Assembly: GCA_964016885.1 (NCBI GenBank) | Contig: OZ024741.1 | Location: 326,430,001-326,494,000 of the forward strand | From: Eledone cirrhosa | Taxonomy: Eukaryota | Direction: 5' to 3' | DNA length: 64,000 bases | Shown here: in pieces, positions 1 to 64,000 of the stretch | How the letters are laid out: the number at the start of each line of letters is the position of its first letter | Numbering within the stretch: position 1 is the stretch's first letter | The notes under the pieces: model-generated | The model's input: the letters and a program-made list of their open reading frames with translations, nothing else | What the model was told of the DNA's origin: nothing | The model's database searches: none | Position numbers and translations under genes: made by a program

Positions 1-780
1 GGACCTTAGACAGACAACAGGTTTCTGAGCATATATGCTGTGCCCAACAGAGCTGTCTTTTGTAAGGGTGCAACTTTCAATTTGAAGTGTATATGCTTAA
101 GGCGCCATCTTACTTGCAATAGAATCAAAATGTCTTACTCAAAAAGGTCTTACTCAATCGATATCATCTAGATATTATTCGATATTATTGGCCACATTCG
201 TGTTATTTCCACGTTTAAATTCATATATTTGTTATTTATTCAATTTCTGGCACCTACGCCTATTTCTATCAAAACTACAATACCTGCTCTGCTGTGTTAA
301 AGCTCACGTTCCGTTTGGATAGAGAAGTCCGTAAAATCTCGAGCTTTTCTCTTCCACCAAAGATATTTTCTCGGAGAAGAAGGTATCACTTATCGTCTCC
401 TGATATGCGTATTTTTGACACATTGACGAGGGAAGGTATATACGGAATTTGCCATATCCTCTTATATATTTCCTTTGCGCCTGCATTTTGCAAGCGCCCA
501 CTATGTCGGTAATAATTTGATACACACGCACTTCCTCCTTTCACCGAAGTGATATATATACCTTTAGTCTCCGACTGCGTATTCAACTTTTGGTATCAAC
601 AGTGCTTCAATGTCCTTTTTTAGATCACTCCAAATTGCATGTTTATTAATTAGTGATAGTTACTAGAGTAAATTGTTCCTTGCCACGTTGATTGTAATCA
701 GTCTGTTACCGGAATTGCAGTCCTGAATATTGAAACGAAAATTGGTATTACTAGAGATGTTATTTGCACTGTGATTATAA
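1..780 (-). mobile_element. Highly decayed 3' part of an RLE-type (R4/Dong-like) non-LTR retrotransposon
   Basis: Minus strand at ~20-66 reads LQKTALLGTAYMLRNL, the typical C-terminus of R4-like ORFs. IYITSVKGG (~530-560) resembles the LYLPRKxGGRG thumb motif. Many stops. Confidence 0.45.
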
Positions 781-1643
781 CTTCTTCATCACAGAATCTA
801 TATATATTTCTTTGTCTTATTTAATGGCACTGACGAGAATTTGCTGTGTATGTATATCTGTGATGACCAAATTGTCATAGACCTTCTAATGTCAGATTAG
901 AATACAACGTCATGTGGGATGTCTCAGGTTATTTCTTTCGGCCATTTGTGTTTTGATTTTGCCTGCTAGTTACTAGTTCGTAGCAATATCAGACTTGCCT
1001 TTCCCTTTACAAACATCGATGACAGAGAGAAGGCATATTTTCATGCAGGAGTGACTATTGGTGACATTTTTTGTTGTTGTCATTTCTTAGATTCTGGTTA
1101 AACGGAGAAAATTCGAATTCCACTGCCCTCTGTGCTACCTTATTTGTTTTCCTTTATGACTACGTGGTTTTATTTCAGTAAAATCGGGCCGTTTATGTTC
1201 GCAGATAGAAAGATCACATATATTGTACCAATCATGTGTGTGTAAGTTTCATTCATTTCTATATTGTTTAACTTTGTTTAAACTTTTAATTTGGCACAAT
1301 ATTTGGCTCGATTCCTTATTTTATTATATGTATGGCATTTCAGCTTTAGGTATCAAGTTTTTGTAAGGAACGTCCAGCATTTGTATTGATGGGTATAATA
1401 GACTATGTTATAATACATATTGCATAGGCTATTATGGAAGGCATCGAAACACGTGTTGGAATCACAAGTACTTAATACATGAATTAATTAACACCAACAT
1501 ATATGCCTCAGTCTTTTTCTACAATTCTTTCTATTTTACTCTCTCACTCATTTTCTCTCTCTCTCATTTTCTCTCTCTCTCTCTCTATCTCTCTATCTAT
1601 ATCTTTCTATATACATACATATATAATAAGAAGTTGATGTCCC

Positions 1644-1711
<68 letters not shown>

Positions 1712-3335
1712 TGGCTGCCAACTCGTTTTTGAGTACGGCCACTACTTTATATCCATGTAGGAGAACCCCTACCGATGCGCTAAACAAGTGTGACTATTTA
1801 GTCCAGCCAGCGACTTGAAAACTCTGGTACAAACACTACAACTGTGACAACTATTGACATATAGTGCTAAGCCCATGGCACCACGTGACGACAAGTGCAG
1901 AGAGATCTCCAGATATAAAGCAATGCCTGTGCCGTGAAGCTTTTATAGTGAGCAAAAGCACTGCACAAAGCCAGTCCCACTCTCTTAACCAAGATGATAT
2001 TTACCAAAAAGAAGAACAAGTCAACATCATTGGATACCATCAGGGTTGCAGGTGTTATATTAGAGTTTTCCATCTCCTAGAATTCTGCCTTGACAAAGGC
2101 TAAGGGGTCATCTCTCCCGGTGATTTTGGATGGCCATTGACTCTTAAGAGCTCCTTTGCACTTTGACAGGTTTTGTTGTTAGTCCTGCAGGATGTCCAAA
2201 GTCACCCTCCTCACCAATAAACCTTGGTGGGGTTGCCAGTTTAGTCGCCAACGACCCGACCATGAGACAGGTTGTACTGGGATACATGTTACCAGTAGCA
2301 CCAACTGGTGACCTGACATATATATATATATATACACATAAATACATACATAAATGTGCTTCTTCTGTCATATATACCACTACCCCACCCTATGCCACCA
2401 GTACCTTTCCTCGCACTTGCCTTTAGGGAAGGCATCTAGGTTAAAAAATCATGCCCAAATTTGAACGTTCGTTCAAGTTGTGGTTCTCTCCAGCATGCTT
2501 AGTCTCGCACAGCGACAACCATCGAACGTATTTAGGCTTGTAAAGTAGATATAAAATGATGACGATGATGATAAGGATTCAAGTAATGCATGTATTATAT
2601 ATATATATATATATATATACATATATACATATATATATACACACACACACACAAACACACACACACATATATATATATATATATGCTCGTAAGACATGTC
2701 AATATTTCTTCTAGATATATTCTTTCCCTAGTATAATAGGCAAAATAGTTCAATTCCTTAGGTTTCTTTCCTGTTTCTTTCTATCCGGGCGTCTATTAAA
2801 TCATCTAACAATCCGTGCGATAAAACACGGTTCAAGTTGTTTTCGTTTGTTCCGCGGATTAATGGATTTGTTTTATGGGAATTTTCTTCCTTCCTATATA
2901 TATCTCTTTCCAAAATATTTCTACTTCTTTATGTAGCGAAATCTCCCTTCTCTTTTGTTATTTTTTAAAACTTTTTATTCCGTTACTTTTTTTCTCTGGG
3001 AAGGTTCTGTTTGAATTTAGGCCGAATATATTTTCTTTGTTTTGGATTGGTTCGTAGTTTTTCTCTTTTTTTCTTTCAACTCAACGTAATCTCCAAGATT
3101 TTGGCTTTCATCTTTGGAATTAATCATTCCCTTTGTTTCGTTCGGTTATTGTTTGTCCATAACGTTAAATCATCTATAAATCATTGCTATCTGATTGGCT
3201 GATAGTTGTCTGCCGCGTGTTTTTTCTTCTGTCTAATTTTCATTTTATTATTCATTATTTTTGTTGTGGAATTTAGTATATACCTGTCTATTGTGTTGTC
3301 CCCTATATGTCGGCCCTTGTGGCCAATAAATGAAA

Positions 3336-3373
<38 letters not shown>

Positions 3374-3837
3374 GTTATTTTTGTTACTGTTGTTGTGGTT
3401 ATTGTTGCATCTTTTCTCTATAAGTTGATTTACTGTTCTACTGCGTTTTGTTTTCTTAGCCGAATCCTTCTTTGTATATTTTATTGATTTCTAAGATTTA
3501 TATCGATACATCGATATGTCGTGATGTAATATGTGTTGGTTTAGTCACATTATTTTTACATATAGTTTCATAGTCTTTTTTTCTCCTTTCCAAATTGTTG
3601 ACGAAGAAAATCTACACAAACATAAGTCCTTGAGGAGGGATTTTAAATGACGTGTCTTAGACAAAAAATGAATGGTTCTTATATGAAATTTAAAGATAGC
3701 TAGCTGACCCCGTAGAAATACAGTATAATAATGACATTCAAAATGTTTTATTCATAAGTTGTATTTGAAGAAACATAAATAGTATATACAGTACGCAATT
3801 ACAGTCAAACACGCACACACACACACACACACACACA

Positions 3838-3871
<34 letters not shown>

Positions 3872-3993
3872 AATCAAATTGGTATAATAACCAAATGGAG
3901 TATTTTACACATTTTATAAATCGAAGATAGGCACTAATTTTCGTCAAAGAATCCTCCTCCCCCCTCTCTCTCTCATTCTCTCTCCTACTCTCA

Positions 3994-4092
<99 letters not shown>

Positions 4093-4264
4093 AATTTGTA
4101 TGTATGTATCTATCTATCTAACAATCTGCGTAGCTATCTATCTTCTTATTCCTCTCGAATTTTCTCTCCCTCAATCTCTTTCTCTGTGAAACGCAATCTT
4201 ACCTACCTTTTTCCATAAGAACTGGTATATGATAGTGCACATACTTAAATATGGAATGATACGC

Positions 4265-6150
4265 GATGGGAACCCCAAGAGCTCCGGTGGACAGGATGGA
4301 GAAGGCGTTTCCACGGAGGACGGCAAGGGAGACACGCTGGAAAAGCCATTCCAACCCGCGGGGTTCACACCTGTGGCTGGCCAGCTCAGCGCCTATGGTG
4401 TTGAGTAGGGAGGTAGCCCTAGGGCCGAGGACACCAGAACTCTCCACTGCCAGGGGTACAACCGCAAACCTATCGGAGAGCGACCGGTATTTGAGGAGTT
4501 TGACCTCCTCAGCTCGACATGCAGTAGAACATGGGTTAGTCGCAGACTGCACCAGGCTGCGACTGCAGAAAGTGTCGGTGCAAGTAGCATCCCAGACGAG
4601 GGGTTTTCCTCCGCGGAACTGGAAGATGGTCATGCCATCTGGCGTTTTGCCATCCCCTCGGTCCAGCCCCACCTGCTCGAGCTTGGAAGGGAAGCCCGCG
4701 GCGTCGAAGCCATGCTTTATGACCTCCTTGAGGGAAGCATGGCGTGGACGGCGGCCGGCAGTGTGGCGATAGGAAAGCGGGTGGAGGCCGAAAGTATCCA
4801 CGGTGGATCCGCAGCGACATTGGTGTGGCTCACAGATCCGAAGGCCGAGGCTCAAGGAATCGCCGATGCGCAGGCTATTGTTGTCTAGCTGCGTCCCACT
4901 GGCGAAGTAGGGCAGGCCATAGAGCCACACGCCACTGTGGTGTTTGGAGGCCGCACGAAAACAGGCAAGGCGGTGCTGGTCGAGCTGGGGCGTGAGTCTG
5001 TCTGGATGTCACCTCAAGTGCTTTGGGGGGACTTGACGTCAACAGGGGGATAAGGTGGAGGGACGTCTACTGGACTAAGTCCCAGCCGGTCCCACGTCTC
5101 ACAAGCGGCCTCACGTTCTCTGAACACAGAGGGTTCTATTTTGTTTTGAAGAACGTTGTTGACGAGGACGCGGCACGAGGTTATCGACGAAAGATACGCC
5201 GGCAAAGCCAGCGAGATAGGGGGCCGGAGGCCAAAGCCGCCATACCTGACATTGGCCTGTTGCCATCCAATGTCGTTAAACTTGACGTTGCATATCTCCT
5301 TGGCTGCTGCTCGGATACAATTATCGAGGTCAGCGAGAAGAGATGTGTGGGTGTAGCACGGAGCGCTGCGAAGGGTATAGATGAGCTTCAGCATGGCGAA
5401 GCAGTTCCTCAACAGAAAGAGAGCTGGGTGACCATCGATCAAGCCCAGTCGGCTCGTGAGCGTCTGGAGTTGTTGAAGCCTGGACCTGATGGTGGAGCGG
5501 ATGGCCGGGGGGTGGATCGGTGACCCGAGGATGAGAACATCCCCTTTGGGGGTCACCTGTACCTGGTGGAGAATGGACCGCACGTCTGAGACGGAGACTA
5601 CAAAGCTTTCAGCACCGTGGCTGACATTCCCCACCTCCGTCTTGGCCGAGTTGATCTGGAGGCCGATTTCTGCCAGGGCAAGAACCACCGACTGTAGGTC
5701 ATGGCCGACAGTCTGTACGGGCCCGCCCAACGTAGCATCATCCAGATACCAAAAGTTGATAAGGCCGCGATACTCCGGGCGATGTGGTCTATACCAAGGG
5801 CAAACACGAGGGATCCATAAGGGTCGCCCTGTTGGGCCCCAGTAGCCAAAGATATGACCGTATCAGCAGCAAGGAGCATGCTCCGGGCTCCATACGACAG
5901 GTAGGCCAGCTGGTAGGCAGAGGGGGCTTAGCTGAGGCAGGCATCGAGCAGATGGTTCCAGCGTAAGCAGTTGAAGGCATTCCTCATGTCAAGCTTGACA
6001 ATGAGGCGCCTGGAGTCCCTGGATGCTGGTTCTGCTGGGCAGCTGTTGAAGAACTGCCCGGTTGAAGGTGCCGCCCCCTTACAGCCACTGGACACGCCGA
6101 CACCCAGTTGCACCGGACTGAACTCCTGACCCAGTTCGGATGTTATGTAC
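4265..6150 (-). mobile_element. 5'-truncated CRE-like non-LTR retrotransposon (RT + C-terminal restriction-like endonuclease), frameshifted
   Basis: GC-rich island. RT motifs QLGVG, KLDMRNAFN, GAQQGDPYG and WYLDD are spread over several frames (5014-6113). ORF 4199-4930 has the CxC..H zinc knuckle, RH, PDG, WD and E..K..KY RLE motifs. Confidence 0.85.
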
Positions 6151-6539
6151 AGCGTGGCAAGAAATCGAAAGTTTTAGGCAACATAGCTTCTGTCAACACT
6201 CTGTCACACTTTCTTTCATTCTCAACGCCCTCACACTATTAACGCCCCTGCAATTGACATTTTACACGAAATATGTAACAGCATTAATATAATAAGGCTT
6301 AAAACTTTGGGTCAAAATATCTGGGTAAATAGTGAGTCTTTGCACTCTGTAGTTAAATCTCCTCTTTTTCCATTTCTTAGAGAAGTCTAAACCCCATTAT
6401 CAGGCTAAAATTTCTTTATTCAAAAATACGGCGAAAGCTTCTATTTCTAATTTCAAACTCGCTCGCTGTTTCAAACATACTTTTATATATATATCTAAAA
6501 AAGTCTAAAGTCAGTCTTAAGCTAGAAGGATAATTTGGC

Positions 6540-6783
6540 CGGTATTTATCCCGGTTTCATGGAGTGAAGCGATTGAGAGTACAAGACTCCCCCCTGGACA
6601 GGACGCCAGTCCATCACAGGGTTAAACTCCAGCTATTGCTGGTACTGATTCTCAGGTGAGTATACTGGAGCACTGCGAAATAAAGTGTTTCGCTCAAGAA
6701 CCCAACACGCAACCCACGAATCAAACTCACGACATTATGATCGCAAGTACAACACCCTTAACACTAGGTCACATGCTTCCACG
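6540..6783 (-). mobile_element. tRNA-derived SINE (CORE/V-domain-like body)
   Basis: Minus strand starts gtggaagcatgtgacctagtg (A-box-like), then gagtttgattc (B-box-like). Body contains gatggactggcgtcctgtccaggggg. A second copy lies at ~23215-23470. Confidence 0.7.
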
Positions 6784-6959
6784 CACATACTTTATATATA
6801 TATATATATATATACATATATGTATATATATATATATATGTATATTTATATGGAACTCATTTAATGGAACTCATTTAACCATCTTTTGATCTTATATATT
6901 ATATATATATATGTATATGTAGTGAAAAATTGAACAGGAACAAAACAGAGAGGCAGTAC

Positions 6960-7287
6960 GAACAAAGGTTTATTAATTTCACGCTCTTGAAAGTGGGGTG
7001 GTGGTGGGGAACGACGTTTCGGGCATAAGCCCTTCTTCAGGTGAAAAGTGTGCGGGAAGAGAGTTCAAAGGGTGTGTAATGGAGTGGTGGAGAGACATAT
7101 AACAAAAAGGGGTGAGAGGAAATGGTGCAAATGAAATTAAAAATAAAGGCCTGATCAAAATAAAATTAAAATGGGGTAAAACAGGTGGTGGAAGGGTGTG
7201 GGGCATGTAGGGGTGGTGGCCGGTTGAGTGGGGAGAGGCAGACGGGGTGTCCGAGCGGGGAGGGCTGAAGGTGGTGTGTTTAGGTGT

Positions 7288-7324
<37 letters not shown>

Positions 7325-9400
7325 CAAGGGTTGGGGGAAGAACGGGGTTGCATGTTCAGGAAGAGGTGTGTGTGGGGTGGGGTGTTGGTCGGAGTGTGTG
7401 TGCGTGTGTGGATAGAGGGGTGGGGGAGAGCTTTCCGGAGGCTGAATGTGTAAATATGTGCTGGTACGCACGTGTTTGTGTGGTGTTTATGCGTGTTGTG
7501 GATGTAGGTGGCGTGTGGGAAAAAAAATGTTATGGGTGTATGTCTGGGGGTGAGTTGTAAAGGTAATTCCGTAAAAAGATGTGGTGGAATGCTGAATAAA
7601 ATCCTTGGGATGCGGTAGATTCTCGGGATCAAGGTTCACATATGTGTAATCCGTGAAGAGATTGGTCGGAAGAAGGGAGTTGTGGGGTGCGCGCGCAATA
7701 GGAAGTGGTCAGAGGGTCAAGGCAGGCGCTGGGTTGTGTGTCTGTGTGTGCGGGGAGGTGGTCAGAGAGGCATAGCAGCAGTAGGGTAGAATGGTAAGTG
7801 AAGAAAGTCGGTGTGTCAGTGTGTGCCAAGGTGCGGTGGACAGGGGAGAGGATGGGTAGGTGTGAAAGTTGGAGTGAGGAGGGGGTGTGTGTGTATTAGT
7901 AGAGGTGTTAGTGGGATGTGTGAGTGTTTGAGAAAGGGTGTGGGTGGAGCGGGGAGAGAAGGGTATGGGGGCCGATGGAGGGAGTGTAGTGTACTGGTAT
8001 GCGTGTGTAGTGAAGGGGGTGTTAGTGGGTGTTAGTATACTGGAGGTGGAGAAAGGGTTGAATGCGGGTATGAGTGGGGGTCAGTGGTGGTAGGGTGTGA
8101 AGAGTGGGTGGTGTAAGAGGGTGTGTGTGTTCGTGTGCGTAGGGTTCGGGGGCGTTAGTGATGTTAGTTGCGTGTAGAGTGGGTGGTGTAAGTGGGTGTG
8201 TGTGTTCGTATGCTTGGGGTCAGGGGGTGTTAGTGATGTTAGTTGCGGGGTGGTGGGGTGGATGTGTGGGGGTGAGGGTTAGTGGTGGTGGTAGGGTGTG
8301 TGTTTAGTGTGAGCGCGTGTATATATGTACCGGTGGGTGTATGCGTGTGATAAGGAGGGGGGAGGAGAAGAAGGGAGGGATGTTAGTATGTTAGTTGGGG
8401 AAGGGTGGTTGGTGGGGGTGGAGGTGTTAGTATTGTTAGTTGTGGGGTCGGCGGTGAAAAGGAGGATTGTGTTAGTGCTGTTAGTGGGGGATATGTGTGG
8501 GGGGACGGGGGCGGTCGAAGGCTAAAGGAATAAGTGTGGGGAGTTCAGGCCGGGGGGAGTGGGGGTCTGTAGGATGAAGATGGTTTGTTTTTCGACCTTT
8601 AGGAGATTGGCGGGTGTTCCGTGGCATTGGAGTAGGCCACAGACTGTGAGGTGGTGTGCGGAATGTCCAGGGGCACCAAAGTGGCGCGCGATGGGGGAAC
8701 TACAACCGAGACGAATATCCCGGAGGTGCTCAGTAAATCTGTCCGCCAGGCGACGTCTAGTCCGTAGACTAGGTTGGAGGAGGTGCACCGGAAGGCATGC
8801 AGGACAGAGAGAGTGGCCGTTGGGACCCTGGAAGGTGGTGGTGTTGGTGGTGTTGAGACAGGTGTTGCAGCGGGGCCTAAAACAGGGAAAGGAACCGGGG
8901 GGGGATGGCGTGGGTTGGCAGGTAGGGAGCTGTGGGCGAGGAAGGTGCGGAGATTGCGTGCGCGTTTGAAGGAGGGGAGTGGTGGGGCTGGGAAGATGTG
9001 GGAGGTGGAGGGGTCGGACTGGAGGCGTCGGAAGAGGCGGGGGATGGTGCGATGGATGGGTATGTTGGAGGGGTGGTAGATGATGGGGAAGGGGAGACGG
9101 TGGGTGGGTGTGCGGTGGTGTGGGGTGAGGGTGGTGGAGCGGAGGACAGCAGGGGCGCGGGTGAGAGCGGTGTGGACGAGAGAGGGGGGGTAACCTCTGT
9201 GGATGAAATGGCTTACTAGGGAAAGGGCCTGGGACTCAAAGTCAACATCTCGGCTACAGAGTCAGCGGATCCTGAAGAGATGGGAGTAGGGAATAGAGTG
9301 TTTAGTTGGGGTGGGAAGAGGTGAAGTCGATGTAGGAGTGGGAGTCGGTGGGTTGGAAGAAGGAGGAGGTAACGAGGGAGTGGTAAGAGGGGTCGAAGGC
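6960..9400 (-). mobile_element. Penelope-like element 1 (5'-truncated; GIY-YIG endonuclease + long C-rich 3' region)
   Basis: ORF 8522-8788 reads TRRRLADRFTEH...IARHF...GH...VEKQTIFILQT..PPGLN (GIY-YIG C-terminal half). It is preceded by the Cys linker PGSFPCFRPRCNTC. A hammerhead core lies at the 3' end. Confidence 0.8.
7011..7043 (-). ncRNA. Minimal hammerhead ribozyme core at the PLE-1 3' end (weak stem I)
   Basis: Minus strand: CTGAAGA-a-gggc-ttat-gccc-GAAA-CG-TC. Stem III is the palindrome ACGT and the triplet is GUC. Only 2 bp of stem I can form. Confidence 0.55.
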
Positions 9401-9406
9401 GACGGA

Positions 9407-12042
9407 ATAAATGGAATAGAATGAAACGAAATTTCATTTCTCACTCTTGGTACGTCACTTACTTAAATGTAAGTATGTATGTATACGTACATACATATAT
9501 GTATACAGACGTACAGTAGTATGTATATATACATACATGCACACATATATATATGCACGTATCGGTTTACCGAACATTTATTATAATGCTCGGTTTGTTT
9601 GTTTGTTTGTAAACAAACAAAGCTCGAATTACCCCGTACAGTGTTTAGGCAACCACGTCACCTTTTTTGTTCAACACTGACACAGGAACGATGTAATAGT
9701 TTCAAGCTTATTAGCTATTGTCAGCATCGTATACCTTCCTGCCAGATGGTTGAACGTCATAAAGTATATACTTTCCTTATGCATATTAACGGCTGAGCAG
9801 CCAAATTTGCATATCGAATGAGTTTAGTCAGCCGGGCGTACCGAAAGCGATAAATGGAATAGAATGAAAAGAAATTTCATTTCTCACTCTTAGTACGGCA
9901 CTTACTAAAATGTAAGTATGTATGTATGTATACGTACATACATATATCTATACAGACGAACAGTAGTATGTATATATATACATACATGCACACATATATA
10001 TATGCACGTATCGGTTTACGGAACATTAATTATAATGCTCGGTTTGTTTGTTTGTGAACAAACAAACAGCCCGAATTACGCCGCACAGTGTTTAGGTAAC
10101 CACGTCACCTTTTTGTTCAACAATGACACAGGAAGGATGTAATAGTTTCAAGCTTATTAGCTATCCTCAGCATCGTATACCTTCCTGCCAGATGGTTGAA
10201 CGTCTGAAAGTAAATAATTTCCTTATGCATATTAACGGCTGAGCACCCTCATTTGCATAGCGAGTGAGTTCAGTCGGCCGGGCGCACCGAAAACGATAAA
10301 TGTAATAGAATGAAAGGAAATTTCATTTCTCACTCTTAGTACGTCACTTACTTAAATGTAAGTATGTATGTATGTATACGTACATACATATATGTATACA
10401 GACGTACAGTAGTATGTATATATATATATATATATACATGCACACATATATATATGCACGTATCGGTTTACGAAACATTTATTATAATGCTAGGTTTCTT
10501 TGTTTGTAAACAAACAAACATCCCGATTTAGGCCGTATAGTGTTTAGGTAACCACGTCACCTTTTTGTTCAACATTGACACAGTAACGATGTACTAGTTT
10601 CAAGCTTATTAACTATCGTCAGCACCGTATACCTTCCTGCCAGATGGTTGAACGTCTGAAAGTATATACTTACCTTATGCATATTAACGGCTGAGCAGCC
10701 TAATTTGCATATCGAGTGAGTTCGGTCGACCAGGCGCACCGAAAATGATAAATGGAATAGAATGAAAGGAAATTTCATTTCTCACTCTGAGAACGGCACT
10801 TACTTAAATGTAAGTATGTATGTATACGTAATACATATATGTATACAGACGTACAGTAGTATGTATATATATACATACATGCACACATAAAAATATGCAC
10901 GTATCGGTTTACGGAACATTTATTATAATGCTCGGTTTGTTTGTTTGTAAACAAACAATTAGCCCGAATTACGCCGTATAGTGTTTAGGCAAACACGTCA
11001 CCTTTTTTGTTCAACACTGACCCATGAACAATGTACTCATTTCAAGCTTATTAGCTATCGTCAGCATCGTATACCTTCCTGCCAGATGGTTGAACGTCTG
11101 AAAGTATATACTTTCCTTATGCATATTAACGGCTGAGCAGCTTAATTTGCACATCGAGTGAGTTCAGTCGGCCGGGCGCACCGAAAACGCTAAATGGAAT
11201 AGAATGAAAGGAAATTTCATTTCTCAATCTTAGTACGGCGCTTACTTAAATGTAAGTATGTATGTATGTATACGTACATACATATATGTATACAGACGTA
11301 CAGTAGTATGTATATATATACATACATGCAGACATATATATATATGCACGTATCGGTTTACGGAACATTTTTTAAAATGCTCGGTTTGTTTGTTTGTAAA
11401 CAAACAGCCCGAATTACGCCGTACAGTGTTTAGGCAACCACGTCACCTTTTTGTTCAACACTGACACAGGAACGATGTACTAGTTTCAAGCTTATAAGCT
11501 ATCGTCAGCATCGTATACCTTCCTGCCAGATGGTTGAACGTCTGAAAGTATATACTTTCCTTATGCATATTAACGGCTGAGCAGCCTAATTTGCATATCG
11601 AGTGAGTTCAGTCGGCCGGGCGCACGGAAAACGATAAATGGAATAGAATGAAAGGAAATTTCATTTATCACTCTGAGAACGGCACTTACTTAAATGTAAG
11701 TATGTATGTATGTATAGAGACGTACATACATGCACATATATATATATATATATATATGCACGTATCGGTTTACGGAACATTTATTATAATGCTCGGTTTG
11801 TTTGTTTGTAAACAAACAAACAGCCCGCATTACGCCGTACAGTGTTTAGGCAACCACGTCACCTTTTTGTTCAACACTGACACAGGAACGATGTACTAGT
11901 TTGTTTGTTTGCAATAAATGTTCGGTAAACCGATACGTGCATATATATATAGGTGTGCATGTATGTATATATATACATACTACTGTACGTCTGTCTACAT
12001 ATATGTATGTACGTATACATACATACATACATACTTACATTT
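9407..12042 (-). repeat. Tandem array (~5.6 x ~445 bp) of a hammerhead-containing non-coding monomer with a terminal inverted partial copy; retrozyme-like
   Basis: Units begin (a)taaatggaatagaatgaaa at ~9407, 9850, 10296, 10748, 11190 and 11634. The array breaks at ~11900 and continues as an inverted partial copy to ~12042. Each complete unit carries a minus-strand HHR. Confidence 0.9.
11467..11525 (-). ncRNA. Type I minimal hammerhead ribozyme (best-conserved copy in the array)
   Basis: caggaa-ggtat-acgatg-CTGACGA-tagcttataagctt-GAAA-CTAG-TA-catcgt-tcctg. Stem I is acgatg/catcgt with a caggaa/ttcctg extension, stem III is the palindrome ACTAGT, and the triplet is GUA. Confidence 0.9.
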
Positions 12043-12186
12043 ATATATATATATATATATATGTAGTAGGTGAGTGTTATTGTAGCACAATAAAGCAATG
12101 CAAATATCGGATAAGTAGCACTCTACATTTTGTAGGATTGGAGTATAAATAATATAAGATCAAACGTTGGTTACAAGAGTTCCAAG

Positions 12187-12257
12187 TATTTTATTATGCG
12201 CATTTCAAAAACAAATATCATCATGGGATGATATCTGCGTTCTCATCAGATAAAATA
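12187..12257 (-). ncRNA. Type I hammerhead ribozyme in the PLE-2 pseudo-LTR
   Basis: tattttat-CTGATGA-gaacgcagatatcatc-ccat-gatgatatttgttttt-GAAA-TGCGCA-TA-ataaaata. Stem I is a perfect 8 bp and stem III is palindromic. Confidence 0.88.
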
Positions 12258-12768
12258 GGGAGACATGATATGCACCTTTAAAAACACTTGTGAGCAGTGA
12301 ACTTTTAAATCAACATATGAAAAATAAACTAAGATGGATATATGAGATTTGGAAAAAAATGAGGGGGAGGTAGTAAATGGTAAGGAAGAGGAAGAAAGAA
12401 AAATAAAGGATGGTGGGGTGGAGTATAAGAAGGAAGGATGAGAGAGGAGGAGAAATAAGTGATAGAGAGGGAGAAATAGCCTTTACAACTGAGAAAACAT
12501 TGTCTCACAGAGAGAAATTAAGAAACCGTTGTAAGATAATAGATAATTTCAAAGATTTTGAAATTAAAAGTTAATGAGGTTTATGCATGAAGAAAAAGGA
12601 ATTAAGAATAGTATTAAATTAAGGTTTGTATATTGAAGGGTTTAATAATATGTGCGGAAAAAAGAATTCATTAATATGTATTATTAAAATTAAAATATTA
12701 ATGGTATTAAGTATATAATGTGAAAGAAGGAGAAGAATAAATGAATTATGAACTTAGAGGAATTAGTA

Positions 12769-13140
12769 TTAGTTAGGGTTTAAGTTTGTTTTTATGTATT
12801 GTAATATGTAAAAGTAAATAGTAGGTTTAAAACGAGCACGGAAGGAGAGAAGAAAAAAGAACATTTAAGGAGGAAAAATATCTAACGTCAAAAATTATAT
12901 ATGTTTACGAACATTTTCTAATGGTAATATTATAATATATTAAAAAAGGAATTAGTTAGGGTTTAAGTTTGTTTTTATGTATTGCAATATGTAAAAGTAA
13001 AAGTAAATAGTAGGTTTAAAACGAGCACGGAAGGAGAGAAGAAAAAATAAAAATTTAAGGAAGAAAAAATATCTAACGTCAAAAAGTATATATGTTTACG
13101 AAAATCTTCTAATAGTAATATTATAATATATTAAAAAAGT
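12769..13140. repeat. ~183-bp direct duplication inside the PLE-2 3' region
   Basis: ttagttagggtttaagtttgtttttatgtattg... recurs at ~12769 and ~12952. Confidence 0.8.
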
Positions 13141-16100
13141 ATAGTTTTAATGGCCAATAATATGAGGAAAAATGGAAAAATGGATAATGCTGTAGTGAGT
13201 AATAATATGAATTGAGAAGTAATTGGGAAGAAAAAGTATAAATTAGAGATTAGAAATTAAAAAAGAAAAAAAGGAAGAAAGGAAAATGATAAAGAAGAAA
13301 GATAGGGGTTCATAACGACATAGAATGAGTAAATTGTATTATATAATATATAATACTGAAATAAGATAGAAAGATGGGTATATTTGTAAAAGATATAAAA
13401 GCCTTTGAGAAAAAGAAGATTTAAATTAATTAGGTATTGAGATATTAGCTGTATACTTTATGGAATGTTCTATGGGATTTATACAAGCAGAGCGAAAATA
13501 AATCCGTGCGTCTATTTATTATAGAATTGAAATTAGATATAATGGTATATTTCTCGGCTAGGCAGAGATTACATGTTCTAGATAGAGACGAATTCAGGTA
13601 AGGAAAGGCGGTGCAAACCTTCCTCCAAGAGATGTTATAGTTAATATTTTTGTCTTTTAAGGACCATATGAGTTCCGAGAGTGCCGTGTTAGTTCTTTTA
13701 AGTTGGTATTTAAAAGACAATTTGTGATTATAAAATCTATTTTTAATGGAAGTGGAAGTGGATCCGAAATAGGTAAAATAATTAGTATCAGTTATAACCT
13801 TACATTCATACACTAACTTTTTATCAAGACATTGGTTATTAAGAGGACATTTAGTTCTAACAGGGCAATTATAATTACGATTAGAGAAATTAACAGAGTT
13901 ATTAACAAGTGACCTATTATTATTTATAGAAGGAATTGGATTGGAGAAGTTATTTACGATAGGAACTATAGTTTCCTGATTTAGATTGGTATTGTGAACA
14001 TTCAACGAAGTTACATTTGATGTCGTATTTAAATTTACAGAATCTAGCCTAGAGTTAACAATGACGTCGGGATTACTGTTGCTATTATTATGACGCTCAG
14101 TGTTGGAAGGATGTAATTTATTATTTAATATTTTATTGTGGTGTTTAGAGATAATGTTAGAAATGTTGGAAGTGGTGGAATAAGAAAATTTGATTGTATG
14201 TTTGTTAAAGATTTTACTATAGATATGTGAGGGAGGGAAGCATTTATCTAAGGCCCTAAAGAATAGTTTAGGAATATTATTATTAATAGATAGAGAAAAA
14301 GGAATATTATACCAAATTATATTTTTGTATCTAGGTCTTTTATTTAAGTTATTTGAATGCTCATAATTAACTATTTTACTATAATACCTTCAATGATTGG
14401 TTTCCTTACTGTATTTAATTTTATCAGGATAACCGGCTCTGGAAAGCGCATTATTATAGTAATTGGCATTAGCGTCGAAGATATCTTTATTAGAGGATAT
14501 ATTTGAGATTCTTTTTTCAATATTACTGACTATAGCATCTTTAACGTTAGTGGGGTAGTTAGATTTAAAATTGACATAATTTAGACTCTCATTGTTTTTA
14601 TGGTAAGGGTAATATAGGCCAGTGTCAAGATTAAGGGATATATCCAAGAAGTTAGCTAGTTTGACGTTGTTGTCAAATTCAGTTTTAAGGTTATGGTGCT
14701 TAAATAGATCACGTGCATTGTTCTTAATGATATTAAGGTTAACTAAGTTGCAGTTTAAGACAGTAAAGAGGCCATCGTCACGATAAATTCCACCGCGAAG
14801 TTGAGGAATTTTCCGATTTAAAGAATGCAAAATAAAGATACCAATCAAATCAGTCAATTGCGATGAATCGGAGGCACCAATTGTGATATCAAAATTGTTG
14901 GAAGTATCAGCTCTAGTCTAATATTCATTGTTAAATTCCAACATAGTTTTTCTTGCGGTGAGAATGATGTAAAGTTCATCTGTAGTAATATTTAAATGCG
15001 AAAGGTAGAGCGTTGTTGAGGAGTGAAGGCGAAATAGAAGAATAGTAGCTGGCAATATCAAATTAAATAAATTTTTGTTTGTTTTTCTTATTCAGGTTAT
15101 TGAACCAGCCAATTACTTCAGATGTACCAATCCATAAATTTAAGTTAGAAATAGAGCAATTAGAACGAACCTGTCGGATAATTCTATCCAAGATGGCTTT
15201 ACTAACAACCCCCAGATCTGATTTGGAGGGGGCGATTAGTCTAACAGGCAGTTCCGTTCGAAAGTTACTTTTATGATACTTGAGATTTATCCTCGGAGTT
15301 CTTGGGAAGAATTGTTCGGTCTTTATCTCAATGCCAAGTTTAGACATAATCTCAGAAGCTTCCAAGTTTATAGATTCCAAATTGTCCTGGTTAGTTTTAC
15401 GATAATTCTTCCTTAGTTCCTTAAGGATAAAGTTATTATACTTATCTTTAGATACGCCATATAAATTATTAGTTTTGTCGGAGTGGTCTAAGACATTTTT
15501 AGATGAATTAAGGTTTAAAATCGTATTCCTGACATTTATAAGGTGCTCCTGTCCTCTATAAGGGTTTCTCTTGAATTTAAAACTTCTTATAATATTAGTT
15601 AATTCTTCCTCAAACTGCAGTAGATTTTTGTTGGAAGGAGGATTTCTTCTAGAGTTAAATAAATGATCAAAATAGTTATGTTCCTTAGTATAGAAATTTC
15701 GTTTTTGGCGCTGGTCATGGAAAAGAGCGATCCATCGAAGCCTTCTCACAAAAGAGTCAATTTTTTCAATCAGCTCATCCTTCCTACTTACACTCCTCCG
15801 CCACCATTCTTTATTTTTCTTTCTTCCTATATAATAAATATATATATATATATGTGTGTGTATGTGTGCGTGCGTGTGTGTGTGTGTATATGTAAGCGTG
15901 TGTGTTTATATATATATATATATATATAATTATTTACCGATTGTGTTGTTATTTCTGTTTTCCTTTTACATATATACAAATATATATATATATATATACG
16001 TGTGTGTGTGAGTGTGAGTGTCAACAAACAGGAAAATGTGAGACAGATAGATGTTTAAATTTAAAGATATAAATTACACTGAAATATATATTCTATTCAA

Positions 16101-16540
16101 TTCACGCAACAACCAAAATATCTAAATATGTGAAAGTAAAACCAAAATGAAGAACGCAAAATAAACATAAAAACAAACATAGAAAATCAAACTATTCCAT
16201 GAAGAACTCTTTAGCAAAGGAATATAAACTAGAATAATTTCACAAAACATAGTATATTTCTTTTTTCCTGCCACAAACATAAAAGACAAGTCCGATTGTA
16301 TCGAAATTTTATTGGTGAATATCAAAACAGTTACATAATTAAATTATTTATTTTTTTCAAAATGTCAGATTATATCAAGAACTAGCTATTTTAAGTTTAA
16401 AAGTGTGTGTGTGTGTATATATGTATAAATATGTATGTTTGTTTTTTTGTATATATGTATGCATGTATGTTTGCACCTATGTATGTGTATATTTATGGGT
16501 GTATATATATATATGTATGTATATATATATATGTATATAA

Positions 16541-16588
<48 letters not shown>

Positions 16589-17187
16589 CAGATATACATA
16601 TGCATACATATATATCTATCTATATATATATATATATTTATATCTATATCTATATATACATATATATATATATAAATATATATATATACATACACATAGA
16701 AATATACTTAAACACACATGTCTGTTTGAGTGGGCTGGTTTCTGTATTTTCAATTTCTTCAATACATTTACAGCCTCATGTCAACAAACTGCAGTAATAA
16801 AAAATATATTTCCTTCATCAAGATTTTCACATAAACAACGAACTTCTGGACAATTAAATAAATAATGCTCACTACTAAAATTAGATTAATGTTTTTTGAA
16901 TATAAATTCGAGCCACAAGTACACAACAATTTTATATTTTAATACAGAGCGGTTTTAGAAAGATAATTACACGATTTAATGGGAAGGTCTATTTGATGGA
17001 TAATAAACGGAAAAAGTGTAGTTATACACACACACACACAGACCCCGCCCCACACACGGAGATATGTATATGTATATACGTGTGGATATATTAATTCATT
17101 CATAGATACATATAAATGTATACATACACGCGCACCCACACACGCGCGCACAGACACAGACACCCATATGTATATATATATATTTAT

Positions 17188-17233
<46 letters not shown>

Positions 17234-17309
17234 CGAAGGAAATGTGGTAAGGAACCAGGTGGACCATAACGCACCAAAGTACTCAATACTTGAGGTAGTA
17301 GAGTGGGTA

Positions 17310-17435
17310 ATAGGAACCAGTAAGACCCCGACAGCTGAGCTCAAGCCGTTTCGGCGGCTAATTCTGGACTAAATCATTTAGTCCAGAAATAGCCGTCGAA
17401 ACGGCTTGAGCTCAGCTGTCGGGGTCTTACTGGTT

Positions 17436-17440
<5 letters not shown>
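17310..17440. repeat. Near-perfect 131-bp palindrome (fold-back junction of a pseudo-LTR-like repeat)
   Basis: ataggaaccagtaagacc...ctggactaaat|c|atttagtccag...ggtcttactggttcctat, flanked by (TA)n. Confidence 0.9.
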
Positions 17441-17517
<77 letters not shown>

Positions 17518-17966
17518 CATACATATATATATGCATGTATACATATATGTTTGTATATAAATGATTGAAAATTCTTGAAAACTCTTTCTCTCTTACATTA
17601 TGTAAATACTCTGCTGACTATAAATATATAACACACAATGCTAATATTTAAACAGCGGAATTCTAGATGAAAGTGTACTTTTTGCACGGTGATAAGGAAC
17701 ATTTTGGCAGGATCGAAACCGTACGGTCTGGTACTTTGGAATGTATGTTCTTTATAAACCTTTATTGTTGAATTTCGTTAATTTGTTTCATTTCATATTT
17801 ACTCTATTCCGTTCTATATGGGTATCGTCGTTTGAAGACTGCAATCGCTACGAGTTTGCTGTAATACAGGTTTTCACAAATGTTATTGAGAAAGTTTCGT
17901 GAGCGATATGATCGAAATATCAACGTACGCCTCTATTTATTTAGCATTGTATCGATCTAAATTCCC

Positions 17967-17999
<33 letters not shown>

Positions 18000-18149
18000 T
18001 TAAGTCGTTTGTAAGCCTCGACAATGCAAATGGGTAAATCTCCGGGTAACAAGATCCGGTGGTGGAGAGAGAGATGTAAGTGGGTGTACGTTGAGATGCG
18101 TGGTGTGCATAAGATGTGTAGAAGAATGAAGGAAAGAGTATAAAGGATA

Positions 18150-18544
18150 AAATAAAAATAACAACACGAGAGAGAGTTACCTTGGGAGAGATTTAATAGT
18201 CCCTATATATTTCGGATTCACATCCATCAAATGGGTTTTTTTCCGGGGTGGGGGAAAGGTTGTCTGTCGGACAGGTGCAAAACGCGCCCTCCGCTGTTTG
18301 TTGTTTTGAATATCTGAGGTATTCGGCAGAGGGCGCGTGCGCGTGAAATGGGGTCGGTCGGGCAGAGGTCAGCGGCCGAATGAGGCAGTGGCGTGGCGCT
18401 ATCTGTCAGTCCATTCTCTGCCTGTTTGTTAAATGTTACTGTGTGTGTGTGTGCGTATGTCTCGCTTGAGTATGTGTGTGTGTGCGTGTGTTGTTGCCTT
18501 GTTCCTCTGTATTGGCAGTGTAGTATGTTTGTATGGTGGAATGC

Positions 18545-18596
<52 letters not shown>

Positions 18597-19517
18597 TTGT
18601 CTCGTATGCGTGTGTTGCTGCATCGTTTGTTAGCTTAAACTAGCCATCTCATTTCGCTTCTCTCTGATCGGTTGTTTATTTGCGGTTGCAGACGTTTGAT
18701 AAAAAGCGCTTCCTTGATACGTAACGTGCCGACGTTTCTTTCAGTCGCTAGAATTGTGACAATGGGCCTTCCGTCTTTGTTTCCGCATTTGTCTATGTGT
18801 TTCCGGAAAGACGAGGCCCTGGTTTTAGTGTGTTCCTTGATCCGGATGTGCAAAGGTCGGATTGTGCTACCTATGTAGTATTGGTTGCACCTGTCACATT
18901 CTATCTTATACACGACGTATGTGCGTAGGCAACAGTTCGCATGGCGTATCGGGCAGTCTCTGAGGGTTCATGCGTCAGTAGATTTCCCGGGTTTCCTGGA
19001 GAGGCATCTTCGCAGGGAGGGGTCCGAGTGGGCCAGGTGGATGTCGAGGCCCTCCCTCCGTATAGCCTTGCGGATAGCGTTGGTGGTATTCTCGCCCAGG
19101 TGTGGCATTTTAAGGAAGCACTTGCCCTGGGTGCCTCTCTGTCTCTTGCGTGTGGTGTCTCCTATTCTGTCTGTGATCGAGGTAGGGTACTCGTTCGTCT
19201 CCAGCACCTCGAGGAACCGCTTGGTATGAGTGACACCACTCGCGGGATCGCTGCATCTGTTTTTGATTCGTGCAATCTCGTTCGTGATGTATCCTCTTTT
19301 AGCACTGTTAGGGAGGGCGGACTTGTAGTGAACGAACAGGTCCCTGCAGGCTGCCTTTTGGTAGAAGTTGCGGTGGATCCTTCCCTGTTCCGAGATGTTG
19401 ATTCGGAAGTCGAGGAGGTCAAGTGACCCGTCTTCGTTGGGGTGTTCAACACTGCAGTCAATGTTCTCGTCTGTGTTGTTGAACGTCTCATAGATTCTGT
19501 TCGCCGTGTCTTGGGAA
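18150..19517 (-). mobile_element. Penelope-like element 3 (RT thumb + GIY-YIG), 5'-truncated
   Basis: ORF 18635-18913 reads YKIECDRCNQYYIGSTIRPLHIRIKEH...KEALFIKRLQPQIN. Upstream minus frame reads LDFLDFRINI...FYQK...HYKSALP. Confidence 0.85.
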
Positions 19518-19674
19518 GATATATATATTAGGTATAGGATTATCCTAGATGGAGTAATGGTTAATTACTACACTGGATATGGTTGACGTACGGTGAGAGG
19601 TTACTCAACGAGTTATGGAAGAATTGTTGAAGAAACTTAGTTCCTGATCCTTCTGTATTCCGGAGTGTAGATAA

Positions 19675-21100
19675 AGAATGAATAATAACAGGTAGACATC
19701 ATAAAAAGGTAATTTATTCCGTGTGCTTACAAATGTTTCCACGGTGGTTGTACAGCCTAGTTAAGCTATGTGCAAATTTACAACTATTTGCAAAACTCAA
19801 TTATCAAATGCTGTGACCACTCAGAGCAGAATGGTTAAAATGTACAATGTAAATATCCTTAAGTGAGGTTATTGGAGAAGATAGAGTAGAAAAGGAAGAG
19901 AGGAAAGTAGGGGAGAGGAAGATAGTGAGAAAGATATGCAGGGGTTGGAGAAATAGGAGAGAATGGTTTGTAGATATCTTAATCAAAATGTTATGGTAGG
20001 GGTTTTATTATACTGGTTACTCTTAAAGCGACCACCTTAAGCGATGCGTTGATAGTTAAGGTTGGAATTATTTATTGCACCAGAGGGCAGGTTCATAGAT
20101 GTGGAGAGGGAGGGAGGTAGGCCTAAGTCGAGAGAGAGTGGAATGGATATAGAGAGAGAGATAGACAGGGGCAGACGAAAGCTATGGGGTGGGTGACCAC
20201 GCTCGCCAACAAGACCTGGCAACTCCGTGAACGTAACCAACAGTTCACCTTAAAATGGGATATACTTTCCAGCGCAAGTGCATATCGGAGTTGATTGAAG
20301 TACTGTAGGTTATGTAACCTTGAACTCTTTTACATCTTAAAATCCAAAAATAAACTACTTAACGATAGAATCGAATGATCATTATACAGCAACCACAAAC
20401 TAAAAGCTAAATTCTCTCACTATAAAATAACTTAACATTCGAACCCGTAACTATAACATTGCTTTCTAGCTAACCACATTCTCTTCCCTCACACTACAAG
20501 ACAATACCCTGCTTATCACTATAAATGGTAACTTAGTGCAATTTGCAGATTACTACTACGAACCCAAAGTTCACCCACCCCATAGATTTTGTCTGTCCCC
20601 TCTCTATATCTCCCTCTATATCCATTTCACCCTCTCTCTCTCGCCTTAGGCCTACCTCCCCCCTCTCCACATCTATGAACCTGCCCTCTGGGGCAATAAA
20701 CAATTCCAACCTTAACTATCAACGCATCGCTTAAGGTGGTCGCTTTAAGAGTAACCAGTATAATAAAACCCCTACCATAACATTTAGATTAAGATATCTA
20801 CAAACCACTCTCTCATATTTCTCCAACCCCTGTATATCTTTTTCTCTCTCTTCCTCTCCCCTACTCTTCTCTCTTCGTTTTCTACTCTAACTTCTCCATA
20901 ACTTCACTTAAGGGTATTTACATTGTACATTTTAACCATTCTGCTCTGATGATACAGTGGTCACAGCATTTGATAATTGAGTTTTGCAAATAGTTGTAAG
21001 TTTGCACATAGCATAACTAGGCTGTACAACCACCGTGGAAACATTTGTAAGTACACGGAATAAATTACCTTTTTATGATGTCTACCTGTTATTATTCATT

Positions 21101-21102
<2 letters not shown>
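19675..21102. repeat. Large inverted repeat (~520-bp arms, ~380-bp spacer) of an HHR-bearing pseudo-LTR family
   Basis: 19675-20195 is the reverse complement of ~20575-21102; the same peptide tail appears in ORFs 20037- and 20543+. Confidence 0.9.
20942..21053 (+). ncRNA. Type I hammerhead ribozyme with long stem II
   Basis: tgct-CTGATGA-tacagtggt...accaccgtg-GAAA-CATTTG-TA-agta (agca in the inverted copy, which has lost part of the core). Confidence 0.7.
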
Positions 21103-21198
<96 letters not shown>

Positions 21199-23214
21199 CT
21201 ATATATATGTATATATGTATATATTCATATATCTATATATATATATATATGTGTGTATATATTCATATACATACACATATGCATATATAAATTAGACATG
21301 GCCTGGGCTAATACTCGCCGAACTCTATCAAAGTTATCTATCTATCTATATAGTAATAATAATATAAGTGAAGTCTAAAATCCGAACAGGGCTCGATAAG
21401 GATAATATATATATAACCATATATAAAAACCGTAGAGCAAATATTTATTAAAATAGCAGATTAAACTTTAAGCAAAGAATCCCTGCTAATGGTGAAAGCA
21501 GCGATTCTTTGCTTAAACTTTATTCTTTTATTTTAATAAATATCTATCCATCTTACTTCTTGAAACATAGACCCCATTAGATAATTTCATGATAGTATAT
21601 TGGTCAGTATATGAACCTTTCAGCCGAGCCTCGTATTTAGACGTAACAGTGTCTTCCTGTTATGTTGCTAACAACAAAGAAGTTGACAATTTGAACGTAG
21701 GTCAGGAACACGAAGTAGTTACTTTGCAGACGTCATCCCTGCTTTAAAGCTGCATCATATATTAAAACCAATAACGTGTAATTGCAGAATCCTACCATTA
21801 CATTGTCTATAGAAATTTCTATCCACAACATTTTGTTGAAGTATTTGAAATGAACATTTTTAAATGTCTCCGAACACACATCGAAGTCATGGAATGATGG
21901 TAAATTCAATTGAAAGCTTTCGTGTTTCTGTCAAATTTTAAAACCCTGAACATTTATTTAGTCCAGAAAAGCCGGATTAATATCTTCTTTTTTTTATTCT
22001 GGTGTGAAACAGCCGGTTTTGACAAGAGCCATCTGTCTTTCTATCAACACAATTATTCCATTACTAACGCAGACACGCGAAAACGGAAATAATCTGTCTG
22101 TATCTGATAAAAATAGATACGTTGCCACCCGGCTTGTTGTGGAGTAGAATGATCATCTATCTCTTAGTATGATGGATGTTCCTGTTTTTCTACCAATGAA
22201 ATACCCTGTTCCTGAATGTAAAGAGCAAGTGGCCAATCATTTTACAGACGCATGTGTTCCCTTAACCTAATTAACATGTTGATTAAGCATGACACAGCAT
22301 ATGTGACATGTGTGGTCCTTTGAATTATAAAGAGAATTCATCCGATAGTTTTTCAAACAGCTTCTGTCTAACCAGGTTCACTCACAAGTCTTATTAAATG
22401 GCACTTGCCCAAGATTCCACTCAGTATGATCGAACCCGAGATTACAAAGCGACTTTCTTAAAAATTTGGCCATAAGAGACGTCTAAATGTGTTAGCAATA
22501 TGAAAGGTATCCGGCAATAAAACACTACGTCATGATGAGTATCAAGAATTCTATGGGGGTCCGCAAGATTAATCCCTGCATTAGCAAGTAAAACGGCTTT
22601 AAAATACTTGTTTGCTGTAACAGTATACTTAGATGTTTTCAATAAGGATCTTTGTGTTGGTACAGTTTGTAGCTGTGAGCAATCGAACAGCTGTATCGTC
22701 ATTTTGTTTCATTCATTGTCGTGCGGAGGGAAGCAATGACATAGCGTTGCATGTATGTATGGTCCAGTAATTCCTGGCGGGGTCCTAGGGACACTGTATT
22801 GACATCAGCGATTGTAAGGTATTTCTAAACCTGGCGGAGCGCATCTCCACTTCAGTTCTGAATACAGCATATTTCTTCCAGAGAAGGATAGAAAGAGTGA
22901 GAAAATGAAAGTATATTGAGCAAGAATCGACCCTAGTGATAGACTGGTACTTTTTTTATCGACCTCGAATAAATAAAAAGAAAAGTCGATATCGGTGGGA
23001 TTTGAACTCTGAGAAGATAGCCGAAACTAATAGCACAAAGAATTCTATCCAACGTTCTAACAATCTGAACATTCACCGCTTTTACACAGGGTTGACTTCA
23101 GCTAAAATCTGTTTACCAGTATGATGTAACATGTACCATGTTTTCACTCAGGGTTTAAAGTGCCCATGCAACATAAACAGACACACAAGCATCATCTCAA
23201 CTTTCTTTTCTTTC

Positions 23215-23470
23215 TAAAGTCAGGAAGCTCATGAGGCCAGTGTTTATCACGATGTGATGACCTGAAGTGACGGAGAGTACAAGACTCCTCCCTGGACAGA
23301 GTGTCATCGCAGGGTTAAACACCGAGCTATTGCTGGTAACATTTTCAGCTGAGTATAATGAAGCAACGTGAAATAAAGTGTTTCGCACAAGAACACAACA
23401 CACAATCTAGTCCAGGAATCGAACCCACGACATTATGATCGTAAGTCCAACACTCTTACCACTAGGCCTT
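23215..23470 (-). mobile_element. tRNA-derived SINE, same family as 6540-6783
   Basis: Shares gagagtacaagactcc..cctggacag, gctattgctggta, gaaataaagtgtttcgc, the gggttcgattcc B-box and the ggcctagtgg A-box. Confidence 0.75.
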
Positions 23471-25635
23471 CTTTTCTTTATAAAGAAAGCCCTTGCAGCA
23501 TGTGTCAGCTTGAAGGAAACAGGGCTACACCGAAGAATGGTGCATGATTGAACTTAAAACGCAGTCGAAATGAATGCCCACCACTCAAACAATTCTAACA
23601 AACCGTGGTTTGAAAATATGTTGCCGCTAGATGTAGGGAGGCAATGAATTGAGAGGAAAGTGTACAAGTTAAAATTTGAAGGTAGCATTGGAAAATAACC
23701 ATCTAAGAAACACATAACACTAATCATACTATTGTTGGTACTATACTTTTTAAAATCACCAATCTCCAATTATGCAATCATTATAGGCGTTGAACTGGTA
23801 GAATAATTAAGACGTCGGATTAAATGACTTGGTATTTTTTTTCGATGCATTGCGCTCAATTCCAGGTTTATTGAGCTCAACTTCAACTACATTGAGCTCA
23901 ATTTCAACTTTTGGGATCGAAAAATAATTTACAATTCTAGAGGGTGAATCCGCGCAATTGTTAAAGAGTCAGAAAAAATACTCTGTGGTATATGATCTGC
24001 ATCTGTGTGTTCTGACAGGAGTTGCAACTGGCGAATAGAATGAGCTTGCAATAGCAGTGGTGGCAAATTGCTGCAAAGCACCAACGAAAAAAGTTAATGA
24101 CAACCTCTATGCTTCCACAATGGCTTAATGCGTTCTGAGTTCAAATCGTACCCCGGCCTGCTTGGATTTGCGACCGGCAGATAGTATCTGCTTGCAAAAA
24201 GAGTGAGTCATTGGACTAAAGTAATAGAAATTATCTAAAAATGTGTTTGTTAATGTCGATGGTTATAACATATTTTAAAGTGGACAGATCATTGTGAAAC
24301 CTTACAGTATCTGAAGTTGTTAGCAATATAACCAGTGAAATGATTTTCTTTTCAATCTATCATTCTTTACAATCTATCATTCCCATGGAAGTAGATTGGG
24401 CTAACGTGAAGTAAATGTCTAGCTCAGGGACACGAAGCATCGCACCGGCAATCGAACAGAGGATCGTGTGATCAACACTATACCAATCAAACCACTTGCC
24501 TTAGTGTATTTATCTAAGACTCTGGATATTCGTAAATATATTACTATTAATAAACTCGGTGACTCTTCAATCAAATATGCCAACCCCAGTTTTAAAATAT
24601 TGACACTTTACTTTGTCCAGGGAAATTATATCAATTTTAATTTAAATTTCCACTGTAAACAAAAGGACAGCTTATAAACAAAGCCTTCCGTTTCAGAAAG
24701 TATGACCTATTAATATTGTAGACGCTGGTAAAATATGGACTGGGTGGGCGACGTAAGGGTTTCTTTAGAATATCTAGTATGTACTATTACATTACACGTG
24801 CAATTTAATTGCACACAGCATTGTTAATCAATACATTTAACTAATTATCGAGCAAGCTGTCATCTTTATGATACAAATTAATTCAACGTTCAACGATGAT
24901 AAGTCTAAATTAATCTTCTATTATTTCGTCCCAGTACTTTTCCTGGCAACGTTTTTCCTTCATATTTTATTATCGGTAATAGATCATCTATCATACTGAC
25001 AGCCGCATGCTTGGAAAAGATTACTATCTTTCGAAATAGATTTCACAAACAAGTGCTATGTTATGTACGACCTAATGAATGACTGTTTTGCATGTATTAA
25101 CGATCCTCTACCCCAATCTCTTTCTTGTCCTCACGCACACATACAAACTCTTTCTGACACACACACACTTTCTCTTACCACACACACACTCTCTCTTACA
25201 CAGACACACACTCTATCTCTATCCATCTCTCTTTATAGCCCTCATTTTCTCTCTCTCTCTTTCTGTCTTGGTCCCTTTCTATCTCTCCCCCTCTATCTCC
25301 CAGTCTCTCTCTCACCATTCATCTCTCTGCCTTACGTTCTAAATGTGGTTCCCCGCCCCTTTGTATTAATTTATGTGCTATTTAAACACAATATGGCTGA
25401 TTGGTTAAGCCCTTCGTTTTGCAATCATAAAATCTGGGATTCAATCTCACTGTGTAGTATTTTGCCACCGAGGAGTCTGATTGAACGCCTGGTAGTTTTA
25501 TGAATTGCTGATTTCAAAACACCAGAGTCTTGCGGTCGATGAGCATGATTGAACGCCTGCTGCCGTTGTGGCCTGCAAGTCTCAGTACCCGAGGGCTTTG
25601 CCACCGAAGTGGCTAACTGGTCGCCTGATAGGCCA

Positions 25636-26087
25636 TAGGAAGAAAATATGTTATTACAGGCATCATAAGTATATTTAGAAACATTATCAAAATTATCACA
25701 AAAAAGATATATTTCAAAATATCATTGAAAACCATTAAAAAGAATATCATTTGAAAAATATTAGATAAAAAGAAAAATATCATTTAAACATCACCACAAA
25801 ATTTCGACAAAAACATAGTGAAGACGTATAAAATGTAAACAAGTGAAATATATTCCATATATTAAAGATACTTCTGAAAGTCATTCTTTGGCGATGTCTG
25901 CAAGAACTGAATAATTCTTTCTTTTTGTTAATAGAGTTTTGGCAGGTAAGTATATAAAATAATATTTTTCAAATGATATTCTTTTTAATGGTTTTCAATG
26001 ATATTTTGAAATATATCTTTTTTGTGATAATTTTGATAATGTTTCTAAATATACTTATGATGCCTGTAATAATATTTTTTCTTCCTA
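25636..26087. repeat. Inverted repeat, ~125-bp arms with ~195-bp spacer
   Basis: taggaagaaaatatgttattacaggcatcataag...gaaaaatatta (25636-25762) is reverse-complemented at ~25960-26087. Confidence 0.85.
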
Positions 26088-26694
26088 AATCACTATATAG
26101 ACTTTAACACATGCATTGATGTAGCGAATACTATCTAAATACATATATAAAACAATTCTCATCTTTGAAAACATCTAATATAAAATACCTTATAATCATA
26201 TACAAAATAATATATTAAATTTGTCTACTTATATTCCGCATATATCTTAATTGTATATTTATTTAAAAGTAAATTCTAGAATTAAATGACAAATGTAACA
26301 TCAATATTTTAACTAAGAAACAATGGAGTTATCTTTTCCTTTATAATGTAACACGCTTAAACATTCCTTCTACGTAAAAACTGAACTTTACATAAATATT
26401 AAATTCTCTGTATATTTTCGTTGACTTACTAAATTTTTTGTGAATGTTTCCTATCTTGATGGTACTATCTGAATGTACAACATAATCTTCTCAAATAAAA
26501 TTTATAACTACGTCCTTTTCTTAACTATATATTGAAAATGTAAACACAAAACTTTTCGTAACACTTAACATATATAAAAAATATTTAAATTATCTATCTA
26601 GTGAAAATAAGAACATATATACTCACCAAAAATATTTATATAAATAACCTGTTGTAATATAATTGTTTCTACATTTGGAACAAGGCCAAATAAA

Positions 26695-26845
26695 CAGTGC
26701 ATTACTGATACTATATTTTATCGACCCCGTAAGGATGAAAGGCAAAGTTAACCTCGACGGGATTTGAACTCAGACCGTAAAGAGACATAACTATGCTGGA
26801 AAGCATAGGCATCCGACCCTCTACCGATACTGCCAATTCATCTGT
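26695..26845 (-). mobile_element. tRNA-derived SINE with a Meta-like central domain
   Basis: Minus strand: ctgagttcaaatcccgtcgaggttaactttgcctttcatccttacggggtcgataaa. Related copies at 59490-59670 (+) and, more decayed, ~22930-23065 (-). Confidence 0.75.
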
Positions 26846-27643
26846 TGTAATATAACGAACTAAAATATACTTACAACCATAAAATATACTTATAAATATT
26901 ATCTATATAATATTATAATTCATGATTTGAAGAGATCCAATAATTAGATGTATATCTCAATTTTTAAAAAATTTAAATTGGTATTCTACCACTTTAACAC
27001 ATTTTTAACTATCATATTATTTTATAGATACTACCAAAATATATGATTATATAATTAAATAATTAAATATAATTATATCACTCTCTTTACACCATCACTG
27101 ATATGATCCATACAATTTTATATTAATAATAATAGTGTATTTCTAACTATAATTTTTTCTTATAATCATTCTTTAAATTTTCTTACACCCTAATATTAAT
27201 ATTAGCCCCTCTTTTTTCTTCTTCTTCCCTTTATAAATTATCCTAATAATTATTTAAATTTACCTAGTGTCTAAATATAACGATCTTTTTTCAGCCTTAC
27301 GATTCAACCTCATTTACATATTCATCCTAAAGATTTGAAATATTTCTTTGACTATCCAAACTGAACCTGATCCGATAAGGTCTGGTTTCATGGTTATGTC
27401 ACTATTTATAAAACACATTTTGTATTTTATCCGATGAGAGTGTACCAAAGTTTTGGTACCCTTGAAATAAATAAAATAAAATAAATATGGTTTTAAAAAT
27501 ATAGCTTCCATTTCTTAATATCATTGATATATATATGTGTGTGAATTGATGAAGTAATTCCGTTGGAAAAGTCCAGGAAAAAAGAGTGCTGTATGTAGGT
27601 AACAGAGCTTAATAGTTATGTAATAAACAACATAAGGCAATCA

Positions 27644-27703
27644 TTCCATTTACCAGTGGTTTCTTAAAAGCAAAACATTTTGCTTTCAATCATCAGAATG
27701 AAA
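27644..27703 (-). ncRNA. Type I hammerhead ribozyme (PLE-4 pseudo-LTR family)
   Basis: ttcatt-CTGATGA-ttgaaagcaaaa-tg-ttttgcttttaa-GAAA-CCACTGG-TA-aatgga. All three stems pair. Confidence 0.85.
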
Positions 27704-27842
27704 AAATCCTGGTCTGTTTATTGAATTTGGATTTTAAAAACAAAAATGCAATCTATATGAAAGTGAGGCTGGAGAAAGAAGACGGAAAGGAAAAATAAAA
27801 TAAACACACACACACACACACATACACAAACCCCCACACACA

Positions 27843-27922
<80 letters not shown>

Positions 27923-28107
27923 CATACCTACACACACACACACATATATATATATATACATACACTCATACATACACACATATACACATATATATGTGTA
28001 TATAAATACACACATACACATACATATACACATGCATACGCACATAAATATCAACACATCCATACATACATATATACAACCACACACACATATATACACA
28101 CATATAT

Positions 28108-28163
<56 letters not shown>

Positions 28164-28830
28164 GCATACACATACACATACATAGCCATACACACATACA
28201 TATACATACATACATGCACACAATTATACCTATATACACACTTACATACATACACATACATAAATGCATACATATGCATGTACGAAATTAGAAAAAGATA
28301 TACACATACCTTTACATATTCACACACGCAAATAAATATAAGAAAAAATATATATAAAAAATAAAATAATAAAGACTATTATACAGTCGACAGCGATACA
28401 AGCGACGAATAAATGAACAAACACGCGTGGTAAGCAATACACACAAATGCACGTACACATACGTACGAAAAAGTAAATACATACACACACTCTCACACAT
28501 AAAAGATACATATACAAATACATAAACACATACATACGCATACACAAATACATACACAAACACACACACACACACATATACATATATACACACACACATA
28601 CATATACATATATATATATATATACACACATATAAATATATATATATACACACACATATACATATACATATATATATATATATAAATACACACACATATA
28701 CACACATATATATATACATACACACACACATACATACATAGCTATACAATTATACACATACAAATACGTACATATCACAAACACGCACAACCAAATACAA
28801 ACACACACACAGAAACACACACACACACGC

Positions 28831-28862
<32 letters not shown>

Positions 28863-28924
28863 AAAACTCAATCCTAGATAATACATATGAACCTTATATA
28901 ACTCCAAAATATACATATACATAG

Positions 28925-29031
28925 TAATGTAATAAACAACATAAGGCAATTATTCCATTCACCAGTGTTTTCTTAAAAGCAAAAAAATGTTGCCTTCAAT
29001 CATCAGAATGAAAAAAACGTGGTCTATCTAC

Positions 29032-29062
<31 letters not shown>

Positions 29063-30845
29063 TATATATATACATACACATACATACACATACATTTTGG
29101 TATGTGAAGGGTAAGGCAAAAAGAATATATGGGGGGGGGGAGAAGACATAGGAATAGGTGAATTATAAGGGGAGATAAGGGAGAAAAAGAATACAAGAGT
29201 ACAGAACGTAGATTCAGCAAATAAAAAAAACCGCAGTAGAAGTAAAGAGCAGAGAAGGAGTTCAAGGCGGTTGATTTATCATAGGAGTGTCAATCCAGTT
29301 ACAGATCAGATGTGATTTCAGATGAGGACAACATCTGAAGATCTCGGTTTTTGAGTTTTGGCAAGAAGAAGTGGCTCTCAAGTTTAGCAAAATCCTATAT
29401 TTTTCTGTGGTACACAAAGAACAATTCTTCGTGCCCCTTTGGTACTCCCTCGAATGGTCTAAGATAGACCAATCGATAGAGTACGGGATGTTACTATCCT
29501 TGAATTCCCACACCTTACTTGCGAGGGCCGTCGATGTTCGTTTATCGGAGTGCTTAAAAGAAGCGACATGTGAGTAAAATCTGGTTTTACACCTGTCCTG
29601 GGTCATGCTAACATATCGCTAACTCCTGGCTGGTTGTTGATTAACGGTGTTATTTCAGCCTCATAAACAACAGATTTGGTGTTACATTTACCCTGCAATG
29701 GGCATTCATCCGGCTTCCTGCCACTGCATCCCGGATTTGTTCTCGTATGATTTGAACTAGTGATCGTGAACTTCATAGATGGGCAACACGAGTAACTGAT
29801 CTTAACTACGTTCCTATTAAATATCTTATAATATCTATGATTAGGAGGAAAATGTTTGTCTAAGAGTTCAAGGAATTTCATTCCTACATTAGTTTTGACA
29901 GTTAGAGAGAAGGGGGTGTGAACCAAATAATTTTCCTTTTCCTGTTATTGTGGTTAGTTTTAGGGGGGGGGGAGTAGGTAAATAAAAAATGTTTTCTGTA
30001 AAACTGCTGTTCTTAAGGGCTTTATTATAATAAGGCGCAGCTTTATTAAAAATGTCTATAGACGAAGATAAGGTAGAAATCCTACTCCTAATGTTAGGAA
30101 TAAGATTATTAAAAACTATAGGGGGATGGCAAGACTCTTTGTGTATATACCCAAGATTTTCATTAGGTTTATGGTAAGGTTTAAAAGAGGCGGTAAGTAG
30201 ATCAAGATTAATATCAAGAAAGTTAGCATTGGTAAGGTTCGTATCTATAGTGATTTTAAGGTTAAGATTAGCAAAAGTATTGATTAAATCTTTACGGAAT
30301 TTATCAAGGTTATGGCTGTTGGTGGTATGAGAAACTGCCAATCCGTCATCACGGTATAAACCGATATTATGGGAAGGAAATTTCTCTTTGAGGGTGTGGA
30401 GAAGGAATAATCCTACTAAGTCACACACATCCGCACTGTCATATGAACCCATTGCAACATCAAAAGAGTTTTCAGGGTTTGACTTTTTAACCCAAATATT
30501 TTCATTAGTAAAGAGTAAAGTTTTTCTAGCATGAAAGATAATGTCTTCTTCTAATTTAGCAATATTAATGAAGGGTCTTGCAAAATCTAAGGCATTAGTT
30601 AATAAGGAAACAGTATTAGAGGGTTAAAAATCAACAATATCAAATTGGGTAAATCTACACTTATTTTTACCTTGTATATTATTAAACCAAGAAATAACAG
30701 AGTAAGTATTTAGCCACTGTAATAGGTCAGTGTTAGTTCTAATTTAGAGAATTTTTTCATTCTGATGATTGAAAGAAACTTTTTTTGCTTTTAAGAAACC
30801 ACTGGTAAATGGAATAATTGCCTTATGTTGTTTATTACATAACTA
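28925..30845 (-). mobile_element. Penelope-like element 4, 5'-truncated, with 3' pseudo-LTR and inverted partial pseudo-LTR at the 5' break
   Basis: ORFs 29889-30452 (MGSYDSADVCDLVG, GLYRDDG), 29603-29926 (CPLQGKC, VVYEA) and 29262-29606 (RFYSH, CSLCTTEK). 28925-29015 recurs inverted at 30752-30845. Confidence 0.9.
30756..30813 (+). ncRNA. Type I hammerhead ribozyme in the inverted pseudo-LTR of PLE-4
   Basis: ttcatt-CTGATGA-ttgaaag..gcttttaa-GAAA-CCACTGG-TA-aatgga. The 28953-29012 (-) copy has a GUG triplet. Confidence 0.8.
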
Positions 30846-30867
30846 TATATATATATATATTTATAAA

Positions 30868-31060
30868 ATAACAGATTAAAGTTTAAGCAAAGAATCGCTG
30901 CTTTCACCCTTAACGTGATATTCTGAAGATCTCGTTAAGGGTGAAAGCAACGATTCTTTGCTTAAACTTTAATTTGTTATGTTAATAAATATTTGCTCTA
31001 TGGTTCTTATATATTTGATATATATTTATCCCTATCGAGCCCTCTTTGGATTTTAGCTAT
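30868..31060 (+). repeat. Fold-back repeat with HHR-like core; family also at ~21375-21540
   Basis: Palindrome at 30868-30980 with central CTGAAGA-tctcgttaagggt-GAAA-gcaacga..tctttgc-TT. The flank gagccctctttggattttag matches the reverse complement of 21375-21400. Confidence 0.65.
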
Positions 31061-31257
31061 AATATTCTCAAAAACTCCATTTGCATTCTCGATTATTTTC
31101 CTCATATATATATATATTCCATGACTTGTGGACCATTTCTGTTCTAGCTAATCGTGGTACTTGTTCGGGGGGTGATGTGTGAATCAATGGATTAGTTTTC
31201 TTATTCTTTCACTATTTAAGGTAGATACACAGCACAGAGAGAGGTAGAGAGAGAGAG

Positions 31258-31395
<138 letters not shown>

Positions 31396-31657
31396 GATTA
31401 TATATATGTTGTCAAGGCTCTTGGCTTTATGTATAATAGAATAGTTTTAACCGTTCACTCCCAAAAGATCATTGTGGTGAAACGAGACAGTTTTTCGTGT
31501 AGCTAAAAGCTATGACACTATATATACCCTCTAGAGAATGAATTAATCAATATATATCGAGAGCACTCATTCATATAAATATACAATACACACAAAAACA
31601 TACAGTCACGTACACACACATATTAAATATGTATATGCATGTATATATATGTGTATG

Positions 31658-33457
<1,800 letters not shown>

Positions 33458-33572
33458 ATGACTCCAGTTCCTCAGTGAATTAACAACCCAACAAGGAACT
33501 GGGCATATCAGAGTATCGGCAATATTATACACCTAAACCACATATGTACTTGTCTATATCATACTAATTCAA

Positions 33573-33627
33573 ACTGCCTGAAGAGATCACAGCCAAAGAT
33601 GGCTGTCACTGAAATATATATAGCAGT
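33573..33627 (+). ncRNA. Type I hammerhead ribozyme, solo pseudo-LTR-like fragment
   Basis: actgc-CTGAAGA-gatc-acagcca-aaga-tggctgt-cact-GAAA-TATATA-TA-gcagt. Confidence 0.82.
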
Positions 33628-33671
33628 AATAAGTGAAGCTAAATTTTAATCATTTGACTTTTATTTAACTT

Positions 33672-33740
<69 letters not shown>

Positions 33741-34095
33741 AAGATAGAAAGAGAGAGAGAGAGCGACAAAGACAGAGCGGTTGAGAGATTTGAAATAGAT
33801 TTGTAGTGCCAGACTAACATCTGTGAAAAATTATCAATAATAAAAATTAATTCCATTTCAAATATTTTTCATCTCAGATGATAAGGTTTAGTTCAATATA
33901 TTTAGTTAAAACAAAAGACCAAAATTATGATTCTCTTAAACTTAAATTCGATATTGTTCTAAATAAAATATGCCCTAATTTTCATCAATTTTAAAGGCAC
34001 TTAAAAACACAAAACTAAACAATAAAACTATCATCTACGTATAATAAATTTATTAAATAATACATATAAACATAGACACATACATATATGTATAC

Positions 34096-34131
<36 letters not shown>

Positions 34132-34948
34132 TACACGCTTATTTACACACGCATACACGCACACACATAAATATATATATAAATGTATATACATACATAC
34201 ATGTGTTTATAATTTATTAATGTTTAGAAGAGAGTAATATATTGATGATACCTGGACCATTATTTTGATGTCACCTTTCTCGAAGGAAGATTTTAATCCG
34301 AATAGTTGCTCCCAACTTAGACTAAAAAATTTGAAAATGAAAACCCAACTAGGTCCCATTGTCGGTAGTAGGATAAAAAGGCGGGTTCTGACGATTTGGG
34401 GGAAAATGCGCCAAAACATGCTCAAATTCGCTAAAAATGAAATTGACTTAAGGGGTATAAGTGTTGTATAAAAATGATAGAACCACGAGACAAAAAAGTG
34501 TTCGAGATGCAAGTGTTATCGATACCCAAGCGACTTCATGAAGGAAGGCCGTGAGTTGAACACCTGTATTTAATGTGGGGAAAAGAGTAGTAATCTGTTT
34601 ATATATTATGTACGTTAACGTAGAAATAAGCAATGTAAAGAATGTGGAAGTGGTGCGTCCTTCAGCGAACATTAAAACGGAAGTGCAAACCATGTGGTGG
34701 TAAAGCATACTGCGGCCATGGTAATATGAAGTGGAAGTGTCTCGAATTTAAAGAGGTTCAGTCAAGATATTAAACCATAAGTAAGGTTAAATATCAATAT
34801 CAAGGGAGGTGGGGTGGAACGAAGTGACTTTCTATCTTATCATAACACTATTACCATTGAGGTGAGGAGCCCGTCTCTGAGTCCAGTAGAGTCGTTTCAG
34901 ATTCTCGGTAGTCTTGTGTGCAGTAAGCTGCACCATTTCATATATCAA

Positions 34949-35835
34949 TCAACTCTTTATTACTAACCCATGAAACGTCCCAGGATACCCATTCCATTTC
35001 ACTAACGATTTTGTTTTCCCTTTCTTGATGATCTCCTCTATTCTGTAGACTTCCTGTTTTGTTTTCTGTAACTCTTGTTCATAGAGCGTACGTTGGATCT
35101 CTTCCCCATTGTAGTCAGTTATCTTGTAGGTAACCGGTGTGGTGTTTTGCACTGATGTAATGGTAAAAACCTCTTCTATCGATCTTGGGGTATATCTTTT
35201 CTCAAAGATTTTCTTTTTCTTAGTAACCCATACTTTGTCTCCCACAGAAAAAAGATCATCAATAATCGTTCTTTCATCATGTTCAGGGTAACGGTTTCTC
35301 CATACCCTATTTTCATTGTTCTTCTTACTCGCTTCAACAGGCCTCATTTTAGTTGAATCCTTAGTATTATAGTATTGTTTAACCAAATCATAGAGTACAT
35401 TGATATACACTCTTGTAGAATTTGCTGAAAAATATCTAAACATCTTTTCCTTCATCGTTCTGTTTCATCTCTCAACCGAACTTGAGTTTTCCTCATTCTC
35501 ATTCGAATACACCTCAATCAGATCATTCACATTCTTATTCCAAAACTCTTTTCCCTTGCCTAACCACATCTTGGTTGGTTTGCGTTCCTTGAATATCTTT
35601 TTTAGTGCTTAGCAACTGATTTTCCTGTCTTATCTTTCAAAGGCACAAGCCACCCATATTTTGAGAAGATATCTACTACAGCTAAGATGTACTTAACACC
35701 CTTATTAAACTTTGTGGATGCTTGCATGTCAACTAGATGAGCAGTCCATATCTCATCAACACCATTCATCCGAACTCTTCTCTTCTTGAATTTTCTACAT
35801 ATTGGTTTATGCAATTTTTCTGCTAATGCTTGCAA
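34949..35835 (-). pseudogene. Retroviral-like (rve) integrase with C-terminal chromodomain
   Basis: ELH/KLHKP..., IWTAHLVDM, YILAVVDIFSKYGWLVPLKDK, VGDKVWV..K..FEK and YRIEEIIK...SLVKWNGYP. Frameshifted at ~35460-35600. Confidence 0.9.
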
Positions 35836-35850
35836 TCTCAGATGATGAGG

Positions 35851-36352
35851 TTATTCAAATCTCATCTTAGTCCCAGTAATATTATCAACAATAGATCTAT
35901 CCAACCTCTCTCTGAGAGTGGGGTTAACAATACCACCCAGTTCATCTCTCATATTTTTATCACGTACTTTATTTCTCGTCTTTGCGTCCTTGTTTTTCGG
36001 GTAACATAGATCATGATGATATGCAGCATTATCAACTCTGTTTATAGGCGTACTCCAATCTTCTGGTGTTAGATTTGGGCTTAGTCTTTTATTGAGTTTA
36101 GTACCAGGTCCTGTAAAATTGTGGCCAGGAAGGTGCATTTCAAAAGAGAGTGAATTTATTGCTCTATTCAATATGGAACCACCCTTTACATCTCCCTTCA
36201 GTGGGCTCACCCCGCTCTTCCTCACAAACTGAGTCCTTGTTACCCCGCATACAAGACATTTCCCCTTTTCATATTTCTCCTATTTTTAGATACAGTCTTT
36301 TGTATGCCACTTGTATCAGTGACATGTTTACATTTATCACAATTAATTTTTA
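35851..36352 (-). pseudogene. Zn-ribbon + parvovirus-type phospholipase A2 (PLA2X-like) virion protein
   Basis: HLPGHNFTGPGT (Ca-binding loop) and DNAAYHHDLCY (HD catalytic motif). An upstream frameshifted segment reads CDKCKH...CLVCG. VKGG/S is a candidate adenain site. Confidence 0.85.
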
Positions 36353-36380
36353 TATTTAAAAAATAAATATTCATATTAAA

Positions 36381-37165
36381 ATGGAAGTGAAAGATCTCTC
36401 ATGGAATGAAGTAACAACGAAACGGTTTAATCACTTGCTATTACCAAAAAGCATTAGAGGAGTGATCATAGGCACATCTGGTTGTGGTAAAACCACTCTT
36501 CTACTAAATCTATTACTACGACTAGGCTGGTTAGACTATAATAAACTAACTGTGTTTGGTAAAAGTCTCTTTCAACCTGAATATCGGATCTTCAAGAAAG
36601 CTTTCGAAGAAAAGTTACCAAAGGAAGCTATAATGGATTGTTTGACCTGCGTGATGAGGTAATGAGATTAGATGTTTCACAATCAGCTCTTGTTGAAGAG
36701 TGGGCAAATGAGATTAGAGATAAATCAGATATAGAATGCAGTTTTTATGAATCTTCGGAAGATGTGCCTGATCCGCGAGACTTAAGTTCTGAAAACAAGA
36801 ACCTAATGATTTTTGATGATCTCCTCCTAGAGAATCAGAACAAATGTGAAAGTTATTACATTCGTGGGAGGCATAGCAATGTAGATTGTTTCTACCTTTC
36901 ACAAAACTACTGCAAGCTGCTCCGCCAGACGATAAGAGAAAATGCAAACTTTATCTGCCTCTTCCCACAAGATCTTAAAAATATTAATCACATTTACAAT
37001 GACCATGTAAGCCAAGACATGTTTAAGGATGAATTTAGAAAGTTGTGTAAAATAGCTTGGGAAAAACCACATGGCTTTGTAGTCATTGACGTAACAAATA
37101 AGAAGCCTAATGGCAAATACAGGAGTGGGTTTGATACATTCTACATACCCAATAAAAAAAATTAA
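36381..37165 (+). pseudogene. FtsK/A32-like DNA packaging ATPase
   Basis: Walker A GTSGCGKT, Walker B LMIFDD, RGRH and YLSQ motifs. One frameshift at ~36640. Confidence 0.92.
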
Positions 37166-37182
37166 AAAAACATTAATAAAAA

Positions 37183-37917
37183 ATGGAAGCGTTACTTGAT
37201 AAAATAGCTCAAAACACAGAGCCTAAAAACTCACTTCAAATTGTTTAATCCTCCTATTCAACTTGATAAAAGAAAAAGTATGAAATAGCACTCGTTAACC
37301 TTGATACTTACTACTCTTTTCCAAATATTTACTCAACCAACAATTATTTTAGATGTTCACCTGACGGTGGCTCTTCGTGGATTGAAATTTATATACCTGA
37401 AGGTAGCTACGATATCGCAGATATCAATGATACTATTCAGCAAAAGGTGAGGCAAAACGGGCATTATGACAGTGCTTATGAGGATTATTATATTACAATT
37501 CCTACCACCTCAAGCACACTAACGTCTGTTCTCATCTTGGAAAATAAGTACCAAGTAGATTATAGGCAAACCAAATCGATTTCTAGTGTTTTAGGGTTTA
37601 ATAATATCATCTACACTCTTGGTTTTCAAGAATCAGAAAATGTAGTTAGTATCCTAAGCGTCAACAGCTTACTTGTTAATATCGACATCATCTCTGTCAG
37701 TTATGTAAATGGTTCTTCACAGAACACCATCTATTCTTTCTTCCCAAATGTATCCCCTGGGTATAAAATCGTTGAGACACCTGTAAATTTGGTTTATCTT
37801 CCAGTGACATTAGATACAATACACAGTCTTGAGCCATCACTCACTGACCAGAATGGGACACAACTTAATTTGAGAGGAGAGAAACTAACGATGAGATTCC
37901 ATATAAGAGAAGTGTGA
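37183..37917 (+). pseudogene. Minor capsid protein (penton)
   Basis: YEIALVNL.TYYSFPNI...IPEGSYDI.DIN in the upstream part. C-terminus PVNLVYLPV...LTDQNG..LNLRGE..TMRFHIR is typical of Polinton pentons. Confidence 0.8.
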
Positions 37918-37943
37918 TATAAAAAAATACTATCTAATATAAA

Positions 37944-38531
37944 ATGAGTCGTTACACAAATGTCAAACTTAATATATTTCCGAAGGGCAGAAACAAAAGC
38001 TGCAAAATGCTCCCCAAACTGATGGCCCAGTGAGTATACGTCTAGGTTATGAAGATTTAAATGGTGAGGATATCTTGGCACTTACACACTCCCAAGTGAA
38101 TAAGATATTTAAAGCATATGAAAAGTGGGAAAGGATCAACTATAAAAATGAGTAAGTCACAGTTAGCATATAATATGAAAGTTGAAGGGGGGTTTATAGG
38201 TGCACTTGCTGGATTAGCTGCAAGATTTTTACCTGTAATTGCAAAACCAGTCCTTCCAGCTGTTGGTGTTGGTGCTTTTTCCGGTCTTGCAAGCTCTAGT
38301 ATGCAGAAAGTAATGGGTAATGGGTTATTCCTTAAAAAGGGTGGATGTGTTTGCCAGATAGAAACTGATGGGAATTGGTTATATCTCGGTCCTACATCCG
38401 GATCTGGGCTTGAGTCTGTTGGTGATGGATTATATATGAAGAAGCAGGGCGGACTCTATGATGATAGGGGTCTGCTTTTGGGGCCTAATAGTCCATTTCA
38501 ATATATTCCAACCCTTGGGATGATTTTGTAA
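37944..38531 (+). pseudogene. Putative virion core protein (pX-like) with adenain cleavage sites
   Basis: VEGG/FIGALAGLAARFLP hydrophobic segment resembles the adenoviral pX GG/ILPLL tail. Repeated G.GL(F/Y) motifs. Frameshift near 38115. Confidence 0.55.
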
Positions 38532-38599
38532 GGAGGATTGTAAAACCATCTAAAGGTGAATGTAATATAGAAAATATATATGTTGCATTAAAATAAAAG

Positions 38600-38972
38600 A
38601 TGCCAGTTCACAAATTGGAAGAAAACCAGAAAGGACACCATTACGACGCCAACCACTAACTAAAGATAGATGGATGCAAAATATCTTCCTCAGAAGAAAA
38701 CACCAGTAACTTGGGAGATATATACTCAAGAGCAGATTAACATCACAGCAAATGGGGCTAAAATAGTGTAGTTGGGGTTTGGTGTTATGATGTCCAGAGG
38801 TATGGTGTTAACATCTTTAAAATAAGAGTTGAAATATAAGCGATGTAGTTTGCAAAATGAGACTCTTCTTGAGAGTGTTGATGATATTATAATTACTATC
38901 CAAATTAACTCAGATACCCCTATTATAATTAATGAAAATATCCCCCTATGTTATATACATTACATACAATAG
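38600..38972 (+). pseudogene. dUTPase-fold protein lacking catalytic motifs
   Basis: Hand translation: AKYLPQKKTPVTWEIYTQEQINITANGAKIV*LGFGVMMSRGMVLTSLK*ELKYKRCSLQNETLLESVDDIIITIQINSDTPIIINENIPLCYIHYIQ. It follows the length and hydrophobic pattern of trimeric dUTPases. Not in the ORF track. Confidence 0.5.
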
Positions 38973-39014
38973 GAGTGCTATATGATATAAAAAAAATTCT
39001 CACATATATAAAAA

Positions 39015-39662
39015 ATGGAATACAAAAATAAAACTGAAGGGGATAAGCAGTTGGTGCAGAATGAGCACCTGTATCCAATAATACTCCCTGCTCCTCTAGA
39101 TGAAGGGCACACTTATCGATAACAGAAGATAAATGAAATCCAGAAAATCCTCAAAGAAGAGAAAGATAAGCGAGCAACTCTAAGTAAGAAATATCATCGT
39201 GCTGTAAAAGTAATTGATAACATTAATGTAGGGCTTGTAACTGTTACTACAGGCCTCGGTGTTGCTGGTGTAGGTATTTTATCAACAATTGTTGCTGCCC
39301 CAGCTGTTATTGCTATTGAGGGAGTTTTTCTCGCTACTGGCCTATTTAGTGTTATTGGAAAATATAGGAATAAAAAGCTTAATTCAAAAGCAGAAAAGCA
39401 CGAAAAGGTAAAAGTACTTGCTGATGCTAAACTAAACACAATTTCCTCATATATCTCAAAGGCTTTGATGGATAACAAGGTAAGTGATGAAGAATTTCAC
39501 CTAATCATCAGCGAATTAGAAAAATATTATGTAATGAGGGATGAACTTAAGAAAAAATCAAGGAAGTATATTAATTATGAAATGCAAAAGACATTGATTG
39601 AACAGGGGCGTAAAGATGCTCGTGAGTCCGTTCGTAAGATGTTTGAAAAAAAGAATGTCTAA
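39015..39662 (+). pseudogene. Membrane-active coiled-coil/hydrophobic-hairpin protein (adintovirus 'gasdermin-X'-like)
   Basis: One frame with a single premature stop: LYP...YR*QKINEIQ..L..E...R..L.KKY, hydrophobic hairpin GLGVAGVGILSTIVAAPAVIAIEGV, then KHEK...LA..KLNTI...ISKAL.D..VSDEEF. Confidence 0.7.
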
Positions 39663-39762
39663 GTTGAAATTCGAGATAAAAATCGAGATAAAAATTAAGA
39701 TGAAAAGTGGGATGAAAATCGTGTCTACTATGACATAAACAAATCTAATCTTTAGTAAAAAG

Positions 39763-40602
39763 ATGTAATTTCTAAAGATAACAGACCCTAAGAAGAGGGA
39801 TCTAATTGTTGAAGAGTTTCTCAAAACAAAGAGAAAAATCCAGAATCAACAGCTCACTGAACGTATTGGCGAACAAGTTGCCTTATCTGAACTAACTAAA
39901 CACTTTAAACCTGTTACAGAAAGATCTAACTCAGAGAACCATGAGTGAGATTAAACCCATTAGGGAGGGTATCCAAGATCTACCTAAAGCAATAGCTTTT
40001 CAACAGTTTCCTGCTATTGAAGGATCAGAAATGGATGAAGAAGATAAACCTGAAATGATTGGTAACATAGCTGCAAATTATTTGAGAAAGTTTGCTACCG
40101 AAGATGCTGATAACACCTACGGAATATATGACGAAAATGGTCAGTTTTACATAGGGGATACTAGAGTTGGTGTAATTGGTGATAATATTATTGTTGGTGA
40201 AAAATAATATCAAGGTAAACCTGGTCTTTGGGAGCTAATCACCATGAGAACCCCAAGTGAAAAGGTATACACTGCTGAAGACTATGAAAACTATGCAGAA
40301 ATCATGGTGAGAACAAATGCATTGAGACAAGGTAATATCAAAGATAGTAAGACACCAAAAGCTAGCAAAGAGTGGAAATGGAAGTACTTACTTAAAACAA
40401 TATGGGATGAGAGGAAACAGTTTGAAGGAGAGGGTATCTCTAAACAAACTGTCATACTCCCCAGCGATCCCAGTGCATTGCTTGACACGTTTGACTTATT
40501 AATGGCGAGTAAGGCATAAGCAACACAGGTGTGAGAAATGAGCTGAAGAGGCAAAACATATTAGACACAAATACATATAAAAAATTAATGACTTCATTAT
40601 AA
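39763..40602 (+). pseudogene. Conserved Polinton/adintovirus protein of unknown function
   Basis: FLKITDPKKRD...FKPVT, DNTYGI...FYIG, G.PGLWELI and GEG...ILPSDPSALL..FDLL.AS. Several stops. Confidence 0.6.
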
Positions 40603-40607
40603 AAAAG

Positions 40608-41130
40608 ATGTTAGTTCCGAAAAATCGTGGATTTAAAAGGTTGTATGTGTATGGTGGTGCCAGAATCTTTGACGGCATTGCAAGCTATTTTTCGAGGCTA
40701 TTTACTAGCAATGCTGCGAAACAACTAGCCTCTACTGCTCTCGATGTTGGAAAATCAGCTGTTAAGGAGGTTGGAAAGAAAGCGGTTGATGCTGGAAAGA
40801 ATGTTGCACTAGATGTTGGGAAGAAGCTTATTGAGAAGGGAGTCACTAAAGCGCTCACCCCAAAGTCTCAGTCAATACTTCAGAAATATGTTGGCCTACC
40901 CTTGCAACAGTCCTCGCCTGATGTAATTGCAAAGAAATGTCAGGTTATTTTACCTTGACACAGGAGCGCAAAATATTAATTCAATGATAGATGGTTCAGG
41001 GATGATGAGGTATAGGAGTGCTGCTGGCGGAACCCTTAACCCACCGCCATTCACTCAACCTGTTGCAAATGCTATCACTATTCAAGACCTTGTCAGAAAA
41101 TTAAACGGATCCGGCGTGAAAATGGTATGA
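40608..41130 (+). pseudogene. Putative core/membrane-lytic precursor protein (amphipathic helix after GG site)
   Basis: VYGG/ARIFDGIASYFSRLF amphipathic helix, basic Ala/Lys repeats, and IDGSG and LNGSG candidate protease sites. One frameshift. Confidence 0.45.
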
Positions 41131-41184
41131 AAAAATATATCTCATGAAAATGACTTTAAAAAATGTGATGCGATAGAAAAGACA

Positions 41185-41544
41185 ATGGAATTCAGTCGTG
41201 ACGATTATCCAAAATACAACACAGCTTCTATCATCATCAAGAATGCCGTATTCAGTCTGAAGGATTGTGAGATCCTTGAAATTGAAGACACAAAGTATGA
41301 ACAACAGAAAGTGGTTGTGAAACTACCTAAACAAAAAGTTGATAAGATGAAGGAAATTGAAGAAGAGGTTAATCGGTATCTTGATGACCAAGGTTTTTAC
41401 AAGATGAAGCTTGTATATGGAAACAAGATTTATGCAAAAAATAAAAGGACTTCAACACCCCCAAAACACCTAGAGTGTATTAAGCTGAGGAGTGTGCTTA
41501 TCAATAATGGAAGTAAAACCTTTTTACAGCTTTGGGTAATGTAA
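41185..41544 (+). CDS. Hypothetical viral protein (119 aa, intact)
   Basis: Open ORF in viral gene orientation, preceded by a motif shared with the polB upstream region. Confidence 0.55.
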   Translation: MEFSRDDYPKYNTASIIIKNAVFSLKDCEILEIEDTKYEQQKVVVKLPKQKVDKMKEIEEEVNRYLDDQGFYKMKLVYGNKIYAKNKRTSTPPKHLECIKLRSVLINNGSKTFLQLWVM

Positions 41545-41678
41545 GAGTATGAGGAGGAGGCATCTGAGCATTCACTAAATTTGGCGAGCGAAAAAGTCAC
41601 ACGTAATAGGTTCAGCAGGTGTAAAAGTGAAAACCCTTACATCTGAGTTAAAAAATATTTTCTCTACATTAAAAAAAA

Positions 41679-42963
41679 GTAATAGACATTCTAAGATTTA
41701 CCGAAGCTCCTATGAAAGATGGGAGTATTGAAGAGTATCAACATCATGAGTATGAACCAATCACAGGAACAAATCTCAACAACCCTGGTGATATCCGTAT
41801 CAATATTGAGACACAAGATTCCTTTACCCACCCGAGTGAGAGTTATTTGATCATCGAAGGTCGCCTGACAAAAGCTGATGGAACAGCTTATGCACACGGT
41901 GATAATGTTGCTCTGACAAATAATGCACTTATGCATCTTTTCAACAACATCAAGTATCAACTTTCAGGCCAGGAGATTGAATCCATCTACTACCCAGGGC
42001 AGGGAACAACAATGCCCGGCTTGTTGAAATACCCAGGTGATTTCTCCAAGTCACAGGGGCTGAATCATCTCTGGTATAAGGATACAGAAGCCACAGCAAG
42101 AACTGAAAACAATTCAGGATTTAGTGTTAGACAGTCATATCTAATCCAATCTCCCGACCCAAAAGGAACATTTAGCTTTAGAGTCCCACTCAAGCACATC
42201 TTTGGGTTCTGTGAAGACTATGACAAGAATGTTTATGGATTGAAGTAGACTGTTACCCTCGTGAGAAAGTCTGACAATGATGCAATATTTAGAGCTGCTA
42301 CTGCTGATGCTGGTAAAATTACACTAGATAAAGTGTCTTTGTGTATGCCGCACGTGTTACCTGCTGATGCTGAAAAGTTTCAGTTCTACAAGACAATCGA
42401 ATCAAAGACTTCATTGCCAGTCGCATACATAATGAAGCAGTGTGACTCTATCTCAGTCCCTCAGTCAACTAGCTTTACATGGTGTCTTTCTATGAAATCA
42501 TCTCCAGAAAAGCCACGTTATATCATTGTAGGTTTTCAAACTGATAAATATGGGTGTCAGGAACAGAATCCATCAATCTTTGATAATGTGGCTATGAAAA
42601 ATGTGTATGTAATGCTGAACTCCACTAGGTACCCAGCAGTCGATTACAACCTTTCATTCCCCAAACAGCTATTCAGTCGTGTGTATGGTGATGCTGCTAC
42701 ATCGAGATTCAAGCTTTATCATATGGATGAATTGGTGTTCAACCCCAACATCACTCCTGATGATTAAAAGACCCTCTTCCAACTCGTTGTGTTTGATGTA
42801 AGCAAGCAGAGTGAGCGACTAAAGACCTCTGTTACTGACATTCTGATCAAGACACAGTTCAATGCTAATGTCCCAGCAGGTACTGAAGCGTTTGCTGTTG
42901 TAATTAGTGACAAGATGACTAACTTCCAGTCTGACGGGCACAAGATGAGGTGTTGTCTATTAA
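41679..42963 (+). pseudogene. Major capsid protein (double jelly-roll hexon-like)
   Basis: D.SIEEYQ.HEY.P..GTNLN..GDIRI.I..QD....PSESYL.IEG, LFNNIKY.L.GQEIE, VPLKHIFGF.EDY.K, EKPRYIIVGFQT, LNS.RYP and FDVSKQ.E. Stops at 42248 and ~42767. Confidence 0.9.
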
Positions 42964-43038
42964 GACTTTCAGGCTGGTTTACCCACAAATTAAAAGTTCT
43001 TGAAATGATTTAAGAAAAATGATATAATATATGAAAAG

Positions 43039-43510
43039 ATGGCAAAACTTCCTGCGTTGAGAGAGATTCTTCGTGAAAATAAAATTAAAGGTTCCTCTCA
43101 CTACAACAAGAAACAGTTGATTGAGTTGTTGAGACAAAAAGGATTGCTACCAGATGAACCGCCGAAGCCTGATAAACCAAATAAGGAGATTGATCCAAGG
43201 TTTAATAGATTGAAGACAGTCAGAACAAACTCCAAACGAGTTGTGTTCAAAAGTGTGGAAATGAGTGATGAGATTAAATTTAATATTTAAATGGTTGATG
43301 AGATTACATCAATCTACAAGGCAGCACAGTTTATTAACTAACCTCCATCAATAGTAACATTTTGGAATGGCAGGGTGTGGAACAAAACGTATGGGATTAT
43401 AATAGGGGAGACGGAGGAGCGAGGAGATGCTGAGGTTCATGATATTGTAATGGAATCAATAAAGAACTTGGAGCATGAAATTGATAAGGGGTATGATGAA
43501 GAGGAATGAG
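43039..43510 (+). pseudogene. Small nucleic-acid-binding protein (Rho-N/HeH-like + NUMOD1-like)
   Basis: LPALREILRENKIKGSSHYNKKQLIELL matches the HeH pattern. Downstream F..SIYKAAQFI resembles a NUMOD1 helix-turn-helix. Confidence 0.5.
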
Positions 43511-43721
43511 GGGTAACTTCGTTTCAAATATGTTATATAAGGTTGGCAGAGCCTCATATAACACTCCCCAATTTCGGGGAACTGAGAGAGGTTTACTTTT
43601 GCCTCACGTGTTGATTTCTTTAAATTGATTTCTTTAAATTAGATACCATGTCATGGTTTAAAATGTAAGAAAAAATGAAATTCATGAAAATGACTTAAAG
43701 AAAATAAAACCCCTAATAAAA

Positions 43722-46700
43722 ATGAATGTGTTCAGACGAATCGGAACAGCCGCGTACAATGCGGTTTCAAATGTTGCATCATGGGTATCACAAACTGCGC
43801 AGCAAGCTACACAAGCTTCACAAAGAAGAGTAAACAGTTTCACTACCTGGTTAACTAGTTATGTGGACCCATCACAAGTTGGAACAGTCTTGGATGAGGT
43901 GACGGTACATGTGCGTAGAAATTACCCTCCTAGGCAGAGGACATTTGAGCTCCGTGAAAGTAGATCTGCTCTGGGGAGATTTACAACACAGCATGTTATT
44001 GAAGGGAGGGAGGTGTATGATCCTCAATCATTCCTGAGGGCTGTAAGAAAAACTGTAACCAATCTTCTTAGGGGTACCCGCAGAACATGGATAAAGCTAA
44101 TTCTTCGGTGTAATATGGAAACGGTTAGCATTGTAGCTGAAAGTGGAACAATGACTGAAGCAGCTGCCTTTCACTCCAATGTTGAGGTGAACTTAGAGGG
44201 TACTGATGTGGATGACTTGTATTACACCATGGTAGATAGGGTTTTGGAAGCAATGGCAAAATTTCAAATGCAGGGTAGTAACTGGACATTTAGGTCAATC
44301 ATTGCTCTTGAGATCCATACTGTTGCTTATGAGCCATTACGTAGAAGCTCTTACATTCCATTACCACGAAAGCTTGTATTGAAAAAGGCAATCATTAATA
44401 TGAAGAATGATGATGATAAGTGCTTTACCTGGTGTGTACTTCGAGCACTAAACCTAAAGAAAAAGGATAATGAAAGCATTGATAAAGTATTAAAGAGCAA
44501 GGAAGATCTCTTGAATATGAATGGTATTGAGTATCCAGCTATCCTGAAGGCAATAGATAGGGTAGAGAAACAAAACCCAAGGATTTCTATCAATGTCCTT
44601 GGGTATGAAAGTGCTATCTATCCCCTAAGGATAAGTAAATATACGGATTGAACGTCAGTAAACCTCTTAATGATCACAGATGATAAGACACACTACTGTC
44701 TAATTAATAACATGAGCCGACTTTTGTCTTCACAAACTTCAAAGAAAAAGGCCGAGCAACATTACTGCCTTAGATGCTTGAATTCTTTTCCTTCCCAAGA
44801 GTCCTTAGACAAACACTTAGAATATTGTAATACAGATGAGGCTGTCAAAATAGAAATGCCATAAGAGGGTTCAACCCTTTCATTTAACAACTTTAATAGG
44901 TCTATGAGAGTACCCATCATTGTGTATGCTGACTTTGAATCCTTCATAAACCATTAGATACCTGTGAGCCAAACCCAGAAAGGAGTTACACAAAACAATA
45001 TCAGAAACACACTCCATCAAGATTTTGCTACTACATCAAAAACTTTGATGATGCTTATTCTCAACAACCTGTAACATATACTGCAGAATCGGAGGATGCA
45101 GACCTTGCCCAGAAATTTGTAGACATGTTGGAAACAGATGTAAAATACCTCCACCTTAGGTTTGAAAAACCACAAAAGATGGTATTTGGAAAGAGGGAGA
45201 AGATTGAGTTTGAAGGAGCAACCAAGTGCTGTATATACCATGATGAGTTTGATCAAAATGAGAAAAAGGTTAGAGACCATTGTCATTTCACTGGAAAATA
45301 CAGAGGAGCTTCTCACAACAAGTGTAATCTAAAATACAAAAAACCAAAGTTTATACCTGTAGTATTTCACAATCTGAGTGGGTACGACTGTCATCTGTTT
45401 ATCAAGAATCTTGGGTTGAGTGAAGGTAACATTAACTGTATCCCAAACATTGAGGAAAAATACATTAGCTTTACCAAATAAGTTGTCGGTACGTACAAAG
45501 ATAAGAAGGGAGAGGAGAAACCTGTAAAACAACAACTTAGGTTTATTGACAGCTTCAAGTGTATGGCATCTAACTTGGATAAATTAGTAAGTAACCTAGA
45601 TAAAATTTGCTTCCTAAACACATCAAAATTCTATAAGGAAAAACAGCTTGACTTACTGTTGAGGAAGGGTGTATACCCCTATGACTACATGCATTCCCTC
45701 AAAAGACTAAGTGAAACCCAACTCCCTCCAAAGGAAGCATTCTACTCTAAACTTAGTGGTGATGGGATAAGTGATGTAGATTATCAATACGCACAAATGG
45801 TATGGAAAGAGTTTGGAATGAAGACCCCTAGAGACTACCATGACTCATACAACCAGTCTGATGTCTTGCTGTTGGCAGACCTCTTTGAAACCTTTAGAGA
45901 TGTTTGTAGTGAGAATTATGGATTAGATCCTCCGTGGTATTACACAGCTCCAGGTTTGGTATGGGATGCTGATTTGAAGATTACTGAAGTTAATCTCCAG
46001 TTGTTATCAGATCCAGACATGTTGCTTTTGATGAACAGGGTATTAGGGGAGGAATCTCGATGATAAGTAATAGATATGGGAGGGCAAATAACCCATACAT
46101 GGGCACCAAATACAACAAAAATGAAACAATAAAATATATCACTTACCTAGACGCAAACAATTTATATGCGTGGGGGATGGGTAAACCAATACCAACCCAT
46201 GGATTTGAATGGATGAGTGAAAGCGAAATGTCAAATTGGAAAGCCCATTCCTCCATTCTTGAGGTTGCTTTGGAATACCCTCAAAACCTTTATGATATGC
46301 ATAACGACTACCCACTTGCTCCAGAGAGCATTATAATCTCCAAAGTCGACAGGCTAATTCCTAAACTCAATAACAAAATAAAGCATGTGGTACACTATGA
46401 GAACCTCAAGCTGTATGTCAGTTTGGGGTTGAAGATTACAAAGATTCATAGAGGTATCAAGTTTGGGGAAAGTGCATGGTTAAAGCAGTGTATTGACTTA
46501 AACACAAATCTTAAGGCAAAGGCAAACAATGAGTTTGAAAAGGACTTCTCCAAGCTCATGAACAACTCTGTATTTGGAAAAACTATGGAAAACAGAAGCA
46601 GGGTAGACATCAGATTAGTCAACAACGAAGCAAAAGCAAAGAGGCTAGCTGCAAAACCAAACTACAAACACTGCAACATATTTGATGAGAATATATTAGC

Positions 46701-47312
46701 TATTCACATGAAAAGTTGGTATTCAACAAGCCTGTATATCTAGGAATGTGCATTCCTGATTTGAGTAAGACACTAATGTATGATTTCCACTACAGCTACA
46801 TTAAGACAAAGTACGGTTCCAAAGCAAAGCTACTGTTTACAGACACAGACTGTCTAGCCTATGAAATTGAAACAGAAGATTTCTACAAAGACATTTCCAT
46901 GGCTGTAGCGAGTAAATTCGATACAAGTAATTTCCAAAAAGATCACCGCTCAGACATAGAAACAGGACAAAACAAGAAAGTGGTAGGTATGTTCAAGGAT
47001 GAGGCTGGTGGTGAGATCATTGAATAGTTTGTAGGTCGCAGAGCCAAATTATATTCTTACAGGATGTTTGAAGGAAAAGAAGAAAAGAAATGTAAAGGTG
47101 TTAAGAAACCTGTTGTCAAGAAAAAGTATCAAGTTTGATGATTACAAGAGGAGCAGCTGAGAAGGATTAATGTCATTAGGAGTCATGGTCATGAGATGTA
47201 CACAGAAGAAATAAACAAGATAGCTCTGTCGGCAAATGACGACAAGAGAGTTATTTTGGAAGATGGAATGCATACATTAGCACATGGGCATTGCAAAATA
47301 AACAAAATGTAA
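43722..47312 (+). pseudogene. polB: Protein-primed family B DNA polymerase with Zn finger and endonuclease-VII-like insert
   Basis: Exonuclease motifs VYADFES, FHNLSGYD and YNQSDVLLL. Polymerase motifs YLDANNLY, KLMNNSVFGK, FTDTD and KCKGV. Also CLRC..H...C and RDHCHFTGKYRGASH..CN. Many frameshifts and stops. Confidence 0.95.
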
Positions 47313-47324
47313 TATATATATAAA

Positions 47325-47792
47325 ATGGAAAAAAACGAAGATTCATTCATTACTGTTGGAAACGTCATGTTACCAAACAAGCCGTTGAGCAAGATTGAAT
47401 TAATCAACTTAGCGCAAAAGTTGAAAATACCAAATTTTAGAGGCGTATTTCTACGTAATATTCTTCCTAAAAAATTTACAAAATAGGAGTGCGGAATATT
47501 GAACCTAGATGATACATCAGTAAGTGGGATACATTGGGTTGCTTGGTATAAGAATGGTAATGATAAGTATTACTTTGATAACTATGGAGTACAACCTCCG
47601 AGTGAGTTGATAATATATTTAGGACCATCAATCTTATATAACACAGAGCTAGTACAACAAGCGGATCAAGTGTTTTGTGGGCATTTATGCATGTATGTTT
47701 TAAAAGAAATGAGTTATGCGAAAGGACTTCAAGAAATAATAAATAATTTGTATCAAAGAAAATATTATTATAATAAAAAAAATGCCTATTGA
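47325..47792 (+). pseudogene. Adenain-like cysteine protease
   Basis: FRGVF, GILNLD...GIHWVA, YYFDNYG and Q....FCGHLC (H-D-Q-C catalytic set). Frameshift at ~47480. Confidence 0.9.
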
Positions 47793-47884
47793 TATTTTTG
47801 GAAGAAGCCAGAAGCAATATTATAGGAGCTGTTGTTTCTCTACTTCTAGAAATCGAGTTATAAAAAATAATTTTATAATAAAAA

Positions 47885-48100
47885 ATGCTTGTTGATAAAT
47901 TTAGTCGCATGCTAGAAACATGTATAACGAATGTTTCTAGTGTTTCATTAAGCCATATAAATAACAACTTTTTACGAAGAGATGGAACAAATACTGCAAC
48001 TGGGTCAATAAACATGACAGGAAACACGTTAAAAGACGTGTCAGACCCAGTAAATACACAGGACGCTGCAACTAAAAAATATGTGGATTCAAATGGAGAT
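47885..48100 (+). pseudogene. Truncated fibre-like protein
   Basis: FLRRDGTNTATGSINMTGNTLKDVSDPVNTQDAATKKYVD is a phage-tail-fibre-like repeat. The sequence then switches to unrelated AT-rich DNA. Confidence 0.6.
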
Positions 48101-48625
48101 GGATGTGGTATTGGTATTATCAACAAACGCATTTTGTACATATTATTTTTTTACTTATTTTTTACATCTGTACTACCTTCACTCTATCTTCTTTACCTCT
48201 TTATCATTATCTTTTATTATTTATGTTATTGATTTGATTCTCCGTTGTATCTCTATATATACACCAATGCCATATGTAAAAACTCTAGCATTCCGATGAT
48301 TTGATCAGAGGTAATAACTGTATTGAAGGTCGAGTGACGCAACTTCGAGTGATTAGCGGCCTTTAGCCTCACGTGATCAATGAAACAATTGTTAATACCT
48401 GAAATAAAACCCCTTTTGTACAGCCGACCATGTTATTCTTCAATCTATCACTATTATTACTCCAAGAATAACCTGCATAGGAATTCTCGCGAACTCGCAA
48501 CCTTACTATGGAAAACTCTTGTTGAGTCAAACAACGCCGTACGTTAAAACTATCCACAATACAGAGTACTCACAACATCTAAATGGACTACCTATAACGA
48601 TAACTTGTTATCCCCACGCGCATAA
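48100..48625 (+). mobile_element. PLE-type 3' end/pseudo-LTR with long-stem-II hammerhead (U4C variant)
   Basis: gcatt-CCGATGA-tttgatca...tgatcaat-GAAA-CAATTG-TT-aatac (48288-48398). The downstream part is homologous to 57720-57900. Confidence 0.65.
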
Positions 48626-49570
48626 AAAAAAAAAAATATATATATATATATTTATAGAGAGAGAGAGAGATAGAGAGAGAGTGTGAGAGAGAATGTATAT
48701 ATACATATATGTATTTATATTTATACACACACACACACATATATATACATATACTAGCATTAAAGCCCGGCGTTGCTCGGGGTCAGTAAGTTACCTAAGT
48801 TAGGTTGCACCACCCATTTTATGGTGGCACTTTTTTGTCTGCCAGGCACTGGTTGAATGAATTGCAGACCTGGACTGCCGAAGCAGGAGCTGCGCCAGCA
48901 GTGACAATTGTAGTTTCGCCTATTGATATTATCTCTGTGCAAAGAAGTGTTGAAATGTATTGTTTCACAGTACTTGCGCGTAGACGTTGCTAGCCGAACA
49001 ACAGAGCTGCAATGGAGTTGTTCTGCATGACATGTTTTAACGGGGGAGGGGGTGGAATGAGGGAACCGCAACCAGGGGTCTGAAAATATTGACGAATTAT
49101 GACAACCAAAAAAGAGGAAGAGGGGTCATTGTATGGTTGGTGCATCATGTACGTCGGACGTAGAAGATGATCCTGCTGCTGTGCCGACGGAGGGGGGGGG
49201 GGGGGAATAGAGCTGAGCGGAGGCCAGGTGTTGGTGAAGTGCGAAGTAATTGCAGGGAACCGCCTAAAAATGTAAATCCCGTCATTAAAGCATTGTTCAC
49301 CCTTTGAGAGTCGTACGGAGGTGAAATACTAACCTGTCAACGGTCCTCCGAGGAACACCAAACGGGTGTTGGTGAGGAGCAACAGCTGATATTTGAGTAG
49401 GGTCGGAGTTACAATGGAGCTTTGTAAAGCCGCAAGAATAAGCCTTTGTACGACCGATGGTTGGGAGTGTCCAGTGCAGTGCAGTGAAGGTTAACCTACT
49501 TAGAAAGTACTCACGAAGAGGCAACAAATAAAAAAATAAAAAAGTTATAAAATTAGGAATCGAGGTAATC

Positions 49571-52500
49571 CTATAAAACCTCCTTGTACACAATGTTTTT
49601 GTTTCTCCTTGCGGAACGAACGCGAAATCATCACTCTTGCTGCCGATACGCGAGCAGCCAACGTAAAGCTGACCATGAAAGAAACACGGCTCCCCCAAAT
49701 GTATTCCCGCGACAGACAGTGTTTGCCCCTACACTAGGTTAATTGACATGCGAAGCATGGCCAGACCGGGGACTGGAACCTCCGAAATGTGAAAGGCAGG
49801 TCTGCTTCTGATGGGAAAAGATGCATCCTCAGTATGAGCACAACCTTGCCCCGACCGCACCCTGTGATTATCGTGGCCTCAATCAGATTGGGAGCTAAGG
49901 ACTTAACGACCAAACGTGTGCCATTGCATTGTTTCGGCGGAACCAAATTTCGAATGAGCATTATAGGGGCACCAACTTTAAGTTTCAAAATGTGTGGGGG
50001 TAATCCGGGGGGCTCAAAGGAATTTAGTACTTCTATTGGATAGTTGATGACGTCCTCGGGGTCAGGAGTTCTATCGATAGACTTATATACGTAGCCATCC
50101 CCAGGAATGAGTTTTAGCATTTAATCATTAATATGGTTAACAGTATTATTCCTCGGGGCCAGAATAGCCCTTTGGGCAAGCCAATCTATATTCTGATAAT
50201 TTGCTTATAATTTGCTTATAATTTGCAAGGAGGGTGTGAGAAAATGCTGCTGATGCGATATCACCTCGCATATGAGTACGCATATTAGTGTGAAGTTTCA
50301 GAGTCTTCACCAAGGGCTGCATCAGCTCTAGTTCCCTTGGGAATAACGGGAAGCGTTTGCCTGAAGTCCCCTGAAAGGAGAAGTGTTATGCCTCCCTTGG
50401 GAGCCGTAGAGTCTTTGATGTCTCTCAGAGTTCTATCTAGCGCCTCAAGAGCACCTCTGTGGGCCATCGTGCATTCGTCCCAAACGATAAGCTTGCATCG
50501 TCTGAACACTTCTGCCTGATCGGAGCTCTTACTGATGTTGCAAGTGGGTGTCTCAGTCTTCGCTAAGTCAAGCGGGAGCTTGAAATAGGAGTGAGCTGTC
50601 CTGCCGCCCGGTAACACAGTAACCGCAATTCCAGATGATGTCACAGCTAAGGCAATGCCTTCTGTTCGCCTAATCTCAGCTAATATTAATTTGGTGACAA
50701 AAGTTCCCCCTTCCCAGGAGCGTCGAGGAAAGAAATCCCCCCCAGCTTTGCCCCGGACAGAATTAAAAACGGCGTTGTAAGCGAATTTCTGTTCTGGAAG
50801 GAGCTTTGGCTCATTCTACGCTATGTACTGGGCAAGCTCGTCTACAGTATAAGATGTCTCACGCAGCAAATCCGAAGACAGAGAGTTTGCGCCTTCCCGG
50901 TTTGTTGTAGGTAGGCCATACACCACCAACGCACTACCGCCCACATCGAGAACAGCATCTTCGATTTCAAGCAGCGCCCTCGGGTAAATGAGGTCACTGT
51001 ACCCGACCTCCATCGATGGGTTTAGCAATTGAGCGTGACCCAGGAAATCTTCAGATATGTAATCTTTGTAGCTAAGCCATAAAGAGGCCGGAACACCCAA
51101 GTCGCATCATAGGAGTAGAATAGCGAAAAGCGATCTTAGTCTTTTAGGAGATTTCAACAAAACGCCCTCTGCCATAGTGGCGCCCCATTGTGAATCATCC
51201 TCCAAAAGGCCACGCCTAAAGCAGGCTTCCCGGAAAGTATCACATAATTCACCGTCAACAGTTCTTATGTCTCGAAAGCTTTGTGGGCCAAAAACCTCAT
51301 GTAGGAGAAGGCGCAGGTGAAAACACTCATGCTGGTTGGGATGTACAGTGTACACTCTTCCTAGACAACTGTCAAACTTGACACCAGGATGTCCTTCAAC
51401 ATCCTGACCTGACTTCCTACGCACCCAAGTGTTGTTTGACCATACGTAGTAGAACTGGACCTGAGGATATGAAAGTGTTTTTGCAAATTGGTCAAGTTAG
51501 CAAAGCGTAAAAAAAAAAACAGTCAAAGTTGTTTCTTTGGATTGGCCGCCAAATGAGCAGCAGTCTGTTCAGTGAAGTAAGCCTGCTGGCCGTTTTCCAA
51601 ATGAACCACTACTTGTATGATGGCGGGGTGCCTTTGGTGAAATGGAAACCCGAATATCCGCCAAAAAGCTTCACCACTGCTGATATATCGACCTGCCAAG
51701 TACTCTGAGACCTCGTCCCTGCTATTCTCGCTTTGAAGGCCGAACATGGCAGCGTCGGAACCCTTGTTAACATATTTACATATGTACTTTATCGACTTCA
51801 CTGAATGACAGAACTCCACATTTATATGAGCGTTGAAAGTTTTCATCAGAAATGGACAGTACGGGACCACCCACCTATTATCAACTTGATGACCCCGAAA
51901 CCCCATAGTGAATCCACCGTTCTCAGGCCGCCTTCGTCTGTACAGTGGGTATCCGTCGCCGCCGGTCTGGGTCTCCTCAACAAACCTCTTTGGGTATCGT
52001 TTAGTGCACACATGGTCCTTGTGGTATGAGGGGAACTCTTGAAAACCGAGACAATGTCGTACAGTTGCCGGTCAACAACGGGGTCCGGTATTTCCGCTGC
52101 GATTACGTCATCTAGAACTGTAGGGTCTATTTTGGTGACCAACCAAACCAAATTGTGCGCGTTTGGAAACCATCTCTTCTGCCACTCAACAGTATACATG
52201 TGGCACCTAACAGGCCCGAAAACCTTCCCTTTTGTATTAGATCAATTAGCTTAGCGAGCTTCTGCGTGAAAACTCTGGCAATAATATCATGCCGTTGGCA
52301 GTACTGCTGCCCTGGGACAAGTTCCCACGTAACCTCAACCCACTTGGGGTTACACGTAAACGTGATGAATAAGTCGGGGCGCCCATAATGCTGCTTCTGA
52401 TTCAATTTTATGAAGCACAGTCTCTCCGACTCAATCTTTGCAGCCATGTCAACTGCAAATTGGTGAAACAGTTCCCGTTATCTGTGCAGAGTGCTGAAAT

Positions 52501-54069
52501 CGTTAGGCCTTGTCATGAATCGGTATGAGTATAAAGCCATGCATGAAACAGTTTTAGATGTCGCAGCAGTTGGCTCGTTTGGTTGGCGCTGAGGAATGCT
52601 GAAATGGTACACGTCTTCTCCGTATGCAAAAAGAAGGGGATACTGCAGGGCGTCGTATGAACGATGCGTCTCATTAATACGTCGAAGACCACTGTCACGA
52701 CTTTGAAGAACTATGTCTCGCTTATTGTGCTGTTCACCATGGATAACTACGGCCACTTCATTGCACGAAGGAGAGTTATAACGGCTCCCAGAAGGTCTTT
52801 TCTCAGCATCGATGACAATGGTGAAGTTTGGTGAAGGATTTGTTTCCAATGCGTATTTGAAACTGCGAATAAAACTGTTGTGCTCATGAAGCATGTTTTG
52901 AAGACCGAACAACATGTCCCTTTCAAAAGTGTCAGCGTCAGTGTTTGCAGGTGTTGGAATAACGCCGAACAGCGTATCAACTTGCCTACTGCAGTAAGAA
53001 ATGAAGTAAATTTGAAGGAACGAAGGCTTGCAATTTTGTAGTGGCTGAAGCGACCCAATAAGATGGTACACCTGCCCCTGGATGGTTAAAGTAGGCATCC
53101 AACCACTTTATCTGACAACGTTAGCCCCGAAAGAAATCATTTGAAACATTCCTGATGAGTTGAAGGAATTTGGATGACCTTGAGGTAGAACCAGTAAGTA
53201 GTTCCTTCAAAGCCTCTGGCACTTCCCCAAGAGGGGACAAGATGACCTTACCGTTTAAGCAGCACATTGCAGGTGGCTCCCCGCCCACTTTTTAGCATTG
53301 CAGAGTTTGCAATTGAAGCGCATTTCCCCTATATTTATGTCGGTACACATCGAGTAGTTAACGTTGTGCTCATACTTGAAAGCCCGTATGTGCGAGTATG
53401 GGCTGTCGTTGCTCGTCACACGAAGGGCAGCTTCTCGTCGACGACTGTTCCGCTCCAACGTAGAATTTTGCTCCTGCAGCAGTAGCAGAGTCACCTTTGC
53501 AATCCTAATGGAGCGCCCGTCTGCATCTTGAGAAGTCTTGGAAGCAGTCATAGCCGCAGCGTTCCTAGCAAGGCGATTTGTCCGCCGTTCCAAACCTTCC
53601 GAAGCCCTGGAAGCACCAGTAGCCGCAGCGTTTCTATTCAGTCGAGCCGCCCTTTGTTCTGGGTCCGCTGAAGCCCTGGAAGCTGCAGTAGCAGCAGCGT
53701 TTCTATTCAGGCGAGTCGACCATTTTTGCGGGCACTCTGAAGCCCTGGAAGCAGCAGTAGCAGCAGCGTGTCTAGCCAGGCGAGTCGACCTTTGTTCCAG
53801 ACCCTCTGAGGCCCTGGAAGCAGCAGTAGAAGCGTTCTTTTTTTAATGACGTATCGCCCGCTCTGAATCGCACATCCCAGCACGTCTGGAGGCGTCGTAT
53901 GAAGCCATCGTGTGGTGCGTTGTTGAAAACTTTTAGCAGCTCTGCATTCCGCTGAACGTAAGGCGCTGTGTGAAAGTCTTAAAGCAGTTTCCTCGTTTGC
54001 TGTAATCGCCCTCTGCGCCGCCGCTGACGCGGTATGGCGACCGAGGCGACTTCTCTTTTTAGGTGGCAT
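49571..54069 (-). pseudogene. Helitron Rep/Helicase (HUH endonuclease + Pif1 helicase), frameshifted
   Basis: GRPDLFITFTCNPKW, EWQKRWFPNAH and KYICKYVNKG (Rep). IVWDECTM, GDFRQTLPV, LKVGAPIMLIRNL, CNGTRL and GQLYVGCSR (Pif1). Confidence 0.95.
53532..53840 (-). repeat. 69-bp (23-codon) coding tandem repeat, ~4.5 copies
   Basis: gaagccctggaagc recurs at 53601, 53670, 53739 and 53808, with a diverged copy at 53532. Minus-strand peptide is approximately RLARNAAATAASRASEGLEQRST. Confidence 0.85.
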
Positions 54070-54753
54070 TTTATGTGAAAAAGAAAGGGTGAAAGTTACT
54101 TCTACAGCAAAATTGCCTTTGAAAGTATAAGGCTGAAAACTGTCAGCGTTCCGCAGGGGAAAACATGGGAGAACGAACGGCAAATAAATAACTCACAGTT
54201 TGTTGAAAGCGCGCTTCTCTCAGCAATTTGAAGTTGTTTGGGCAAAATTCCCTATGTGGTTTTTTTTTTCACTCAATAAACGTCTAAATATGTTATACAC
54301 AAAATGTAATTGTGTGTGAGTTGGATGATAGATCTTATAAAAAAAGATTTGTCGCTATTTTTCTAGTTGTCGAATAAATTTATCTGTTGCTTTTGAATAA
54401 TTGTAGTTTGGTATAAAATGTAAGCGTCATGTATTTAACGTTTGTCTCTGTCTCTCACTCTCTGGCTCACTCCTTTATTTTTTTTCTCTCTCTCTAAAGG
54501 AAATTAGTAAGGAGTGAGTTTATAAGCGTATATAAGAGAAGGTTGCACATATATATATATATTTTTCGATTTTTGAGGAGAGTAGAGAGAGGTATTCAGA
54601 TTCTATTAGAGGGGTAAAGCGTCATGTATTTAGTTTTATAGATTATTTCCGTGAAATAAATAGTCGTTGACCTTACTAAGACCATTTACAACATTATTAC
54701 AAATGTTTAGTCGAATCGGTTTGAAATTGTGCAAATGTATAAACATGGAACAT

Positions 54754-54831
<78 letters not shown>

Positions 54832-54867
54832 CAACAACAACAACAACAATCTGCCTTTTATAGATAA

Positions 54868-54955
<88 letters not shown>

Positions 54956-55929
54956 ATGTTATGTGTGCGTCATCATTTCTCTTTCACATTTACTGCTTGT
55001 TCATGTTTCGTAACTTCGCGTTTCAATAAAAGTAAATGAATAAATAAAAATAAGATTGATAAAATAAATACCAGCCTTTAAAAATGTAAGTACCGCGTTC
55101 TATACATTCAACTACAAATCTCTTTAATATGGCTGCAGTCTAATGGCTGAAACCACTAAAAGATATGAAAAATAAATGCTTAAAGAATACAAAAATACAT
55201 GTACAAAGTTCTCCACTAAATCAGAAGATATTGTTATTCAAGTGGAGAAGTGCCTGCAGCAATTGCAATGTAATCTTCTCTAATAGCAAGCTAATTACTT
55301 TTTAATCTTTAAAATGTGACGAGAGAATGATCACGGAGAAAGCCATAAAAATTAAGAAATCTGAAAAAAAGAAAATTATACGAGAAAAATAATCACTAAA
55401 AGGTTGAGTAGCAGTCAATAAATAAATGTATAATTATATAGCATGCTTTGAATGACTGGCAACTTTATATGCCTGTTGCTTTCGAGACATCCAGTGTCAT
55501 CATTCCCTGAAGTGCTGCTTTTTATCGCAAAATCGGAAGAAGGGCATCTTTCCTGAAGAAGAAACCTCGTGGGGCGAAAGAGCTTCTACAGCAGGTATTG
55601 CAGGTTGTTTTACAGCTATAGTGTGAGGCGCAATGTTTGATGTAGTGGGAAAGTATGGCTGTTCACATACCCCCCCCCCCACACACACACACAAGAGCGC
55701 AGTTTTTGTCACTCACAATTTTCTTTCTTTTTCCCTCTTTTCCCCAAACCTGATCCTATTTCGTTTCTTCATGCTTGTAAATATATGCAACTGAATACGA
55801 TATTTGGACTGAATAGAATATCTTTCAATCATATACTAATAGAGAATTATCCTTGAAAATCATCTCCTTTCACATGAGCAGCATTTAAATGTAGGAAGAT
55901 ATATGATTCTATTAAAACTGAACACTTCA

Positions 55930-56580
55930 CTCTACACATACGTAGAGTCCAGTGAAGTAAGTGGAGCATTTTAAGTATCTCAGTGCTATGTTCTCGAGTG
56001 ATGGAAGACACGCGACTGAATTAAGTTCAAGAAGTGCAGGGGCTGTTACAGTAATGCACCTAATTCAGGATTCGCTAATCAGAAGAAAGCGAGTAGGTGT
56101 AAAAGACAAACTCACTATTTTCAATTCAGTGTTCGTGACAACCCTTACCTAAGTCATAGATCTTGGGCAATGATCGAATGAATATGATCGCGAATACAAG
56201 AGGCCGAAGTAGCGTTCCTCCGAAGGGTCGTTGCGTAACTTAGGATTCAGAGATCCACGCCAGGGAGATCCAATACTTCTCTGAATTGAGATATCACAGC
56301 TCCAATATCATAAGTGAGCTCGGTTAGACTCACTTGGGGATACAATAGGATTAATTGGAGATGGTTGGTTCTGACAGGCCACGCTGGAAGGGGTACGTGA
56401 GGACTCTGCCGCAAGGACACTCTCAGGAATAAGTGGGTGGAGATAATATCATCCATTAGCTCGGCTGGTCTCTCTTGGGAATCCAGCCAAATAGATGTAT
56501 ATGTTTATGTAGTAAAATATTTTCAACGGTAACTTCAAACTCACCCAAGCGCCTAAAGACTAGGTCACAAGTCTGATCGC
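55930..56580 (+). mobile_element. Decayed 3' fragment of an RTE-clade LINE
   Basis: VEHFKYLSAMFSSDG...KLTIFNSVFV.TLT.G..SW...RIQEAEVAFLRRV, typical of the post-RT region of RTE/Expander elements. Confidence 0.75.
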
Positions 56581-56664
56581 TCTTACAATCTGGGGAGATC
56601 GTCAAATGTGGAGCTTGAAATCTTAGGTAGCGACTTTGTTCCCTGTATGAACATAAATAAATAA

Positions 56665-56697
<33 letters not shown>

Positions 56698-56747
56698 GTA
56701 TTATATATATGTATATATATGTACATACACACACACACATATATATA

Positions 56748-56832
56748 TGAAACAATTGTTAATACTGTAAATAAAACCCTTTTTGTACTGTTGACCACGT
56801 TATTCTTCACTCTTTCACTATATATATGTATA

Positions 56833-56905
<73 letters not shown>

Positions 56906-57915
56906 ATACACAAAGGGTTTTATTTACAGTATTAACAATTGTTTCATTGATTAAGTTTTCTAAAAATGTCTAATCACTTGAAGTTGTGTCACTCAATTTT
57001 AAATACAATGCATGCTTAACCAAATCATCACAAAGATTTTCTGTAGTCATCAAGCAGCTACTAAATTCGTTAATTTCAAACCAACTTGATTCGACCCAAC
57101 AATTCCATAATTCAAATTGTTTCAACTGTCAATAAATCAACTAATCAATGAATCAACATCATAACCTCCTAACCTTTCTCTCTTTCATTCTCTTTCTCTA
57201 AATATATTTCACCTCTTGCATTATATCCTATCGTATTCTCTTCACTTCTAACATAACTTCCAATTTATTAATTTATTAATTTAACCAATACATATATTTA
57301 TATATTTAATATTTTCATGTTTATACCATCACATCTTTATATTTTAACCAACAACACCACAACTATTTTCAACATTCATATTATAGTTACTTTTCTTCAC
57401 ATATATATTTATTTTATTTTTATTTATTTTTTATCATCTTCCTTATAACTTATTTATTATTATCTATTTATTATTCTTTCTTTTGTTCTTTTTCTTTTCT
57501 TTTCCTCTATTTTTATCTTTTTTCTTCTTTCTTTTTCTCTCAATATTTTTCTATTTTTCTTTTTCTTTCTTTATTACTGATGTCATTTGAATTTCCCTAA
57601 TATATTACAAACGCCGTGTATAATTTTATACAGTTTTTCTGATGATTTGGTTAAGCATGCATTGTATTTAAAATTGAGTGACACAACTTCAAGTGATTAG
57701 CAATTTTTAGACAACTTAATCAATGAAATACTGTAAATACCTTTTTGTACTGTTGAACCTGTTATTCTTCACTCTTTTACTATTATTACTCCAAGGAAAC
57801 CTCTTGTTGAGTCAAACGACACCGTACGCTAAAGCTATCAACAATACGGAGTATTTACAACCTCTAACTGGATTACCTATAACGATAATTTGTATTCCCA
57901 TAAATAATTTGTTAT

Positions 57916-57920
<5 letters not shown>
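56748..57920. repeat. Inverted/partial copies of the HHR-bearing pseudo-LTR family also found at 48285-48620
   Basis: 56913-57030 (-) mirrors 57638-57750 (+). CTGATGA-tttggttaag...cttaatcaat-GAAA is present, but each copy is damaged. Confidence 0.75.
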
Positions 57921-57951
<31 letters not shown>

Positions 57952-57957
<6 letters not shown>

Positions 57958-58015
57958 AGATTTGAATGGATACAGTTTAGTTGAAAACTAAACTGTATCC
58001 ATTCAAATCTTTCTA
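57952..58015. repeat. Perfect ~30-bp-arm hairpin
   Basis: atagaaagatttgaatggatacagtttagtt-gaa-aactaaactgtatccattcaaatctttctat. Confidence 0.9.
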
Positions 58016-58297
58016 TTTTTCTCCGGATTACTTTTGGAACTACAACTGGAACCGTCGAGCAAACTCTACGTGAGCTGATAATCTACTGTGTGTAATATTT
58101 ATATTACAACACAACGGAAAATACTGTATATATATATATATATATATATTAGAAAGTGAGGTTTGTTTTTACAAAATGAAAAATAACCGAGGTGTCCTAC
58201 ACGAGTGAAAGTATAAAGATAAAGAGATGAAATCGAAAATGCAACTGGAGTCTTATTTTTTTAAAAAGGTGAGTTGAGATGGAGGGCCTGTGGTTTT

Positions 58298-58418
<121 letters not shown>

Positions 58419-59410
58419 TAAGATCGAGTATCGAAAAATCGGCGCACGAGTTCACGATAAACAATATTCGAAATGAGCGGCAGAGGGCTCAATGATTCAG
58501 ATGAATCAGAGCTATAACTATCGTTAAAATACCGTCACACATAGAACAAGTCTAAAATCAACCATACGATAAAAAATCGATAATAGAAGATTCGGGACAA
58601 TCAGATAAAAAATATCAATAAAACAATACATCAATAATTTAAATGAATTTAAAATCATACCCGGACCCACTAGAAAGGTGTTAAATCTAGCTTCTTGGGT
58701 TTCTGTAAATCCTTAGACTGTACTCTATCAGCTCACATATAAATATATAAGACTTCTAGAGCAAGCGGAATGGAAGTTTACTTCATCAACGAGCTTTTTC
58801 CTAGCGGATAAGAGGCTAACTACAAGCGAAATACGCACATGGAATCCGGCAAGGGAGATAACCTATACATCCGCGAAAACTATTCGAGGAAATGTGGAAA
58901 TACACATATCGAATAAGAGTGCTCAATAGACATGTTAAAATAAAACAGGAGCTATTCATCACTCAATAGAATCGACAAAAAATGAGCAATAAAATTAACT
59001 GGTGGATAGCTATGTCCAGAGCTAAAAATATTAGAAAGATCGAGTATCGAAAAATCGGCGCACGAGTTCACGATAAACAATATTCGAAATGAGCGGCAGA
59101 GGGCTCAATAATTCAGATGAATCAGAGCTATAACTATCGTTAAAATACCGTCACACATAGAACAAGTCTAAAATCAACCATACGATAAAAAATCGATAAT
59201 AGAAGATTCGGGACAATCAGATAAAAAATATCAATAAAACAATACATCAATAATTTAAATGAATTTAAAATCATACCCGGACCCACTAGAAAGGTGTTAA
59301 ATCTAGCTTCTTGGGTTTCTGTAAATCCTTAGACTGTACTCTATCAGCTCACATATAAATATATAAGACTTCTAGAGCAAGCGGAATGGAAGTTTACTTC
59401 ATCAACGAGC

Positions 59411-59415
<5 letters not shown>
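58419..59415. repeat. Near-identical direct duplication, period ~616 bp (1.6 copies) between (TA)n tracts
   Basis: agatcgagtatcgaaaaatcggcgcacgag... to ...caacgagcttttt occurs at ~58421-58798 and ~59037-59414. Confidence 0.9.
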
Positions 59416-59460
<45 letters not shown>

Positions 59461-59489
59461 AATAGAGTATATAAACAAACATAGCCATC

Positions 59490-59670
59490 CATTGGCAGTA
59501 TCAGTAGAGGGTCGGACGCCATGCTTTCCAGCATAGTTACGTCCCTTTACGATCTGAGTTCAAATCCCGCCGAGGTTGACTTTGCCTTTCATCCTTACGG
59601 GGTCGATAAAATAAAGTACCAGTAATACACTGGATAATTGCTGGTTTTGTGCCTAAAGTAGAAACCATTA
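59490..59670 (+). mobile_element. tRNA-derived SINE with a Meta-like domain
   Basis: ttggcagtatcagtaga...ctgagttcaaatcccgccgaggttgactttgcctttcatccttacggggtcgataaaataaagtaccag. Confidence 0.78.
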
Positions 59671-59853
59671 TTTATAATTGTACTTCTGATTACACTGTTT
59701 ACAGGAAATAAATCTAACGAAGTATCGAAAGCGGGTTTTCAGACTCTGTATGTCATACCCCATATTTAACAATGCACAATGTTATTTATTACCATTTGAA
59801 AGTTTATTTGAAACTCCCTATATATATATTTATATATATATATATTTACATAC

Positions 59854-59913
<60 letters not shown>

Positions 59914-60245
59914 CATATGTGTGCGTGCGTGTGTGTGTGTTTATGTGTAAGGGTGTAAGGGTGTATGCGTGTGTGCGTGTGTTTGTCGGTACCCCATCTG
60001 GTGATTATTATTCATCGGTGAATCGACTAGAAAGTATGTGCATCTGTCCTCGAGTTATACGTTAACAATTTGAATTGAAAAATATTTTTTGCGTTGAAAC
60101 ATTTATAAAGTTATATACATATTATACATATATATAAGTGCATATCTATCTATCTATCTATCTATCAATATAGATTATATATAAGTATATTCACATATAT
60201 AGAAACACACACACACACACAAACACACACATACACACACACACT

Positions 60246-60301
<56 letters not shown>

Positions 60302-60592
60302 ACGCAAACATGCATATCCTCACTCAGACATATATATATATATGTATGTGCGTGTGTGTGTGTGTGTGTTCGTGTTTGTGTGTGTGTGTGTGTCTGACTG
60401 TCCGGTTGTGTATGTGTGTGTTACTGTGCATAGGTGTCTGTTATATTTGTTAAACATTGCTACTTTTCAAAATACATTTATTTCCAACAATGTTTTAAAG
60501 AGAATAGTTTTGAAATTCGATTTAAGAGTTTTTTCATTGAACTGAATTATGTGAAGCAACGTCTGCACAGATGAGCTCCACGTATTATTAAA

Positions 60593-60644
<52 letters not shown>

Positions 60645-60941
60645 CCTTTAGTTTCCTTCTCATTGATTCATATATATATATTTTAAGGTTTCTGTTTAAT
60701 TTCAAACAATAGAATAATTTTACAAAAAGAGAAAAAAAAAAAAAGAAATTGATTCTGAAGATGTGAATAATTTTTAGGCAATAGAAGGATTGCAATGAGT
60801 GCATTTCTGCATTTAGTTCCGAGCGGAAATCCATAAGTGCGGTATGTATATAATGCGCTGTATTTTATTTTATTCTAGCTTTTCCCTATCTTGCCCTGAA
60901 ACGCACGCACTACAAAAAATAAGAAAACCCTCACTATATGT

Positions 60942-61056
<115 letters not shown>

Positions 61057-61614
61057 TTCTGTAGAAAGGGTAAAGAAAGGGAGAGTGCTCTACGTATACT
61101 ACAGAGCTACTTGATTACGTAATATTTATATATATATATATTAAGAAACGAAAGGAGCTGTGTGGATACTAAAAACAAGGTTTAGGATGGTGGTTTGGAC
61201 GGAACAAGAGGAGAAAAGAAGAAGAAATCCTTCGTCAGTTGTAAAACCGCGATCCAGATGTTTCGGCGCTTATTTACAGAACATCTGTAGCGATCGGCGG
61301 TGAGCCCGAGGCCTTTTTTTAATCAAAAGGCCAGGAGGAAAAGAAGAGAAAAAGGAGAGAAAAAGGAAGGAAAAAGAAGGAAAAGAGGAAGAAGAACAAA
61401 GGGGGAAAGGTGGTGAGGAGAGAAGAAGAAAGAGAAAAAGGAAAAAAAAGGAGAAAAAAACAGGTGAACAGATCCCATCCTGGGGAGACACAGGACAAAG
61501 GAACAGGCAAATGAGTAACCGTGAAAAAATAGGAAAGTACGTTATAGGAAACCTGGTAGACTTAAGCCTGGTAGGATGTACAGAAGATGGTATTAGCGTG
61601 TCGCCTCTATATCG

Positions 61615-61645
<31 letters not shown>

Positions 61646-62724
61646 AGGGAGAGAGAGAGAGTCTTCAGTACTGAGATCGGAGAGACGCCCTCCCCCACAT
61701 CCACGATACCAATCATGCCCTTAAACTCTTTAATTCCTTTTCTTTCCCTCAAGGCCCTCTCGCCTTCTCTTTCATCTGGACGTCACCTCTCTCTCTCTGT
61801 ACAGTCATCACTCATGATGACGGCCGCCGCGCGGTCTGCGACACTGTTTAGACTTACGCCCTATCCCTTACTCCAACACTCTTCTCCGTCTGGCTGAGCT
61901 TGTTTTGACCCTCAATGGGTTTTCCTTTTCCTGTGAATTCTATCTACTCTTACAGCTAATAGAGACCACAAAATTCGCACACTCCACTTTTCCCTTCACA
62001 GCTATGTACACACACACACATACACACACTTATATTAACATACTTTTGCTCATGGCTTCGTACATACAAGCCCAGACTATTTTACTTATATATACACACA
62101 CATATCTGAGCTTCGTACAGACGTATAATAACACACACACACGTGCGCCCGCGCGCGCAAATGCACGCGCACAAATATAGCTCTTTATACACAAACGTTT
62201 TTTTTTCCATTTCAGGTAGATGCGCTCCATCATCCACTATTCTAAATATAAATCATACACAAAACCCCAGCATCAACTGTTTCCAACAGTTGTCAACATA
62301 AATTTTTTTTACCAATTCTACCCCACCCGTCCCTTCAATTCTTCTAATTTCTCATTCTTTCTTCTATTGAAGGACTAGCGTCCGAAACGATAAAACCCTC
62401 TTCCTGCTATTTCAAGCGTTAACTAATATATTTCTTCCATATACTGTACCGATTGTTTGCCTTTTGCACACACACCCGAAATGTTCATAAACCGAAATTA
62501 TTTCCCCATACTAGAGAAATACTGTGGGAGAGATACTGCCTCATTTAATATATATAACCCCCTCACTTTTAATCTCAAATTTTGAATCGTTTTCTCCCTC
62601 TTTCTCCCACTCTCCGTTCGATTTGTGGTTATATCTTAACCCCACACCAGAAAAAAAAAATTATTATGCAATTAGTATCCAGCTGTTACGGCTACCTTTC
62701 GTTCCGAGAATACTCCAATTTTAC

Positions 62725-62803
<79 letters not shown>

Positions 62804-63051
62804 TGCATTCAAAGTTATGTCAAGTTTGAGATAATTTAGAACATGCGACTTGTCCCCCAAAATAAGCTCAAGGGACATTTACAAAATAAATCCGAGCATT
62901 TAATCATTACAAAACACTGTATGACATATATGCACACATATATATGTAATGATATAAATGTACAATGGAACATATCAAACTTTAACAGGAAACAATGTGT
63001 ATAGAATGTAAGAACATAGTTCATTACAGTATCACATTCAAATTTAACAAA

Positions 63052-63271
63052 AATTTTAAATATTGATGCCTGATAAAAATTATATATATTTCCCTCATAT
63101 ATATCCTTCATAAATCATGAATATATTTCACCAAATATCGGCGCAGTTAGATAATCGATCTGGATCTTCAGTGAGGCTATCGATCTATTTAAACTTACAC
63201 CCGTTAACTGAAAACGACGAAAGAAGCATATGGTATTATAAAAAAAACATATGCACATGGTCGCCACTGTA

Positions 63272-63342
<71 letters not shown>

Positions 63343-63466
63343 GTTATACATATATATGTTTTTGCATGTCAGTTAGATTCAAACTTACAATGATTGGCAT
63401 TATATATAATGCCAATCATTGTAAGTTTGAATCTAACTGACATGCAAAAACATATATATGTATAAC

Positions 63467-63561
<95 letters not shown>

Positions 63562-63782
63562 TACAGTGGCGACCATGTGCATCTGTTTTTTTTATAATAC
63601 CATATGCTTCTTTCGTCGTTTTCAGTTAACGAATGTAAGTTTAAATAGATCGATAGCCTCACTGAAGATCCAGATCGATTATCTAACTGCGCCGATATTT
63701 GGTGAAATATATTCATGATTTGTGAAGGATATATATGAGGGAAATATATATATAATTTTTATCAGGCATCAATATTTAAAAT
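63052..63782. repeat. ~730-bp spacerless palindrome with an HHR-like core in each arm
   Basis: Centre tgattggcattatatataatgccaatca (~63405). The arms mirror each other, including the (CT)n(TA)n tracts. CTGAAGA-tccaga...tttggt-GAAA-TATA-TT lies at 63662-63713. Confidence 0.9.
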
Positions 63783-64000
63783 CATAGTAGATTCAAATAT
63801 CATAGAGAGTAAGAGAGAGAGGGGGCGGGGGAGAAATGAGGTGCAAAAGAAATGAAACATGGATTACAGGTTACTATATAGTATAGATATATGATAAACA
63901 AAACGAGTTTTTCGAACACCCAAATGATTTAGAAGTTCAACTTATGTAGGAGCAATAACACTAAGAAAGACATGAACGACACCATATAAACTTGTTTTGA

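Follow-up and report, generated by a model that had tools for sequence, protein, structure and literature searches.

The stretch of Eledone cirrhosa DNA that we analysed (64,000 nucleotides, hereafter the window) contains, between two damaged Penelope-like elements (PLEs), a direct tandem array of a non-coding monomer with one predicted hammerhead ribozyme per unit (Table 1). TRF described the array, at 9407-11902, as 5.7 copies of a 452-nt period with 90% matches. The monomer has a GC content of 36.5% and its longest ATG frame, found in the unit-5 dimer, has only 68 aa. No ORF of 90 aa or more occurs within the array, save one 97-aa low-complexity stop-to-stop frame, and this low-GC sequence neither codes for protein nor exhibits any LTR architecture. 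The original prediction had treated 9407..12042 as a single tandem array; this was correct up to 11902, but the remainder is an inverted arm of the same element, whose orientation had been missed. BLAST with one unit placed the inverted piece at 11913-12043, and its junction with the array lies near 11900. By their motifs, we take the left-hand PLE to be Neptune-like and the right-hand one to be Poseidon-like.

Table 1 Features of the array and its immediate neighbours in the window (clade names of the PLEs are presumptive; cuts are predicted).
Feature	Coordinates	Strand	Basis
PLE, Neptune-like, 5'-truncated and frameshifted; own hammerhead-like motif 7040-7013, own (TA)n end	6920..9406	-	
Direct tandem array, ~445-nt non-coding monomer, 5.6 units	9407..11902	-	TRF, BLAST, family ends
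Hammerhead 1, G8A and broken palindrome	9688..9730	-	pattern and pairing
Hammerhead 2, broken palindrome and one stem I mismatch	10134..10176	-	pattern and pairing
Hammerhead 3, core intact, with G·U wobbles in both helix I and helix II; predicted cut 10592/10591	10586..10628	-	
Hammerhead 4, palindromic helix III broken	11028..11070	-	pattern and pairing
Hammerhead 5, intact; predicted cut 11478/11477	11472..11514	-	pattern and pairing
Octamer motif ATGCAAAT	11589..11596	-	further exact copies 9805-9812, 10251-10258, 10703-10710
Sixth hammerhead, 3' half only, at the array's 5' truncation point	11888..11902	-	pattern and pairing
Inverted arm of the same element, to the 'short' end (231 nt past the predicted cut), then (TA)n	11900..12043	+	BLAST
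(TA)n tract, insertion target and 3' tail of the right-hand PLE	12042..12062	.	
PLE, Poseidon-like, broken; own hammerhead 12249-12195	12060..15905	-	

As originally predicted, each unit has one type I hammerhead on the minus strand; five motifs are complete, and of a sixth the array contains the 3' half. The defects that had been listed were all found (units 3 and 5 intact, G8A in unit 1, a broken palindrome in unit 4), but the list was incomplete, since the palindrome is also broken in units 1 and 2, the latter having a mismatch in stem I as well. The two intact units are not adjacent, two consecutive complete motifs being the criterion for an 'active' copy in Li, Clavereau and Pollet (2026, bioRxiv 10.64898/2026.07.22.740005). 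With only hammerheads 3 and 5 intact, the window array would at best release a dimer of ~886 nt. It is a decayed copy. In other loci of the family, such as L183 and L196, more than one intact motif is present.

The motif combines a 6-bp helix I, CUGANGA, a U·U mismatch, a 4-bp helix II capped by a loop of 4 nt, GAA, the ACUAGU palindrome and an A at H17. Judged by its predicted helix lengths, it is the canonical metazoan type I form of Cervera and de la Pena (2014; PMC4209133), defined there by a helix I of 6 bp, a helix II of 4 bp and a helix III of 1-2 bp with a palindromic loop. The label 'minimal' given to it at first was a misnomer: the minimal form in that paper lacks helix III or loop 3 and has a long helix II and a short helix I. 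The U·U mismatch at the base of helix II, present in 199 of the 203 distinct copies, departs from the conserved G10.1-C11.1 that the same authors give as usual. The covariance-model check suggested with the original prediction yielded nothing in its favour, as the Rfam hammerhead models had no match at E≤1 over 7000-15000, nor at E≤10 over 11440-11560; the Rfam matches that did appear were to miRNAs, driven by microsatellite sequence, and to snoRNAs, by chance and below the gathering score.

The claim that the hammerhead exceeds chance was nevertheless borne out. A 34-nt core pattern had 2,515 exact matches in the 3.0 Gb of genome surveyed and its reversed control none, and across 42 copies of three subfamilies (40 of 75 candidate copies plus two window units) 97% of the cells pair, against 29-45% for slid structures. 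Among 94 copies from loci chosen without regard to the hammerhead, 62 have a motif intact by every criterion. Of 312 columns, 27 distinguish the subfamily majorities, all of them outside the core and helices II-III, and the third pair of stem I is A-U, G-U or U-G depending on the subfamily. This covariation is, in the aligned sequences, a single line of evidence: one stem I pair that tracks the subfamilies. A satellite of the ordinary kind, or a repeat derived from a DNA transposon, that resembled hammerheads by chance would agree with the lack of an Rfam match and with the contribution of local duplication to the window array (see below). However, such a repeat accounts poorly for the full topology in each unit, the pairing kept across subfamilies and the polar ends typical of target-primed reverse transcription, and we consider it extremely improbable and largely refuted.

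Computed energies indicate that closing the 1-bp helix III within a monomer costs 5.4 kcal/mol, while self-pairing of the palindrome contributes -4.8, which fits cleavage as a dimer, as with the axolotl motifs that share these weak features. One axolotl hammerhead with the identical U·U cleaves, and does so better as a dimer (PMC7229834). Three natural monomers folded as circles gave z scores from -5.1 to -7.1 (25 shuffles each); their antisense strands also folded well (z from -4.9 to -5.7, 25 shuffles each), and the 81-nt hammerhead region alone was no stabler than its shuffles (z -0.7 and +0.4). As eight of nine Xenopus retrozyme dimers are reported not to cleave in vitro, the predicted activity of the hammerhead described here should not be assumed.

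The octamer ATGCAAAT ends 111 nt 5' of the predicted cut. It is exact in four of the five units spanning its position, 98% conserved across family copies and located inside a predicted hairpin, a placement that may point to a structural role. In newts, satellite 2 has an snRNA-type promoter with an octamer. Retrozymes, according to one review, seem to have no promoters.

Dispersed copies proved numerous, in line with the expectation that the element is not confined to this locus. A 289-nt piece had 2,585 candidate places in the genome, and of the 40 that were scored the 39 others were 97-98% identical and spread over many contigs. The junction between the element's 'long' end (see below) and (TA) had 1,497 exact matches, with none for its reversed control. 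A sister subfamily (L249-L278), with a period of 425-433 nt, is commoner than that of the window: a 21-nt motif had 5,574 matches (reversed control 0), being part of a 30-nt pattern that was matched whole four times. By eye, the hairpin just 3' of the sister subfamily's hammerhead (q30-46, where q numbers positions from the predicted cut) stays paired despite several changes. Copies sampled in order of position, in two partly overlapping samples that lie wholly within the initial ~175 Mb of contig C1, differed by a median of 3.8% from the family majority (152 pieces of mixed subfamilies). Two other organisms (B and C, runs X4 and X6) yielded 8 and 6 pieces at ≤95%, too few to date the family. 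At most loci the insertion is short, and 68 of the 86 lack a complete unit between cuts, which places the window array among the longest seen. A longer array of the family, L122 (G000:C1:70073205-70079238), has at least eight units, runs past the edge of the locus and carries array-specific variants.

On every family feature that can be tested in sequence, the element is a metazoan non-LTR retrozyme. The kind is known, and what is new is a member in a lineage without a report that we could find: a search of the literature, as distinct from repeat databases and with the supplements of PMC7229834 and Li et al. 2026 outside its scope, returned no report of cephalopod retrozymes or of the pairing of long and short ends in retrozymes. 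An octopod host agrees with the hemocyanins of the genome, which has 39 matches to molluscan hemocyanin domains in tandem clusters; one unit scores 854.9 bits against the octopus chain 1js8_A and no more than 733.8 against a unit of the squid protein 6r83.

The most distinctive property of the family lies in its insertion ends. In 87 position-ordered loci, 134 of 156 3' ends fell at two sites, 70 at q200-237 and 64 at q275-290, and TA-rich DNA followed 57 of the 70 short ends and 54 of the 64 long ones (111/134) versus 5 of the 22 other ends. The precise ends are q231 (short) and q287 (long), 56 nt apart, and both read CATTTA; the sister subfamily ends at the identical two sites. By contrast, 5' starts are scattered along the monomer. 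Copies are thus not freely circularly permuted, as had been expected of them, at their 3' ends. A head-to-head inverted arm was present in 51 insertions, 11 of them unclassifiable; the 40 classifiable pairs comprised 34 long with short, four short with short and two long with long (p=4e-6). A second sample, for which the long end alone served as anchor (90 places out of the first 100 listed, 87 of which could be aligned; partial overlap with the first sample), contained 55 loci with an inverted arm, ending at the short site in 47, at the long one in one and elsewhere in seven (47/48 classifiable). The three unaligned loci among the 90 are short or deleted copies of the retrozyme. Overlapping duplicates (L035, L036 and L057 for the end count, additionally L042 for the pairing and 5'-start counts), the window copies L001 and L061, and BLAST hits in microsatellite only were left out. 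The window array ends at 9407-9408 with the long end, 287 nt past the predicted cleavage site, and its inverted arm with the short end at 12043, so that it corresponds to one complete insertion of the standard type.

These ends recall those of PLEs, in which an inverted 5'-truncated copy is described, with a tail often present at a single end (Craig et al. 2021, PMC8557442). The reverse transcriptase (RT) of one Poseidon element, PAc, is reported to start at two internal sites that delimit the tail, and the protein, a predicted dimer, to cut both strands of AT-rich DNA and extend them (Frangieh et al. 2024, PMC11167929). The Penelope-type features (two alternative 3' ends, an inverted 5'-truncated arm and a microsatellite target) are all present in the retrozyme family. 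Together with dispersal and read-through of the predicted cut (see below), they support the proposal in the original prediction that a non-autonomous tandem element is moved by a Penelope-like RT, as far as genomic copies can indicate. The 3' region of the right-hand PLE also has two ends leading into (TA)n, in all 27 rows listed (duplicates and the window included), its long end coinciding with the end of the query. In this Poseidon-like 3' region (window 12062-12270; L039, L143, L237) the two ends lie ~82 nt apart; the region is present in pairs at several loci and is possibly another non-autonomous derivative. A 191-bp direct duplication occupies window 12768-13139 within the 3' untranslated region of the same element.

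Such likeness raises the question of whether the monomer is simply the pseudo-LTR of a PLE. For the two neighbours this, a refuting finding foreseen in the original prediction, was ruled out: both have their own, different hammerheads, and none of 29 other Neptune-like copies carries the monomer at the point corresponding to the junction in the window, where their coding sequence continues. A broader version would have the monomer as the pseudo-LTR of an autonomous PLE family outside our samples, the copies being 5'-truncated fragments of tandem pseudo-LTR transcripts with no independent RNA replicon. Each insertion feature is indeed a PLE feature, and among 57 Xenopus retrozyme families 24 are reported to match transposable elements, 21 of the 22 elements involved being PLEs; our ORF search used six fragments from the window's two PLEs as queries and covered flanks of 1.5-3 kb. 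Within that range we saw no continuity of the monomer with an RT/GIY-YIG ORF. Only 4 of 90 end-anchored loci had a PLE ORF upstream in the same orientation, and all four were set off by (TA)n and other sequence. Moreover, copies longer than one unit run into another monomer and not into coding sequence. With the differing hammerheads of the flanking PLEs and the 29 Neptune-like copies lacking the monomer, this makes an origin as a pseudo-LTR improbable in our view. PLE fragments of several families do lie near other retrozyme copies, in either orientation, a clustering explained by the (TA)n targets that they have in common. In Pfam, six ORF fragments from the window matched no family and three further proteins gave only one weak RVT_1 match; a homolog search gave three unnamed proteins.

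At this one locus, the array and the Neptune-like fragment could also be a single chimeric insertion, made by an RT that jumped from Neptune RNA to the long start site of the retrozyme; Neptune would then be the mobiliser. There is no (TA)n at the 9406/9407 junction, which coincides precisely with the long end. This end TTCCATTTA is similar, over a short length, to the 3' ends of Neptune-like copies TTCCATTA, and the same order of elements recurs at L063. However, at L063 (TA)n and other sequence separate the two elements, and the retrozyme likewise abuts Poseidon-like fragments (L100, L016), as shared (TA)n targeting would predict. In addition, non-CpG divergence from the family majority is 5.8% for the Neptune-like copy versus 1.8-4.9% for the retrozyme units (the indel-prone columns q74-100 and q128-232 dropped for the latter), and the Neptune-like copy looks older than the array in this comparison. 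Contigs of run X1 have TA-rich loose ends at 9407. No X1 or X5 contig was listed across the junction, which weighs weakly against a chimera. Overall, we consider it unlikely, if less so than the pseudo-LTR origin.

The copies also carry information about their template. Among 87 long-end copies, 40 cross the predicted cut into the preceding unit and only one starts within 5 nt of it; likewise, 2 of 214 5' starts lie at the predicted cut. Such read-through points to a template that was probably circular or an uncleaved multimer, and the data fit both alike. It might be, then, that this is a non-autonomous Penelope-type repeat spreading through linear read-through multimers, with a slow or vestigial hammerhead and no circle. 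The absence of a pile-up of 5' ends at the cut and the U·U in helix II would suit this, as would the inactivity of most Xenopus dimers and the preference of PAc, for which unprocessed RNA is described as the dominant template and the ribozyme as dispensable for insertion (PMC11167929). Yet the subfamilies do not differ in the core or in helices II-III, and the sole stem I change keeps pairing; the loci without a complete unit between cuts make multimeric sources a minority; and the axolotl hammerhead with U·U does cleave, better as a dimer. We hold spread by linear multimers with no circle to be very improbable.

At sites polymorphic among subfamilies, neighbouring units match each other more often than expectation (846 of 948 observed versus 666), as do inverted arms (735 of 897 versus 634). 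In the window, units 2-6 share one rare variant, four of these a second, and smaller subsets share others; the first two do not occur in the terminal unit, the inverted arm also lacks shared variants, 50 variants are private, and units 1 and 2 have the broken palindrome in common. This pattern is not expected from pure rolling-circle copying of one molecule, so that such an origin is not established for the window array, to which local duplication or a change of template has probably contributed, judging from these variants.

We therefore weigh the evidence in favour of the following reading, which we judge highly likely: the array is one insertion of a non-coding, predicted-hammerhead family of several thousand copies residing in TA microsatellites, and was probably copied by the RT and endonuclease of a PLE from circular or uncleaved multimeric RNA. 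By analogy with known retrozymes, tandem transcripts would be cut by two hammerheads paired through the ACUAGU palindrome, and a host ligase would close the monomer into a circle of ~445 nt. A Penelope-type enzyme would then cut both strands of a (TA)n tract and prime cDNA from each strand at one of two RNA sites, 231 and 287 nt past the cut. These cDNAs would run round the circle or along the multimer, halt at random points and be joined head to head. Part of the length of the window array probably derives from later local duplication.

A more far-reaching version, possible rather than probable, would have the element as a self-standing circular RNA parasite of octopods without any parent pseudo-LTR, carrying both Penelope RT start sites; one enzyme dimer would prime both strands at the same (TA)n break from two different sites, 56 nt apart, which would explain why nearly every inverted insertion has one long and one short end. 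The element may also carry its own octamer-type promoter. It would then offer a minimal substrate, ~445 nt long, for studying the second-strand step of Penelope transposition, and would show directly from genomic sequence that retrozymes are moved by Penelope enzymes.

Since retrozymes are known in many animals, another family is unsurprising in itself. Like the metazoan non-LTR retrozymes of PMC7229834, this one has non-coding tandem units with GC below 45% that each carry a type I hammerhead, a copy number in the thousands and a highly paired predicted circle. Its helix III resembles that of HHR_Amex1 (one pair and a palindromic tetraloop) and the U·U base of its helix II that of HHR_Amex2, both weak features being united here in one motif. 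Its monomers of 425-447 nt are longer than the ~170-400 nt given there and contain internal microsatellites. The elements tested in that work came from coral, mussel and axolotl, whereas the octopod one is known from DNA sequence only, and the fixed paired ends and inverted arms are not among the features described in the portions of that paper we draw on. The vertebrate retrozymes of Li et al. 2026 are likewise tandem type I hammerhead repeats co-occurring with PLEs, with a length range of 51-972 bp that includes the present monomer, in a sample without molluscs. The link to PLEs differs: from co-occurrence and pseudo-LTR homology those authors proposed PLEs as likely mobilisers of retrozymes, whereas here the link comes from insertion architecture and no parent pseudo-LTR was found.

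With the pseudo-LTR/tail system of PLEs (PMC8557442, PMC11167929, PMC4209133) the family shares an inverted 5'-truncated arm, a tail that may be present at one end, targets in microsatellite or AT-rich DNA and two internal RT starts 3' of the hammerhead; it differs in having no ORF, a tail of 56 nt instead of 30-40 nt and a canonical instead of a minimal hammerhead. Chlamys elements such as MRC1 (PMC8557442) are also non-autonomous, of PLE type and inserted as multicopy head-to-tail arrays. However, their 3' end is usually similar to that of an autonomous family, and they belong to a clade described as mostly devoid of hammerheads, whereas our element has a hammerhead and no matched parent. 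What the family adds is an insertion record, with the PLE-specific tail and inverted arm, the strict pairing of long with short ends and the read-through of the cut site. Read from genomic copies, end pairing and read-through connect a retrozyme with Penelope-type priming in a more direct way than arguments from co-occurrence or homology do. Two questions, which enzyme mobilises animal retrozymes and how PLEs prime both strands, become testable with a short RNA.

The window contains several other mobile elements. On the minus strand at 4199-6100 lies a broken non-LTR retrotransposon with an RT; its C-terminal frame, which had no Pfam match, presumably encodes a restriction-like endonuclease. 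ORF fragments at 34949-46743 include integrase, ATPase, capsid-like and DNA polymerase B-like frames, which we take to be of Polinton/Maverick type. Helicase and Rep fragments on the minus strand at 50285-53842, with a 69-bp coding tandem repeat at 53601-53833, are presumably Helitron-like. Two type I hammerhead motifs of another family, at 30762-30807 (+) and 27651-27696 (-), lie in inverted orientation on either side of a Penelope-like RT fragment (29889-30623). Elsewhere in the genome, the (TA)n tracts that house the retrozyme also contain clusters of at least five other hammerhead families (L003, L005, L011, L019, L045, L109 and others), nearly all of which have an A at the cleavage position; PLEs or retrozymes with hammerheads thus seem to be plentiful in it.

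What the first reader, a model, noticed from the sequence alone, without database searches (positions are those of the whole stretch)
34586..48100. Near-complete endogenous adintovirus/Polinton with full virion module
Seen: integrase, PLA2, ATPase, penton, core-like genes, major capsid, pPolB, adenain and a fibre stub in a compact layout. Most genes are disrupted but remain readable. Known: this gene set defines virus-like Polintons (adintoviruses). No OTU domain is recognisable in the PolB N-terminus. Inference: a fossil of a probably uncharacterised mollusc/cephalopod-infecting lineage whose genome could be reconstructed.
Basis: partly seen in the sequence, partly recalled or inferred. Interest (0 to 1): 0.72.

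Follow-up and report, generated by a model that had tools for sequence, protein, structure and literature searches.

The report
Decayed Polinton virus fossil, single copy
This 14-kb stretch is a broken, apparently single-copy remnant of a Polinton (adintovirus-type) DNA virus integrated in an animal genome; it has the usual capsid, integrase and polymerase genes of a family common in marine invertebrates, so it is an ordinary new member, of note mainly because the host is likely an octopus.

Summary
The gene set is confirmed: integrase, PLA2, packaging ATPase, penton (folds like virophage, adenovirus and giant-virus capsid entries), core-like genes, double-jelly-roll capsid, pPolB, adenain and a fibre stub. 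The order is the same as in an IMG/VR contig. About 19 frameshifts and 13 stops in 3,695 codons give 2-4% decay; one run holds the stretch as one identical 14-kb contig, so the breaks are real and no close second copy showed. The OTU domain is present: residues 215-332 fold onto OTU proteases, with Cys and His invariant in 73 of 73 rows, behind a terminal-protein domain. And the AGTAGT at 34586 probably lies inside a decayed Cys-rich gene, so it is likely not the left end. The right end (most of the fibre, the TIR) is missing. Relatives are abundant (55-86% identical) and named ones come from an annelid, bivalves, a coral and a sea spider, so the lineage is not mollusc-specific. Small extras: an unannotated intact 119-aa gene and a shared upstream motif before three non-structural genes. 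The scan noted Polintons in other genomes before, not this sequence. New member of a known kind; interest 0.27.

The parts
34439..34452 (+). Upstream motif (GAAAWTGACTTWAA type), 35 bases before the ATG at 34474; putative promoter element
   Evidence: 3 matches in 64 kb, 0.30 expected; pattern chosen after seeing the sites; one search shows the spacing
34474..34770 (+). Decayed Cys-rich gene (CxxC pairs, two CxxCG(G/S)...H units) in pieces over more than one frame; probably an accessory gene of the element
   Evidence: the unit occurs twice in the six frames of the window, both here; 0 of 84 related loci; no family hit above E 0.01
34586..34591 (+). AGTAGT, a known Maverick end motif, but probably a chance hexamer inside the Cys-rich gene
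   Evidence: 7 AGTAGT/ACTACT in 23 kb, no inverted partner; motif described in PMC8097293
34941..35850 (-). Retrovirus-like integrase with chromodomain, broken (2 frameshifts, 1 stop)
   Evidence: 63% identical to the intact L081 protein, which hits rve and Chromo
35851..36396 (-). Parvovirus-type phospholipase A2 gene, broken near its start
   Evidence: PF08398 39.9 bits; GPG and YHHD motifs; relative has an N-terminal DUF5679
36381..37165 (+). A32/FtsK-type packaging ATPase, 1 frameshift
   Evidence: Walker A and B; 75% to L081 protein with Pox_A32 above cut-off
37183..37917 (+). Penton (minor capsid protein), broken near its start
   Evidence: (mavirus penton Z 7.3, rmsd 8.3, 187 aligned; EhV-201 and PBCV-1 capsid chains Z 10.1 and 9.9); 2,039 relatives
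37944..38531 (+). Core-like gene with weak adenovirus protein X similarity, 2 frameshifts
   Evidence: 77% to L001 protein; L081 relative hits Adeno_PX at E 0.007, below cut-off
38600..38966 (+). Small conserved gene of unknown function, broken
   Evidence: 60% to a 126-aa L001 ORF
39036..39662 (+). Conserved helical gene with a hydrophobic stretch, 1 stop
   Evidence: 52% to L001 ORF; in 45 of 83 loci
39765..40599 (+). Conserved gene of about 293 codons, unknown function, broken
   Evidence: 64% to L001 ORF
40608..41130 (+). Conserved gene with an amphipathic N-terminus (possibly the 'Cupiennin' class), 1 frameshift
   Evidence: 67% to L001 ORF, which has a weak antimicrobial-peptide hit, E 0.02
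41146..41159 (+). Upstream motif, 39 bases before the ATG at 41185
41185..41544 (+). Intact 119-aa accessory gene of an unannotated family
   Evidence: 54 relatives among 1.84 billion representatives; no family or solved-structure match; 0 of 83 loci
41682..43013 (+). [quoted passage not shown]
   Evidence: PF21738 in 3 of 3 pieces; 83% to an intact 426-aa relative that scores 192 bits
43039..43290 (+). HeH/Rho_N-like small DNA-binding gene
   Evidence: weak Pfam hits; same place in L081, L002, L031
43686..43699 (+). Upstream motif, 36 bases before the pPolB ATG
43722..47288 (+). Protein-primed DNA polymerase B (TP - vOTU - exonuclease with endonuclease-VII-like insert - palm), 5 frameshifts and 4 stops
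   Evidence: 71% to the intact 1,200-aa P0124
43974..44336 (+). Terminal-protein domain of pPolB (residues 85-205)
   Evidence: 10 of 50 rows are Y-family polymerase entries on this range, best Z 7.6, rmsd 3.2, 108 aligned, the match expected for TP (PMC11071308)
44364..44717 (+). vOTU protease domain of pPolB (residues 215-332), catalytic Cys234 and His324 still present, one stop inside
   Evidence: 23 of 23 rows on this range are OTU-type deubiquitinases, Z 5.0-7.6; Cys and His in 73 of 73 rows
47349..47792 (+). Adenain-type maturation protease, 1 stop
   Evidence: 61% to L081 protein; His and Cys motifs; weak Peptidase_C5
47885..48094 (+). First 70 codons of the fibre gene; the rest and the right end are missing
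   Evidence: matches residues 1-67 of a 319-aa L081 protein; tail-fibre PHROGs

Best explanation
This is a broken, integrated Polinton (polintovirus, adintovirus type) with a full set of capsid, packaging, integrase and polymerase genes, which likely entered the germ line once, lost its right end, and has since decayed without selection. Shown: gene content and order, the breaks, the cut fibre gene, and one unbranched copy in the run examined. Inferred from what is known of the family: the live ancestor would have integrated through its rve integrase, copied its linear DNA with a protein-primed polymerase whose vOTU domain is thought to cut off the terminal protein, packaged it with the A32-type ATPase into a shell of double-jelly-roll capsid protein with penton and fibre at the vertices, matured it with adenain, and used the PLA2 to cross membranes on entry. 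Inferred here: a shared box 35-39 bases before the polymerase, the 119-aa gene and the Cys-rich gene would be an early promoter signal. The copy cannot work today: integrase, ATPase, both capsid genes, polymerase and protease are all broken.
For: Family hits and folds for the hallmark genes. Full colinearity with IMG/VR locus L081, which has open frames and a 47-bp inverted repeat pair; L031 and L001 share the order over their length. 19 frameshifts and 13 stops in 3,695 aligned codons, spread over 12 of 14 genes. Decay 0.024 changes per site from stops (95% range 0.013-0.040) and 0.018-0.041 from conserved columns: two estimates that agree. A 13,997-base contig in run X1 matches 34211-47150 with no difference, so the breaks are not errors peculiar to the assembly. 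Flanks are microsatellites, Penelope-like and Helitron sequence typical of an animal chromosome.
Against: No TIR pair or target-site duplication, so integrase-mediated insertion is not shown for this copy. The whole genome was not available; copy number rests on one sample, and the tool listed only the longest 16 pieces, 47 not shown. The major capsid protein was not folded here; it rests on Pfam and on identity to relatives. The OTU and TP fold scores are below Z 8, and Foldseek gave no PDB match at E <= 0.001. The upstream motif was defined after the fact and was found before only 1 of 8 HeH-like and 0 of 28 polymerase-matching ORFs of relatives, many of which are internal fragments.
Confidence: 0.9

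Rival explanations
1. The copy is one decayed member of a Polinton family that is, or recently was, active in this host, with other copies elsewhere in the genome.
For: One other 4.2-kb contig in runs X1 and X3 matches two short patches at about 78-79% identity (14 of 63 and 21 of 102 letters differ). Relatives form clusters of up to 1,916 members, so the family does expand in some hosts.
Against: The 14-kb contig is unbranched and identical to the window; no long piece from a second close copy was listed.
Confidence: 0.15
2. One gene, the intact 119-aa ORF at 41185-41544, has been kept by the host while the rest decays.
For: It is open from ATG to stop with its upstream motif in place, among broken neighbours.
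Against: At 32 breaks per 3,695 codons, a 119-codon gene stays open by chance about one time in three. Nothing here tests expression or selection.
Confidence: 0.03
3. AGTAGT at 34586 is the true left end, and what lies to its left is host DNA.
For: (AGT)2 is a described Maverick end motif (PMC8097293) and sits 360 bases beyond the integrase stop.
Against: A Cys-rich frame runs through it, starting to its left behind the same upstream motif as two element genes; such hexamers occur 7 times in 23 kb; the single-copy contig of run X1 extends left to at least 34211.
Confidence: 0.15
4. The element comes from another organism or is an assembly artefact.
For: PMC8502044 describes adintoviruses that entered datasets from environmental sources. 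Only one study holds the stretch.
Against: It sits inside a long chromosome piece between repeats that recur in the window, and 3 runs of one sample hold 95-100% of its words.
Confidence: 0.02

Closest known systems
Adintoviruses, now family Eupolintoviridae, order Amphintovirales, class Polintoviricetes (PMC8502044; renaming in PMC12451622)
   Same: OTU-bearing pPolB, rve integrase with chromodomain, FtsK/A32 ATPase, hexon, penton, adenain, fibre, PLA2 and pX-like genes; about 14 kb; endogenous decayed copies are described as common. The polymerase N-terminal model's best viral match is Drosophila-associated adintovirus 2 (E 7.7e-22, 18% identity).
   Different: Genus not settled. The polymerase fits PF03175 poorly (5 of 5 intact relatives have no hit), which points to the Beta class, while PLA2 is called an Alpha hallmark; here the PLA2 relative has an N-terminal DUF5679 and the pX-like signal lies in a separate gene. 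No TIR pair left.
Unnamed Polintons of marine invertebrates and metagenomes, e.g. IMG/VR locus L081 and elements in Capitella teleta, Ylistrum balloti, Porites evermanni, Mya arenaria, Nymphon striatum
   Same: Same gene order in L081; proteins about 55-86% identical; DNA 63-71% identical over 1.7-3.7 kb.
   Different: The 119-aa gene, the Cys-rich gene and the upstream motif were not seen in the fetched loci. No near-identical element found.
Vertebrate Mavericks (PMC8097293)
   Same: Same core gene classes; 96% of the 3,511 loci in that study are decayed like this one, and most lack recognisable TIRs.
   Different: Those have a two-module layout of eight genes; this element has a different order and extra PLA2, fibre and HeH genes (from the passages read; not compared sequence by sequence).

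Membership tests
Polinton/Maverick (class Polintoviricetes) | Protein-primed family B DNA polymerase | tested here: met
   PF03175 52.8 bits in one piece; motifs A-C; 71% to an intact 1,200-aa relative; adintovirus and MELD polymerases top the viral fold search
Polinton/Maverick (class Polintoviricetes) | Retrovirus-like (rve) integrase | tested here: met
   63% identical over 270 aa to L081 protein with rve (E 1.5e-7, 32.0 bits, just under the cut-off of 32.6) and Chromo; window pieces alone gave no hit
Polinton/Maverick (class Polintoviricetes) | [quoted passage not shown] | tested here: met
   PF21738 above cut-off in 3 of 3 pieces; not folded here; no PDB sequence match
Polinton/Maverick (class Polintoviricetes) | Single-jelly-roll penton | tested here: met
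   Model pLDDT 68.9; top 5 of 50 rows are virus capsid or penton entries; 32 BFVD matches at E <= 0.001, named ones minor capsid, penton or LO5. The jelly-roll part is poorly modelled because the piece lacks its N-terminus.
Polinton/Maverick (class Polintoviricetes) | A32/FtsK packaging ATPase and adenain-type protease | tested here: met
   Motifs; 75% and 61% to intact relatives; Pox_A32 above cut-off in the relative, Peptidase_C5 only weak
Polinton/Maverick (class Polintoviricetes) | Terminal inverted repeats, end motif and 6-bp target-site duplication | tested here: inconclusive
   No inverted partner for 34191-35000 in the window; the right end is lost, so the feature cannot be scored
Eupolintoviridae (adintoviruses) | OTU domain at the pPolB N-terminus | tested here: met
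Eupolintoviridae (adintoviruses) | Animal host | tested here: inconclusive
   Flanks look like an animal chromosome and named relatives are from animals; no host gene in the window; 'octopus' only from earlier notes
Eupolintoviridae (adintoviruses) | PolB, hexon and penton cluster with the Mayetiola or Terrapene reference proteins | not testable with these tools
   The reference sequence files of PMC8502044 lie beyond the part of the supplement that is held
Alpha class of PMC8502044 | pfam03175-type PolB with a PLA2X gene | tested here: inconclusive
   PLA2 present but no pX domain seen on it; 0 of 5 intact relatives hit PF03175
Beta class of PMC8502044 | Divergent PolB with GasderminX and Cupiennin genes | tested here: inconclusive
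   Poor PF03175 fit and a weak antimicrobial-peptide hit (E 0.02) are in favour; no phage polymerase match by tblastn; GasderminX not tested

The most novel reading that the evidence does not exclude
A first described cephalopod polintovirus fossil, from a marine lineage that moves between annelids, bivalves, corals and cephalopods and that does not fit the Alpha/Beta split (divergent polymerase together with PLA2 and a cupiennin-like gene), with a readable early-gene promoter box shared by its polymerase and two accessory genes, one of them the intact member of an unannotated 120-aa protein family.
Probability: 0.3. Interest if true: 0.45.

Novelty: new member of a known kind. Interest (0 to 1): 0.27.

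Why it matters
Modest. Decayed Polintons are among the commonest large viral fossils in animal genomes, and this one has the standard parts, including the OTU domain whose supposed absence was the one unusual claim. What it adds: a datable record that this lineage reached a (probably cephalopod) germ line fairly recently, 2-4% decay ago; a data point for host switching among marine invertebrates; a candidate transcription signal in an animal Polinton; and an unannotated small protein family. A lone, selection-free copy could also serve to measure the host's neutral substitution and indel rates once an orthologous copy is found.

Tried and rejected
No whole genome held. TIR search by blastn of both ends against the window: nothing. 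Sequencing runs: no RNA holder listed. RAD-seq runs X4 and X5 of other individuals gave only short partial matches and say nothing about presence or absence. Viral-contig scan with the capsid piece: no relative; with the penton alignment: 3 loci. Idea that the 119-aa protein is a T7-type single-strand binding protein like the DUF2738 gene of L082 (recalled resemblance): hhalign probability 1.2%, no Pfam or PDB support, Atlas hits at most 0.90 and unnamed; not supported, fold untested. Cys-rich gene: the one viral-contig hit, L084, is a 24-residue match to an unrelated phage gene; rejected. CpG observed/expected is 0.42 against 0.15-1.41 in 10 related loci and 0.8 in the flanks: uninformative. 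Foldseek against PDB for the polymerase N-terminus gave no match at E <= 0.001, weak rows being Y-family polymerases. PDB sequence searches for capsid and PLA2: none. Polymerase relative against phage genomes: none. The careful tree did not finish; a quick tree of 46 rows was used, after thinning 120 homologues to 45. Literature searches for a cephalopod Polinton (33: no 'Octopus', 'Sepia', 'Euprymna' or 'squid' in the held part of the adintovirus supplement) found no dedicated description; the library lacks most subscription journals and RepBase, so this does not show absence.
Full report
Observation. Stop-to-stop ORFs between about 34900 and 48100 form a dense array in an otherwise microsatellite- and transposon-filled window. 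Pfam finds PLA2 (PF08398, 39.9 bits, cut-off 23.9), a double-jelly-roll domain in three consecutive pieces (PF21738; 31.6, 85.3, 29.4 bits, cut-off 27) and an organellar/viral PolB piece (PF03175, 52.8 bits) above cut-off, and Pox_A32, HeH and endonuclease VII below it (31 pieces scanned, 19 without any hit). The integrase, ATPase and protease pieces are 63%, 75% and 61% identical to intact proteins of IMG/VR locus L081, which hit rve plus chromodomain, Pox_A32 and, weakly, Peptidase_C5. Walker A/B, the PLA2 motifs, polymerase motifs A-C and the protease His and Cys are readable.

Penton and capsid. The 215-aa piece at 37270-37917 has 2,039 relatives of similar length, the best 85% identical. 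Folded with 63 of them (pLDDT 68.9), its five best structural matches among 48,161 chains are EhV-201 and PBCV-1 capsid chains (Z 10.1 and 9.9), mavirus penton (Z 7.3, rmsd 8.3, 187 aligned), an adenovirus-derived binder and a fowl adenovirus chain; Sputnik is seventh. Only the mavirus entry is titled penton; that the other chains are pentons is recalled. In BFVD, 32 matches reach E <= 0.001 and the named ones are minor capsid, penton or adomavirus LO5 proteins. The major capsid was not folded; it rests on Pfam and on 83% identity to an intact 426-aa relative that scores 192 bits.

The OTU claim. The polymerase N-terminus (43722-44861, one stop read as X) has 907 long relatives, many of 1,200-1,300 aa. 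In an alignment with 72 of the 120 listed, Cys234 and His324 are present in 73 of 73 rows and Asp231 in 72. The model (pLDDT 82.6) splits into two domains: residues 85-205 match Y-family polymerase entries (10 of 50 rows, best Z 7.6) and residues 215-332 match OTU-type deubiquitinases (23 of 50 rows, every row on that range; Z 5.0-7.6, rmsd 3.2-4.4, 89-113 aligned). Each Z is under 8, which the tool calls middling, and Foldseek found nothing at E <= 0.001 in PDB, but the class agreement, the invariant dyad and the published TP-vOTU-EXO-PALM layout, in which TP resembles the Y-family little-finger domain (PMC11071308, passages read), make the reading firm.

Relatives and gene order. Scans with the penton alignment gave 80 metagenome loci (the best of 458 confirmed) and 3 viral contigs. 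L081 has the same order and orientation throughout: integrase and PLA2 on one strand, then ATPase, penton, core-like genes, capsid, HeH, polymerase, protease, fibre. Others shuffle blocks. DNA identity to these loci is 63-71%. A quick tree of the TP-vOTU region (46 rows; 120 homologues thinned to 45; SH-aLRT only) puts the window next to a clade with Capitella and Ylistrum elements (support 89, not starred); the neighbouring group holds P0192, whose cluster includes a Porites protein; Mya and Nymphon lie further away. Most rows are unnamed, so host range is under-sampled, but the lineage is plainly not confined to molluscs.

State and age. Against natural relatives the element shows about 19 frameshifts and 13 internal stops in 3,695 aligned codons, in 12 of 14 genes (a few of these near alignment ends may be artefacts). 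Stops imply 0.024 changes per site (95% 0.013-0.040); excess change at conserved columns implies 0.018-0.041. No host rate was available to turn this into years. Three runs of one sample hold 95-100% of the words of 34586-44500. In X1 a 13,997-base contig covers 34211-47150 with no difference; the only other notable record is a 4.2-kb contig matching two short patches at about 78-79% (16 pieces listed, 47 shorter ones not shown; X3's long record was not listed). X1 may be the sample the window was built from, so it checks the assembly, not the species.

Ends. On the right, similarity to the 319-aa fibre of L081 stops after 67 residues at 48094; a dispersed repeat and a Helitron follow. On the left, AGTAGT at 34586 is a described Maverick end motif (PMC8097293, passages read), but it has no inverted partner, such hexamers occur 7 times in 23 kb, and a Cys-rich frame runs across it from about 34474 to 34770; its repeat unit occurs twice in the six frames of the window, both here (pattern chosen after the fact; no family or relative found). 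A 14-base motif with up to one mismatch occurs 3 times in 64 kb against 0.30 expected (1 of 100 shuffles reached 3), at 35, 39 and 36 bases before the ATGs of this gene, the 119-aa gene and the polymerase. The motif was derived from these sites, so the count is inflated; the constant spacing is the better evidence. It was rare before genes of the relatives. I read it as a likely early promoter box and as a sign that the element reaches at least to 34440; both are inference.

The 119-aa gene. 41185-41544 is open, absent from 83 of 83 loci, but has 54 relatives among 1.84 billion representatives, 19 at E <= 1e-10, one in a cluster of 1,282 members. No family, structure or function could be assigned. 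Staying open is expected by chance about a third of the time at the measured break rate.

Comparison with what is known. PMC8502044 (parts 1-4 of 6 of the text read, and part 1 of the supplement with the labels of Fig. S2; sequence files not readable) defines adintoviruses by this gene set with an OTU-bearing PolB, lists Mytilus and Pinctada members, and already describes Alpha/Beta mosaics. The family is now Eupolintoviridae (PMC12451622, passages). PMC8097293 (passages) found 96% of vertebrate Maverick loci decayed. PMC10294476 (passages) reports Mavericks in all genomes analysed, two cephalopods among them. Passages of 10.1101/2023.08.22.554363, 10.1101/2023.10.06.561300 and PMC11131425 show mollusc and coral Polintons and cross-phylum transfers are known; PMC8363768 (passages) did not give the class of Drosophila adintovirus 2. 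Alpha or Beta could not be settled: 0 of 5 intact relatives hit PF03175, which leans Beta, but a PLA2 gene is present and no phage polymerase matched. Searches for a described cephalopod element found none in this library. Earlier scan notes call this genome an octopus (unchecked), show no look-alike of this capsid sequence and list Polinton-type findings in at least 12 other genomes.

Verdict. A real, dead, right-truncated Polinton of a common marine-invertebrate lineage, with the canonical polymerase layout. New member of a known kind. Interest 0.27; the bolder reading (unclassified mosaic lineage with a readable promoter box, first in a cephalopod) has a probability of about 0.3 and would deserve about 0.45.

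Noticed in passing
window 48753-54200, minus strand: Decayed Helitron next to the right end: Pif1 helicase pieces (PF05970 157 bits, PF21530), Rep-like ORFs, a 69-bp tandem array at 53601-53833 and a hairpin plus CTAG at about 48753-48780 that fits a Helitron 3' end (end pattern recalled).
   Followed up: partly
window 48319-48680, 56747-57007, 57663-57960: A dispersed repeat with 66-87% identical copies lies between the cut fibre gene and the Helitron; it may mark the event that removed the right end.
   Followed up: partly
window 31714-33343: Nested long inverted and direct repeats (391-bp arms at 97%, 254-bp arms at 96%, a 300-bp direct repeat at 96%), just downstream of a Penelope-like RT piece at 29889-30623; not examined for editing marks.
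   Followed up: no
window 13445-15905 (-), 18968-19564 (-), 8522-9261 (-), 29889-30623 (-), 4199-5862 (-): Several decayed retroelement ORFs that look like Penelope RT/GIY-YIG and a non-LTR RT (labels by eye, not scanned except 29889, which had no Pfam hit).
   Followed up: no
window 9407-11902: Tandem array of a 452-bp unit, 5.7 copies, 90% matches.
   Followed up: no
window 25636-26087: 128-bp inverted repeat at 98% with a 196-bp spacer, possibly a MITE.
   Followed up: no
L082:988-1755: A related Polinton carries a DUF2738 gene (77 bits) where this element has none.
   Followed up: partly
L013, L019, L020, L036, L053, L058, L076: Relatives keep the integrase-PLA2-ATPase-penton block fixed but shuffle the capsid, polymerase, protease and fibre blocks around it.
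   Followed up: partly
P0467, P0124, P0363: A relative of the 119-aa gene, the closest full polymerase and a penton all come from contigs of 1,513,583 bases, which suggests one element carrying all three; inferred from equal contig length only.
   Followed up: partly
window 43004-43017 and 43611-43640: A looser version of the upstream motif lies about 35 bases before the HeH gene, and a 14-bp unit is doubled in the spacer before the polymerase.
   Followed up: partly
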